Part shown: positions 1 through 61,688 of the stretch, one piece after another
How positions within the stretch are numbered: position 1 is the first letter of the stretch
How the letters are laid out: every line of letters starts with the position of its first letter
DNA from: Basidiobolus meristosporus CBS 931.73
Lineage: Eukaryota; Fungi; Basidiobolomycota
Length of the DNA: 61,688 nt
NCBI GenBank assembly: GCA_002104905.1
Contig: MCFE01000530.1
Coordinates: 1 to 61,688 of the forward strand
Direction: 5' to 3'
The notes under the pieces: generated by a model
What the model saw: the letters and a program-made list of their open reading frames with translations, nothing else
Told to the model about the DNA's origin: nothing
Databases searched by the model: none
Made by a program: the position numbers and the translations under genes

Positions 1-1416
1 CATGGCCAAGCAGAATGCACTTGACTTGCTCCATGAGCATTATCATGGATTCAGGCAGGCAAATGGATTATGGGCCAGCATTGGTATGCTAAGAAAGTAT
101 TTCAAGAATAACAGAAACTATCAAAGGCAGAAGAACAAGGATGCCATGGCTAAAAACCAGCAGATTCCTCAAGTGCCCATCACAAGAAGGGCCAAATGCT
201 CCAATCAAGCATCAAAGAGACATCAGGTAGCTGAAAGAGTGCCAATAGGCAACAAGCAGGCAGACATGAATGCACCAGCACAACATTTATCAAGGAAAAA
301 GTGTAGTACCATTCAAGAAGCATTCAGTCAAACTGGCACTGATAAAACCAGCTACTTTCACAGGAGCCTGTTACAACTACAGCTGAGAGCTCAAAACAAG
401 CAGAAAAGAAACATCAGGATGTCAGAAGAGTGCCAGAAAAGGACAAGCAGGCCAAAACAGATGCGTCAGAGCAGAGTTTATCAAGGAGAAAATGTAGTTC
501 ATTACAAGAAGCACTCATACAAAGTAGCAGTGAAAGACCTGGCAGTGAGAAAGGAAAAGGTAACTGGAAAAATGTCTACGCAAGACTGAGATAGGGAAGC
601 ATGCAAAAAGAACTGCATTTTCTGCCAATTACCACCACCAGCCTGGAGCAGACTAAATCCCACCATAGCCAAGAATAATTACCAACAAGAAAACAGCTGT
701 TTTCACAAGAGTTGAAAGTGCAGCTAGTTGGGCTACACTCCAGCAAGATAGATGAGTTTGCAGAGAAAGAAATTTGTCAACCACAGTCTCCATGTCCTCC
801 ATTGTTGAAAGAGTGGGGATCCCACCAACAGACAAGGCTATAACATCATTAACTCAAAAGACTATTGCAATGCCTTTAGTGGAATCGTGGAACATTAATA
901 GGAACAGAAGAGATTGCAGCACTTCTTCAAGGGCTTTGCTCAAGAAATTGCAGATGAATATTGCAAGAATATATTGCAAAGACTGGCAGATGAGGTGCTA
1001 GACCTTGCAGTGCCAGCTGCAGACCAGGATGTGTGGGAACCAATGAATGTACAGTGGCATAATGCCAGTGGGTTCCTGCCAAAGTCATGGAACCAGAGTG
1101 TTACAGCAGAAATATATATTGAGTGATGGATTTTAATGGAGTTACTTGTGGAGTGTGGGGTTGGGCTCAATGCTAGTGTTGGGTAAAGGGGCTTGTGTAG
1201 GTTAGTACAATTGGCAATTGAGGTACAAGTTAAGTTTCAATCAAAATTAATCAATTTGTACCCATGAAAAGTAAGAGAAATAGTAGAGTCAGGAAGTAAG
1301 GAGCGTGAAAAAGAGGCAATAGCCAATCAATGCACACAAATGTAGGAGGTGATAGAGTGTCTGGGATCAGAAAGTGAGCAAATTGGCAGGGAACCAATCA
1401 AAAGCCACTAATATAA

Positions 1417-1708
1417 TGTTGTGAAGAAAATTTTGACTAAGTTTCTTGTGAAATCTGGGGTGCAATTATTTTTCAGCAGTCTCTGCTTGGTGTCCTGACA
1501 GGATCAGTACCTCTTAGTCATGGGACTTTAAGTCTGTGGTGGCCTTTTGACAGGATCATCACAATAATTTCTCATAGGGATCATGAACTCAAAAGACTAT
1601 TGCAATGCCTACTGTGGAATGTTGGCTCATTCATAGGCACACCAAGAGGTTGCAATGCTTCTTCAAGAGCAGAGCCCAAGAAAATGCACTAGAATATTGC
1701 AAGGACTT
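1417..1708. repeat. Degenerate LTR-like repeat (family C)
   Basis: Starts TGTTGTGAAG. A diverged copy starting TGTTGTGATG lies at 5117-5283. The AACTCAAAAGACTATTGCAATGCC segment recurs at ~855-975. No PBS or matching TSD found. Confidence 0.4.
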
Positions 1709-2454
1709 ATTAGACTTGTTCCATCGTACCGTGCCAGGGCGCGCGGCGCGATCCGCGGTTGCAAAGAACGATTGGGCGCGATATCCTAGCTACCAGAAGG
1801 CAGGATCGTTCTTGTACAATTTCACACTATGCGGGACGATCCCGCACACTATGGCACAATCTGACATGATGAGGTTGGCACGGATGATCGCGCCAACTTG
1901 TAATGTTTGCATCACGTGCACGATTGGATACCGCTATAATGGCAGGTAAAATCCGGTATTTGGATATGTTTCTTTAATGTAAATGGAAATAAATGTGTAT
2001 CACACTATAAACTACACTGATACTTACCATTTTGGTTACCCTCACTCCAATTGGACGGTATCTCAGTGGTTAATTGGTCCAAAAGTATCCTGAAGCTGGC
2101 AGCCCCCAATTGGCTCATTGACTACTGAAAAAGCTACCTGATTTGCCATCAAATATCCCATTTTGCCCATTGAGCAAGTAAATCCCTGATCCTAGTGATT
2201 GGGCTAGGTGTCATAGCTAGCATGCAAGCAATCGTGTAGGTGCAAAACAGATCCAATTGCTGCACTGGTATTACAGATGACGTATATATATGCAGGGTGT
2301 TTATTTATAGGGGCTCTGTCTCAAATGTGAGATGATCTTGATATTACTTATATCAAAAATTTGATGATCACTGATTTGCGATGGCTTGATTCAGATCGCA
2401 AAAAAAAAGGGTTGTTGGGATCATTACAAATGTGAGCAATTCAAAGCGATCGCA

Positions 2455-3687
2455 TCATCTTCTCCTGGGTTTTTTTCTCACAGAGATTACTACTGAAGCA
2501 TTTGGTAGTGACTCACTTTGCACACCTATACTACTTCCTGGCTGACTATCATCTTGGCTACTTGTGTATTTGTAGTCAGTATTTTGCCTCCTAGTTGATG
2601 AGTGCAATGCTGCAGCTTGGCCGCGCTGAATTGCTCCAACTGAACCAACTGAACCGGCCTGTAGTGCCACGCGCTGACGCGTTCTTTTACTTGCCAAGGG
2701 CTCTGGTGGTTGAGGCACTTCATGTTGGTCATCATCAGTCAGTTCACCAGAAGTAACTCGCTGATGGTTGGGCGAAACGGCACGCACAGGCACGCCTTGA
2801 CGTGTTGAGATGGCCCTTGGCTGAGTTCAATGTGATGCCGCATGTTGACGCGACTTGGTCCGCTCCAATGGACTTGTGTCTAAATGAGCAGTTTGGCAAG
2901 TTCTCGTAGTTTTGCTCTGAAGCACGCGCGTTGACTTGACGCGGGGCGTTCTGGTAAAGGGTGTTGGCGTGGTCTGGACTGACGTGTGCTGGCGTGCTGT
3001 GGTTGCAAGAGATGGTAGGGAATCCAGCGAGGCATGCTGGCGCGATCTGGACAATGTTGCTCGCGGTCTGTATTCTTCCTCCTGAAGCTCACCATCTGAT
3101 TCCTCAAGGTATTCACTTACCCTCTGTCTGATACTTTGGAGCTGTTGCCTCGATGAGTCCTGTGTATATTGCTCTCGGAAGCCACTTAGCTCTACTAATA
3201 TATCACGTAGTATATTAGTCATTTGAGGCAAAAACTCATTCAAAATCTCTTTGGTTCCCAAAGTTGAGGCACAAACGGACATGTCCGGCCCGTACTGTGC
3301 AAATTGCACGCCAAATTGTTCCCGCGTGGCTTCTTTGTCAAATCCCCTCACTCTCAGCTCATTCTTGATTTCAATACTTGTCTTGTTATATATCTTTTTA
3401 CATACATTGGCTGGCATCTTGATTTAGAACTCATGCCACAGCTTTCTACTCAAATTCTTCCATATTTGTCAACTCTCTGAGGTATCTAGTTCTGCTAGAT
3501 TAATCAGTAGTGCCCAAATATCTGTATGAAGGCTCATCATAGACACTTGGGCCATACTAAGATCATTTGGCAAGAACTTGAACGGATCCAACATCGACTT
3601 CTCCGGTCCGGACTGCGCTTGTGAGCTGGGGGATGGGTTTTGTCTGGGTTGTACTAAAGATGAGTTGAGGCTTGGTATGGGGACCAT
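2455..3687 (-). pseudogene. Transposon ORF2, probable Myb/SANT-like (trihelix) DNA-binding protein, interrupted by stops
   Basis: ORFs 3469-3687, 2827-3417 and 2455-2793 share one frame and are separated only by TGA/TAA stops (plausibly CGA>TGA, CAA>TAA). Read through: SES*QIWKNLSRKLWHEF*IKMPANVCKKIYNK, a trihelix-like W..L...L...F......CK..Y pattern, followed by a long Ser/Thr/Gln/Arg-rich disordered tail. Confidence 0.6.
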
Positions 3688-4004
3688 AGCAACAGATTTG
3701 GATACTTATACTGCAGTATATTGGCATCAATCTGGTCTTATATGAAATATATATGAAAACTAAAGTGATTGTTGAATTTTCCATATATTATGCATGATGC
3801 ATCTCGGATTGCGTTGACACAGATCAGATCACATCAATCGCAGATTTCCTATTTGATTATAGACCTATGATTAAAGCATCAATAAAAGTACCAAGGCATT
3901 GTTTGCGGATGATTTTTGTGACATAATGATGGGATACATGGCAATTGATGGAGATTTAACCATAATGTGTTAAAAATCAGATAAATAATGCAGATCACGC
4001 CAAA

Positions 4005-4931
4005 TTGATTCAAACCACCTCCATACGATCATCCATCAATTTTAATATGACTTACTCATCTGAATGGTCTTTTCTCATCAATCCCATCACTACCACTGGA
4101 TTTCCTTTTGACACACTAGAGGAGATCTATTCCAAGTACTGTGGACCATCAACCCCAATCTACTCAAGGAGATCCCTTGTTAAGCTTCTCTGCTATTACA
4201 AGAACTATTGCCCTACAAGGTTTCATCCCACCATCCATGGCAACAAAAGTCCTAGAAGCTTTCATTCCCAGCTGACAGCAATGGAGAACCACCTTGCAGA
4301 GGGTATGAATGACTTAGAGCAAGCTTGGAATACTAGGTTCAGAAGCTCCAATAGACTTCCATATCCCAGAGTGTTCAGCAACAGGTTCCATATCAGGAGT
4401 ATTTTGGATACCTTCCCAGTGAGGATTAACAGACCCTCTAGAGGGCAGAGGCACTTTTATTCTGGCAAGTACAAGGCACACTGTGTGAAGTTTCAAGCAC
4501 TGTCTGACATTGAGGGTAACATCATCTGGTTTAGTGGGCTATTTGCTGGAAGTAGGCATGACAAAGCACTCTGGGTAGAGAATCATCCTGAATTCAGTAG
4601 AGGGGAGAAATGTATGGCAGACTTAGCCTATATAGGAGAGGATTGTCAGAGATTGGGATGTATTACAGCTTATAGAAAGCCAAGGAATGGAGTGCTTAGC
4701 AGGAAGCAGAAGCTCTACAATGAGATATTTAATCATTTCAGAGTAAGGGTAGAGCACACATTTGGATATCTGAAGAGATTCAGCATATTGGCAGGTAAAT
4801 ACAGAGGAAAGTCATATATAGGTGAAAACAGCAGGATAGGTAAAATAGTTAAGATACTTATTAATGCACAGTATGTTCATACAAGAAGACATCCACTGAG
4901 AGAAATGTGTCTGGAGCATTATGAAGAGTAA
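4005..4931 (+). CDS. DDE_Tnp_4-type (Harbinger/IS5-like) transposase
   Basis: Motifs ILDTFPVRINRP, FYSGKYKAHCVKFQ, FAGSRHD, MADLAYIG and RVRVEHTFGYLKRFSIL match the DDE_Tnp_4 catalytic pattern. Open frame of 308 aa; true start uncertain. Confidence 0.9.
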   Translation: MIQTTSIRSSINFNMTYSSEWSFLINPITTTGFPFDTLEEIYSKYCGPSTPIYSRRSLVKLLCYYKNYCPTRFHPTIHGNKSPRSFHSQLTAMENHLAEGMNDLEQAWNTRFRSSNRLPYPRVFSNRFHIRSILDTFPVRINRPSRGQRHFYSGKYKAHCVKFQALSDIEGNIIWFSGLFAGSRHDKALWVENHPEFSRGEKCMADLAYIGEDCQRLGCITAYRKPRNGVLSRKQKLYNEIFNHFRVRVEHTFGYLKRFSILAGKYRGKSYIGENSRIGKIVKILINAQYVHTRRHPLREMCLEHYEE

Positions 4932-5283
4932 ATAAAGCAAGGAAAGCACTATTCTGAGCAACATAAGTAAGATTGAGTAAAATTACCAGTAACTGTATCA
5001 TTCCACTGGCATCATGGTAGAAATTATAGTGCCAGATAGTGCCGTAGGGTGCCAGATTGATCCAGCACCATAAACAGGCTGGCACTATGTGGCACTATCC
5101 AACGGCACAAGTCTATTGTTGTGATGAAAAATCTTGACCAAGTTCCTGTGAAACCTGAGGTGCAACTTTTTGATGGTCTTTGCATGGTATCCTGATGGAA
5201 TGAACACCAATTAGTCATATGATTTTAATTTTGTGACAGCCTTTTAATGTGATTTTCACAGTTATTTATTGCATGATATTGTC

Positions 5284-5506
5284 TGTTGCAATATTCTGAG
5301 GTGTATTGGAAGTGATGTGGAACACTAGAGGATAGACATGTTATTCACTTATATAATTATTGATCAAAAGTATGGTATTTATACTTTGATGAAGTAGTGC
5401 AAATAAATGTGTAGAGTTTGTTAAGGAAGGTCCCAAGAAGATATGTGCAAAGTTTGGGGGCTTTTGGACAGCTTTGAGAAAGATCACAATCTGGGCACCT
5501 GATAAT
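5284..5506. repeat. Older copia LTR (family B), left part; continues at 16411-16541
   Basis: Collinear with the LTR at 18616-18965. The sequence CCTGATAATTTGGTGAAAA is split at ATAAT by the copia insertion 5507-16410. Confidence 0.7.
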
Positions 5507-5587
5507 TGTTGTAAGAGTTTTAGAGATATTGGAAGTGATTGCCAGGACAAATATATTATGTGGTTTTCACTTAATGATGTATTGAAT

Positions 5588-5885
5588 AGACTTGCTCCAT
5601 TGGATAGTGCCACATTGAGCCATGAGTGCCAAATGATGCCATAGTGTGCCAGAGAGGCTAAGTGGGCCTATACTTGGACACAGAGTGTGAAACATAGATC
5701 TGCAACCTCATGCAAAGCAGCTCCTGTGTTTCACTAATTGTGATGGAAAAAATCCATTTCTTGACCTTTTTTTTAGGTAAATGTTGTACAGGATTTGCAA
5801 GTGCACAAAAGCATAGAAGATATGCATCTGATACTCAAGACCCAGGGCACTCGGAATCTAGCTCCTGTGGCTTGTGACATGTGTT
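5588..5885. mobile_element. Left arm of foldback MITE (same family as 16583-18014), truncated
   Basis: Begins AAT|AGACTTGCTCCATTGGATAGTGCCAC and is collinear with the left arm of the 16583 MITE. It is inserted in the copia 3' LTR and fused by deletion to the copia RT. Confidence 0.8.
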
Positions 5886-8294
5886 ATTGACAGCCATAAT
5901 TAGATGATCCACATATAGAGCTAATATAACTGGATTTACTCTATCTGGCTTATAGAATATACTGTAGTCAGCATTACTCCTTTTGAAACTTAAAGATTCC
6001 AAATAAGAATCTATCTTGCAATTCCAGGCTCTTGGTGATTGTTTTAGACCATATAGTGACTATTTAAGCTTACAGACCAAATAGGGGTTATCTTAGTCAA
6101 CAAACCCATCAGGCTGGTACATACACATGTCCTCATCAAGCTTTCCATTCAAAAAAGCAGCTTTTACATCCATTTGATGAATAAAAAACTTATATTTGGC
6201 TGCAATAGCCAATATTAATCTAATGGAATTAAACTTGGATACCGGTGCAAAGGTCTCAGTATGGTCAAGTCCTTTTATTTCAGAGTATCCTTTGGCCACA
6301 AGTCTTGCCTTGTATCTTTTAATTGTACCATGAGCCTTGTAGTTGGTCTTGAAGACCCATCTGCATCCAATGGATTTTTGGTTAATTGGTAAATTGACTA
6401 AGTCCCAAGTTTGATTTTCCATCAGGGCCTGATATTCCTCAGACATTGCAGATCTCCAAGACTTCATCTGAGAGCAATTTAGGGCCTCTTTTACAGTCTG
6501 GGGCTCATCAATATGGACTGAATAGGCATAGGCTAAGCCTGTACCCTCATTTGTAAAGTAATTTAGGCTATTTCTTATTTGATTGGATCTCCAGGCATTT
6601 CATACTGGAATGATCACTTCTGGGATATTCCTGGGTATGGATTCTGGCTGAACCACAGTTGTAGAGTTCTCTGGAGTGAAAAATTCTCATTGATTTGCTC
6701 TGATTCAATCCTGGCAATTGGTGGACTTGAGATCAGATTTTTGTCATCATCTGAGGTCATTTTTTGTGAGAATTTTGAATTTTTATCAAACACCACATCC
6801 CTGGACTTGATTAGCTTCTTGGCTTTGGTATTGTAAAGTCTGTATGCCTTACTCTCATTGCAGTTGCCCAAAAATATGCATTTTACACTCTTTGGCTCAA
6901 ATTTTGATTGATTTCCAGGCAGTTTCTTGGCATATGCTGTGCACCCAAATATTCTTGATATCCTTACCTGGTCTGTATCCATACCATGCTTCAAATGGAG
7001 TAGAACCACAGAGTATTCTGCTATAACTCCTATTTTTAAGTTATACAGCAGTGGCAACTGATTCTGCCCAACAATCATAGGATAATACTTGATCATGGAT
7101 AATAGATCTTGCCATATCAGTTGTTGATCTGTTGGCAGATTCTGCTACCCCATATTGCTGTGGGGAGTATGGTGCAGTAGTCTATTGCTTTATCCCATGA
7201 ATTTTGCAGAATTGGATGATGAGTTTTGAGATATATTCTCCACCATTGTCAAAGCGTATTTTCTTGATTTTTTTAACAGTTTCTCTCTCTACCATGGCTT
7301 TAAACTCCCTGAACTTAGACAGAGCTTCTTCCTTTCTCTCCATGAGGTAGACCCACATGTATCTGTAAAATCATCAATAAAATTGATAAAATACTTCATC
7401 CTGCCTAAGGATAAATTTTGCTTAGGTCCACACAGATCTGAGTGAATTAAATCTAATTTTTCTTAGTTTTTATCAACCCAGAGCTCTTGAACAGTTGTCT
7501 GGCTTGTTTCCTATATATGCAGACTTCACATTGCTCTAAACTAGCTGGGGGATTAATTTTTACCCCAGAAACTAGCTGATCTTTGATCATTTTGTGCAAA
7601 TAATCAAATTTGATGTGCCCAAATCTCCTGTGCCAAAGCTTTTGTGTTTCTTTATATAAGTTACTTATACTGGCTTCTAAATATGATGGAATAAAAGTCA
7701 ACTTGTATAGATGTTGATCTCTGATACCCAAAGCAATGTTGGCACCATTTTTATCAGTGATCTTGCATCCAGAATTGTCAAAGCTGAAGCTGAGTCCTTC
7801 TACTGTGGCCTTGCTTACAGAGAGTAGATTTTTGGCTATTTCTAATACATAGAGTACTTCTTTCAAGGTCAGTGTATGGCTTCCTTCACTGCTTCTTAGG
7901 TTTACTTGGATAGTTCCTTCTCTCACTGCATCAAGTGCTCTATTGTCACCCATGAAAACCTTCCAAATTGGAATATCTTGATACTGGGTAAGAAGTTCTT
8001 TTTGGTGTGTAAAGTGTTGAGATGCTCCAGAGTCAATATACTGCATCTGAGAATCCTTGTTTGTGGTCATATTTAGTGCAGATATGAATAGTCTATCTTC
8101 AGTTGTTGCAGCATATCCATATCCAGGCTTTTTATGCTGACTATCTTTCTTTTTGAAGCACCAGTCTGATGTGTGTCCTTTCCTTTTGCAGTTGTTAAAA
8201 AACAGGTTGCTGTTGCCTTTGTAGGGTCTTGGGTACCTCCTTTGTTAGTTATCATTGCCTAGTAAAGCATTTTCTTCTTCCTTCTTATTGGCGC

Positions 8295-11200
8295 TGTGGT
8301 GGTGTATAAGTCCAAGGGAGAGATGCATCCAACACTTCTCAAGTGTTTTGTGTGTGGGGTGTTCACTGGGTGCAATAATCTCTGGCAAAAGCTTGCTAGG
8401 AATACTTGGGTTCTGTCTCTAATCTAATGTGAAGGGGAATAAAGCCACAAGCTTGTCAAGGGAAAACTCTTGAGCTACAATCCCCAACTTAGTTGGCGTC
8501 TTAACAAAAGTATGTGCTGGGTTCAGCATCCTTTGAGATGACAATGTACTAAAGCTTCCAAATTCAAAACAACTGTAAACTCCACCAGCAGGGACTTGAT
8601 AAGAATGCAGCTGTGGTCAATAGTTACAAAGACAGAAAAGTATCTTTGCCTGTACAAGAACAAACTTGGGAAAGAATCAAATATAATAAAAGATACCTAC
8701 TCTGAGTATTCCTCACAAGTAGTGCCTCCAAGGTCAGTTGGCTGACAGCACGGTTTCCTGAGAGTGTCCTGTGGTCTGGGGTTGGAAGTTCAGGTAGCAG
8801 CAGGTAGCAGTGATCACACTAATCTACAAGTTGGTATATTGATAAAAGGGATGATGATTTATTGTTGAGGGATAGCCTCCCTTATATACTTTTCTCACTG
8901 GCTAAGTGATTACTAATCATGGTGTTCCACAAGGTTCCAGATATCAATAGAAATCTTAATGACATCAGAATGATCTAAGAATGTTCTAAGTATGTGCTGG
9001 AAGATTCCAAGAGGCACAGCACATCCAACCAATCAGGAATCAGTATTCTGAAACCTGTGTAACATAGGGATACCCTATATGGTATGGAAATGATAGGGAT
9101 GGTGATATGGGTTGATCATGTGTCACAGGTACTGGTGTGGGTACTTGCCTAATATAGAAGTACTTATAGCTAGTAATCTTACATAAAGTGAGGGGTAACT
9201 TATGCAATAAGGTAAGCAAGTGTGACAGTCAACCAGCTTATGGGATAGTACTGATTGGGTAAGACAAATGGTATAAAACTAAAATAATTGTAGTAGAGAT
9301 ATAGGGAAGTAGAAAATAAGGGAATGAGCACATCTGTCAGTGGGTGTCACTGTCACCCCACTACATCCACCCCCCTCTCAGCTTTGAACTTGGGTCAAAG
9401 CAAACTAATCTTGAAGTGCAAAGTTCCTATGCTTGAATAACTTAAGTTGGTTTCCAGCAACTGGTGCTCTCAACTGGGTGTTGTCAAGCTCAGATATGTA
9501 ATAACTTCCATTTCCAATCCCTTTGGAAATGAGGTAGGGGCCAGTCCATTTGTTGTCAAACTTCCGACTCCATTGTTTGTCCAAGGTGGAATCACAGAGT
9601 AATACTGGGTCTCCTAGTGATAGTGGTTTTGGTCTTGTTGGGTGTGATTTGTCAAAGGGCACCTTGTTCTTCAGTTGTGTATCCTTAAGTTGTTCAGCAG
9701 CTCTGCTGATATTCAAGTCATGGTGATCAAGTTGCTGTATGCGAGTTGCAAGGAGGTCTTCAGTCTGCATATTGGATCTCCAATTCAATGAGTTCCAAGT
9801 GATGGTGTTTAACTCAACTGGTAGTATGTAGTCATGTCCATAGAGTAGCTTAAATGGCAATAATCCAATTGTTCTCTTGGTAGTAATTCTATCTGCCCAG
9901 AGTGCAAGATGTAATTGCGGTGGCCACTGTGTTGTGTTATTCTCACAGGTCTTGACAAGGGAGTTCACCAATGGTCCATGTCCTCTCTCTATCATTCCAT
10001 TGGCTTGAGGGTGGTAAGCTGTTGTAAAAGCAAGGTGTATCTTGTACTTTGAGCAGAACTCCTGGATCATTTGGGATGTCATCTCTCCTCTGTCAGCAAC
10101 AAACTGTTGGATGCAGCCAAATCTGCAGATGGTGTCTTCAAGTATAAATCTCCATATGGTATGGCTCTTGTTGTTGGGCAAGGCTTAAGCCTCTGCCCAT
10201 CCACAAAGGTCATCTCTAGCAACAATCAGTTACTTTTTTGATCCAGCTGTTGGCATGTGGGCAAGGTCAATAGCAACCTTTTGCCATAGACAGATTGTGT
10301 AAGTACAATGCAGTGGTTCTTCATAACGCTTGGAGGATCTCTTCTGGCAGGCTACACATGACTCAACAAAGTGTTGGATATCATAGTACATGTTTTCCCA
10401 GTAGTACCTCTGAGCTGTGGTATTTTATGTGGCTTCTTGTCCTCTATATCCTCCTGGTTCTCCTTGGTGGATACTTGTCATGATGTTCAGTTGCTCTTGT
10501 GGGGTGGTGACCACTCTTCTGGGCATAAGTCCAGGCTTCACTTGCTTAAAGAGAAGATCATCTTTGAGATAGTAGTGGTGTGCCTTCTTCCTGAGTTTCC
10601 ATCCAACTAGGTTTCTTGAGTGTCATTAGATATTCCTTGATCAGACTCCAGGTAGTTCTCTCTTGGTCTTTGATGGCAATCTGTTGGATCTCTGCATCAA
10701 TAATATCATCAAAGTGAGGGTTCAGGTCTTCAAATAGTTGTGGTCCCTTCCTGGAGAGTGCATCAGCCACAACATTTGTTTTGCCAGGGATATGTCTGAC
10801 CTCAAAGTCAAACATCTTCAGCCATGCCATCCATTGGTTTGGGGCATTATCAGGTAGGTCAGGCTTGTTGATCATCCCTATAAGTGGCTTGGCATCTGTC
10901 TCCAGGATAAAACGTGTCATGTAGAGTTGTAGCTTCAGCTTCCTCAGCATCTTCACAACTCCCAGTAGCTCTCTCTTAATCTGTGAGTACCTTTGTTCTC
11001 TAGGAGAGAATAGGCAGCTCTCATATCTGCAGGCATAGCGGTTGCCATCTTTATCATCCTGGCCAAGTAGTGCTCCAGCTCCTATAGGGCTTGCATCCAC
11101 TGTCAAAATAGGTGGGCATACATTGTTCTGATAGTCAAGAGGTCTTAGAACTGGTGGAGATACTAAGTCCTCTTTCAGTAATTGCATGGCTTCTTCTTGC

Positions 11201-14200
11201 TCTTCTCCCCAGATAAATGGGGTATTCTTTCTCTGTAGTTAGTAGATTGGTTCTGCTATCTCAGAAAATCTTGGGATCCAGATCCTAAAGAACCCACAAG
11301 CTGCCACAAAGCCACAAGCTTGTGTTAGATTTGTGGGGGTAGGCCAGTTGCGTATCTTTTGTGTCTTGGAATCTCCAGGTTAACAACCAAAGGTGTTGCA
11401 TTTTTGTCCAACAATGGATATCTTTGATACACCAAAGCTGCTTTTCTCACCACTGATGGTGAGTCCAGCTTCTTCAATGGCTCCTAATATGGCATCATTG
11501 TCTGAAATATGGTCATAGACAAACTTTCTTACTCCAGGCATGACTTCAGTGGTGTACTAGGTTTTTGGTCCTTTGATGCCTATGTCATCAACAAAGACAG
11601 CAAGTTTCTCAGGTATAAACTGGTATAGCACATTCACCATGCATCTGTGGAACTGAGCCATGGAGTTTGTAGCCCATTGGCTGAGTCTTTTCATCCTTAA
11701 AAGTCCAAATGGTGTCTGTAGTGCAAACATATCTCTTGATGTCTCATCAAGGGGAATCTGGTCATATCCTGAGTAGAGATCATTTGTGGAGTAGATGGAG
11801 TGGCCACTAAAGCTTGCTGCAAAATCATCAATAGATGGAGGTATAGCAGCATCTCTGATAGTGACAGCAGTTGCAGGTTGCATGTCTTGAATGAAATGGA
11901 GCTTTCCATTCTTCTTTTTGGTCACAAACCATCTGTTAGCATGGGGTCCATGACAAGGTTCTAGGATACCAGCTGCTATCTTCTTCTTAAGTAGGTCATG
12001 CACATCAGCTTGGAGTCCTCTGGGCAGTGGGTAAGGCTTAAATGACCAGGGTGTGTGGGGCACTGTATGAATCTTGATGGGGTTTTCAACCAATGTCTTT
12101 AAAAGTCCCATCTCCTTGTCAATATATGAGAAAACCTTATCATGTCTTTTCATGGTTTCTTCAAGTAATAGTATCTCCTCTGGTGTAAGGTTTCCATCAC
12201 CAATGATAAGTTGCTTAAGTCTCTCAGGTGTAAGTTGTATATCTTCTGGTGTTTCTTCTGGTGGTCTAATGTAATCAGTAGGTTGGGATCCATCAGTCAA
12301 AGGTGTAAGTGATGGTCTAATATTCTGTTCTACTGTCTTGTATTTTGTCCAAACTATAGCAGTCTGCTCCTGTATACCTAATGAGCAGCTCCAAATGTTG
12401 GGGTGTATATTGTCAGGCTCCTCATCTTCTTCCATAACAAGATGTGTCTTCTGGCAAGCAGTATGTGTCCTCTTATTGTTGGGTGTTACACCACTGAAGG
12501 TTGACTGTAGTCATGGGTTGGATCCTTGTATGGTGTAGCATACTGACCCATTGGAATAGTTGGTAGTTGTAGCCTTAGTACTGGTTTCCCATGGTCTACC
12601 TAGCAGAAGGTCAAAGTTTGCCTTCTGGCAGATGAAGAGGGGAAGCCAGACCTTGATTCCTTGCACCTCAATAGGGAACTTGTGTACTACACCATAGAGT
12701 GGACTAGATCCTGAGTTTGCATCAGTCATGTTCCATCCAATATCTCTATCAACAGGCAGTAGCTCCTTGCTTCTAAGTGTCTTCCAGAAGTCTAGTGGCA
12801 TAACACAAATCTCCAAGCCACTGTCAATATGGCAGTCAACAGGGTCATCATATATATACCCTTTGACCACAGCAGTTGCAACTGAGTAAAAGGTCTTATA
12901 TTCAGTAGTGTTGTCATCCTTTTGGTGGTCTTCATGGTTTGTCTGAATTATATGGGTGTCCATATGTTCAACAGCTTGTTGTCTGGTTCTAAGCTGCTCA
13001 TCAAAGGTCTTCCTGACAGATGAGGATACACTCATGATTTCTCCAACCAACAAAGTGAGGTTCTGCTTCAGCAGCTTCTCAGTAATCAGTTGAGGGCTTG
13101 AGTAGCTTGCTATCTTTGAGGTCATCTGAAAGTGAGGCAATGGATCTTGGGTGGGCAGCATACTAGGCCTCTTGTCAATAACAACTTCAGGTTCTTTGAA
13201 TTGTGGACTTTTAAGGATGGGTTTGGCAGGTTCTTCAGGGAGGTGTCTTTTGGTAGCAAAGGCATCAACTTTGTATTGTCTGTTGTCAGGGCTGCTTGGA
13301 TTCACTTTATGAGTCCCAATAGGGACATCAACAGTAATCTTTCTGGTTGCTGAGTCAGATTTCTGGAAAAGGGCTCTCATCCCTCCTCTTTGGAAATTAG
13401 TGGGAATCCTTCTTCCTTCCTTGTCAGCAAGCATTCCATCAGCATCAAACTGTACTGCTCCTTCTCTGAGTAGCTGACTAAGCTCTGAGCATTCGTGTCT
13501 GGCATGCTGAGTAGAGTCACACCAGATTCAGTGCCTGGGCAAAGGTCTTTGGCCCTCAGTAGCAACCTCAGCTGAGCCATTAATCTTGAGGGCTAGCTTT
13601 TGTAGCTGTTCAGCAAGTTGGTCAATTCTGTTGGTAGTGTATGTCTGATTGTCAGCAGCAGCACTTCTTGGCTTTCTGGTTGACTGGTCTGGCAGATTAG
13701 ATGTCAGGAGTCTCCTAAAGGTAGAAGTTTGCTTTGCCTCTAGGAGAACACGCTTCATCTCTGCAAAGCAAGGAATGCCAGACTTGTCATCCTTGGCTGC
13801 ATGTAAGTCAACTTTCCTTGCCAAGTCCTGGGGAAGCCCTTGTGCAAGGTAAAGTGTCATGGTAAACTCAGTTATAGCCTGGGACTCTAGGAGTGGCTTG
13901 GCCATATCTCCATATTGTTGCATGAACTCTTCAAGTGGTAGCTTGGAAAGTCCAGTTATTCCAAAGTGTCTGATGTCTTCAATTCCATAGTATATCTGGG
14001 GTCTACCATACTCAGTCAGTAGGTAGGTCTTCATTAAGGCCCAGTCAGTGAGAATGTCTCCTTGTCTGAGAATCTTAGTGGTAATATCATTGGTGCAGTA
14101 GTAGGGGAAGTCTTCAGCCATTTCTTGTTCAGATAGGCTGCACATCTTGCAGAGCTTCTCCCATTTGAATATAAAGCTTTCCACATTCTTTCCATCAAAC

Positions 14201-15450
14201 TGTGGGGCTCCATGTGAGAGTGGTAATGGCATAGAGTTCATTTTGGGCAGGTAGGTTGGTGTTGTAATCTTGATAATATTGGTAGTCTCTTTTCAATAGG
14301 TGGATAACAGCTCAAATCTTCAGGTAAATCTTGTTGGGTCCTAGGGAGCTTGTATGAACCCCCCACATTGGGTGCCAATATGTGGTGGTGTATAAGTCCA
14401 AGGGAGAGATGCATCCAACACTTCTCAAGTGTTTTGTGTGTGGGGTGTTCACTGGGTGCAATAATCTCTGGCAAAAGCTTGCTAGGAATACTTGGGTTCT
14501 GTCTCTAATCTAATGTGAAGGGGAATAAAGCCACAAGCTTGTCAAGGGAAAACTCTTGAGCTACAATCCCCAACTTAGTTGGCGTCTTAACAAAAGTATG
14601 TGCTGGGTTCAGCGTCCTTTGAGATGACAATGTACTAAAGCTTCCAAATTCAAAACAACTATAAACTCCACCAGCAGGGACTTGATAAGAATGCAGCTGT
14701 GGTCAATAGTTACAAAGACAGAAAAGTATCTTTGCCTGTACAAGAACAAACTTGGGAAAGAATCAAATATAATAAAAGATACCTACTCTGAGTATTCCTC
14801 ACAGTTAGTGCCTCCAAGGTCAGTTGGCTGACAGCACGGTTTCCTGGGAGTGTCCTGTGGTCTGGGGTCAGAAGTTCAGGTAGCAGCAGGTAGCAGTGAT
14901 CACACTAATCTACAAGTCGGTATATTGATAAAAGGGATGATGATTTATTGTTGAGGGATAGCCTCCCTTATATACTTTTCTCACTGGCTAAGTGATTACT
15001 AATCATGGTGTTCCACAAGGTTCCAGATATCAATAAAAATCTTATGACATCAGAATGATCTAAGAATGTTCTAAGTATGTGCTGGAAGATTCCAAGAGGC
15101 ACAGCACATCCAACCAATCAGGAATCAGTATTCTGAAACCTGTGTAACATAGGGATACCCTATATGGTATGGAAATGATAGGGATGGTGATATGGGTTGA
15201 TCATGTGTCACAGGTACTGGTGTGGGTACTTGCCTAATATAGAAGTACTTATAGCTAGTAATCTTACATAAAGTGAGGGGTAACTTATGCAATAAGGTAA
15301 GCAAGTGTGATAGTCAACCGGCTTATGGGATAATACTGATTGGGTAAGACAAATGGGATAAAACTAAAATAAGTGTAGTATAGATAGAGGGAAGTAGAAA
15401 ATAAGGGAATGAGCACATCTGTCAGTGGGTGTCACTGTCACCCCACTACA
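8295..15450 (-). mobile_element. Full-length Ty3/gypsy LTR retrotransposon with frameshifts and stops
   Basis: LTRs 8295-9365 and 14381-15450 (~1070 bp; TG...CA; ~17 differences counted by eye). 4-bp TSD GCGC (8291-8294, 15451-15454). PPT AGAGGGGGGTGGA (~9366-9378). PBS TGGCACCCAATGTGGGG (~14361-14377). gag 13528-14241 (APQFDGKNV, CCHC remnant), protease CHIDSG, RT (NRWFVTKKK, DLYSGYDQ, VFVDD), RNase H (VDASPIGAGALL), integrase (YHPQANGMIER). It splits copia gag at TTATTGGCGC|TTG. Confidence 0.95.
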
Positions 15451-16582
15451 GCGCTTGATTTTCTTAATACTTCATCCAGGAGCCTTCCATATACATAACT
15501 TAAGGTCAAATCTTCAGTTCTGGACTGTAGGGCTGATACAAGACCCTGAAACCTGTCTGTCAGGCTATTAAGGATGGTAACTGTCACATCCTCTTCAGTA
15601 GTTGGAACGCCCACAGATTCCATTTCATCTACCAGCAGGGTAATTCTGTTAGATTTTTCATTTCTTCTCCTGGCAGCATCTTTGTAGTAAAGAATTTTTG
15701 TCTGAGATACATCTTCTTAGTAGCTGAACATGACTGGTAGGAGTCTTCTAATGCCTTCCAGGCATTCTTTGCCATTTTTGCTCTTGAGCATTGAATTAGC
15801 AATTTGTCCTTAACAATAAGGCAAATGCAGTTAAAGGTACTTTGCTATTTCTTCTGATACTTTAAGGCTTCCTCTCCCATGCTCTTAGGAGGGCATTCTT
15901 CTCCCATAACAATATCCCAGAGGCCTCTTTCTTGTAGCAGCATCTTCATCTTCACCTTCCACACTTGGTAGTTTTATTTATCCAACTTTTCAGCAGAGGA
16001 AAAGATTCCAGTAATAGCATTAGTAGACATTGCAGAGAGTGACAGCTTAGGGCTCATAACCTGTTGTAAGAGTCTTGGAGATATTGGAAGTGACTGGAAG
16101 AACAAGTAGATTATGAGGCTTTTACTTAATGATTTATTGAATGTAAAAGTAGTATTTATACTTTTACATGGTCTTGGCATAGCAAGCATATAGAGTAGGC
16201 TAAGGAAGGTCCCAAGAACATATGTGCAAAGTTTGGGGCTGCTTGGACAACTTTGAGAACTCTCATGTTCTGGGTACCTGGTATTTTGGTGAAAATATTC
16301 TAAGTGAATCCCAACAAGGCATTTGGTCAGTATTCTTTAGAATTGGAAGGTAATGATCTAAGTGACTAAGTTAGGTGAATGCTTAGGTGGAATTACAAAT
16401 TTTTACAACAATAATTTGGTGAAAAATATTCTAAGTAAATCCTGACAAGAAATTTGGTCAGAGCAGATTGCTAGTCAAAGAATAAGATTTATGTGACTAA
16501 GTTAGCATGAATATTTTGGTGATGACTTAATAATTACTACACTCTCACTTAGCAAAATATTCATGAGTAATAAATACATATT

Positions 16583-18014
16583 AGACTTGTTCCGTTGGAT
16601 AGTGCCACATTGAGCCATGAGTGCTGTTGTATCCAAGAGAAAGTGTAATAAAACTCTTGAATGGTTGAACTGAACCAAAGGGACAATTAAGTGCAGAATC
16701 TTAGAATTGTCAGAGAGTGGCGGAAATATTAGCAGAAAGATTCTGATCTAATATTGGTCTTGGATATAGCTGGGTTGGCTATAAAGACAATGATATTTGT
16801 TTGCTAGGCAGGCTAGGCTGGTGTTCTTTGGAGTGCTAGATATACTAGGCTTGGATAGAAACTAGAACAGAATTGTTGGATTCTTATTTTTGCTGAGACA
16901 GAATCTTAATTTTGTTGAGACACACACTAAACCAAAAGGTTCAGTAATCTTTATTTATACTTTTCTGATCAAGTTGAACTAGTAAGCGCCAAGGGACTGG
17001 ATTGATTGAAATCAATTTGGGTGTTCATAGGTGCATAAGATAAATGAAAATTACATCATCAATCAACTGATGTCTTGGCAACTGCACCGTGGTTGGATAG
17101 ATCTCAGATGGCTAATCACCTGGGAAGGCTTGGCAGATAGGTTGATAACGTAATGACCATTTGAAAATAGATCAGGTGTGATAGCTAAAAATAGATTCTG
17201 AGGTGGGATAAAATAAGCTGTAACTGGGATTTGTTATGTTTGGGTTAGGGAAAATCAGTTAGGGTACTAGATTTTCAAACGGAGTAAAATTGGCTAAGTT
17301 TTAAATGTTGATGCACAACAAGTGCCAAATGATGCCATAGTGTGCCAAGGAGGCCAAATGAGCCTATACTTGGTCACAGAGTGTGAAACACAGCTCTGCA
17401 TCTTCATGCAAAGCAGCCCCTGTGTTTCACCCATTGTGCTAGAGAAAGTCCATTTTTTGACCTTTTTTTTTGGATCAACATTGTTCAAGATGTGTTAGAG
17501 CCCAGAAGAACAGAGGACATGCATCTGATACTCCATACCCATGGCACTCTGAATCTAGCTCCTGTAGCTTGTATCATGTCATAAAAATGAATGGCACTAC
17601 CTTGGTCCACTGTTACTATCAGGCACTATATTTAAATATTAGCCCTAAAATAAAACCCATAAAGCACTTATAGTGCCTGATAGTACCAGTGGACCAAGAT
17701 GGTGCCATGCATTTTTGTGACATGATACAAGCTACAGGAGCTAGATTCAGAGTGCCATGGGTATGGAATACCCAATGCATGTCTTCAATTTTTTTGTGCT
17801 CTTACATATCCTGCACAACATTGATCCAAAAAAAAGGTCAAAAAATGAATTTTCTCCAGCTCAATGGGTGAAACACAAGGGCTGCTTTGCATGAAGATGC
17901 AGAGCTGTGTTTCACATTCTGTGGCCAAGTATAGGCTCACTTGGCCTCCTTGGCACACTATGGCATTATTTGGCACTCATGGCTCAATGTGGCACTATCC
18001 AACAGAACAAGTCT
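16583..18014. mobile_element. Foldback MITE (PHIS-type ends), ~347-bp inverted arms, ATT TSD
   Basis: ATT|AGACTTGTTCCG ... GAACAAGTCT|ATT (16580-16582, 18015-18017). Left arm is 16583-16624 plus 17326-17630, right arm 17669-18014, with a 38-bp AT-rich spacer. The terminal ~30 bp match the right end of the 1712-5114 element. Confidence 0.9.
16625..17320. mobile_element. Solo LTR (696 bp) inserted in the MITE arm
   Basis: TGTTG...CAACA termini with an exact 5-bp TSD AGTGC (16620-16624, 17321-17325). No internal coding sequence. Confidence 0.85.
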
Positions 18015-18017
18015 ATT

Positions 18018-18965
18018 GAGAGTGTGCAATCTGTAATAAGTGTATAAAACTCAACTCAGGGAGCATGTTTCTGAGATCTTTCTTTATTGATAGGTAGTCC
18101 AAAATGGCGGTTAATAGCTCCAGTATTTGCATTCCCAGCCTTATTTTGAGTGGCAGCAGATTTGGTAAAGTCTTCCTTGGGCAATCATTCAATGATAATC
18201 TATTTTTTTTGCAATTCAGGATAATATCCTATCTAAAGGCTTGTCTAACAGTCCATTGAGGTCATATGAATATATATAGCAATATATCTCATTGTAGATC
18301 TGAGCCCTTAATTGCTGGAATTTTGCAATTTTCTTCAGTAGTAGTAGTGCACCAACATACTATATTTCTTGATATATTTACATGTCAACTTGATAGACTC
18401 TCCTTCATAACCAGCTTAAGTAGTTACCAAATGAGTCTTTTGAAGGCATGGCCTTCTTCTCCACAGCAATATCCTTGTGAACATAGTCCTTGTAGCAGTG
18501 GTAGTCATCCTTAACTTTGGCAGAGCAATAGTGCGGAAAGTCTTTCTCCAGACTAGCAGAAAAGAATCCAAGGCAAAGTAGACACCAAGAGGACAGCAAG
18601 CTCAGGGCTCATAGTTGGTTGCAATATTTTTAGGAGTATTGGAAGTGATGTGGAGAACTAGAAGATTTTTATGTTATTTACTTATAGATTTACTGATCAA
18701 AAGTATGGTATTTATACTTTTGATAAGGTAGAGCAAACAAACATTTAAAGTCTGCTAAGGAAGGTCCCAGGAATATGTGCACAAAGTTTGGGGGCTTTTG
18801 GACAACTTTGAGAAAGATCATAATATGGGTGCCTGATAATTTGGTGAAAATATTCTAAGTAAATCCTGCCAAGAAATTTGGTCAGGACAGAATGCTAATC
18901 AAAGAATAAGATCTATATGACTAAGTTAGCATGAATATCTTGGTGACAACTTAAAAATCACAACA
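18018..18965 (-). mobile_element. Copia family B 5' LTR (18616-18965) with PBS remnant and decayed internal sequence
   Basis: LTR ends AATCACAACA. PBS-like GGGCTCATAG at ~18605-18614. A decayed zinc-knuckle-like YCCGEEGH can be read on the minus strand. Confidence 0.55.
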
Positions 18966-19599
18966 TTGTCTACTATGAAAATCTTTCTGACAGAAATATC
19001 TTAATATTGGGTAAAAAGTTTTTTTCCTATGTAAGTTGCCAAGATGCTCCAGGGTCAATATAGCTCATCTGAGAGTCCTTGTGTGTGTTCATACTGAGTA
19101 CAGATATGATTAGTCTACCTTCAGTGGTAGCAGCATTTTCTAACTCAGGCACTGCCACATACTCTCTTTGTTTTCAAAGCACCAGTCTGATATGTATCCT
19201 TTCCTTTTTGAATATATGTGAGAAAGGCTACTGTTGCCTTAGAAGAGTATCAAGTGCCTCCATTGGTAGCTCTCATTGCCTATGAAAGCATTTTCTCCTC
19301 ATGCTTATTGGCACTTAATTTTCTTGATTTCTTATTGAGGAGCCTTCAATATATGTAACTTAGGGTAAGATCTTCTATTCTGGACTCTAGTACTGATACA
19401 TAGCCCTGAATCCTGTCTGTCATGCTATTCAGGTGGGTTACTATCACATCTTCATCAGTAGCTTGTACACCCAGAGATTCTATCTCATTAACTAACAGGT
19501 GTTTGAGTTAATTTGATTTTTGAAGTTCTTCATATGGTGGCATACTTATAGCAAAGAGTTTTGTCCTAGATACATTTTCTTAACAGTTGAATATGACTG
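18966..19599 (-). mobile_element. Copia gag-protease fragment
   Basis: Minus-strand reading RLIISVLSMNTHKDSQMSYIDPGAS is homologous to the family A gag/PR junction. Many stops. Confidence 0.75.
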
Positions 19600-22500
19600 T
19601 GTTGTAAAAATTTGTATTTTCACCTAAATACTCACCTAACTTAGTCACTTAGATCATTACCTTCAAATCCTAGAGAATACTGACCAAATTCCTTTTTGGG
19701 ATTTACTTAGAATATTTTCACCAAAATACCAGGTACCCAGGACATGAAAATTCTCAAAGTTGTCCAAACAGCCCCAAACTTTGCACACATGTTCTTGGGA
19801 CCTTTCCTAACCTATTCTACATGTTTGTAATGCCAAGATCAGGTAAAAGTATAAATACTACTTTTCCATTCAATAAATCATTAAGTGAAAACCACATAAT
19901 CTACTTGTTCTTCCAGTCACTTCCAATATCTCCAAGACTCTTACAACAGGTTATGCGCCCTAAGCTGTCATTCTCTGCAATGTCTACTACTGCTATTACT
20001 GAAATTTTTCCCTCTGCTGAAAAATTGGATAAATAAAACTACCAAGTGTGGAAGGTGAAGATGAAGATGCTGCTACAAGAAAGAGGCCTTTGGGATATTG
20101 TCATGGGAGAAGAATGCCCTCCTTAAAACGTGGGAGAGGAAGCCTTAAAGTACCAGACGAAAGAACAAAGTGCCTTTAACTGCATTTGCCTTAATGTCAA
20201 GGACAAATTGCTAATTCAATGCTCAAGAGCAAAAACGGCAAAGAATGCCTGGAAGGCATTAGAAGACACCTACCAGTCATGCTCAGCTGCCAAGAAAATG
20301 TATCTGAGACCAAAATTCTTTACTACAAAGATGCTGCCAGGAGAAGAAATAAAAAATCTAATTAACAGAATTACCCTGCTGGTAGATGAGATGGAATCTG
20401 TGGGCGTACCAACTACTGATGAGGATGTGATAGTTACCATCCTGAATAGCCTGACAGACAAGTTTCAGGGCCTTGTATCAGCCCTAGAGTCCAGAACTCA
20501 AGATTTGACCTTAAATTATGTATATGGAAGGCTCCTGGATGAAGAATTAAGAAAAACAAGCGCCAATAAGAAGGAAGAAGAAAATGCTTTAATAAGCAAT
20601 GATAACCAACAAAGGAGGTACCCAAGACCCTACAAAGGCATCAGCAACCTGTTTTGTAACTGCTGCAAAAGGAAAGGACACACATCAGACCGGTGTCTCA
20701 AAAAGAGAGATTATCAGCCAAAGAAGCCTGAATATGGAAATGCTGCAACAACTGAAGATAGACTATTCATATCTGCACTAAATATGACCACAAACAAGGA
20801 TTCTCAGATGTAGTATATTGACTCTGGAGCTTCTCAACACTTTACACACCAAAAAGAACTTTTTACCCAATATCAAGAAATTCCAATTAAGAAGGTTTTC
20901 ATGGGTGACAATAGAACACTTGATGCAGTGGAGAAGGAAGTATCTAAGTAAACCTTAGAAGCAGTGAAGGAAGCCATACACTGACCTTTAAAGAAGTACT
21001 CTATGTACCAGAAATAGCCAAGAACCTACTCTCTGTAAGCAAGGCCACAGCAGAAGGACTCAGTTTCAGTTTTGACAATTCTGGATGCAGGATCACTGAT
21101 CAAAATGGTGCCCATATTGCTTTGGGCATCAGAGATCAGAATCTATACAAGTTGACTTATATTTCATTATATCTGGAAGCCAATATAAGTAACTTAAATG
21201 AAGAAACACCAATGCTTTGGCACAGGAGATTTGGACACATCAATTTTGAATATTTGCATAAAATGATCAAAGATCAGCTAATTTCTGGAGTGAAAATTGA
21301 TCCCCCAGCTAATTTGGAGCACTGTAAAGCCTGCATATATGGGAAACAAGCCAGACAACCATTCAAGAGCTCTGGGTTAATCAAAACTAAGAAAAAATTA
21401 GATCTAATTCACTCAGATCTGTGTGGACCTATGCAAAATTTATACTTAGGCGGGATGAAGTATTTAATCACTTTTATTGATGATTATACAAGATACACAT
21501 GGGTCTACTTCATGGAGAGAAAGGAAGAAGCTCTGTCTAAGTCCAGGGAGTTTAAAGCCATGGTGGAGAGAGAAACTGGTGAAGAAATCAAGAAAATACG
21601 CTCTGACAATGGTGGAGAATATACCTCAAAACTCTTCCTCCACTTCTGCAAAATTCATGGGATAAAGCAAGAGACTACTGTACCATACTCCCCACAGCAA
21701 AATGAAGTAGCAGAACAAGCTAACAGATCAATAATTGATATGGCAAGATCTATGATCCATGATCAAAAATTATCCTATGATTTCTGGATGGAATCACTTG
21801 CCACAGCTGTATACCTTAAAAATAGGAGTTATAACAGAATACTTCATGATTCTACTCCATTTGAAGCATGGTATGGATACAGACCAAGTGCAGAACATCT
21901 AAGAATATTTGGGTGTACAGCATATGCCAAAAAACTGGCCGGATATCAGTCAAAATTTGAGCCAAAAAGTGTAAAATGCATATTTTTGGGCTACTGCAAT
22001 GAGAGTAAGGCATACAGACTCTACAATACCAAAGCATAGAAGCTGATCAAGTCCAGGGATGTGTTGTCTGGTGAAAATTCAAAATTTGGGCAAGAAGCCA
22101 AACTGAGAAGGATGGATTGGATATAGTTGAGATTGCAAGGATCTTGCTATTATAAGCTCGAAGATTTTCCGGCAGGTTGGTAGGAGTGAAACTGGTGGTA
22201 AGAACCTGGGAGTGAGTGTTTCCCCTTCCCTTTGTATAAGGGTATTACATTTGCCTGTGACCAGGCCTTTGGGGTAGTCAATTGTTGGGCACAGATAGAG
22301 TAGAATGGGAGAAGTAAGTGACTCATTTTGGAGTAGCACACCCGGAGTAGATTGTAGGTAATCAAGTCATGTCCAGGTGCAGTATTTGCAGGAAGCTTCT
22401 TTAAAACTTTCTCCAGAAGCTTTGCTGAAACCAAAATTGGAGATGTTGGACTGCTAGATATGTTACCAGTATGGTAGAAAGGAGGAGTGGGATACACGGT

Positions 22501-23046
22501 TGAATCAAAGAATATAGGGGCCAGTTTGTCTGGTGATGGTATACTCCTTGCTTGGGGTCTCATGGCTTTGTATACTCTTGATATGGACCTTGTGGTGGCA
22601 TTCATATTTACTAAGGGCAAGGTATCCATGATATGAGCCCATAATTGAGTATGTTCAGTGATCTGTAGTGACTTGGAGTAGGAGATTGTGCTTTCCAGTG
22701 TTGTAAAAATTCGGAATTCTACCTAAATATTCACCTAACTTAGTCACTTGGATCATCACCTTAAAATCCTAGAGAATACTGACCAAATTCCTTGTTGGGA
22801 TTTACTTAGAATATTTCACAAAAATAACAGGTACCCAGAACATGAAAATTCTCAAAGTTGTCCAAACAGCCCCAAACTTTGCACACATGTTCTTGGGACC
22901 TTCCTTAACCTATTCTACGTGTTTGTAATGCCAAGACCAGGTAAAAGTATAAATACTACTTTTACATTCAATAAATCATTAAGTGAAAACCACATAATCT
23001 ACTTGTTCTCCAAATCACTTCCAATATCTCCAAGACTCTTACAACA
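19600..23046 (+). mobile_element. Ty1/copia family A element lacking RT/RNase H, with LINE fragment inside
   Basis: LTRs 19600-19948 and 22699-23046. PBS GGTTATGCGCCC at 19949-19960. gag (UBN2-like, CNCCKRKGHTSDRC knuckle) 19980-20813, protease, GAG-pre-integrase (LWHRRFGH), integrase (HSDLCGP, IRSDNGGEY, PQQNEVAE) to ~22090. The flanking 5-mers differ (GACTG vs TATAC). Confidence 0.9.
22086..22630 (-). mobile_element. Non-LTR (LINE) reverse transcriptase N-terminal fragment
   Basis: Frameshifted ORFs give APGHDLI...KAWSQANVIPLYKGKG..PGSY / PVSLLPTCRKIFELII...SQFGF, the classic pre-RT and RT domain 0-1 motifs of LINEs. Confidence 0.85.
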
Positions 23047-24207
23047 TATACTGAGTACAGATATGATTAGTCTACCTTCAGTGGTAGCAGCATTCTCTAA
23101 CTCAGGCACTGCCTCAGATTCTCTTTGTTTTCAAAGCACCAGTCTAATATTTGTCCTTTCCTTTTGGAGTATATGTGAGAAAGGCTACTGTTGCCTTAGA
23201 AGAGTATCAAGTGCCTCCATTGGTGGCTCTCATTGCCTATGAAAGCATTTTCTTCTCATGCTTATTGGCACTTAATTTTCTTGATTTCTTATTGAGGAGC
23301 CTTCAATATATGTAACTTAGGGTAAGATCTTCTATTCTGGACTCTAGCACTGATACATAGCTGTGAATCCTGTCTGTCATGCTATTCAGGTGGGTTACTA
23401 TCACATCTTCATCAGTAGCTTGTACACCCAGAGATTCTATCTCATTAACTAACAGGTGTTTGAGTTAATTTGATTTTTGAATTTCTTCAGATGATGGCAT
23501 ACTTATACAAGAGAATTTTTGTCCTAGATACATTTTCTTAGCAGCTGAACATGACTGGTAGGTGTCTTCTAATGGCTTCCAGGCAGTCTTTGCCTATCTT
23601 GATCTTGAGCATTGAATTAGCAATTTGTCAGTAACATTAGGGCACATGTGGCTAAATGTACTTTGTTCTTTCTTTTGGTACTTGAAGGCTTCTTCCCATA
23701 CACCTATGGAGGACATTATTCTCCCATAGCAATATCCCAAAGGCCTCTTTCCTGTTGCAGCATCTTCATCATGACCTTCCATACTTGGTAGTTAGATCCA
23801 TCCAACTTTTCAGCAGAGGGAAAAATTTGAGTAGTGGCAGTAGTAAGCATCCCAGAGAGGGGCTGCTCAAGGCTTATACCCTGTTGTAAGAGTTTTGGAG
23901 ATATTTGAAGTCATTGGATAAAATGTGGATTATGTTGTTCCCACTTAATGACTTATTGAATACTAAAGTAGAGCTTGTACTTCTCATGATCTTAGCAGGA
24001 CAGACATATAGAATATGTCTAGGAAGGACCCAAGAGCATGTGCACCAAGTTTGGGGCTGTTTAGACAACTCTGAGAAATTTTGTGTTCTGGGTACATGAT
24101 ACTTTATTGAAAGTATTCTAAAGTATTTGGACAGGAGATAGTCGAGTTCATAGGGTATGGTTTAGGTGACCAAGCTGATGGAATATTTAGGGGTAAACAC
24201 TCACCAC
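23047..24207 (-). mobile_element. Copia gag fragment with PBS remnant and degenerate 5' LTR (~23882-24207)
   Basis: Duplicates the 19090-19599 gag fragment and continues to the gag N-terminus. GGCTTATACC|CTGTTGTAAG is the PBS/LTR junction. LTR end approximate. Confidence 0.75.
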
Positions 24208-24723
24208 ACTTTCATCCTTGTGAAATTGAGGCTGATTAACTTGTTCACCAATTGTTTGGGATTGTGGAAATACTGATTTCAGAGTCATCCAAAAGACCAC
24301 AAACTCCGTTTGAGGCATATAAAGACCGGAAGACAGCCTCATATCACATAAGCCACGGCGGTAGTCAGCCAATTTCTGCGCATGGCAATCTATTGCATCA
24401 TCTGGCCATTGATCATCATTTAGGAATTTACGTCAAGTCAACCTACGTAAAGGGGTTCCCGATTTCTTGATAGGATGGAAGGTATTCACTAACTGAGATC
24501 TGAACAGCCAATCCATCAAACTTCCGTCACTTCCTCCCCCCCCACACCGCAAACCTAGATATACTCCCGATGTCTTGACCTGGCCAGAGAAAGGCCTGAT
24601 CGAGGGTAGCTCTCTGAGGCTCATCTACCATAGTCATTAATCTTGCTTGGTGAGCCAAACCATCTGCATCATCCCTGTACCTATATAACGACCGCATTCC
24701 GCCTTTGCTGGGTACAACAAACC

Positions 24724-25242
24724 ATGCTCAGACAACAAGCACTCCCAATCGCCCTTCTCATGGCCGCATTGACCATGGGTGCCCAATTACATTCCACCAC
24801 TGACCCAGCTTCCCTCGGAAATGTGGCCAGCGGATCGGCAGCCAGCGAATCTCTTGGCCCGGCACAGAATCCCGGGGACGGATATACCGTCCGGGAGTTC
24901 AAGTCAAACAAGAAGGAAGACGCATCAAGGATCATGAGTCTTATTCTCCAGCAGATGACGAACAGCATTCACAAGAAGGAGTACCCCCCACTCTCAAACA
25001 TGCTTGACATGGATGATGCGAACACCGGTGCTGCCTCTGATCCGAAAGCTCCGCCTGTCGAGACCGGAGATGTAGGGGAGGGAGAAGACACCGCTGAGAT
25101 GAACCCTGAAGAAGCAGAACTGTGGGGACGATATGGTCGCTGGAGACGTGGATACTGGGGTCGAGGGCGCTTTGGGAGATACGGCGGGTATAATCGCTGG
25201 GGAGGTGGAAGGTATGGTGGGTGTTACGACTGGGACTGTTGA
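24724..25242 (+). CDS. Secreted precursor, 172 aa: signal peptide, acidic pro-region, Arg/Gly/Trp/Tyr-rich C-terminal peptide ending CYDWDC (copy 1, intact)
   Basis: ATG 24724 (MLRQQALPIALLMAALTMGA) preceded by TATATAA. Same length as, and conserved with, the intact paralog at 45862-46380. Confidence 0.85.
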   Translation: MLRQQALPIALLMAALTMGAQLHSTTDPASLGNVASGSAASESLGPAQNPGDGYTVREFKSNKKEDASRIMSLILQQMTNSIHKKEYPPLSNMLDMDDANTGAASDPKAPPVETGDVGEGEDTAEMNPEEAELWGRYGRWRRGYWGRGRFGRYGGYNRWGGGRYGGCYDWDC

Positions 25243-26524
25243 TTAGAGGAGAGAATTCCACCAATAAAATGGAAGGTAGTTGAACAATCAACCTTTGCTG
25301 TAGAGATGGGACCAACAACGTGGGAAACAAATGGACCCATCTTGTGTGTATCGTTCAATCTATGCATGTGACCGATTTCCCTCAAGAAAGACTCCTGTCT
25401 GTCAAAGCTCCATTTGGGTAAAGATGGGCGCCATTACAAAGGTGACGTTTACCAGGAAAGGTTCCCAACGGACGCCCTTGAAGATCATGGCCATGGTTGG
25501 AGGGGGGTGGGAAGCATCCGAGAGCGCATTTGAGTGCGACGGATAGGGCTGAGTCACCTGCGAGTGAAGGGGCCTTTCAGCTGATGGATTGTGTTGATTT
25601 GGAACTGAACGCAATGGATGGGTTTGCAGCTTGGTCCGAGATTGGGTTGGGATATTCCGAAGAATCAACTCGCCTAAAATGGACTGGTCGCTTGAAATTC
25701 ATTGGTGTGCCAGTGGTGGTTGAATTTAGTTAGATCCATCTGTGAGCGACAGATATGCTGCTGAGCGGGTGGATATCTGAATCCTCAGCAGATTCCGGAG
25801 TTGGAGGTTGTCTGTCACGAGAGCAGCCAGGCTTCCAACCACGGTTGATCAAATTCCATTCATGTACAAATGAAAGTGGGAAATTCACATGATTCTTCAA
25901 TTCGCATCCCAACCGAACCGAGCCTGGTGACCTGTGTTCCGGAATCATCTACGGCGGCTGCGAGCGCCGAATCACGTCGGATTAGAGTGAAACCCTGGAA
26001 TCAAGAACCCCCCGGAAAAAGGGAAGAGTGGGGCCAGTTTTGGCAGGAGGGATATGAGATCCATGGATCTACTCGGTGAACAGGAAACCTGATCTGTGTA
26101 AACTGGGCACAATTCACCGAATCAACACCAATTTGAGCCGTCGAAGGTTACCCAAGCAAATCCGTTCAAGCGAACAGTGCATCGGCCACAAGCGAGTCGA
26201 CCCTCTCACGTCGTTCCACAACTCCGTTCGCAGAGATTGGTGGGGATTGATGAGTCCACCCACCCCAATTCAAAGATTAAATACCCTTCCTTCGCCAGCG
26301 GGCCCATCCGTTTCACCGTATTCTTCTTCCCTCGCTTCCCCCTCCCCATTCTTGGCACCTTCGTCTTCAGTACTGAGGCGAAACCCTGTATTTGTAGCCC
26401 CTACCCGGACGAACTCCCCATCTTTCCAAGGCTCTGGAAGCTTTGTCAGCCCCTTTTCTTTCCTCCACCACTGTCGTCTGGTCCGATTCCTTTTGCGGGC
26501 ACCTTCCACTTGATCAATCAAATT

Positions 26525-28061
26525 ATGTTACAGCGACCTAGGTTCAACTCATATAGCCATCACTCACAACCGTTCCCCACCACAGAGGAGCATGGTTTGG
26601 AGCGCCACGAATCCGCCAAGCGAGATCCAAAGACGGCCGACCTGAAAGTGCGCACGTCTATCCCCAGCTCGGTTGGTATCATTGGGAAGGTCCCGTTGGA
26701 GGAGACCATCTCTCTCAACCGAAAGACCTCAAAGATTCGCAGGTTCTCCGCCATACTGAACAAGAAGTTGAATCGTAACCGGCTGAGCCGGGGCGAACAG
26801 ATCTCACCACCGGTTCTCGTCACATCCAGCTCCTCCATCCGCACCACCCCTATCCAAAAACCAGCCAAAGAGCTGGTGAATCCAGAAAGAGCCTCCAACC
26901 CCGCCTCGGGGTATAATCGGTTTATCGCCCCGTCACATGGCACCGATCAACTTTCAAGGCAATCCTCTAAAAGCAGCACCCGCACCCAGCAAAGTCAGTC
27001 CAGTGAGAAATCCCTTAACCGTCTAGATTCTCAGGGATTGGGGAGACACCGTGGGTTCCTCTCTGGCGGCTCCCTATCGTCATTCACTTCGAGCGGATCG
27101 AGCGACAAACACTCAAGCTTCGGGATTTATAGCCGCGAGAAGCACCAGTCACTCACCTACAGTAGCACTACTGGGAGTGAGCTGGAGGAACGACCCCAAG
27201 CGAATTCACCCAACCAGCATCCAGACCCTACCAATGATACGGTTCAATTAGGATTTAGTCGAGACCTCCCATCGTACATGGAACATGCTGAAAACGAACA
27301 CATCACTTCCATGTACAACCTCCAAGACACCCAGCCCCCTTTGTCTCCCGCTATGACCAGATGGGAGGAAGCAGCACTGGCACAGCGGGAACCACCCAGC
27401 GCATACCAGTACACCATGCTGCGGAATACCTCCGGGCACCGTCCCTCCGACTCCTGCTGCTTCCCCAAATCCCCCGAATGGGCCGACATCAAAACGAACG
27501 AACGAGCCATGTCAGATTACGGGGGATATTCCTACAGCAACATGCATCTATACGATGGGCACGTCCACCAACATGCGCACACTAACTCGATCAAAAGCAG
27601 ACGGCGGGAGGCGGTGGTGTATGCCAAAGAGTCCGAAACCCACCAGCCAATGTTGTTCGAGAAGGAGGCGTCCGGGAAGTTCGTGCCTGTCCACCCCGAA
27701 GAAGGTATGTTTCATGTTGGGAATCCGTAGTCGATTCACGATAGCTAAACTGATATACACTTTAGCCTCGATTCTGGAATATTTATCCACCCTCCAACCC
27801 TCTAACCCCCGTGCTTCAGCGCGGTCCGGCGATCGTCTGGAGAACGACAGCTTCTCTACCATCCCCGAAGAAGATGAGGATGAGCTTTACCACGAATCCA
27901 TCATCGACCTCTACGACTACGAGAGTGACGAGGAAACCGAGGAGTCCACCCAACTCCAAGCGACCCCTCACCTAACCCAAGAACTAGGGACCGACCCAAG
28001 CTACACCTCACTAACCGAGTTAATCGAAAAGTTGAATAGAATCTCGACGTCCATATGCTGA
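26525..28061 (+). CDS. Hypothetical Ser-rich, low-complexity protein (2 exons)
   Basis: Likely start ATG 26525. GT-AG intron 27705-27765 with GCTAAAC branch-like site joins the 26177-27730 ORF in phase to the acidic 27555-28061 frame. No family recognised. Confidence 0.6.
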
Positions 28062-28223
28062 TTTGGTCTGGTTCGTGGAGATTAAGTTACCTGGAAATGG
28101 ATTTGCTCGACCCTCGATCGCTTCTAGCCCCTTCACCTTTTCCCTAGGAGTCTGATCACCCGGGGATCGTTTTGACTAATGGATCCCGGGATGTAAAATT
28201 GTTTTTCACCCTCACCTTCACCC

Positions 28224-28263
28224 GACCCTGACCCTGACCCTGACCCTGACCCTGACCCTGACT
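28224..28263 (+). repeat. (GACCCT)n hexamer microsatellite
   Basis: About 6 perfect units; the reverse complement is TCAGGG-like. Confidence 0.9.
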
Positions 28264-29125
28264 CTAACTTCACCTACACCAACATTAAACGATTTACATG
28301 ATAATCTGAAAGCCCATCACCAAGAATTAGTCAGCTGGATGAAGTCATCCACCCATACTATGACCGGTTTGAAACAGCTGATCCCATGCCCGAACTCGTG
28401 GTGCTCACAACCATCGGGAAATGAGAAAGGATGGCGACAGAGAGATAGAGTTCCCCTATTTGGCACCGGTTGAAATGGTTTTTCCGGGGGATTCACTGCG
28501 GATGGGGGAATGGGTGGGTGGCCGGCGGACGGTCAGGGTTGGAAAGGGCGAGTGCCAAGTGTCAGGAAGCCGATGTTTGACTCTTGGTTTGGATGGCGAT
28601 TGGGATTCAACGCGGCATACAGATGACCATTGCGCATGGTATGGCGAGAGTGGTTAGGGGGGGGGATGGAATCGATCGCAATATGGATTTTCCGCAATTA
28701 ACCATTTTAACTGGATCCGAGGGGATAAAACTTTGACAAACCTACCTTGTTTGTGCAAATGAGGGAAACGGTCGCTTCCACGGGCGAGCCAAATCCGGAC
28801 AATCTGCCGGATGGATCTGGCATGCTGGGATCTGGTAAGGGGGAATTGTTTAGTCAGTACCGAATGGGGATTTCTGGGCCATGAGCACGGCTCATCACTT
28901 ACGCGTGGAATGCGCTCAATCATGGGCGAGGTGCTAAATCAGTTTGGAAGATCGAGTTGGATACCGACGATGACGAAGTCGTCAGTAAAAGGCAAGTCGG
29001 ATCCAGCAAGATCACCCTTCCTGCAGATTCCACCCTCGGGCTGGGATATAAAAGCGGGCAGATCCCGGTCGCCGAGCATCAATCTCACTTCCCAACCCAA
29101 CGCGCCCAAGGGTTACTCGTCAAAC

Positions 29126-30104
29126 ATGGTCTTGAAAGTCAGTGTCGGCCCCACTTACGATAATCTTCAGGTCATCAAGGTAAACGATGACTTCCACCCC
29201 ATCCTGATCGACTCCCCGGAGTTTGTGGGTCGGGTGGCCATCCGCATCAAGGATTTCAATGGGATCACACCCGACGGCTCCGCTCCCATCAAAAACAGCG
29301 ATTACTTCCACCACCACAACCGCCGCTTCTCCATGCATGTCGAGGGTAGATTCAAGAAGGAAGTCAGCGCCGAGGACATCTGGTTCGGGACCGATTTCGA
29401 CCGAAAGGTAATCTTGGGATCGACCTCACCTCACCGTCTTGACTGCGGTCCAGCATTTACTCACCCTTCTATCAATGTTAGATCCCCATTCCAGACGTCT
29501 TCTGGCTCGGACTAAGAGCGGCTCAGTACATCGATCCAGCTATGGAAACTCACGATGACACCGACAAGCCCTGGATTCTAAGCCCATACATCTGTGCGAT
29601 CAACGCATTTGCAAGCTGGCCCGCACCCTCGGAAGACCCCAACCCAGTTGATGTAAGTTGTCTCGACACGCTGATCACCTCCAGACCATGAAGCTTATCT
29701 TTCACGATTCGTTGTAGGACCCGAACTTTGAGAAGACTCTAGGCCCATGGAAATGGGGTGGGGAGAACAGGTTGGAGGAGCACAACGCCTACATCACCGG
29801 ACAGGAGATGTCGGTCACCAAACGTCGCAAGCACTTCTTCGACATCGACGTTCGACGTGAGTTCAAGTTCGACACCAAGCAGGTGTTCGCGTTCGATTTC
29901 TTCGCCCCCCACATGGATTTCAACACGTTCGACGTCAAGCTCGGAATCTCCATCAACGTGGAGAAGTACATCGACAACCATCCCATCCGTTACACCTGTC
30001 GCTCCAAGGACGGGGAAACGATCTACTTCGTGCTGCAGTTCGATCAAGTCCACGACGCAGAACACCCCGAACACAAGAAACACCACTACTCGTTCTTTGG
30101 TTAA
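29126..30104 (+). CDS. DUF1769 family protein (multi-exon)
   Basis: RFSMHVEGRFK, WFGTDFDR, IDP..DKPWILSP, FDFFAPHMDFNTF, RYTCRSK..YFVLQF. Introns at ~29408-29481 and ~29653-29718. Confidence 0.8.
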
Positions 30105-30308
30105 CTCCGACACCGTCGTCGCGACATGGTTCTCTGTACACATCCACTGACCCTGATTTACTATACTTCGCTAATAGATAGATGGATTATATTTCCTGTT
30201 ATAAAGTAACCACCCCTTCCCTTCCCCTCACTGTTATAGATAGTATAAATATTAATTCCGTTTAATGAAAATAAACCGGCAAATGTTTTCGCTACGCTGC
30301 TGCCTACT

Positions 30309-31019
30309 TCAACTTAGCTCCACCTCAGCGATCACCTGCCATTCATGTGGCTTCCCTTCGGTGTTCACGACCAGGATACTACCCACCTCGAAGCGAAGGT
30401 GCTCGTCCTTCAACTCGACGAAATCCCCGCGGCCGATTCTCTCCCGGATCTCCTGACGCACCTGGGGAGAGAAGTCCCCATAGACCAGACTCAGGTGAGG
30501 GAAGAACACGGGGTCATCTTCCCTGTCAAAAACCCCCCTGGCCAGCTGATTGACCTCCCGCAAGGTCTGGGTGTCGGGGGTGGTCGCCACCTTCCACAAC
30601 ACACACTGGAAGTAGGCATCCCCCACAGCTATCTCGTCGAGCACCAAGGGGATTTTCGTTGGCCCGAGTTTGGCGGCCAACGCTTGGGTTTTCTGGATCA
30701 CCTCCTCGGCCGAGGCTTCGATGGCGCCCAGAAGCGTGACGTGGGGCTGAAAGCTGGGAGAGTGAAATGCGTGGGAGGCTTTGGCGATGAGGGTCTCCAG
30801 TAGACCGTTTACCTGGGGCTGGCCTTTTGGGCTCAGCCACAGGGAGTAGCCTTTGAAGGAGCTGGACTTGTAGAGTTCTTTGGCCATATTCTGGTCACTG
30901 ACGAGGACACGTTGCTGAGAGCTGAAGTGGCCGTAGGAGTGGGACAAGCCAAGAACGGTTAACGTCATCAGGGACAGGGACAGGGCCAGCCAATCAACCG
31001 CGCTCAGCAGTCCGGCCAA
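30309..31019 (-). CDS. 2',3'-cyclic-nucleotide phosphodiesterase (2H phosphoesterase, CPDase-like)
   Basis: GYSLWLSP plus two HxT/S motifs (FQPHVTL, FPHLSLVYGD). The true start may be ATG 30887. Confidence 0.85.
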   Translation of the reverse strand: MAGLLSAVDWLALSLSLMTLTVLGLSHSYGHFSSQQRVLVSDQNMAKELYKSSSFKGYSLWLSPKGQPQVNGLLETLIAKASHAFHSPSFQPHVTLLGAIEASAEEVIQKTQALAAKLGPTKIPLVLDEIAVGDAYFQCVLWKVATTPDTQTLREVNQLARGVFDREDDPVFFPHLSLVYGDFSPQVRQEIRERIGRGDFVELKDEHLRFEVGSILVVNTEGKPHEWQVIAEVELS

Positions 31020-31543
31020 TTCTAAATTGGTTATGGTTTGATGCGCGCAATTTGGCAGCCAGCATGATTACCAAAACACCAGTGTCGTGAACAGGATTTG
31101 TTTACGTGGACGATCCTGTCGGTGCTTGGCACCTCTGGTGAAGATACACAAACGTGGATTTGCTCAATTCAGCTTATCTCTGGATCTTTCCTCCGGATCC
31201 GTGAGCCGTTCTAGTGGTTTACGCGCAGGGTCATAAAAGTACACCACCCTAACCCGTTTTGGTCGGGTTGCTTTAGTCAGAGATATGGTTATGCTTATCA
31301 ATAAGACTCGGGCCAAAATGGGATGCGACGTTGGGTATGTTCTATATGGTAACGAAATCCCTCAACTCAGATCTGGCTAGATATCAGCTACCTTCGCTCA
31401 AACGGATTAGCCGGGAAAAGGGGTGTTTAATCTTCGGGATCAGGATTGGTCAGGGGTTGTGGCAGGCGGCAGGAGCTAGATGCTCGCGAAAATCCTCTGC
31501 CATCTCGGTGCAGGAAAGCTGCATCCTCGTCCACGGTGATGGA

Positions 31544-32453
31544 TCATTCGGACGACAGCACCTCGCTAGCTTCCGGGACTTTCCACTTCCTGAAGGGGCT
31601 TTTCAACACGTATTTTCCACGTGTGGACTTTTCCATGATAATGAACTCGCAGTGCTGAAGGTTGTCCTGGCATTCGAACTCCTCCACCGACGTGCGAAAC
31701 CACCGCATCACAAACAGTCGGGCCAGCAGCCCATGGGTGATGAGCACCAGTACATCGGGAAAGTCTGGCCGATCAAATGCCCGATGAAGGCTCTCAATGA
31801 ACGTACTTAGCCTGTCGTATACATCCGCGCCGGATTCCCCATTCGGGATACGATAGTAACTACAGTGAACCAGAGAGATAAGCGATCATGGGCTATTGAA
31901 AGACCAACGAAAATCCATTTACAAATGACCGTATTTCTCTCGTTCTTCACAAATCAACTTCATGACCTCAGAGGGCGCTTGGAAATTCCCCCAATCTGCG
32001 AGGGGCTCGAGAAGTCAGTAGGGCACAGCTTTGCGGAACAGCTGGTGGGTGGCACTTACCTTGCTCACGTAGCCTGGGCTCCTCAAATACCTTATATTCG
32101 TTCGTGGTTAAGGCGCTCGACAGCTCCTTGAAAGTCTGTCGGGTTCTTAAGTATGGGGAAACGTAAAATTGCAACCTATCGCTTGGGCCGAGCTCCTTTT
32201 GAAGTCGGTGGCCAGCCTCTCGTGCTTGGTCCAGCCCTTTCTTCGTTAGCTTTATCTTGTGGTCGGGTACCACCCGGTGGATGGACTTGTCCAGATTCGC
32301 GACCGACTCCCCATGTCGAAGAAGAATGATCTTGCGTGGTCGCTGGCCTGGAGCTCGGGTGGTTGAAAAGGGGGAGCTTCCTCCAAGTCGTGGACAGCCA
32401 ACTGAGCTAGAGGCAAACATGAGTGGGGGTTTAAGAAACGAACAGTTGGCCAC
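31544..32453 (-). CDS. Histidine phosphatase / phosphoglycerate-mutase family, DET1-like (3 exons)
   Basis: Spliced reading: ILLRHGES...VSPYLRTRQT...EPRLREQD WGNFQ...YGHFYYRIPNGESGADVYDR...LITHGL. Two ~60-bp introns at ~31996-32060 and ~31860-31920. Confidence 0.85.
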
Positions 32454-32712
32454 CTACTCACCAACGCGAAGAGATCCGGCGTGTCACGAAAGTGGTAAAA
32501 AGTGCAGGCATCATGCTTTTTGAAAGGTGCGAGGACTGCTTGATGGTCACAAATATTTCATGGACAAGCGGTTTTGGAGTGTGACTAATCTCCAAGCATC
32601 CACACCAACGCCTCGCTGATTGGTCAGGCTACCGGAGGTCAGATGGGTTGGGGTTTTAAGTGACAGTTTATTCAGCATTGACAGTATTGGGGGATTAGTG
32701 GAGAAGTGCATT

Positions 32713-34414
32713 TCACATGACAAACAGTGCATTGATATCGAGGGGTCGGCCAGACGACAACGATGGTTGTTGTTTGTACCCCTTCTCCATCATGACCTGA
32801 CGGAGGGATTGTAGCAGCTGCAGGTAAGACAGCTGTTTTGTACGGGACAGTACCGTAATAAAAGCGTAAGACATTGCTCCTGTATTGCCGAAGCCTGCTT
32901 GGGACGTGTCTGCCGAGTACTGGTAATCCTTACATCTAGAAGAGAAGGGAACGAACGAATGGTCAGATCGGGTGGACTGTGCCAGTCATTCCACCTGGAC
33001 AACTTACCCGCTGAACATGATAACATCAGCCACCGAAGATTTAGATTGTTGATTCTGCTTGGCTTTGTTCTTTCCTCCAAATACGTTCCCAATCATGGAA
33101 ACAGCTGATAGTGGATCCAGCATCGCGCGTTGAAGCGATTGCCCAGCCAACGCCATGGGATTCATCTCCTTGAGTTTGCCCTGACTGCTGTATACATATG
33201 GCAGATCCATGGCAGTACCCGAATGGCAAGAGTCAAACACAGCGGTTAGCCGGACTCCGGGAGGCAGTCTTCGCACCAGGATTGCATTGATTTCCTAAAT
33301 ATACCGAAGCGTAAGAAACCCGAGCTGCCCATCCCAGCAACCTCTAGCTTACATCATCAACGATCTGCCCAGCTCGCTTGTAGTCCACCGGTAGGATGGT
33401 CTCGTCTGTTCCATCCAGCTCATCCCCATCGAGATCTTGGGTCTAATAGAACCGGATTGTTCAATATCTTCGCCCGTAAGCCAATCTTTTCATACGATAC
33501 GAACCTGTCCGCCGTGTCCGGAGAAGTGCAAGAAGTACGAGTCATTCGGTTGGGCACCGTTAACCAACCAATACATCCCGCTGGTAATATTCGCACGAGT
33601 GGGTTGGAATCGAGGGTCCTTCTGGTCGTCAGTCAGAACAACCATGTCTTCGGTCCGGAAGCCGTATTGCTGCATCAGGAATTTCTTGATGTTGTTCACG
33701 TCGTTAATACAGCCTGAAATCAAGGTTTAGCATTCAGCAAGTTTGTGGGAGATTGTGGTTTACGTGGTTACCCCTGAGCTCAGCACTAGTGCCAAAGTAG
33801 TTGATGCCGATTAAAAGTGCTTTTCTACGACCAGAGCATTGGGAGACCATGGGGTTGAAGGTGTTGGGTGGGCGTGGCCCATTCATGTAGCCACCTGGCG
33901 CTGCGGCAGGAGGAACAGGAGCGGAGTATTGACCAGTGTTTCCCGGCGCCCCGTACGGTGCACTCGGTAGACCTGGTGGGCCATAGGGGTTGGAGGGTGG
34001 TGGAGGTGGGGCGATGTAAGGCATATTCGTATTAGGTGGCTGAGCGTTCATCTGAGGATTACCTGATGCAGAAGGTGAATACGGTGGGGGTGGTTCCTCG
34101 AAAGAAGGCATGGATGGGTTGTTGGGGGCTGGAGGGTATCCGCCGTATGGCGCACTTGGTTGTGGATATCCTTGGGGTGCTGGAGGAGCTGGAGGTTGTG
34201 AATTGTATGGTTGCTGTCCAGGATATCCCCCATAGAAAGGCTGCTGTTGAGGTGGACCCGGAGGTAAGGCATAGCCGCCGTATGATGCATGTGGTTGTGG
34301 CGGTGGTGCTTGATAGTAAGAACCCGATCCTTGAGGATAGGGATTTTGTTGTTGAGGGGGCGGATTAGGCCTTGGGTTTTGCATATGATATTTGGCGCCT
34401 GGATACATGCTCAA
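32713..34414 (-). CDS. MCA1: Type I metacaspase with Pro/Gln/Tyr-rich prodomain (multi-exon)
   Basis: [26 protein letters not shown] (catalytic His), [13 protein letters not shown] (catalytic Cys), C-terminal [19 protein letters not shown]. Confidence 0.95.
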
Positions 34415-34665
34415 TCAATGGTGCTTCGTTCGATGAAGTCAACTATTACGAAGTAGTATCTACAAGGGAAGGGTACTTGTGACCTGGAAAGCGAGTTAAA
34501 AAGGAATAAGAATGAAATGATTTTATGATTATCGAAGGCCAATTTATTCATATGGGGCGTTAAAATGAAACGATAGCCGCAGCAGGCGGGATAGCAACGA
34601 TTTTAAAGTGGTTGATTTACATACAGTATAAATTAATGAACAATGTGTTTACATAATGAGGACGG

Positions 34666-36214
34666 TCAACCGGAAATGTTGATGGTGATGTGGTTTTCGG
34701 CCAGTGCGCTCCTGCAAACAAACCACTAATGAATACAAAGCCATCTCAACAAGCAAAGCAGCACCCGTTACCTGTGAAATTTACGGCGAAACATCTTTGC
34801 CGAGTCTGTGGTCTGGAAAATCATCTCTGCTTGATTGTTCCTTCTATCGATTACGACCGACTGCATCATACTTCCATATTAGTCTACAGTAAGCTTGGCT
34901 TTGAGGCGGCTGCGAGCACATACCTGAATACTTCCTTTCTTGATGGAATCCGCCATTTCGATCAGCTGTGGCCGGGATACGCTGCTGGCTATATTGCTGA
35001 CAACCACTCGAACCCCCTTAGTGTTGGCCTGGCCTTCTCCCTGAGATTTCGCCGAATCAGTCTTTGGGTTGTTCTGCTGCTTACGATCCACTGACGAGTT
35101 GTCTGCGTGGTGCTTTTTGCGCTCTTCGAGGGATTCGTGGTTGTAGGCACGCTTTCCATTGGATGCACCGTTCTTTCTACTTTCCTGGCTCGGTTGATCA
35201 CGCTCTGCCAACAAGTAGGGGTTGGGATGAGAGGTCAGGGCAACAATGAGGAGAGTCCGGGCTTACCTGGTCTATTTCTGTTCATTGTCTGGGGTTTCCT
35301 AGGCATCGGATTGCTCAGGTCGGATGGCTTACCCTGCACACAGATCAAAGTTAGCAAGTGCATGATCCCGATTCGCAACAGGCCATCCCACCTGTTTGTG
35401 GCCAAATGCCGGGCGCACATCGCTGTATCCTCTGCCATTCATCATCCAAGGCTGCATCCCCATCATCGGCATCCCAAACGGGGTAACCGGGTTCATAGGA
35501 AATGGTGGTCGCTGCTGGTATCCTCGGAAGTTTGGGTTGACGTGAATGGTTCCTCCTGGAAAAGGCCTCATCCCTGGCATCATGCCGTTGGGTCTTGGGT
35601 TTCCATTTAGTGGACGGTATGGCATGTATCTAAGGAGGGGTTAGAATCGAGTAATGACTATGCCATTTCTACCTGACCCACCTCATTCCAGGTGGAAATC
35701 CTTGATTGTTTACGGGAGGTCTACGTTGGTTCGTTGCTTGATGGTCGCGAGGTCGATACGCGTGCGACCCTTGCGCCGTATTGGATCTGGCTGCCGCTTC
35801 GCGATTTGTTGATCCCGTGGGATACCCGTCTAATTCCCCGTCCTCAACCTCGGCAGGTTGGCCGTCAGACTTACTGCTTGTCGTTGATGTTGTCTGCTTT
35901 TCGGGCTCAGTCGGCAAGGAAGTGACCTCGTCTGCATCGAGTTCCGGGAAAGCGTCATCTTCAAGACTGTAGTCGATATCGAATTCCTCAAACTGCTCCG
36001 TATGAGCTTCGGCAGGCGGGATCGGGTCTTCTGTTTCCTTCTTGCTTGGCGGCTCTTCATCCGTTAAGCCTTTGACTTCGCTCTGTAATTCAAGAGGAAG
36101 TTCATCCTTAAAAGGGTCCTCGAAGTCAGGATCGTCTGGATCGAACTCGGCCAGATCAGCCTCGGTCAGTCCAAAATCTTCAGGGAAATCATCCAATTTC
36201 TCGATATCAGCCAT
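34666..36214 (-). CDS. RBM33-like protein: acidic N-terminus, Pro/Met-rich middle, C-terminal RRM (multi-exon)
   Basis: TIHVNPNFRG motif. Spliced C-terminus VRVVVSNI...SIQSVVIDRRNNQAEMIFQTTDSAKMFRRKFHRSALAENHITINISG* resembles the RBM33-type RRM (recalled from memory, not searched). Confidence 0.6.
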
Positions 36215-37545
36215 AACCAGCAAGTTTGAGGTGAGGCAGAGTTACAGCGGAGAAAATACGCGCGAAAGAGGGGATTCTGGAAAAGCACTAGGTTAAATAG
36301 CTGCGAGTCGGAACCAAATCAAGATTGCAGATGGAAAATTTTCAAAGAACGATAACTGAATGGGGCCAAGACAAACAGACAAAAACCAAAGAAAATAACG
36401 GGTCGAAGTAGAGGAAGGTGATGGTTTTTAGAGCATCTGAATACGCATCTACTTGGGTGCCTCCGATGTGGAGATTGCTACCAGAACACACTCTCCTACT
36501 TCAACCAATCAACCTTGAGGCAATTGCGGGATGAGAGAAAGGGCTGCATTGTTTCCGCACAAAGCCACAACAACAGGGAACGGCATGTAGTACGTGTTGG
36601 GGCACGGGTGTGGATTCAAGGGTGGATCGAAAGAGAGGCAGATCGAGTGAGTTCAGAGAATGCCAGGAAAAGGTAAACGAAGATTGAAGCTCGAAAATTT
36701 CAATGCAACGAGAAGTCGAAGAATGAGCAAAATAAAGAGCAAAAATGGGCCACAAAAAAAGGAAAATAATATTAAAACTGAAGACTACGTACAGTAGGCA
36801 AGCTTAGCGAATATACAGTTAATGGCACCACTGATGAAGGATTTCTCTACTCAAATATATCGGCTGTTTGAGCTGTTGAGTGCTGGATCGCTTGAGTATA
36901 GTATACAAGTATACAACAAAAGGCAAAGACAAAGGAGTGCTTCAGGATGATAAATTAATCCGATGGAATCCCTAATTTGCTTCAAGCCATCATGATTTTG
37001 GAATCAGATGTTCGCTCACAGAAAAAAAGTAGCGTCTCCCCAGCCCCCAAGCTACTGCTGATCATGGCTAATCTATTTAAAATACTTAATCAGTTCCAGA
37101 CGTTGGCTGACTCAGTTATTTGAGCTTTGCCGTCGTGTGAATTTCAACTAAACTCGATTGGTCATGTAACACATGGTTTATCTACTAATTTCATCAGACC
37201 ATCGGCTATTTCCTTCCTTCCCTTGGCGACATCGTAATTGGTATGAATGCAGTTTATCGAGGATGAAGTCGATATTTGCGTACCAATGGAGGCGGCGTTG
37301 CCAAGCCTTTTGGCCATTCGCGGTATTTTCAAGTTCCTTGGAAGCAGGCCAAGCTTTGTGGTCACTGGACTGATCCGCTTGGTTGGATGGCCAAGGTTCC
37401 TGATTAGCTTTTAAGCGGGCACCTCTGTCCAATCCGTTTCTAGGGGTGGAATCACCTTAAATTCTGAATATCTCCGGATTCCTATTGAGTTTTCATTTTC
37501 TCTACTGCTTGATAAGAACGAAACCTTTTTGGGCAACACCAATAC

Positions 37546-39603
37546 ATGGACTTTTACAGCGGCTTTTGCACTTGCCACTGGAATAACTGCGGTCTAGTGT
37601 TCCCTGATCTCGAAACCCTATACACTCATCTGACCGAAGATCACGTTGGCCGCAAATCCACCAACAACCTCTGTCTAACTTGTCACTGGGGTGGGTGCCA
37701 AGTAACAACCGTCAAGAGAGACCACATCACTTCGCATCTCCGTGTTCACGTCCCGCTCAAACCATACCCATGCAAGGTCAGTGCGTTCGTAGGTTGCTCG
37801 TAGATTGTTGCTGATTAGGATGACTTCAAAAGTATTGCCGGAAGCCTTTCAAACGCCCGCAGGATCAGAGAAAACATGAGAAAATTCACGAAGAAGCGCA
37901 GCGTCGCCAGTCATTGCAGTTACCGCCAAAGGCGACCAGACATGACAGGTCGTGCTCCCTTTCCTCGGTGAACTCCTCTCCTGGCTGCATGTCTTTCTCA
38001 CTTGGTATGTCCAACGAAGTGCTTGACAGAGTTGTGCCAGGTACGCACGTGTGTTGCTTGCATGGCTGGTGGATGGTTTGACTAACAGTGCCCTGAAAAC
38101 TCAAAATTCAGGATGCTCCCCTTACTCCGACGTCTCAGATCATTTTGGCCCTTGCTTCACCAATCCCAATTACAGTTTTGTGGACTCTCTGGATTTCCAA
38201 CAGAAACACCTCGCCCAATTCGCCACCCCTGATACGCAGCTCCCTGCCGACGACAGTAGAAAGCGCAGTCATGACTACGGCGTAATGGATTTCTTCCAGG
38301 ACGTCAAAAAGCAGAAGCTGCCCGTCGAATACAATCCCGGTAAGCTTCGATGGTTGGCCGCCGCTTGACCAGGACTAACTTGTTGTCAGATATGGCTAAT
38401 GCGCTGAATGCCGTTGGAAAGTATGTGTTCGATGATGGAATCGAGAAGCTCCCTGACGAAGTCACCAACGCTGACCGGGAGACTTACCTGAGGTTCATGG
38501 AGACCCTGAAGCTCCAGATCGATGTGTCCATCAGCTCCGATCCAGCCGCATACTCACCCCTCCACAATGCAGACGCCTTCAATGCAGCCAACTCGCAAAT
38601 TCCCGTCGCTTACGGCATTGACTCCTTCCGCGATAGCCTCAGCCCAACCGACCAGGGCGTTGGCAATGTATATGAACCGACATTCCTAGACGAGGCGCTG
38701 CTAACATCTAATGTATATCCCAATTCTGGTCTGAACCTAGGATCCTTGGGTGGGGATGGCACAGACATCAGCAACCTCAACTCCTCGTTGCTTCCGCCTT
38801 TCGAATCCTACTTCGATATGAATACCGACCCGAACCTTCTCGCCAACACTGATTTCAAGACGCTCAATGTGACCCCGTCGTCGAGCAGCGGCTCCAGCCC
38901 AATGGACCCAAGCAGCGCCACTTTCGGCGTCGTGTCGCACAATTCTTCTCAGAACAACAATGTCATCTTGGCTCCCAATCCAAAGAAGGGCACATTCAGC
39001 CGAATGGATGACTTGATTACCTCTCGTGGAGGATTTGGTTTGTCTCACCGCTCAAACAATGCCTCAAGACCTTCAAGACACAGCACGGAGCATCGACGCC
39101 GCGAATCCGAAATCTCCCGTCTTCAGCCTTTCATCGAAACCGCACACGTAGCTCTGAACAACAAGTCCATCGACCCAATTGTCAACAAGCCAATGTCGCC
39201 GACTTCACACGCCTCGCATGTCGCTATCCGGGCTCGACAAAGTGCATCCAACAAGTCCATCAACGGCAGCATGAACATGAAAGCCAATTATGACGAACCA
39301 GGTATGAGACGAAGACTCGCCGGTCGTACTTCAGTGCCATTCCAGGGTCTCAAGCAACCTGAACCAGTCAAGACAGACATCGAAGAGCGGAAGTACCATT
39401 CCAAACTACTGGAGCTGCTTATCAAGAAGCTCCAAACAAACGGAGATGTGCCACAGAGTCGGGAGGAGGAGGACGCTAAGGAGCCAATCCCTTGCAAACC
39501 CGAACCTGATCATGTCACTGGAAGCACAATCGATCCGGAAGGTATCATGGATCAGTTGCAGTCTAAGCTGAATGCCATACAGATCGGTGAATGCAGGCGT
39601 TAG
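37546..39603 (+). CDS. pacC: PacC/Rim101 family C2H2 zinc-finger transcription factor (multi-exon)
   Basis: [37 protein letters not shown], intron 37777-37832, then [17 protein letters not shown]. Downstream FFQDVKKQK box. Confidence 0.88.
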
Positions 39604-39949
39604 GGAGTATTATTAATTAATGTACCATGTTATATATGAATCTTACCATTAGGCATGAACATAGAATTCACGTCAATCCTCAATTTTGCCATAGTAGTTA
39701 ATATGGCATTTTACATGTTGTTTAGATTAGGTAGCAGCAAGCAATACCTTATGTTTATATGGAGCAATCACTAGGACAATAACAATACGTGATCTGGGAT
39801 TTGGGATTTGGGTTATGCCACCTGATGCTACACCTATTGTGTGATCTAGACAGCAGCCACACTCTTATAAAACACTGTTTGTTGGGAGTTGGGTGCTGGT
39901 TCCGTGACTAGGTTTTGCCACGCATTCTTACGTCTACTTCTGTCATACA

Positions 39950-42900
39950 ATGTCACTGCCACCAAACCTAACCTCACCCACAGTGGAATCTGGTCAAGTT
40001 ACCGCAGAGTCGATTATTGATTTGAGGCCTACAGAGCAAAAGCTCAAGCAGCAAAGCACCTCTCCCCTTGGAGCGGACGGCCCTGAGGTTGAGCACATAG
40101 GCCAGACAATAAAAGAAACATTACCAGAACACGTTCATGAAGAGTCTGTCTACGAAATGTCTTTTCTGGCCTCTTGGTTAGATGTAGTTGCCGGAAATAA
40201 GGAGCATTTACTGGCCATTTACAGTAGAAGAAATACCGAAGTTGGATGGAGATTGGTTGCACGTACGGAATTCACAGCTGTCAAGGTATCTCCGCTCGCT
40301 ACCCTCTTGCTTTCTTCCCACTACGCCCCCTACTGAGTGACGCAACCTCATGCTTACCAAGCTGTTATACTAGGATATGCTTTCCGCCTTTGTCGTTACA
40401 GTCCCCTTCCAAGTTGATGATTCCAAAGAAGACTCTTTCTACAAGTTCTCTTTACAAACCGGATTGAAGGAGGGCTCCGAGGTGCTTGGCGTTGCAGAGT
40501 GTCGAAAAGACCAGCTATTGCTTTGCTGTGAAACCGGGGTGCCGGGTACTCTAACCATAGATTTGCGATACATGATCTCCGAACAGCTGCTAGCAGACAA
40601 GAAGGTCGGCTCCATCACCATTTTCATGGAGAATGTACGTAGGGTATCCATGCTCATTTTCCTATCTTCAGAAAAGCTAAATCCTCCTGTGAAAGATCCC
40701 CCGTCTACCTAGATCCACCGGACTCCCGCTTCTGCGACACTTTTCTCCGCCTATCCAGCAGACCTATCGCCTGGTGAACGATCAACAGATCCGGCTAAGG
40801 GTCAACGAGGTTTTGTCGGAATCCCCGTTCATCTCTTCCCTCCCGTGCAAACTTTTGGGCCTCTTCATCGTAGAGGAAAGAGACATCATTCAGAAACTGG
40901 AGTCGCTCGATTTCGCCTATTCAGCCAATACGGATCTGAACGTGGATTTCATGAAGGGGCTACAATCCACTCAAATCGACAGACACAGAGACATGCTCGA
41001 ATACTATGCAGATACCTTCCATGAATTGAACCACAAGCAGCAATCCAAGATCCATGCTGGAGAAGGGGAGTTTCGTAGAAGCCCGGAAAAGAAGGACGAG
41101 GAATTGCAGTGGCTACCGCTGAATTGCTGTGTTCAGCAGCTCCAGGTGGAGGAAATCGAACAAGCCAAATGTAATACGCTTTCAGTCATCCTTAAGATTA
41201 CTTTTGTGTTAAGCTTTATTCTAGTTTCTAGCTATTCTTTCGTTACATTTGGTGCGCCATGTGCACACTCGATTCTCTATCGAGGGAAGGCCGAACTATC
41301 GCTGGGGGATGTAGACCAGAGCTCATATTGCACCGGATATCTAGATAACACCATTGACCACCTCAAATCGGATGTGGAGAACTTGACCCAGGCCCTAGAG
41401 AGGTGCATCCAGGGGATTCTGGAGGAAGCGCAAAGCGGCTCCGTCGAAAACCTCGGCTTCAAGAAACAGCTGAGTGAATTCCGATTTTTGGTGAATGAGC
41501 TACGCCAGTTCACGTTGAACTTCTTGGATACGACAATATTACAAGAGGGAAGCACCAGCAAAGAGCCAGCTGTCACCTCGATATGTGAAGAGGTCGATCT
41601 CATTACCTATCAGCTGAATGAGGAGAGCTTTTCGAACCTGATGGAGCTGATTGACTCCAAGTCACCGATGCAATTAGATGAGTGTCTGGCGCAGATCAGC
41701 TCGTACAACATCAATGCCCAGAAGCGGCTCCTTGCACTGATTGATTATCACATGCTGTCGGTTGATAGGCAACATACAGAAAACACGACACTGCGTAGGA
41801 GGGACGATATCGCACTCTCGCAAGCCATCACTGCCCTCGCCAGTGGGTTTGTGTGTATGATCGACGAGTGTTTAGAAACGCTGAACCCTTTCAAGTCCTC
41901 GAAGCACCACTTCCTCTGGACATTATTTTGGGAAAGGCTGGAGAAGGTTGGATTTCTGTGCCAATTCGAAAGTCTGCTTAGCGCCTATGGATATGAATAT
42001 AATATGCTTCTCGACACCTACAAGACATTGCGTGAGATTGGTCACTCGGTAAGGATCGGACTTCATGCTGTGCCAGAGGACTTCAAGATCGATCAAGCGC
42101 TAGATGTGTTTGGACATCACGGGTCCATTGTGATATCGGTTGGAATTCCCGAGGTTTATTTCGCCAAGATCAACCCGTCTTTGCAGAATGGCGGTCGCAT
42201 TCCAGTGGTCCCGATCGTGTTCACCCAAGGCATCAACGAGCAACAGGCTTACGCCAACATGATGGGGGATCTGAAGTTTCAAGACCAGATCAATGCCGAG
42301 AGCTATGATCAATACTGCCATTATCTAGCCAAGTACCAGCGTTGGTGGCAGCTCCAATCAGTCCCTGGAGACTATGCTGGCTATTGGAAGCAGCTGGATC
42401 AACTGATGGACAGGTTGAAAGCTGAAATCGACCATGTGAGCCAGTCTTTTCTGAAGGGTGCCTGGAGAATCAAAGCCACCTTGTCGCCAATGATCCTCCA
42501 GCTTGCATCCGAGATCACCTTGCTGATCGGCTCCTATCCTCAGTCCACTCCAACCCAAACCGACGATCAGCAATTACTGGCGTTTATGCTGCCGCGCTGC
42601 TCCATGCGATACATCATGTGCAAGTCGGCGAAAGACCGCACCTCAATGGCTGTCACGCTTGAGCAAGCGAGGATACTCAAGAAGATGCATCATCTTTCGG
42701 ACCAGTACTATGACAAGATCCTCAAAGCAATGCGAGAGGAATGCGGCGTCAGAATCGCCAATATCGAGAGAAATCTGAAGCTAGGTCTGTGGGAGGATAA
42801 TGAGGACCATTCTTCGACCTCTACTAGACTCACCCTTCAGGCGATGCCCAGCTTGTCTACGACCAGCGAATTCTCTGACCCGAGGCGTGGAGAGAAAGGT

Positions 42901-42987
42901 AAATATGCCTTCAATTTTTGGCAACTCTATTTCTTCCCCGAGGAATACCGCCCTGCTTCCAGAGTTATCGGCAATTTCTCAAGCTAG
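39950..42987 (+). CDS. INPP4-like inositol polyphosphate 4-phosphatase (multi-exon)
   Basis: Catalytic CX5R motif MCKSAKDRTSMAVTLEQ, plus GFLCQFESLLS, PIVFTQGINEQQ, GVRIANIERN and GKYAFN, typical of INPP4A/B. C2-like N-terminal exons. Confidence 0.88.
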
Positions 42988-43353
42988 TTGCACCATGCAC
43001 CTTCCCCTACACCATGTATCATGCATGGACCGATGTTCTAGAAGAGGCTGCGATTAATGGCAGTGACTAATTTTGTTGAGGATGTATTATATCATTTCTT
43101 ATTACAATAATAAATCCACCTAGAGGCTACTATATCACTTCCTATTACAATAGTAGATTTACCCAGAGGTTATTATATCATTTCATGCATTCACCAATCC
43201 GTCGTCATCGCGGAAAACCGTCACTGACTGTTGAATGATGATGAAATATTATGATGCTATTCACTAGTTGATGAGCTACTCCGCAATTATTCTTTTCTTT
43301 CCCCTCACTATATCTCACACCACATTGCACTTGGAACTAAAGCATCCACCTAA

Positions 43354-44259
43354 ATGTCGAGCGAACCAGAATCCAATTCAACTCTTACCAGTCAAGAAGC
43401 ACCTTCCGAGGTCGAGGAGACCGCCATCCCGCAGGATCCGGCGGCTTCCTGCGAAAATGAAGATCATCTCGATAAAGAACAGGGCACCCCTTCTCAAAAC
43501 AAGAAGGAGCCGTCGCCGAAGGCCGACAAGGAGTGGGTGAAAATGGAGAAAATCCCCGAGAAAAAGCCAGCTTCGGAAGGGAGGGACGCAAGGAAGAACG
43601 AAGCAACCACCAAGGAGCAGGAGGCATTTGAGGACATGTGGAACAAAGCTATCCAGGATTCACGTAGAAACAACAACCACCTAACACAGGAATCACACAG
43701 AAACAACCACCATCCAACCAAATCCCCAACCCCGAATCATCGACCGAGCACAAACAGGGACTCGCCCAAATCCAGGATTCCTCCAGCGGAAAATCCATCA
43801 GTCACCAAACGATTTTTGCGCCACGTCTTCCAAGCATTATTAGATCTGACCCATACGAACTACACCGCCTTTGCTGTCAACCTGTTGTGGCATGGCTTGG
43901 CTGTTTATTACCTTTCCCGCCCACGAAAGGCTCTCCTTACGAATGCCGTAGTGTCTGGTGGAAAGGGTGGGGTTCCCCCGTATGCTATTGACACGGTCAA
44001 ATTCCTGGGCGGGGTACACGCTGCCTGGGCTTTGCTGTCGCTCTTATCCTTCAGGATCAAAGACATCACTGCGCAGAAGGCGATCCTGCTGGCCTTCAGT
44101 CTGGCCAATTTCAGCCATTTGTACTTCACTGTTTCAGCGCTCGCCTCGGGAAGATGGAGGCTTTGGTTTACCAAGATTACCGCCGGGAGTAGCATAGTCA
44201 CCTTGATCAATATCGCATGCTACCTGGCATCAGTCAAAAAGAATGGCCGCTATCTATAA
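43354..44259 (+). CDS. Hypothetical membrane protein (disordered N-terminus, ~4 TM helices)
   Basis: 301-aa open frame with a charged N-half and four hydrophobic segments in the C-half. Family not recognised. Confidence 0.7.
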   Translation: MSSEPESNSTLTSQEAPSEVEETAIPQDPAASCENEDHLDKEQGTPSQNKKEPSPKADKEWVKMEKIPEKKPASEGRDARKNEATTKEQEAFEDMWNKAIQDSRRNNNHLTQESHRNNHHPTKSPTPNHRPSTNRDSPKSRIPPAENPSVTKRFLRHVFQALLDLTHTNYTAFAVNLLWHGLAVYYLSRPRKALLTNAVVSGGKGGVPPYAIDTVKFLGGVHAAWALLSLLSFRIKDITAQKAILLAFSLANFSHLYFTVSALASGRWRLWFTKITAGSSIVTLINIACYLASVKKNGRYL

Positions 44260-45861
44260 CCCTCCTGTTCTATTAGAATCCATTGTTTGTCGAGCGTTTG
44301 GCTGAACAACGGCACAATCCATCATCTAATTTTAGCGAGGCTTTATCTGAGCTCATGTGATACTTGGAAGGGCCTTTATCTGGAAATGATTAAAGTCAAG
44401 AGTCGATTGATGATTAATTTGTCGGAATCCAAGGTTCCCATTTAGAATCCCCAACTCCAAATATTTACCTATTGTCCATTGGCTCGAGGAATTGATAAAT
44501 TATTGCGCTATAAAGACCGACCATCTCGTAACTCAAACCTTTAGTTCTGGTTTGTTCGATTCCGTGCACCTACCCTACCCTACCCTACTCCACCAACTCC
44601 AAACGCGACAAACATGAGTTTTATGGACGATCTGAAGTCCGGGAAATTCTCGGTCTATGCACAATGGTATTTGTCCTCGGCACCTTACTGTCGCTGGAGT
44701 TGCACTAACCAAGCTTAACTTCGCGTTAGGGTTGCTATGCTGTCTGCCCTTCGTACGTACCAGCTTGAGCGTCCCACATTGTCTGGGAATCACTAACCGT
44801 CCTGGATTTTGCCCATTTAGTGTTGATCATCCTCGGGATCGTTGAATTCCTCAGAGTGCCGATTTTCTCTATTCTCGGCTTGTAAGTGTTGTCGCTATCC
44901 CTCGGCTCGGGCCACTCAGGTCGAACAAGACTAACCCGTCGAAACTCTAGCGTTTTCACTGTTTTGATCATTTTCATGGAGATCTCTTTCTTGACGAAGG
45001 TATGTTTGACTTTCCCTCAGATATGCCATGGCGTGGAAGCTTACCAAACGATTACAAAATATTGCAGTGTTGTCCTACTAGCCCTACGTTGTAAGTATAT
45101 GTACAAGCAAGATGCTATGAACGAGCATGATTTCTCAACAGGGAATTGACTTATTTTAGTGATAACTTCATCAAGAAGCTCTCGGGTAGCCATATCAGAG
45201 CTGGTGTCTACTTAGTGTAAGAATAGCTCGAATCTTACTACAAAATTAATTTACCAACCGCTGAATTGATCTCTAGCTTCGCCATCGTCATGTGGCTTTC
45301 TCTGATCCAACATTTCAACGTCCTGTTCATTCCCGCATTGACATTGACCTTCACTGCTATCTTCTACGGTAAGAATATACTAGGCTTGTCCTTTTTGCAT
45401 TGGAAGACACCGTCTAACGTGTTCCTCACAGCCACCGGTTACTTCAAAGGTCAAGAGAGAACCTCCACCTCCATGATGCCTGGCGCTGGAAGATTCGTCT
45501 CCATGGTCTAACTTGACGGTGAAGCAATCGCATATATTTCCGACAAATACTTTTCTTTGCACAGTATATACAGTTTATTTCATGTGAAATTTGATTTTCT
45601 CATAAATCTATATATATTTTCATACCATTGACATATCGTGTTTCATGTTGATAACGTCGAATCTATCTATATACTTGGGTTGCACATTGGGTGGTGAAAG
45701 GCAGTATAGTAAAAGGCAGTACCAGTCTTCGCGATTTACTCCCCCAAATATAAAAGACATGCTGATGTCAACAGTCCGTGCGTGATTGCATCTCCAGATC
45801 TATATTGGGAATGGACGATTCCGCACACTGCCAATGCCTGTGCAACTATTTATTTATCAAA

Positions 45862-46380
45862 TCAACAGTCCCAGTCGTAGCATCCGCTGTACCTTCTACC
45901 TCCCCACCAACCATACCCACCATATCTCCCGAAGCGTCCTCGGCCCCAGTATCCACGTCTCGAGCGAGCAAATCTTCCCCACAGCTCAGCTTCCTCGGGA
46001 TTCTCCTCAGAGATATCCTCACCCTCACCTCCACTCCTGGTCTCAACGGTGTGCTTCTTTGGTTCTGAGGCAGCTCTAGTTCGCGTGTCATCCATTTCGA
46101 GCATGTTCGAGAGTGGAGGATACTCCTTCTTTTGCATGCTGTTTGTCATCTGCTGAAGAATAAGGTTCATGATCCTTGATGCGTCTTCCTTCTTGTTTGA
46201 CTTATACTCCCGGACGGTATACCCGTCCCCAGGATTCTGTGCTGGACCAAGTGATTCGGTGGATACAGAGTTGGTGGCCACGTTCCCAGGAGCAGTTGGA
46301 ACAGCGATGGACTGCAGTTGAGCACCCATGGCCAGTGTGGCTATTAGGAGGGTGAATGGGATTGCTAATTGTCTGATCAT
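45862..46380 (-). CDS. Secreted Arg/Gly/Trp/Tyr-rich peptide precursor, 172 aa (copy 2, intact)
   Basis: MIRQLAIPFTLLIATLAMGA...NPEEAE-LWGRFARSRRGYWGRGRFGRYGGYGWWGGRRYSGCYDWDC. AATATAAAA upstream. Confidence 0.85.
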   Translation of the reverse strand: MIRQLAIPFTLLIATLAMGAQLQSIAVPTAPGNVATNSVSTESLGPAQNPGDGYTVREYKSNKKEDASRIMNLILQQMTNSMQKKEYPPLSNMLEMDDTRTRAASEPKKHTVETRSGGEGEDISEENPEEAELWGRFARSRRGYWGRGRFGRYGGYGWWGGRRYSGCYDWDC

Positions 46381-46910
46381 ACTGCAGGCCAGGTTCTGTA
46401 GCCTTAGCCTTCAGCAGGCCAAATATTTTATATTGACACCAGAATACATCATGTGGTTTGGTTGTCCTAGCTAGTTTAATGAAAACAGTATATGAGCTCT
46501 AGCGAGCTACTCCGAATCAGGGAAATCTCTGGTGTAAAGAAGAGTGACAGTAGTCTGATGAATTGACTGTTTTCTATTTAGTGCATCAGCATTTTATCCC
46601 ACCATTCTGTCATTATGGTGAACACATGATCGGACTGGAGACTCAGAGATTTGCTCTATACAGCTGATATATCATAAAGTTGAATATAGTGAAGTCTTGG
46701 CCGAAGTGTTTGCACACTAGAAGGAATTCAGTAGGTACGACTGTCGAGATGATATAAAAACGGGACATATACAAACCGCAGCACCCTTCTTGACAAAGTA
46801 TGCCAACATACATAAAACGTTGCAGTAGGTGCACGTTGTCCTGTATGCGACTATACACTGGTATTTTGTTCTATGGGATCAACCAATTACCTATCATTTG
46901 TAAATTGTAA

Positions 46911-47282
46911 GAGCTATGCCAAGCGCCAATTTGCCATATTGAGATTGTTTAGTATCCACCAGTGATAGTGTCGCGGCTGTTGCAACACTGCTGACAAGGA
47001 GTGGAAGCAACAGTGTTACATACGAGTGTTCTTTACCTCGTGGTAAATGATGTCGCGTAACTAATTTGAGCATAATAGTTGGTGTGATCTATCCATATAT
47101 CTATGCCAAGCGCTAATCTACCATATTGAGATTGTTTGGTGTCCACCAGTGTTAGTTATGTATCTATTGCAACACCACTGACAAGGAGTGGAAGCAACAC
47201 TGTTACATACGAATGTTCGATGCCTCGAAGTATAGGAACTCGTGTAACTAATTTGAGCATAATAGTGGGTGTGATCTATCCT
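46911..47282 (+). repeat. Two ~185-bp direct repeats in the divergent intergenic region (unit 1)
   Basis: Both copies share CTATGCCAAGCG.AAT...CATATTGAGATTGTTT...CTGACAAGGAGTGGAAGCAACA.TGTTACATACGA...GTAACTAATTTGAGCATAATAG.GGTGTGATCTATCC. Also seen at ~50030-50400, ~52595-52760, ~53768-53945 and ~57700-58030. Confidence 0.9.
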
Positions 47283-47382
47283 ATTTTGTGCTATGGTTCT
47301 GGATGATCAGCCAATATGTTCGAATGTACGATGGCCAGTTATTATTTAAGTGTGCAGCATGAAACATCCAACATCAATACAC

Positions 47383-48811
47383 ATGCGTTGCTTCAGCATC
47401 TACACTCTTACCTTCCTCGGCCTTACTGCTGTCTCCTGTGAGGTACTCACCTCCAACATCGTAGATCCATCCTTCAGGGTGGAGAATTACGACCCAGCCA
47501 CCGACTATTTCCCAGACAAAGTCACATGTACGAGCCACGCCATTTGTATTTACCATAAGATAGCGTATTAATGCATTCCATCCGTTTAGTTAACAATGAC
47601 ACCAAGCGTAGTATTGACTACAGAATGAACTGGAAGTATGTGCAGCTTTCACAGACTGATACGTACATCCTCTACCAGCGCGGGACTCCTCAGCCGGAAC
47701 GTGTCAGCAAGTACGACAAGTTCTTTGAAATCCCGCTGAATCGAGTGGACATTGCGAACTCGACTGCGGCTAGCTATCTAGATGTAAGTTACTATTGACA
47801 CGAATGATTTGGAAGCATTGTCTGACACATGGTTTATTCTAGATGCTAGGCTTAAGTGAGCGTATCGCATCTGTCGAGCCACAATCCTTCACGTCCCCGT
47901 GCATTGCCAACAACAGTTCAAGTGCAAATGTTGATGCACTTTTTTCCCCATCCATATATGCTGATGGAAACAAAACCATCAACATTGTTGAGTACACGTG
48001 GTACACTCCAGTTATGAGATCAGATCTACTCGAAGTTTATTCGGTCTTCTTCAACTTGGAGAAGACTGCCAGCAAGGTCGCACAAGAGATTGAGGACAAC
48101 TATAACTGCGTCAAGAGTGAGGTACAATCGATGACGGCCAAGACTACCCCAAAGATTGCCTGGGTTTATGTATTCGATGATTCACCCTCGGAGAGAGCAT
48201 ACGTTCACTACACTCCGAATCACCTACACTATCTGACGCAGGATAGTGGCGCACAATTACTGGTAGAGTTTGAGGAAAGTAGTACTCCTACAGCTACGGG
48301 ACATCCATTGAATGAGTTCCTTGAAGTCATCAAGGATGCAGATATTGTAGTGGATATGTCAGATTTCATTCACCTGAACATTACCTACCCTACCGTTGAT
48401 GAGGTACTGCAACTGTACAACTTGTCTGTGACTGACACACAGTACAAGTTCATCAGCAACAAGGCAGTATACCGCGTAGACAGAACCCAAACCAAGAGCG
48501 GCGATGCCGATTGGTTCTTCAATGCCGTTGTGATGGCTGATGCTGCACTGCAGGACACAGTGAATATGGTCCACCCTGGCTTCAAGAGTAACTACACTTT
48601 CCACTGGATGCGTAACCTCTTCGATGGTGAAAAGCTTAATGGCACGCAGCAAAGCACTTGTGCTGATCCCAAGGCGCCACTCGCAAATGTAGCCTACAAG
48701 TGTGATGCCAAGATCAAGACTGATACCAACGATGGGGTCAGCTTTTTCAGTCCCAACTCAGCTCTTGTTTACTTCGGGTTGGCTTCCGTTATAGCTGCCT
48801 ATTTGGGCTAG
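47383..48811 (+). CDS. Periplasmic-binding-protein-like (BtuF/CBA1-like) surface protein, copy 1, intact, ~435 aa
   Basis: Exons 47383-47527, 47590-47783, 47843-48811 join in frame. Signal peptide, DYFPDKV, YQRGTP, FEIPL, SPC, FFNLE, KIAWV, DSGA, ADIVVD, DWFF.AV..D, WMRN and a C-terminal hydrophobic (GPI-like) tail. Confidence 0.85.
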
Positions 48812-48989
48812 TGTATTACACACCACCAATACATCAACTATTACTGTGAGTAACTTCTCATAATCGAAGGCAGTTTAATAAATAATTGTATGTCATAACA
48901 TTACGACGATCTCATTGATTTCACAATCTGGATTCAAGTCTTGTCATTATTCACAGCTCTGAGCTAAATTTGTACGGGCGTATAATTTC

Positions 48990-49499
48990 ATTTATTTATC
49001 GAACTGGTCGTCCCAGTTGTAGCGCCCGTCATATCTTTTACCTCCTCACCGACTATTATTGTCGTATCCCCCAAAGCGTCCTCGAATCTAGCATCCGTAT
49101 CTTCCCCACTTAGTCACCCTTCCTCGGCATTCCTCACTAAGCCAGCCTCGCCTCATCTCCACTATTGAGGTCCATGGCCGGCTCCTGAGAATCAGTGACC
49201 GGATTAGCCCCATCTTATCCATATCAAGTATGCTAGAGTTACTCTTTGTTGGGCATACTCTTCGTCGTCCGCTGGGATATAAGGTTCATGATCCTTTACG
49301 CATCTTCCTTCTTTTATGACTTGAGCTCCTGGGCGGTGTATCCGTTCCCAGAATTCTTTGCTGGACTAAGTAATTCGGTGGATGTTGATCATCTGGCCAC
49401 GTTCCCAGGAGCAGCTGAGTCAGTGGTAAACTGCAGTTGAGCACCAATGGCCAGTGTGGCTATTATGAAGGAGAATGGGATTGCCAGTTGTCCGATCAT
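48990..49499 (-). pseudogene. Peptide-precursor pseudogene (unit 2)
   Basis: ATG 49499 retained. Premature TGA at ~49388, and TAG/TGA at Trp positions of the tail. Confidence 0.85.
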
Positions 49500-50501
49500 A
49501 TTCCAGGTCAGATTCTGAGACAGCAGCTCTTAGCAGAACAAAGAAATAAGCTCCAATAAGCCACTATGAGCTAGACAACTCTCTTGAGCGAAAGTCAGTA
49601 ACGGTAGTCTGATGAATTGGTTGTTTTCTGTTTAATGCACCAGCACTTATGATGAACACATGATCGGACTGAAGACTCCAAGATTTGCACTATACGGCTA
49701 ATATATCATGAAAATAAATATAGTGAAGTCTCGGCCGAAATATTTCCGCACCAGATGGAATTTGGTAGGTACGCTTGCTAAGGTGAAATGAAAAGTGGTC
49801 ATATACAAACTACAGTTCTCTTCCTGACAAAACATGCTCAGTCAGTGCACGTAGCCGATGTTTGTGAGGTGTATAGCTTTCAAAATTGTAGTTGTCACTA
49901 AGCGAACAGTAGAGTAGAGCCAAAAATGGTGACCGAATACGCTGTCTCCATCTATTGTTCTGCATGCGACTATACACTGGTATTTTGTTCCGTGGGACCA
50001 GCCAATTACCTATCATTTGTAATTTGGAAGAGCTATGCCAAGCGCCAATTTACCATATTGAGATTGTTTAGCATCCACTAGTGATAGCGTCGCGGCTGTT
50101 GCAACACTGCTGACAAGGAATAGAAGCAACAGTGTTACATACGAGTGTCCTTTCCCTCGTGGTAAATGATGTCGCGTAACTAATTTGAGCATAATAGTTG
50201 GTGTGATCTATCCATATATCTATGCCAAGCGCCAATCTACCATATTGAGATTGTTTGGTGTCCACCAGTGTTAGTTATGTAGCTGTTGCAACACCACTGA
50301 CAAGGAGTGGAAGCAACACTGTTACATACGAATGTTCGATGCCTCGAAGTATAGGAATTCGTGTAACTAATTTGAGCATAATAGTGGGTGTGATCTATCC
50401 TATTTTGTGCCATGGTTCTGGATGATCAGCCAATATGTTCGAATGTACGATGGCCAGTTATTATTTAAGTGTGCAGCACGAAACATCCAACATCAATACA
50501 C

Positions 50502-51987
50502 ATGCGTTGCTTTAGCTTTTACACTCTTACTTTCCTCGGCCTTACTGCAGTCTCCTGTGAGGTACTCACCTCCAACATCGTAGATCCATCCTTCAGGGTG
50601 GAGAATTACGACCCAGCCACCGACTATTTCCCAGACAAAGTCACATGTACGAGTCACTTCGTTTGTATTCACACTGAGATAGCGTATTAATGCATTCCAT
50701 CCGTTTAGTTAACAATGCAACTGAGAGTCGTATCGAATACAGAATGAATTGGAAGTATGTGCAGCTTTCATCTACTAATAGGTACATCCTCTACCAGCGC
50801 GGGACTCCTCAGCCGGAACGTGTCAGCAAGTATGACAAGTTCTTCGAAATCCCGCTGAATCGAGTGAGCATTGCAAATTCGACTGCGGCTAGCTATCTAG
50901 ATGTAAGTTTCTACTGGCATGAATGATTTGGAAGCATTGTCTGACACATGGTTTATCCTAGATGCTAGGCCTAGGTGAACGTATCGCATCTGTCGAGCCA
51001 CAATCCTTTACATCCCCGTGCATTGCCAACAACAGTTCGAGTGCAAATGTTGATGCACTCTTTTCCCCATCCATATATGCCGATGGAAACAAAACCATCA
51101 ACCTTGTTGAGTATACGTGGTACACTCCAGTTATGAGATCAGATCTACTCAAAGTTTATTCGGTCTTCTTCAACCTGGAAAAGACTGCCAACAAGATCAC
51201 ACAGGACATTGAAGGCAACTACAACTGCGTCAAGAGCGAGGTACAATCGATGACGGCTAAGACAACGCCAAAGATTGCTTGGGTCTACATAACCGATGCC
51301 TACACCTTCTCCTCGAACATATCCTACGTCTACTACACTCCGAACTACTTATACTCTCTGACGAAGGATAGTGGCGCTCAACTAATGATGGAATTCGAGG
51401 AAAATTATAGTATTACAGCATTCGGATATCCATTAAATGAGTTCCTTGAAGTCATCAAGGATGCAGACATCATAGTGGAGATGTCAAGTTTCATTCACCA
51501 GAATATCACCTACCCCACAGTTGATGAGGTACTGCACCTGTACAACCTGTCTGTGACTGACACACAATACAAGTTCATCAGCAACAAGGCAGTATACCGC
51601 GTAGACAGAACCCAAACCAAGAGTGGCGATGCCGATTGGTTCTTCAACGCCGTTGTGATGGCTGATGCTGCACTGCAAGACACAGTGAATATGGTCCACC
51701 CTGGCTTCAAGAGTAACTACAATTTCCACTGGATGCGTAACCTTTTCGATGGTGAAAAGCCTAATGGCGCGCAGCAAAGCACTTGTGCTGATCCCAAGGC
51801 ACCACTCGTGAATGTAGCCTACAAGTGTGATGCCAAGATCAAGACTGATACTAACGATGGGGTCAGCATTTTCAGTCCAAGCTCAGCTCTTGTTTACTTC
51901 GGGTTGGCTTCTGTTGTGCTGCCTATTTGGGCTAGTGCATTACACATCATTAATACGTCTACCATTACTGTAAGTAACCTATTATAA
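50502..51987 (+). CDS. BtuF/CBA1-like protein, copy 2; 1-bp deletion alters the C-terminal anchor
   Basis: Exons 50502-50646, 50709-50902, 50962-51987. GTTGTGCTGCC replaces GTTGTAGCTGCC at ~51917, giving the tail VVLPIWASALH... instead of VVAAYLG*. Confidence 0.8.
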
Positions 51988-52169
51988 TCGAAGGTAGTCT
52001 AATAAATAATTGTAAGTCATAACATTATGTCGATCTCATTGATTTGATGATCTGGCTTCAAGTCTTGTCATTATTCACAACTCTAAGTTGGTGTTGTGTG
52101 AGTGTATTGCTGCATGTTCGAAAGAGTATCACAGTGATTATACCGAATTACTGGTTGTTCACTTATCAA

Positions 52170-52529
52170 ACTAGCAGTCTTTGAACCTGCCATACCCTTG
52201 ACCTTCCCACCGAGCATAGTTAGTATATATCCCGTGGCGTCCTCAAACCTAGTAACCATGTCTCCAGCGACCGTATCTTCCCCACTTAGTAATGTTTCCT
52301 TAAAATTCCTCTCTAAATTGCCCTTATCCTCCGCTCAACTTTTGTCGTCGATGGTGGTATCCCTGTATCGAGGACTGAATGAGCTCTTGTCTTTTAAATG
52401 TCAAGTATGTTTGAGAGTGGAGAATACTCCTTCTGGTACATGCTGCTTGTCGTTTGGTGGTAAATAAGGCTCATGGTTCGTTACGCGTCTTCCTTCTTGC
52501 TTGACTTGAGCTCCTGGACGGTGCATCCG
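52170..52529 (-). pseudogene. Peptide-precursor fragment (unit 3)
   Basis: Homologous to the C-terminal two thirds of the 45862-46380 gene; 5' part deleted. Confidence 0.75.
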
Positions 52530-52849
52530 ACTACACACTATAATATCATTCTATCTGACCAGCAAAATTTCTTTCATTTGAGAGAGTAATGTCAAGTACG
52601 GATCTACCATATAGAGATTGTTATCCAACAGTAGTATTGATTTGGAGATCGTAACACCACTGATAAGGAAAACAAACAACAGTGTCACTTGCATATGATC
52701 TTAGCCTATTGTTAAAGAAACTCATGTAGCTCATTTGATCACAGCAGTTGATGTCTAAATTGTCCGACGTTTCTTGTGGATCAGCTAATGTGTTTGAAGG
52801 CTATGATGTTATGTAAGTGTTCAGCATACTACATACAACATCAGTACAC

Positions 52850-53296
52850 ATACGGTGCTTATGCACCTACATTCTGCCTTTCCTCGGCCTTACTACCGTT
52901 TCTTGTAAGAAACTCACCTCCAACATTGTAGATCCAGCATTCAAGATAGAGCTTTACGACTCAGCCTCCAACAATTTCCCAGACAAAGTCACATGTATGA
53001 GTCACTTAATTCGTAGCAACGCTAAGTGAACTTACTGATCCATTCCATTCATTTAGTTGACGCCCCAATGGAGAATCGTATTTATTACCAAAAGAGCTGG
53101 AAGTATCTACAGCTTTTCTATTAGACTTGAATCTTTTATCAGCGCGGCACTCCTCGGCCTTCTCAATGCAATATGGTACCACTTCAGCTTCTTGGTTTAT
53201 AAGTGTGATACTAATGATGGAGTTGGCTTTTTCAACTCAAGGTCGGCTCTTGTTTACTCGTTTTCAGCTTCTATTGTAGCCATCTATCTGGGCTAT
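52850..53296 (+). pseudogene. BtuF/CBA1-like pseudogene, copy 3
   Basis: Start codon reads ATA at 52850. Exon 1 is recognisable; a large deletion fuses exon 2 to the last ~40 codons (YKCDTNDGVGFF). Confidence 0.85.
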
Positions 53297-54048
53297 GGTA
53301 TTACGCGTCTTCACTATACTGTCTATCACAGCATCAAGCTATTTTAGTCTCAAGTTATCTAATAAATAGTTGAATGTAATATCATTGTAGTTCATCCCTA
53401 CAATTTCGAACTTCTCCTCAAGCATTGTCTTTGCTCACTGGTCCGGCATAGATATATGTGGATGTATAGGTATGAAATAATTGTTGGTTCATTTATTTAT
53501 GAAGCCCGCTATACCTTCTACCTTACAAGTCTAAGTATTTTTACCGTCAATGCCAGGTCTGACCCTCTATATGGCTGAGATATCATGAAGTTGAATATAG
53601 TGAAGTCTTAGCCGAGGTATTTCAAGTTTCGAGATGACAACTGTCAGCAAGAGAGCAGTGAAGTAGGCCCAAAAACGATGGCTGAATATGCAGTCCCCAT
53701 ATGTTATTCTCTATGTGGCTATCCACCAGAATCTTGTTCTGTCCGCCCGTCTTCCATTTGGAACAGAAATGCCAAGCGCCAATCTACCATATAGAGGTTG
53801 TTTAGTATCCACGAGTGATAGCGATGTGGCTATTACATCATCACTGACAAGGAGTGGAAGCAACAGTGTTACATATGAGTGTTCTTTTCCTCGCGATAAA
53901 TGATCTCGTGTAACTAATTGGGGCGTAACAGATGGTGCAATCTATCCTAATTTCTGCGATAGTTCTGGATGATCAGCCAATGTGTTCGAATGTACAATGA
54001 TCAGATTGCATTTAAATGTGCAGCACGAAGCATCCAACATCAATACAC

Positions 54049-55392
54049 ATGCGTTGCTTCAGCATTTGCACTCTTACTTTCCTCGGCCTTACTGCTGTCT
54101 CTTGTGAGGTACTCACCTCGAACATCGTAGATCCATCCTTCACAGTAGAGAATTATGACCCAGCCACCGACTATTTCCCAGACAAAGTCACATGTACAAG
54201 TCACGTCATTTGTATTCACACTGAGATAACCTACTAATGCATTCCGTCCATTTAGTTAACAATGCAACAAAGAGCCGTATCGAATACAGAATGAACTGGA
54301 AGTATGTGCAGCTTTCAAGTATTCACAAGTATATCCTCTACCAGCGTGGGACTCCTCAACCAGAGCGAATCAGCCAATACGACGAGTTCTTTGAAATCCC
54401 GCTGAATCGAGTGGAAGTTGTGAACTCGACTGCGGTTAGCTATCTTGATGTGAGTTCTTACTAATACGAATGATTTAGAAGCATTTCCTGACACATGGTT
54501 ATCATAGATGCTAGGCCTAGGTGAGCGTATCGTGTCTGCCGAACCACAATACCTCACATCCCCGTGCATTGCCAATAGTAATTCAGGGGTAAACGTTGAT
54601 GCACTTTTTTCCCCAGACAGATATATCGTTGGGAACAAAACCATCCACATTACTGAGGATCCGTGGTACAGTCCACTTGTGAGATCAGATTTACTCAAAA
54701 TTTATTCTGTCTTCTTCAACCTGGAGAAGACCGCCAATAAGATCACACGGGAGATCGAGGACAACTATAACTGCGTTAAGAGCGAGGTAGGGTCGATGAA
54801 GGCCAAGACAATGCCAAAGATTGCTTGGATCTATAGATCCGATTATTACAAATATCACGGCTCGGATGTGTACTACGTTTACTCCACAACGAGCTACTTG
54901 GGCTCTCTGATGCAGGATAGTGGCGCACAATTAATAGAGTTTGACGAAGATAACGGCGCTTTGGCTCACGGATATAAAAATTTGAATGAGTTCCTAGATG
55001 TCATCAAGGACGCAGACATTGTAGTGGAAATATCAGATTTCATTCACCAGAACATTACCTACCCTACGGTTGATGAGGTATTGCAACTATACAACCTGTC
55101 CGTGGCTGACACACAATATAAGTTCATCAGCAACAAGGCAGTATACCGTGTAGATAGAATACAAACCAAGGGCGGTGATGTCGATTGGTACTTCAATGCA
55201 GTTGTGATGGCTGATGCTGCTCTGCAAGACACAGTGAATATGGCTCACCATGACTTCAAGAGTAACTACACTTTCCACTGGATGCGTAGCCTTTTCGACG
55301 ACGAGAAGCTCGATGGTCCGAAGCACAGCACTTGTATTGATCCCAAGGCGCCACTAGCAAACGTGGCCTACAAATGTGATGCCAGGATCTAG
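54049..55392 (+). CDS. BtuF/CBA1-like protein, copy 4; premature stop removes the hydrophobic tail
   Basis: Three exons in frame. TAG at 55390-55392 sits where paralogs have AAG, while the downstream anchor-coding frame is still recognisable. Confidence 0.75.
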
Positions 55393-55599
55393 ATAATTAC
55401 TAACAATGGGATTGGTTTTTTAATCTATGTTCGACTGTTGCTTACTTCGGGCTGGCTTCTCTTGCAGCTACCTGTCTGAAATAGTGTAATTTATGTATTC
55501 ACCATAGTGCCTGCTACTGTATCTAACCTCACTGTATCCATCAAACGATCAACCATAATGTCGAATTATTTAGAAAGTAACAAATAACTTCATGATTCA

Positions 55600-55932
55600 G
55601 TTTACTTGGGATTCTTCGAGTCGCTTTTGTGGTATATGGTTGGATACTTGGAAGCAGAGATATCATCAGTTCTCCTATTTATAAATTCCTTCTGCATGCT
55701 TTGAGTCATTTGATGGTAAGTAAGGTTCATGATCCTCGACATATCTTGCTTAACTGGGACTCCCGGAGGATATATCCGTCCTCGGGGTTTTGTGTAGGAC
55801 TAAATGAATCGGTAGATACAGGTTCGGTGTCTATATCTTTTTGAGTGTCTTGGTCAGTTATGGAATGCAGTGAAATACCCGTGGTCAGTGTGGCTATTAG
55901 GAGGTTGAGTGGGATTGCTAGTTGGCTGATCT
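55600..55932 (-). pseudogene. Peptide-precursor fragment (N-terminal part)
   Basis: Reads ISQLAIPLNLLIATLTTG...QNPEDGY; start codon lost and C-terminus missing. Confidence 0.75.
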
Positions 55933-56755
55933 TATCGCAGGTCAGGTTCCACGGCATTGGCCCTCATGACAAAGGCAATGAGCTACCCTTAATCAAGTAG
56001 AGATATTTGGAATACAATTGGGTCTGTAGCAAAGATTGACGGGAGTTTGATGGATCAAATATTCATATCTCAGTGTTGTTCACGCATCTGATAGATCATG
56101 ACCTGCGAAAAAGCTTTGGATTGTATTGTTGCTGCGACGAATATATGGAGAAGTAATACACCAGACAATTACCGCCAGTACTAAGCCTGACATTCAAATA
56201 GCGTGGCTACTCACAATAACAGTAAGATTAGCTAACATGTCATATTATGAATAGTCTCTGAAAGGTGGTGTAGGAGTGATTAGCAGAGCAAGTACAAGAA
56301 TCTTTTGGCTCTCATTATGGACCTAACGTTTCCGGTGTGTACTGTCAGTATAATGGGTTCATTCAAAGGGTAATAGTACATATAATTGGTGGCTGTGGAC
56401 AGCCTAACAATAAAGCGGAACCAAAAACTCTAGCCTAGAGGTGGGAGCTGCAGCGTCCAAGTGATTCTATTTTCCACTGGATGCATAAATACCAGTGATG
56501 GTCTTGGCTCTTGCAATACAAACTCAGCCCTTATTTAATTCGGATTAGCTAGGCTAGTATATTTCAAATATTCTCTGTACGGGCTATTACTTTATGTAAC
56601 CTATATGTCAAAGGTAATCTAACAACATTTCATGATTTAATTTCGAGAATCGTCTTTGTTCTTTGATCCGAGATAGATATGTGTGGATGTATGGATGCCG
56701 CACTACCAGCATGATGAAAGGAACATCACAAGTGTGTAGTGAAATGACTGGTTCA

Positions 56756-57266
56756 TTTATTTATGAAATCAGCAGTCCTAGTCGTAGCTCCCGCCATATC
56801 TTCTACCTCCCCACCGACTATACCCACCATATCTCCCAGTATTCACGTCTCCAGCGACCATAATTGCCCCCAAAGCTCAGCTTCCTCGGGGTTGATCTCA
56901 GAAATACCCTCACCCTCACCTTCATCTCCACCTTTGCTGCCTATAGTGGGATCCTTTGGATCGGAGGCAGTACCAGTCTTCACCTCATCTACGTCAAGCA
57001 TGTTCGAGAGTGGGGTATACTCCTTCTTTTGCATGCTGTTTGTCATCTGCTGGAGAATAAGGTCCATGATCCTTGATGCGTCTTCCCTCTTGTTTGACTT
57101 GAACTCCCGGATGGTATATCCATCATCGCGATTCTGTGCTGAGCAAAGGGACTCGCTGAAGGGCCACCTTTCTGAGGGAAGCTGGGTCAGTGGTAGACTG
57201 CAGCTGAGCGCCCATGACCAGTATGGCTAGTAGAATAGAGAATGGGCTTGCTAGTTGGCTGATCAT
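56756..57266 (-). pseudogene. Peptide-precursor pseudogene (unit 5)
   Basis: ATG 57266 retained. A deletion frameshift after the signal peptide, a +1 shift at ELWG, a deletion inside the tail and TGG>TAG in CYDWDC. Confidence 0.85.
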
Positions 57267-58129
57267 ATCCCAGTTCGAGTTCTGAGGCATTAGTTTAAAG
57301 CAGAACAAACTTTTGTTATAGCACTAGAATATATCATATGGTTTGATAAGCCTAGTCAGTTTAATGAAAACGGTATATGATCCCTAGCGAGCTACTCTGG
57401 ATCAGGCAATTCTCTGGTGTAAAGAGGAGTGACGGTTTTCCGATGAATTCGTTGTTTTCTATTCAATATACCAGCGTTTTATCACACGATCCTGTCTTTA
57501 TGATGAGTATATGATCAGACTAAGGATTCAGATATTTGTTATACGTACAATTGGATATAAAGAACTCGAAATGGTAACTGTTGGCAAAAATTTAGGCCAA
57601 AAATCGTGGTCAAATATACTGTCTCCACAGGATACTTTGTGTGTGACTATACACTGGAATATTGTTCTATCTGACCAACCAATTACCTATTATTTGGAAA
57701 AGCGATGTCAAGCACCAATCTACCATATTGAGATTGTTTGGTATTCACCAGTGATAGTGATGTAATTACTGCAACATCACCGATAAGGAATGGAAGCAAC
57801 ATTGTTACATACAGAGCGTTCCATGCCTCGTGGTAAATGATCTTGTGTAACTAACTTGAGCACAATAGTTGGTGTGATCTATCCTATTTTGCGCGATAGC
57901 TCTGGGTAAACTATTGCAACACCACTGACAAGGAGTGGAAGTAACACTGTTACATACGAATGTTCGATGCCTCGAAGTATAGGAATTCGTGTAACTAGTT
58001 TGTGCATAATAGTGGGTGTGATCTATCCTATTTTGTGCCATGGTTCTGGATGATCAGCCAATATGTTCGAATGTACGATGGCCAGTTATTATTTGAGTGT
58101 GCAGCACGAAACATCCAACATCAATACAC

Positions 58130-59567
58130 ATGCGTTGCTTTAGCTTTTACACTCTTACTTTCCTCGGCCTTACTGCTGTCTCCTGTGAGGTACTCACCTC
58201 CAACATCGTAGATCCATCCTTCAGGGTGGAGAATTACGACCCAGCCACCGACTATTTCCCAGACAAAGTCACATGTACGAGTCACTTCATCTGTATTCAC
58301 ACTAAGATGGCTTACTAATGCATTCCGTTCGCTTAGTCAATAATGAAACAGAGAGCCGTATCGAATACAGAATGAATTGGAAGTATGTGCAGCTTTCACC
58401 GACTAATAGGTACATCCTCTACCAGCGCGGGACTCCTCAGCCGGAACGTGTCAGCAAGTATGACAAGTTCTTCGAAATCCCGCTGAATCGAGTGAGCATT
58501 GCAAATTCGACCGCGGCTAGCTTTTTAGATGTGAGTTACCATTGATGGCTCATTTGATAACATCGATTTGGTAGCAATTTCTGACATGCTTATTCTAGAT
58601 GCTTGGCCTAGGTGAACGTATCGTATCTGTCGAGCCACAATACTTTACATCCCCGTGTATTGCCAACAACAATTCAGGGTCAAATGTTGGAGCCTACTTT
58701 GCCCCAGGTGTAAATGCTGATAGGAACGATACCATCAACATCTATGAGTTGACGATGTCCAGGCCACTCACGAGGTCGGATTTGCTCAAGACTTATTCGG
58801 TTTTCTTTAACCTGGAGAAGACCGCCAACAAGATCACACAGGACATTGAGGGCAACTATAACTGCGTCAAGAGCGAGGTACAGTCGATGACGGCTAAGAC
58901 AACGCCAAAGATTGCTTGGGTCTATATAATCGATTATTTAACCTCAAGAATATCATACGTTCTCTACACTCCAAACTACCTACACTATCTGATGCGGGAT
59001 AGTGGCGCACAATCAATAATAGAGTTTGAGGAAAACAATGGTATTTCAGCTTTTGGGAATCCATTGAATGAAGTCCTAGAAGTCATCAAGGATGCAGACA
59101 TCTTAGTAGATATGTCAAGTTTCATTCACCTGAACATTACCTATCCTAAGGTTGATGAGGTACTGCACCTGTACAACCTGTCTGTGGCTGACACACAATA
59201 CAAGTTCATCAGCAACAAGGCAGTATACCGCGTAGACAGAACCCAAACCAAGAGCGGCGATGCCGATTGGTTCTTCAATGCTGTTGTGATGGCTGATGCT
59301 GCACTCCAGGACACAGTGAATATGGTCCACCCTGGCTTCAAGAGTAACTACACTTTCCACTGGATGCGTAACCTTTTCGATGGTGAGAAGCTGAACGGTA
59401 CGCAGCAAGGCACTTGTATCGATCCTAAGGCGTCACTTGCAAATGTGGCATACAAGTGTGACGCCAAGATCAAGACTGATACCAACGATGGGGTTAGCCT
59501 TTTCAGTCCCAGCTCAGCTCTTGTTTACTTCGGGTTGGCTTCTGTTGTAGCTGCCTATTTGGGCTAG
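58130..59567 (+). CDS. BtuF/CBA1-like protein, copy 5, intact
   Basis: Exons 58130-58274, 58337-58530, 58599-59567 in frame; ends VVAAYLG*. Confidence 0.85.
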
Positions 59568-59786
59568 TGCATTACACATCACCAATATAGCAACTATTAC
59601 TGTAGGTAACCGGTTATAATCGAAGGCAATCTCATAAATAATTTTATATCGTAACATTATGGCGATCTCATTGATTTCACGATCTGGATTCAAGTCTTGT
59701 CATTATGCACAGTTCTGAGCTAGATTAGTGTGTGCGTGTTGGGGACAAGTATCACAGCGATATGAAATTACTGATTCATTTATTTA

Positions 59787-60026
59787 TCAAACAGGTAGTC
59801 CCAGTTGTAGTACCAGCCGTATCTCCCAAAACGTCCTCGAGCCTAGTAATCATGATTTCACTTAGTAACCTATCCATAGCGTTTGTGCTGGTCTGAGTGA
59901 TTCGGTGAATGTCAACCTAATAGCAATGTTGCTGAGAGGAGGTGGACCAATGGTGAAATGTAATTTTGCACCCATTGTCATGGTTACCATTGAGAGTGTG
60001 AATGGGATTGCTAGTTCTCGGATTAT
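59787..60026 (-). pseudogene. Peptide-precursor remnant (unit 6)
   Basis: Start codon reads ATA. The signal-peptide region is fused by deletion to the tail remnant. Confidence 0.75.
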
Positions 60027-60800
60027 GTACTTGCTAGGGTTCAGCCGTATCTATCAAGAGGCTTTATGTTGGGATGGGAGCACCTCTTGATGCTTAGTTA
60101 GCGGGGAAGGATTAATGAGATGGCACATATGTCATACCGGAAGGCATATTATCAGAGCTTTTCTTCTAAGCTGAGGTATACTATGATTTGAGTTGAGGGG
60201 AGTAAAATAAGTCTAACGGGTAGGCTTGTACGTAGTCTTTCCTGAGGTATAAAGAGCCAGAGTCGTTATAAATATCAGCAAAAGCCCCAGTAGTCGCAGA
60301 GGGCCACAGCTAGTGTATATATAAGTTCAGATATGCAAGTAGACGTTTATCTAGATGAAGGCTGTAAGCTATACTACAAATCGTTTTCACCCAAGGCAAT
60401 GGCTATAATATTCATCCAATCTATCTCATTAACTGTCAGCTTTTTGGAAGTTGTTCCTCGGTGCAGTGAATTGATTTTCCATAGATGGTTATTTGACATC
60501 CACGAATGGTGCTTGCAAGATTTGTAGCCCCAATTGGCTCGTAAAGAAACGTATCTAACTTGTTTCATCACATCATCAACGGAATCTATCCTAATTAGTG
60601 GGATGTTTCCGGTGGACCAACTAATGTGTTCCAATGTGTAAATGGCCAGATGATATATCTTGCTACTTGTGTAAGTAATTTGATCACAATAGTTAGTGCC
60701 CTATTTGTCCATATTTTTGGATGATCAGCCAATGTGTTCGAATGTACAATGGCCAGATATTATTTAAGTGTGCATCACGAAACATCCAACATCAATACAC

Positions 60801-61688
60801 ATGCGTTGCTTCAGCATTTGCACTCTTACTTTCCTCGGCCTTACTGCTGTCTCTTGTGAGGTACTCACCTCGAACATCGTAGATCCATCATTCACAGTAG
60901 AGAATTATGACCCAGCCACCGACTATTTCCCAGACAAAGTCACATGTATGAGCCATTTCATTCGTAGCAGCACTACGAGAGCTTACTGATCATTTCTGTT
61001 CGTTTAGTTAATATCGAAACCGAGCGTAGTATTGAATACAGAATGAACTGGAAGTACGTGCAGCTTTCAAGTACTGATAAATATATCCTCTACCAGCGCG
61101 GGACTCCTCAGCCGCAACGTATCAGCCAATACGACAAGTTCTTTGAAATCCCACTGAATAGAGTGGGTAATGTTGGCCCTACAGAAGCTAGCTATCTAGA
61201 TGTAAGTTTCCACGGTTGGCTAATTTCATAAAGGTGATACAGAGGCGTATTCTAACTCATGGCTCATTCAAGACGCTTGGTCTAGTTGAGCGTATCGTAT
61301 CTGCCTATCCACAGTACTTTACGTCTCCATGCATTGCCAACAACAGTTTTGACGAGAATGTTGATGCCTACTTTACCCCAGACATAGATGTTGATGGAAA
61401 CAAAACCATCAACATCTATGAGGAGGTAACCGCCAGTCCACTTACGAAATCAGACCTACTCAAGGTTTATTCAGTCTTCTTCAACCTGGAGAGGGTTGCC
61501 AACAATGTCACACAAAGCATTCACGACAATTATGACTGTATCAAAAACGAGGTACAGTTGATGGCGGACAAAACCACGCCAAAGGGTTGCTTGGGTCTAT
61601 TTGATCGATGCTATCGACGCAATATCCTATATGCACTGCACTCCTGGCTACTTAAGTCATTTGATGCAGGATAGTGGCGCTCAATTGA
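60801..61688 (+). pseudogene. BtuF/CBA1-like copy 6, runs off the window; +1 frameshift at ~61585
   Basis: Exons 60801-60945, 61008-61201, 61273-end. AAG-G-GTT-GCT-TGG carries an extra G relative to paralogs, which could be an assembly error. Confidence 0.7.

Follow-up and report, generated by a model that had tools for sequence, protein, structure and literature searches.

Predicted secreted proteins with an acidic pro-region and a cationic Gly/Arg/aromatic tail form a divergent branch of a Basidiobolus meristosporus superfamily

Two intact paralogous genes of Basidiobolus meristosporus CBS 931.73 encode 172-aa proteins in which a predicted signal peptide and an acidic pro-region precede a 40-aa cationic tail rich in Gly, Arg, Tyr and Trp. 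By sequence comparison, the pair is a divergent, partly decaying branch of a superfamily of ~60 genes known only from this B. meristosporus strain. Our preferred, still tentative, reading is that the 172-aa proteins are precursors of host-defence-like cationic Arg/aromatic peptides that may act on competing microbes. The window analysed here is the complete contig MCFE01000530.1 (61,688 bp, assembly GCA_002104905.1). B. meristosporus belongs to the Zoopagomycota, lives in the gut and dung of reptiles and amphibians, and is occasionally an opportunist in humans and animals (PMC9391592).

The preliminary description of this DNA reported two intact 172-aa paralogs, and both are found in the window, where five other copies carry stops and frameshifts. 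The two genes and the elements of copy 1 are as follows.

24724-25242, + strand: copy 1, single-exon ORF of 172 aa, NCBI gene model annotated as 'hypothetical protein'
45862-46380, - strand: copy 2, intact paralog, single-exon ORF of 172 aa, NCBI gene model annotated as 'hypothetical protein'
24724-24783, + strand: predicted signal peptide of copy 1 (residues 1-20), with Arg3 and a hydrophobic core of 13-15 residues, assigned by inspection only
24784-25119, + strand: acidic pro-region of copy 1 (residues 21-132), net charge -12, with the helix and the acidic linker inside
24910-24969, + strand: conserved pro-helix of copy 1 (residues 63-82), predicted by AF2
25102-25131, + strand: junction NPEEAEL-WGR of copy 1 (residues 127-136), best conserved of all elements across the superfamily
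25120-25239, + strand: 40-aa Gly/Arg/Tyr/Trp tail of copy 1 (residues 133-172), net charge +7
25222-25239, + strand: terminal CYDWDC of copy 1, Cys-x4-Cys, followed by the stop codon at 25240-25242

The two proteins align without gaps and are identical at 127 of 172 residues (74%). The NPEEAEL junction and the CYDWDC end occur in both copies as first noted, and the reported tail counts also hold, with 9 Arg, 5 Trp, 2 Asp and 2 Cys in each tail and a net charge of +7. By composition count, the tails further contain 11-13 Gly and 5-6 Tyr, and the share of Gly, Arg, Tyr and Trp together is 33/40 and 30/40 in the two copies (~80%). The net charge of the pro-region is -12 in copy 1 and -7 in copy 2, and the acidic block ahead of the tail (the linker at residues 96-132 in copy 1) carries -12 and -8, respectively. 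Inspection and charge counts confirm the proposed layout, in which a signal peptide and an acidic pro-piece are followed by a cationic aromatic tail. In the predicted signal peptide of copy 1, the Kyte-Doolittle window mean of the core reaches 2.25, Gly19-Ala20 precede Gln21, and the N-terminus aligns with the N-termini of all superfamily branches. The AF2 model of the 172-aa protein has a mean pLDDT of 49.8 and a pTM of 0.16, with the helix at residues 63-82 as its only confident part, and the ESM Atlas pLDDT of 0.48 for the protein is in line with disorder. From these predictions, we infer that the 172-aa proteins are exported, intrinsically disordered pre-pro-proteins.

Copies 1 and 2 are in inverted orientation and flank a 20.6-kb housekeeping-gene block (24724-46380 with both copies included), which contains Duc1, CPDase, His_Phos_1, metacaspase, Cg6151-P and others. 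The GC content is ~50% in this block and 40-45% outside. Positions 1-24000 of the window contain retrotransposon and transposon debris with ~40% GC, and copy 1 has retrotransposon debris on one side and the housekeeping-gene block on the other. The following elements are recognizable in the debris.

4005-4931, + strand: Harbinger-like transposase ORF
6614-8070, - strand, and 20130-22039, + strand: copia-like gag and integrase pieces
9405-14241, - strand: gypsy-like gag, protease, RT, RNase H and integrase ORFs

As far as sequence can tell, copies 1 and 2 are real protein-coding genes. The 110 nucleotide differences between them are distributed over the three codon positions as 28, 21 and 61, with 61 at the third position, and neither frame is damaged at a dS of 0.77. 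The comparison of dN and dS that had been proposed for the intact copies gives a ratio of 0.195 overall (Nei-Gojobori, Fisher p 8e-14), which indicates purifying selection. The ratio is 0.17 for the tail alone (Fisher p 7e-4) and 0.09 for the helix region at residues 60-95, so the pro-helix is under more constraint than the tail. The acidic linker is the fastest-changing part, with a dN of 0.26. The preliminary description took the equal Arg and Trp counts of the two tails as a sign of selection on composition, but this argument is weak, since a simulation of random mutation up to seven amino-acid differences keeps both counts in ~7% of trials. It is the dN/dS result, not the equal counts, that supports a coding sequence under selection. 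Long antisense ORFs overlap both tails, at 24941-25330 on the - strand (129 aa) and at 45786-46079 on the + strand (97 aa). Both seem to result from the GGN/CGN-rich composition of the sense strand, and the differences between the paralogs cluster at third positions of the sense frame.

In blastn between the two copy regions, homology covers the CDS only, and global alignment of the 150 nt upstream gives a score of 23.5, compared with -7.8 +/- 4.7 for shuffled sequences. The flanking signals are listed below, and the decayed copy c6 carries the same upstream blocks. RNA-Seq data exist for B. meristosporus CBS 931.73 (Tabima et al. 2020, PMC7466969).

24574-24723, + strand: promoter-proximal block of copy 1, 76% identical to the region upstream of copy 2 (129 nt aligned)
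24682-24687, + strand: TATA-like box of copy 1, within the conserved upstream block
46427-46432, - strand: TATA-like box of copy 2
25263-25268, + strand: AATAAA of copy 1, 21 nt past the stop, a possible poly(A) signal
45849-45854, - strand: AATAAA of copy 2, just past the stop

The claim that the family is unrecognised stands. Neither Pfam (0 families for both 172-aa proteins) nor the PDB sequence search (chance-level matches, the best an unrelated hydrolase with E 0.006) nor the ESM Atlas (whole protein or tail, best score 0.81, below the usable level) gave a match, and all relatives are 'hypothetical proteins' from a single strain. The Atlas match with 0.81, an oomycete 'glycine-rich protein', was rejected because its score is below the level where shuffled proteins also score. 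A search with residues 120-172 found K493DRAFT_389012, which shares the NPEEAELWGRYG junction. Its contig, MCFE01000688.1, contains several intact ORFs of 139-149 aa that end in a CDWGC-type motif. We note that K493DRAFT_389012 itself (150 aa, L006:10001-10960) consists of unrelated upstream exons fused to the junction and tail of a damaged CDWGC gene. The intact 139-149-aa ORFs on this contig are real family members, and some of them differ from the listed gene calls, for example the one at 4106-4537 on the + strand.

Homology between the 172-aa and CDWGC proteins rests on profile comparisons, because pairwise BLASTP between them is not significant (E 0.12 to 15). The hhalign comparison of the two profiles gives 99.8% with E 1.2e-27 and is collinear over the full length. 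With the pro-regions alone the match is still 97.9% (E 5.9e-13, residues 1-81 against 1-73), so the homology is not an artefact of the low-complexity tails. An exhaustive phmmer search of 1.84 billion cluster representatives returned real relatives from B. meristosporus only, including a (WGRGR)n-tailed protein with the same junction. A profile search collected 16 clusters with 62 sequences, all from one strain, in protein sets that do not include the other Basidiobolus genomes. Two further candidates from the phmmer search, a metagenomic PKD-repeat protein (P0006) and a Branchiostoma repeat protein (P0007), were rejected, as both are multi-stretch matches to unrelated repeat proteins. In the tree, which has a midpoint root only, the 172-aa pair is sister to the CDWGC clade, and the WGRGR clade lies outside as the deepest branch.

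The CDWGC family (139-149 aa, for example K493DRAFT_364256 and K493DRAFT_320101) resembles the 172-aa pair in having a signal peptide and an acidic linker. Both groups also contain an NVAS-x-S motif, an SNK-x-EDA helix start, a PEEA(E/Q)L-WGRYG junction, a YWGRG-x-(F/Y)GRYGGY core and a terminal Cys pair around Asp-Trp, but their pairwise identity is only 26-30%. Compared with the CDWGC proteins, the 172-aa pair has ~25-30 extra linker residues, including KKEYPPLSNML, and a tail of 40 instead of 49 aa that is less pure, with Phe, Asn, Ser and Ala. The end of the 172-aa proteins is Cys-x4-Cys (CYDWDC), while that of the CDWGC proteins is Cys-x3-Cys, and we therefore treat the pair as a separate branch and not as strict CDWGC members. 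Two live genes represent the 172-aa branch, compared with dozens in the CDWGC branch, where 90% clusters contain 28 and 11 near-identical members. The (WGRGR)n proteins (K493DRAFT_357305 and K493DRAFT_309478) share with the pair the (D/N)PEEAEL-WGR junction, a signal peptide, an acidic block and a cationic Gly/Arg/Trp tail. Unlike the 172-aa tail, theirs is a pure repeat with a net charge of +13 to +15, without Tyr and usually without Cys, and their pro-region is longer than that of the pair and has a Lys/His-rich insert. The relatives P0009, P0017 and P0019, on 81-kb and 15-kb contigs, have such a pure WGRGR tail of +13 to +15 and the (D/N)PEEAEL-WGR junction, together with a much longer acidic block and, in one of them, a Lys/His-rich insert.

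The boundary after EEAE, previously suggested as a release site, is the best-conserved element in three otherwise divergent branches. All three branches (172-aa, CDWGC and (WGRGR)n) share E129, E130, L133, W134, G135 and R136 without exception, and this conservation makes the junction fit a processing or recognition site. The junction EEAEL-WGR has no Lys or Arg upstream and no dibasic site, and we know of no protease specificity that the sequence E-E-A-(E/Q)-L-W-G-R matches. The internal Arg-Arg (residues 141-142), the other release site suggested before, is a poor candidate, because it is not conserved (intact 139-aa relatives have RWGS there) and lies inside the conserved core. Across the superfamily, tails with +7 to +9 follow acidic blocks with -6 to -12, and tails with +13 to +15 follow acidic blocks with -14 to -21, in a sample of three or four independent lineages. 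Since the acidic block grows with the charge of the tail, these counts support a role of the block in masking the tail charge. The Cys pair around Asp-Trp is found in two branches, with x4 spacing in the 172-aa proteins and x3 spacing in the CDWGC proteins, and is absent in the WGRGR branch, so the putative disulfide loop would be optional and not the core of the mechanism.

The five further copies were found by tblastn on the minus strand of the window at 49-60 kb, and all have in-frame stops and frameshifting gaps. These broken copies were read in the reference frame only, with X at gaps and * at stops.

49010-49499, - strand: decayed copy c3, 72% nt identity to copy 2, reading frame broken by several stops and by frameshifting gaps
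52189-52528, - strand: decayed copy c4, 58% nt identity, stops and frameshifts, tail remnant recognizable
55686-55930, - strand: decayed copy c5, 63% nt identity, deletions and stops
56772-57266, - strand: decayed copy c6, 80% nt identity, frameshifting gaps of 11, 1 and 17 nt, a stop inside the terminal motif
59853-60026, - strand: decayed copy c7, N-terminal remnant only

Tail remnants are visible in three of the five decayed copies, and two of the five are annotated as truncated models, including c6 as the 112-aa model K493DRAFT_359547. Copy 2 and the decayed copies alternate with the genes of a CBA1/BtuF-like array (47843-61688), which consists of five tandem 322-aa ORFs with a GPI-signal-like C-terminus. 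These ORFs are 62-87% identical to the first one, for which Pfam gave no match, and the last runs past the contig end. The contig MCFE01001028.1 contains a near-identical version of the array, including the same alternation and a counterpart of copy 2. At a dS of only 0.017, the two contigs may be alleles, homeologues or the result of a recent duplication. In the copy 2 counterpart (L001:10001-10519), annotated as the 133-aa protein K493DRAFT_309220, codon 134 is an in-frame stop where the tail would have its first Trp. Downstream of this stop, the tail is still in frame and without any amino-acid change. The stop at the junction suggests that the 172-aa branch may be losing function. We looked for a CBA1-like gene or remnant beside copy 1 and found none, so the peptide gene is independent of the binding-protein neighbour.

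On the leading reading, the signal peptide would carry the protein into the ER, and the amphipathic pro-helix and acidic linker would hold the +7 Arg/aromatic tail in a soluble, harmless state on its way out of the cell. A protease would then cut at or next to the PEEAEL-WGR junction, and not at a Kex2-type dibasic site. The released peptide of ~40 aa may close its terminal Cys-x4-Cys into a small disulfide loop and would act extracellularly by multivalent Arg/aromatic contacts. Its most likely targets would be envelopes or nucleic acids of competing microbes in gut and dung. Arg/Trp-rich peptides are classic antimicrobials. The Gly/Tyr-rich NLP-31 of C. elegans is antimicrobial and binds DNA but does not permeabilise membranes (PMC5019075), and a membrane-active product, as first proposed, is therefore not implied by the composition.

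Several observations speak against a defence peptide. Selection on the tail is purifying and not diversifying, which is less typical of arms-race peptides, and the junction lacks the dibasic site of classical precursors, with the internal Arg-Arg not conserved. In addition, five of the seven copies in the window are dead, and the copy on the second contig is stopped at the junction. The composition of the tail would suit an adhesive or coacervate equally well. The main rival explanation, which is serious although less probable than the leading reading, is that the tail or the uncut protein is a material. It would be a polymer of the sticker-and-spacer type, in which Arg and Tyr/Trp/Phe are the stickers and Gly forms the spacers, and would coacervate when the acidic mask is removed or neutralised. 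Such a material might be a glue, for example the adhesive of the capilliconidial beak, or a cross-linkable wall of the zygospore or conidium with the Cys pair and Tyr as cross-link points. The ~80% Gly/Arg/Tyr/Trp content of the tail, the predicted disorder of the protein, the strong, non-diversifying conservation of the tail, and the high number of near-identical CDWGC copies (28 and 11 per 90% cluster), which suits a dosage demand, are all consistent with a material. It is further supported by reports that the Arg-rich mussel protein mfp-3 works by coacervation (PMC9705477) and that capilliconidia of Basidiobolaceae bear adhesive material at the apical beak (PMC13370150). The likeness to mfp-3 is, however, one of composition only, and the genes are without any link to conidia or walls. 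No tyrosinase or similar gene is located near either copy, and Tyr/Cys cross-linking cannot be a common mechanism, because the (WGRGR)n branch lacks Tyr and usually lacks Cys.

It is unlikely, in our view, that the intact ORFs are relics that were once maintained and are now dispensable and turning into pseudogenes like their five neighbours, with the working members being the amplified CDWGC and (WGRGR)n genes elsewhere. The dead majority of copies in the window and the stop at codon 134 on MCFE01001028.1, at so low a dS, would fit such a relic, but a dN/dS of 0.2 across a dS of 0.77 with both frames undamaged, the conservation of the promoter block at 76% and the survival of copy 1 alone beside transposon debris argue against it. 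The alternation with 322-aa genes in the 46-62 kb array and on the second contig would also be expected if the peptide gene were the partner of the adjacent CBA1/BtuF-like surface binding-protein gene, amplified with it as a divergent pair. This idea is largely refuted and very improbable, as copy 1 is intact and constrained without a trace of such a neighbour, every extra array unit combines a dead peptide gene with an intact binding-protein gene, and the CDWGC relatives on MCFE01000688.1 form arrays without a binding-protein gene. We give equally little weight to a RiPP-like or hormone-like reading, in which the protein would be processed and modified to a small product and only a short part, such as the C-terminal Cys loop, would be active. 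The architecture of signal peptide and leader recalls fungal RiPP precursors, and the terminal C-(Y)DW-x-C motif is kept in two branches. Nevertheless, the neighbours of both copies are housekeeping genes (Duc1, CPDase, His_Phos_1, metacaspase and Cg6151-P) with no modifying enzymes among them, the (WGRGR)n branch has no Cys loop at all, and constraint extends over the whole tail and not the end alone.

A wider interpretation, which we put forward as a speculative possibility, is that Basidiobolus evolved its own precursor system, in which a lineage-specific, non-dibasic PEEAEL-WGR code releases charge-masked Arg/aromatic/Gly 'sticker-spacer' peptides. The three tail types (CDWGC, CYDWDC and WGRGR repeats) may then make up a new class of extracellular peptides in fungi. 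Its members might be the protein glue of the insect-borne capilliconidia or, alternatively, antimicrobials, in which case they would be the first ribosomal ones of the Gly/Arg/aromatic type from an early-diverging fungus. To our knowledge, hardly any ribosomal peptides with an antimicrobial or adhesive function have been described from early-diverging fungi, and the habitat of Basidiobolus, the guts and dung of reptiles and amphibians, is crowded with microbes. The 172-aa branch is old and independently constrained, and its design of acidic mask, junction and cationic tail has been kept through deep divergence. The conserved element is the junction and not the internal Arg-Arg, which gives a concrete cleavage hypothesis. 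Natural loss variants are at hand in the five dead copies and the one copy with a stop at the junction, and the latter, on MCFE01001028.1, would be a natural 'pro-region only' variant if Basidiobolus has such a system. If the peptide is active, tails of this length can readily be synthesised, and a glue would offer a simple model for Arg/aromatic coacervate adhesion.

The layout of the 172-aa proteins can be compared with several known systems. Kex2-processed fungal precursors include alpha-factor, candidalysin/Ece1 and the KEP repeat proteins. Like them, the 172-aa pair would be secreted by a fungus in precursor form, with cleavage presumably taking place in the secretory pathway, but it has no Lys-Arg flanking the product and no repeated product units, and its sole Arg-Arg is part of the tail and has no equivalent in intact relatives. 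Nematode NLP-29/31 and CNC peptides resemble the Basidiobolus family in that they are secreted, are of low complexity with much Gly/Tyr(/Arg/Trp), and have genes that form multigene clusters (PMC5019075). They lack such a long acidic pro-region, however, and neither the exhaustive nor the profile search found homology between them and the 172-aa pair.

Mussel mfp-3, an adhesive primer rich in Arg, Gly, Tyr and Trp, is defined by its DOPA and hydroxy-Arg modifications. It resembles the 172-aa tail, in composition only, as a small, secreted, disordered, Gly/Arg/Tyr/Trp-rich protein (PMC9705477), and Arg-driven coacervation is plausible for the 172-aa tail. In contrast to the 172-aa pair, mfp-3 has no acidic pro-region, and the lineages are unrelated.

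Precursors with an anionic pro-piece are also found in animals, in alpha-defensins, cathelicidins, the preprodermaseptins of frog skin and the arminins of Hydra. These host-defence precursors and the 172-aa pair share the order of signal peptide, acidic pro-piece and cationic C-terminal peptide, as well as charge compensation. There is no sequence relationship between them, and the junction of the 172-aa pair lacks Lys-Arg or any other dibasic site. The tail is Gly/aromatic-rich and predicted to be disordered, in contrast to the helical or beta-sheet peptides of animals. We regard the design as a variation on the known 'anionic pro-piece / cationic peptide' theme, set apart by an unusual, non-dibasic junction and a predicted-disordered Gly/Arg/aromatic product.

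What the first reader, a model, noticed from the sequence alone, without database searches (positions are those of the whole stretch)
45790..61688. Tandemly amplified divergent module: cationic peptide precursor head-to-head with a BtuF/CBA1-like surface binding protein
Seen: every one of the six binding-protein genes has a peptide-precursor gene or remnant on the opposite strand upstream of it (45862-46380, 48990-49499, 52170-52529, a tiny remnant ~53490-53525, 55600-55932 plus 56756-57266, 59787-60026). Where both promoters survive (units 1, 2 and 5) they share a ~0.9-1.0 kb divergent intergenic region. The unit period is 3119 bp between the first two ATGs and then varies by deletion. Established: type III periplasmic-binding folds (BtuF/FhuD, algal CBA1) bind cobalamin, siderophores or heme, and early-diverging fungi retain B12-dependent enzymes. 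Inference: a co-regulated module in which the peptide lyses or disarms bacteria and the surface protein captures released corrinoid or iron, or alternatively a peptide plus its self-protecting receptor. I know of no description of this pairing. The simpler alternative is that the peptide gene was a passenger in the duplicated unit.
Basis: partly seen in the sequence, partly recalled or inferred. Interest (0 to 1): 0.85.

Follow-up and report, generated by a model that had tools for sequence, protein, structure and literature searches.

The report
CBA1-like gene array with decaying peptide neighbours
A gut-associated fungus (Basidiobolus meristosporus) has tandemly multiplied a gene for a vitamin-B12/iron-type surface binding protein; the small cationic peptide gene copied along with it has decayed in every extra copy, so it looks like a passenger and not a working partner.

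Summary

**What is there**
- The window is a whole scaffold of Basidiobolus meristosporus CBS 931.73.
- From 45848 to its end it carries six tandem units of about 3.1 kb.
- Each unit has a 3-exon gene for a secreted binding protein with a hydrophobic C-terminal tail. On the opposite strand upstream lies a gene, or a remnant of one, for a 172-aa peptide precursor: signal peptide, acidic pro-region, and a +7 tail rich in Gly, Arg, Tyr and Trp.

**The binding protein**
- It belongs to the eukaryotic CBA1 (cobalamin acquisition protein 1) family.
- The predicted fold is class III periplasmic-binding (pLDDT 88).
- 12 of 16 CBA1 hallmark residues are identical and 3 more similar. The pocket residue E396 is replaced by Phe.
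- Four copies evolve under purifying selection (dN/dS 0.22-0.30), with two variable patches.

**The peptide**
- Only 1 of the 7 peptide copies or remnants in the array is intact.
- That copy carries a stop codon just before the cationic tail in the second assembled haplotig.
- A second intact peptide gene (24724-25242; dN/dS 0.19) has no binding-protein neighbour.
- Three other Basidiobolus CBA1-like genes have no peptide neighbour.
- One transcriptome-like run covers the binding-protein exons and shows no coverage of the intact peptide gene.

The six pairings therefore derive from one ancestral adjacency. The ligand, corrinoid or siderophore/heme, is unresolved. Other first-stage notes of this scan on this window already flagged the variable patches and the peptide family.

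The parts
45862..46380 (-). Peptide precursor gene, unit 1. It is the only intact copy in the array (172 aa): signal peptide, acidic pro-region (net -7), and a 38-aa tail rich in Gly/Arg/Tyr/Trp (net +7) that ends in CYDWDC.
   Evidence: ORF. Composition and charge. dN/dS of 0.19 against the solo paralogue. The copy in the second haplotig has TGG>TAG at codon 134.
46381..47358 (.). Divergent intergenic region of unit 1. Only the BP-proximal part (about 46927-47358) is conserved between units. It contains a 187-bp tandem duplication.
   Evidence: Sliding identity. Repeat families D2, D6 and D8.
47359..48811 (+). CBA1-like binding protein copy 1, intact. Exons 47359-47527, 47590-47783 and 47843-48811 give 443 aa. 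It has an N-terminal signal-like segment, 9 N-glycosylation sequons and a 16-aa hydrophobic C-terminus.
   Evidence: Splice sites read. Spliced translation. The same junctions appear in the contigs of run X3. Hydropathy.
48990..49499 (-). Peptide pseudogene, unit 2. It is 71% identical to the intact copy, with 4 in-frame stops and several frameshifting indels.
50502..51987 (+). CBA1-like copy 2. The reading frame is open, but a shift in the last residues replaces the tail end ...AAYLG with a 22-aa extension. The copy in the second haplotig has an out-of-frame segment.
52175..52529 (-). Peptide pseudogene, unit 3, 5' truncated and carrying stops.
52832..53293 (+). CBA1-like copy 3, a remnant. 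Exon 1, part of exon 2 and the C-terminal end remain; the start codon is lost and the middle is deleted.
53506..53523 (-). An 18-nt trace of the peptide tail (encodes GRRYSG), unit 4.
   Evidence: 17/18 nt match to 45884-45901
54049..55392 (+). CBA1-like copy 4 (database protein P0002, 407 aa). A stop codon before the hydrophobic C-terminal tail would give a soluble secreted form, or marks a young pseudogene.
   Evidence: dN/dS of 0.25-0.30 against the other copies.
55686..55930 (-). Peptide pseudogene fragment, first of the two that lie between BP copies 4 and 5.
56755..57266 (-). Peptide pseudogene, unit 5, with 11-nt and 17-nt deletions and a stop. It is annotated as the truncated protein P0007, which lacks the cationic tail.
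58130..59567 (+). CBA1-like copy 5, intact (435 aa from the conserved ATG).
59853..60026 (-). Peptide pseudogene fragment, unit 6. Only the 5' 58 codons remain and the ATG is lost.
60801..61688 (+). CBA1-like copy 6. It runs off the scaffold end and has a frameshift near 61585.
   Evidence: The annotated model P0003 ends in the shifted frame.
24724..25242 (+). Second intact peptide precursor gene (P0004, 74% aa identity), standing alone next to retrotransposon debris with no binding-protein gene beside it.

Best explanation
A ~3.1-kb unit was amplified in tandem by unequal crossing-over in the Basidiobolus meristosporus lineage. It held a CBA1-family gene and the small secreted-peptide gene that lay head-to-head with it.

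**The binding protein**
- It has a class III periplasmic-binding fold of the BtuF/FhuD/CeuE type.
- It has a signal peptide and N-glycosylation sequons. Its short hydrophobic C-terminus is most simply read as a GPI or tail anchor.
- Selection kept several copies, and two patches differ between them. One patch starts two residues after the conserved pocket tryptophan. I infer dosage gain and/or a widened ligand range for scavenging bacterial metabolites.
- The most likely ligands are corrinoids, because the organism has B12-dependent enzymes and algal CBA1 is required for B12 uptake. I put corrinoid at about 45%, siderophore/heme at about 35%, and other ligands at the rest.

**The peptide**
- The extra peptide copies were never needed. 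They decayed at about the neutral rate and left one intact copy at the array's left edge.
- The peptide is a separate lineage-specific gene, with a second intact paralogue 21 kb away.
- Its product is probably cleaved after the conserved RR to release a cationic, glycine/aromatic-rich peptide of about 30 aa with a C-terminal CxxxxC loop. It is plausibly antimicrobial.

**Shown:** array anatomy, fold, family membership, selection pattern, pseudogenisation, splicing.
**Inferred:** anchor type, ligand, peptide processing and activity.
For: **Array anatomy.** Described; the left edge lies at 45848, 14 nt past the peptide stop codon.

**Family**
- phmmer gives 739 relatives, from early-diverging fungi, dictyostelids, Acrasis and algae.
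- P0036 and P0039 match the N-terminal strings of CBA1-HMM hits in Sayer 2023.
- The motifs FFNxE, PxxAW and DWF and the invariant D are kept.

**Fold.**; TM 0.72-0.78 to eukaryotic 'periplasmic binding protein' models.

**Selection**
- BP copies: dN/dS 0.22-0.30 and dS 0.27-0.49, with the two patches at 0.4-1.1.
- Peptide 1 against the solo copy: dN/dS 0.19, dS 0.77.

**Peptide decay**
- Stops, frameshifts and truncations in the peptide remnants.
- They are 68-76% identical to the intact gene. That is about what neutral drift predicts for the BP dS values.
- A nonsense allele of peptide 1 in the ~99% identical second haplotig.

**No obligate pairing**
- The solo peptide gene.
- Three other Basidiobolus CBA1-like loci without a peptide gene.

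**Expression.** Run X3 covers only BP exons, at word depth around 100 with GT..AG joints exactly at the predicted junctions, and has zero depth over 45700-46487.

**B12 use.** Orlowska 2021 Table S1.
Against: - Pocket residue E396 of CrCBA1 is Phe in all array copies, and Phe or Ser in all four Basidiobolus paralogues examined. A non-B12 ligand is therefore quite possible. Land plants keep CBA1-like genes without using B12 (Sayer 2023).
- No permease or ABC partner and no B12 or iron gene lies in the window.
- X3 is only inferred to be RNA. Logan contigs cannot prove that a transcript is absent, and the culture condition is unknown.
- Absence of the peptide from other species rests on annotated proteins only. 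Short genes are often not annotated, and no tool allowed a DNA search of other Basidiobolus genomes.
- A one-peptide, many-receptor relationship is not excluded by the decay of the extra peptide copies.
Confidence: 0.7

Rival explanations
1. Functional two-gene module. The peptide and the binding protein would be co-regulated from a bidirectional promoter; the peptide would lyse or disarm bacteria and the surface protein would capture the released corrinoid or iron chelate.
For: - Head-to-head arrangement with about 1 kb between the start codons in unit 1.
- Both proteins are predicted to be secreted.
- The organism lives among gut bacteria and uses B12.
- The intact peptide gene is under purifying selection.
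Against: - 6 of the 7 peptide copies or remnants in the array are dead, while BP copies persist under selection.
- Peptide 1 carries a nonsense allele in the second haplotig.
- Only the BP-proximal half of the intergenic region is conserved between units.
- The solo peptide gene and three solo CBA1-like genes show that each gene is kept without the other.
- BP transcripts are seen without peptide transcripts in X3.
- All six pairings descend from one event.
Confidence: 0.07
2. Peptide plus self-protecting receptor. The binding proteins would bind and neutralise the cationic peptide at the producer's surface, and the variable patches would track peptide variants.
For: The variable patches in the BP, and the charge-complementary architecture of the peptide precursor.
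Against: - There is only one peptide variant in the array and one elsewhere, against at least four diversified BPs.
- The precursor already carries its own neutralising acidic pro-region (-7 or -12 against +7).
- The BP retains the CBA1 small-ligand pocket motifs W255, W394 and F395.
- Class III binding proteins are known for chelates and tetrapyrroles, not for peptides (established knowledge; matches).
Confidence: 0.03
3. The array proteins are siderophore or heme receptors, or sensors, and not corrinoid binders. The fold and anchoring are the same, but iron acquisition drove the amplification.
For: - The best solved-structure matches are catecholate and hydroxamate siderophore and heme binders: CeuE, YiuA, FhuD, ShuT, IsdE.
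- The family profile hits 'iron complex transport substrate-binding' proteins.
- E396 is lost.
- A CBA1-like domain fused to a class C GPCR in AFDB shows that the fold can serve as a sensor.
Against: - The closest characterised relatives by sequence are algal CBA1 proteins, which are needed for B12 uptake.
- 3 of the 4 proposed pocket residues are kept.
- The organism has several B12-dependent enzymes and no known B12 importer.
Confidence: 0.35
4. Assembly artefact: the repeats or the broken genes would come from mis-assembly or sequencing errors rather than biology.
For: - The array runs off the scaffold end.
- A ~99% identical second contig exists.
- Single-base frameshifts, as in copy 6, could be errors.
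Against: - The units differ by 5-50% from one another, so they are not collapsed or duplicated reads.
- The same order of units, the same stop in copy 4 and the same deletions appear in both contigs.
- Independent DNA-run contigs tile the region with few differences.
- The peptide remnants carry many lesions each.
Confidence: 0.02

Closest known systems
CBA1, cobalamin acquisition protein 1 (Bertrand 2012; Sayer et al. 2023, PMC10828217)
   Same: - It belongs to the same sequence family. My hits P0036 and P0039 match the N-terminal strings of sequences in the paper's list of CBA1-HMM hits.
- It has a signal peptide, a size of about 440 aa, and at most one C-terminal hydrophobic segment.
- It keeps the FFNxE, PxxAW and DWF motifs and has a BtuF-like predicted fold.
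- It occurs in a B12-using early-diverging fungus, as the paper reported for five other fungi.
   Different: - E396, proposed to lie near the B12, is Phe. The neighbouring W207 is Leu and E206 is Asp.
- It is only about 25-31% identical to non-Basidiobolus members.
- It is amplified into a tandem array of at least 6 units with variable patches.
- Function in any fungus is untested. Basidiobolus does not appear in the paper's supplement.
Bacterial class III (cluster A) substrate-binding proteins, Pfam PF01497: BtuF, FhuD, CeuE, ShuT, IsdE
   Same: - Two-lobe fold joined by a long backbone helix (H186-210 in the model).
- Foldseek E of about 1e-8 and TM 0.5-0.7 normalised to the target.
- A profile-level sequence link.
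   Different: - It is eukaryotic, with introns, glycosylation sequons and a membrane or GPI-type tail.
- It has an extra N-terminal beta-rich segment of about 90 aa.
- P0002 itself does not reach any Pfam threshold.
- No ABC permease partner lies nearby.
Precursors of cationic antimicrobial peptides with an anionic propiece, and glycine/aromatic-rich AMPs (for example nematode NLP/CNC peptides and arthropod glycine-rich peptides; from my own knowledge, not tested here)
   Same: The order signal peptide, acidic pro-region, dibasic site, cationic Gly/Arg/Tyr/Trp-rich C-terminal peptide; and charge balance between the propiece and the tail.
   Different: - There is no detectable homology to any family. 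Only compositional look-alikes appear.
- Relatives were found only in B. meristosporus.
- Activity is untested.
Ordinary tandem gene arrays in which a neighbouring gene is co-amplified and then pseudogenised
   Same: - A fixed unit with a sharp left edge.
- Differential survival of the two genes within the unit.
- High identity confined to the retained gene and its promoter.
   Different: Nothing essential.

Membership tests
CBA1 family (as defined by the HMM of Sayer et al. 2023) | Significant sequence similarity to proteins that the CBA1 HMM accepts | tested here: met
   - P0002 against P0036 (Heterostelium album): E 7.5e-31.
- P0002 against P0039: E 1.4e-29.
- Both contain the exact N-terminal strings printed for the Heterostelium and Conidiobolus coronatus CBA1 hits in the paper's supplement.
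- This is a transitive link. The algal CBA1 sequences themselves were not compared.
CBA1 family (as defined by the HMM of Sayer et al. 2023) | The 16 highly conserved residues: K78, P118, L136, E206, F214, F215, N216, E218, P251, V253, W255, G289, W394, F395, E396, D408 | tested here: inconclusive
   - Positions were mapped by motif context on the 55-sequence alignment.
- 12 are identical.
- E206>D, V253>I and F395 as F or Y are conservative changes.
- E396>F is not met. 39 of 55 family members have E at that position.
CBA1 family (as defined by the HMM of Sayer et al. 2023) | BtuF-like two-lobe predicted structure | tested here: met
   AF2 model with pLDDT 88.4 and pTM 0.88. Foldseek matches.
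CBA1 family (as defined by the HMM of Sayer et al. 2023) | Secretory signal peptide | tested here: met
   An N-terminal hydrophobic segment...YTLTFLGLTAVSC, is seen in the sequence and the hydropathy profile. No dedicated signal-peptide predictor was available.
CBA1 family (as defined by the HMM of Sayer et al. 2023) | Required for, or binds in, vitamin B12 uptake | not testable with these tools
   This needs ligand-binding or knockout experiments. The organism has MetH, MM-CoA mutase and RNR class II according to Orlowska 2021.
Pfam PF01497 Peripla_BP_2 (class III substrate-binding proteins) | Match to the Pfam model above the gathering score | tested here: not met
   - P0002, P0001, P0003 and the exon translations give no PF01497 match.
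- 12 of 55 family relatives do match.
- The family profile finds PF01497 proteins at E of 1e-57 to 1e-63.
- The protein is therefore a superfamily relative by profile and fold, not a direct Pfam member.
Co-regulated divergent gene pair or functional module | Adjacency and orientation conserved in independent loci or genomes | tested here: not met
   - All the pairs in the array derive from one amplification.
- L002, L003 and L004 (B. ranarum and B. meristosporus paralogues) have no peptide gene within the fetched flanks.
- The solo peptide gene at 24724 has no BP neighbour.
- Limit: other genomes could be checked only around annotated proteins.
Co-regulated divergent gene pair or functional module | Both partners retained under selection | tested here: not met
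   Only 1 of the 7 peptide copies or remnants in the array is intact, and it has a nonsense allele in the second haplotig. Four BP copies have dN/dS of 0.22-0.30.
Co-regulated divergent gene pair or functional module | Correlated expression | tested here: inconclusive
   One transcriptome-like run (X3) shows spliced BP transcripts and zero depth on the peptide gene. It is a single unknown condition, the data are contigs only, and the run type is inferred.

The most novel reading that the evidence does not exclude
The surviving peptide gene, together with its solo paralogue, acts with the diversified set of surface CBA1-like proteins in a one-to-many relationship. For example, the peptide could permeabilise gut bacteria while an array of receptors with different pocket-edge loops captures the various corrinoids or chelates released. 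A fungus would then have built a 'kill and scavenge' locus around a B12-acquisition protein.
Probability: 0.05. Interest if true: 0.7.

Novelty: new member of a known kind. Interest (0 to 1): 0.3.

Why it matters
CBA1 is the only eukaryotic non-animal protein shown to be needed for B12 uptake, and its role in fungi is untested. This locus shows a lineage-specific array of at least six CBA1-like genes, with variable patches next to a pocket residue, in a gut-dwelling fungus that uses B12. It offers natural variants for asking what fungal CBA1-like proteins bind. The proposed peptide/receptor module would have been a new kind of system, but the evidence points to ordinary co-amplification followed by decay. 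The peptide family itself is real, conserved, cationic and lineage-restricted. It deserves a simple activity test, but that is a separate finding.

Tried and rejected
- **Pfam scans.** Scans of the single exons and of the annotated proteins gave nothing.
- **Solved-structure sequence search.** phmmer of exon 3 against PDB sequences gave only chance hits.
- **Single-sequence AF2.** The model of P0002 was useless (pLDDT 32). It was redone with a 55-sequence alignment.
- **Peptide homology.** The search found only B. meristosporus proteins. The ESM Atlas gave only compositional look-alikes, glycine-rich proteins with scores of 0.81 or less.
- **RNA run search.** A search with 5.9 kb listed no RNA run. 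A search of any run type gave two DNA runs and one that behaves as RNA.
- **Findings index.** Searches for the peptide sequence and for methionine synthase were blank.
- **Horizontal transfer from bacteria as the origin of the BP.** Considered and rejected. The gene has introns, and its nearest relatives are fungi and other eukaryotes.
- **The peptide as a RiPP or dikaritin-type precursor.** Considered and rejected. It has no repeated core peptides, and no UstYa or tyrosinase-type neighbours.
- **Not possible with these tools.**
  - A DNA search of other Basidiobolus genomes.
  - A direct comparison with the algal CBA1 sequences. They are not held as references, and I did not type them in.
  - Mapping of the variable patches onto model coordinates.

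Full report
**Source and context**

The window is an entire 61,688-bp scaffold of Basidiobolus meristosporus CBS 931.73 (GCA_002104905.1). The annotated proteins P0002 and P0003 lie on a contig of exactly this length. The left third of the scaffold is rich in transposons: DDE_Tnp_4, RVT_1 and rve matches, plus ORFs that read as Copia-like gag/integrase. The genes just upstream of the array are unrelated: Duc1, CPDase, a Cg6151-P domain gene and several orphans. No ABC permease and no B12 or iron gene is present.

**Checking the observation**

Direct-repeat analysis finds one family repeated six times, with start spacings of 3119, 2348, 1199, 4081 and 2671 bp. I worked out the gene model of copy 1 from the sequence:
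- exons at 47359-47527, 47590-47783 and 47843-48811;
- GT..AG introns of 62 and 59 nt;
- a 443-aa product.

The annotated model P0002 (copy 4) uses the same junctions. So do the contigs of run X3.

tblastn with the spliced protein and with the 172-aa peptide precursor places every element. Projecting each peptide copy onto the intact gene shows the lesions. These are in-frame stops and frameshifts at 48990-49499, 5' truncation plus stops at 52175-52529, and an 18-nt trace at 53506-53523. There is also a frameshifted fragment at 55686-55930, 11-nt and 17-nt deletions plus a stop at 56755-57266, and a 5' fragment at 59853-60026.

Status of the BP copies:

| Copy | Status |
|---|---|
| 1 and 5 | intact |
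| 2 | open, but with a changed tail end |
| 4 | stop before the hydrophobic tail |
| 3 | internally deleted, start codon lost |
| 6 | frameshifted near 61585 and cut by the scaffold end |

The array's left boundary is at 45848, 14 nt beyond the peptide stop codon.

**What the binding protein is**

- *Sequence family.* An exhaustive phmmer search with P0002 finds 739 relatives. Most are about 440-470 aa. Named members come from B. ranarum, Calcarisporiella, Umbelopsis, Mortierella, Acaulospora, Mycoemilia, Coemansia, Acrasis, Heterostelium and a chlorarachniophyte. Several are labelled 'periplasmic binding protein'.
- *Link to bacterial binding proteins.* A profile of 55 members reaches bacterial PF01497 proteins at E of 1e-57 to 1e-63. 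12 of the 55 members match PF01497 directly. P0002 itself does not.
- *Fold.* With that alignment AF2 gives a confident model (pLDDT 88.4, pTM 0.88).
  - Its best solved matches are class III binding proteins: CeuE, YiuA, FhuD-type, ShuT.
  - In Swiss-Prot models the matches are BtuF, IsdE, FecB and archaeal lipoproteins.
  - In AFDB clusters the top matches are eukaryotic 'periplasmic binding protein' models at TM 0.72-0.78.
- *Link to CBA1.* Sayer et al. 2023 (PMC10828217) showed that CBA1 is required for B12 uptake in Chlamydomonas and Phaeodactylum. They found CBA1-like genes in early-diverging fungi that have METH.
  - Two of my hits, P0036 and P0039, contain the exact N-terminal strings of the Heterostelium and Conidiobolus entries in their supplement.
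  - Of their 16 conserved residues, the array copies keep 12 exactly and 3 with conservative changes.
  - E396, one of the four residues placed around B12, is Phe. It is Phe or Ser in all four Basidiobolus paralogues examined.
- *Predicted location.* The only hydrophobic segments are the N-terminal signal-like stretch and the last 16 residues, and there are 9 N-glycosylation sequons. Surface anchoring is an inference from this.
- *B12 use by the organism.* B. meristosporus is listed with MetH (2), MM-CoA mutase (1) and RNR class II (5) by Orlowska et al. 2021, Table S1.

**Evolution of the two genes**

Pairwise Nei-Gojobori estimates for BP copies 1, 2, 4 and 5 give dS of 0.27-0.49 and dN/dS of 0.22-0.30. 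All four have therefore been under purifying selection for most of their history. Two patches, alignment columns 131-172 and 222-272, reach 0.4-1.1. The second patch begins two residues after the conserved pocket tryptophan (W255 in CrCBA1 numbering). This agrees with another first-stage note (s1-190911).

The intact peptide gene and a second intact copy at 24724-25242 are both exactly 172 codons long, and dS is 0.77. dN/dS is 0.19 overall and is similar in the pro-region and the tail. The peptide is thus a real, constrained gene. Both copies share the same layout: an acidic pro-region (net -7 and -12), a conserved RR, and a +7 Gly/Arg/Tyr/Trp tail ending in CYDWDC.

The other peptide copies in the array are 68-76% identical to the intact one. 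That is about what neutral divergence predicts for the BP dS values, so they seem to have been free of selection since each duplication. Between units 1 and 2 the BP promoter-proximal ~430 bp and exon 1 are 96-98% identical, while the peptide half of the unit is 46-76% identical.

**Second haplotig**

Contig MCFE01001028.1 (L001) is 98.9% identical to 43400-56231 and 98.7% identical to 57917-61688. It has the same unit order and the same stop in copy 4. In it the 'intact' peptide gene carries TGG>TAG at codon 134, directly before the cationic tail. This explains the 133-aa annotated protein P0005. Its BP copy 2 has an out-of-frame segment. The last working array copy of the peptide is therefore itself dispensable in one assembled version.

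**Linkage elsewhere**

The peptide family was found only in B. meristosporus proteins. Three other Basidiobolus CBA1-like loci show no peptide-like sequence within the fetched DNA: P0008 and P0011 in B. ranarum, and P0009 on another B. meristosporus scaffold. The solo peptide gene has no BP neighbour.

**Expression**

No RNA run was listed for the locus. Of the runs that hold it, X1 and X2 cover genes and spacers evenly and are DNA.

X3 covers only BP exons, at word depth of about 40-160. It has pieces that end exactly at 47527 and start exactly at 47843, and joints with GT..AG ends at the predicted junctions. It therefore behaves as a transcriptome. It has zero depth across 45700-46487, which holds the intact peptide gene, and a faint 187-nt piece at 49024-49209.

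This is one unknown condition, and contigs cannot prove absence. It still gives no support for co-expression.

**Conclusion**

The anatomy is real. The six pairings are one ancestral adjacency copied by tandem amplification. Selection retained the CBA1-like genes and let the co-amplified peptide genes decay. Each gene type is also maintained on its own elsewhere.

The most likely function of the array is capture of a bacterial small-molecule nutrient at the fungal surface, with copy-number gain and some diversification of the binding site. I favour a corrinoid, with siderophore or heme as a serious alternative. The peptide is a separate, lineage-specific secreted cationic peptide whose activity is untested. 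A one-to-many functional link cannot be excluded, but nothing found here speaks for it.

Noticed in passing
L001:2467-2982 (MCFE01001028.1), homologous to window 45865-46380: The second, ~99% identical assembled copy of the locus has a TGG>TAG nonsense change at codon 134 of the otherwise intact peptide gene, immediately before the cationic tail. Whether this contig is an allele or a recent segmental duplicate is not known.
   Followed up: yes
window 46836-47402 and 49955-50521: A 187-bp tandem duplication lies inside the divergent intergenic region (repeat families D2, D6 and D8, about 60% identical arms). It is present in units 1 and 2, just upstream of the strongly conserved BP promoter-proximal block.
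   Followed up: no
window 24724-25242: A second intact copy of the peptide precursor sits at the boundary between a transposon-rich stretch of 36-44% GC and a gene-bearing stretch of 49-54% GC, next to Copia-like and RT fragments. Only its coding region is similar to the array copy.
   Followed up: partly
AFDB cluster hit A0A1Y2D0J3: An 1179-aa fungal model has a CBA1-like domain (TM 0.75, residues 310-697) in a protein annotated with a class C GPCR profile. This suggests that the fold is also used as an extracellular sensor domain in early-diverging fungi.
   Followed up: no
proteins P0010, P0012, P0013, P0014, P0020, P0027, P0032: Many long relatives (800-1500 aa) contain 2-4 CBA1-like stretches. 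Most come from metagenomes and one from Amorphochlora. They are either true multi-domain proteins or fused gene models over tandem arrays, which would mean tandem amplification of this family happens elsewhere too.
   Followed up: no
window 49024-49209: The transcriptome-like run X3 has one low-depth (5.9) 187-nt contig here. It lies 200-400 nt downstream of the BP copy 1 stop codon and inside peptide pseudogene 2. It could be a long 3' UTR or read-through, or residual transcription of the pseudogene.
   Followed up: no
window 1-24000: This part is rich in transposons: a DDE_Tnp_4 transposase ORF (4005-4931), RT, integrase and DUF4100 fragments on the minus strand (9405-13434), and a Copia-like gag/integrase (20130-22039).
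   Followed up: partly
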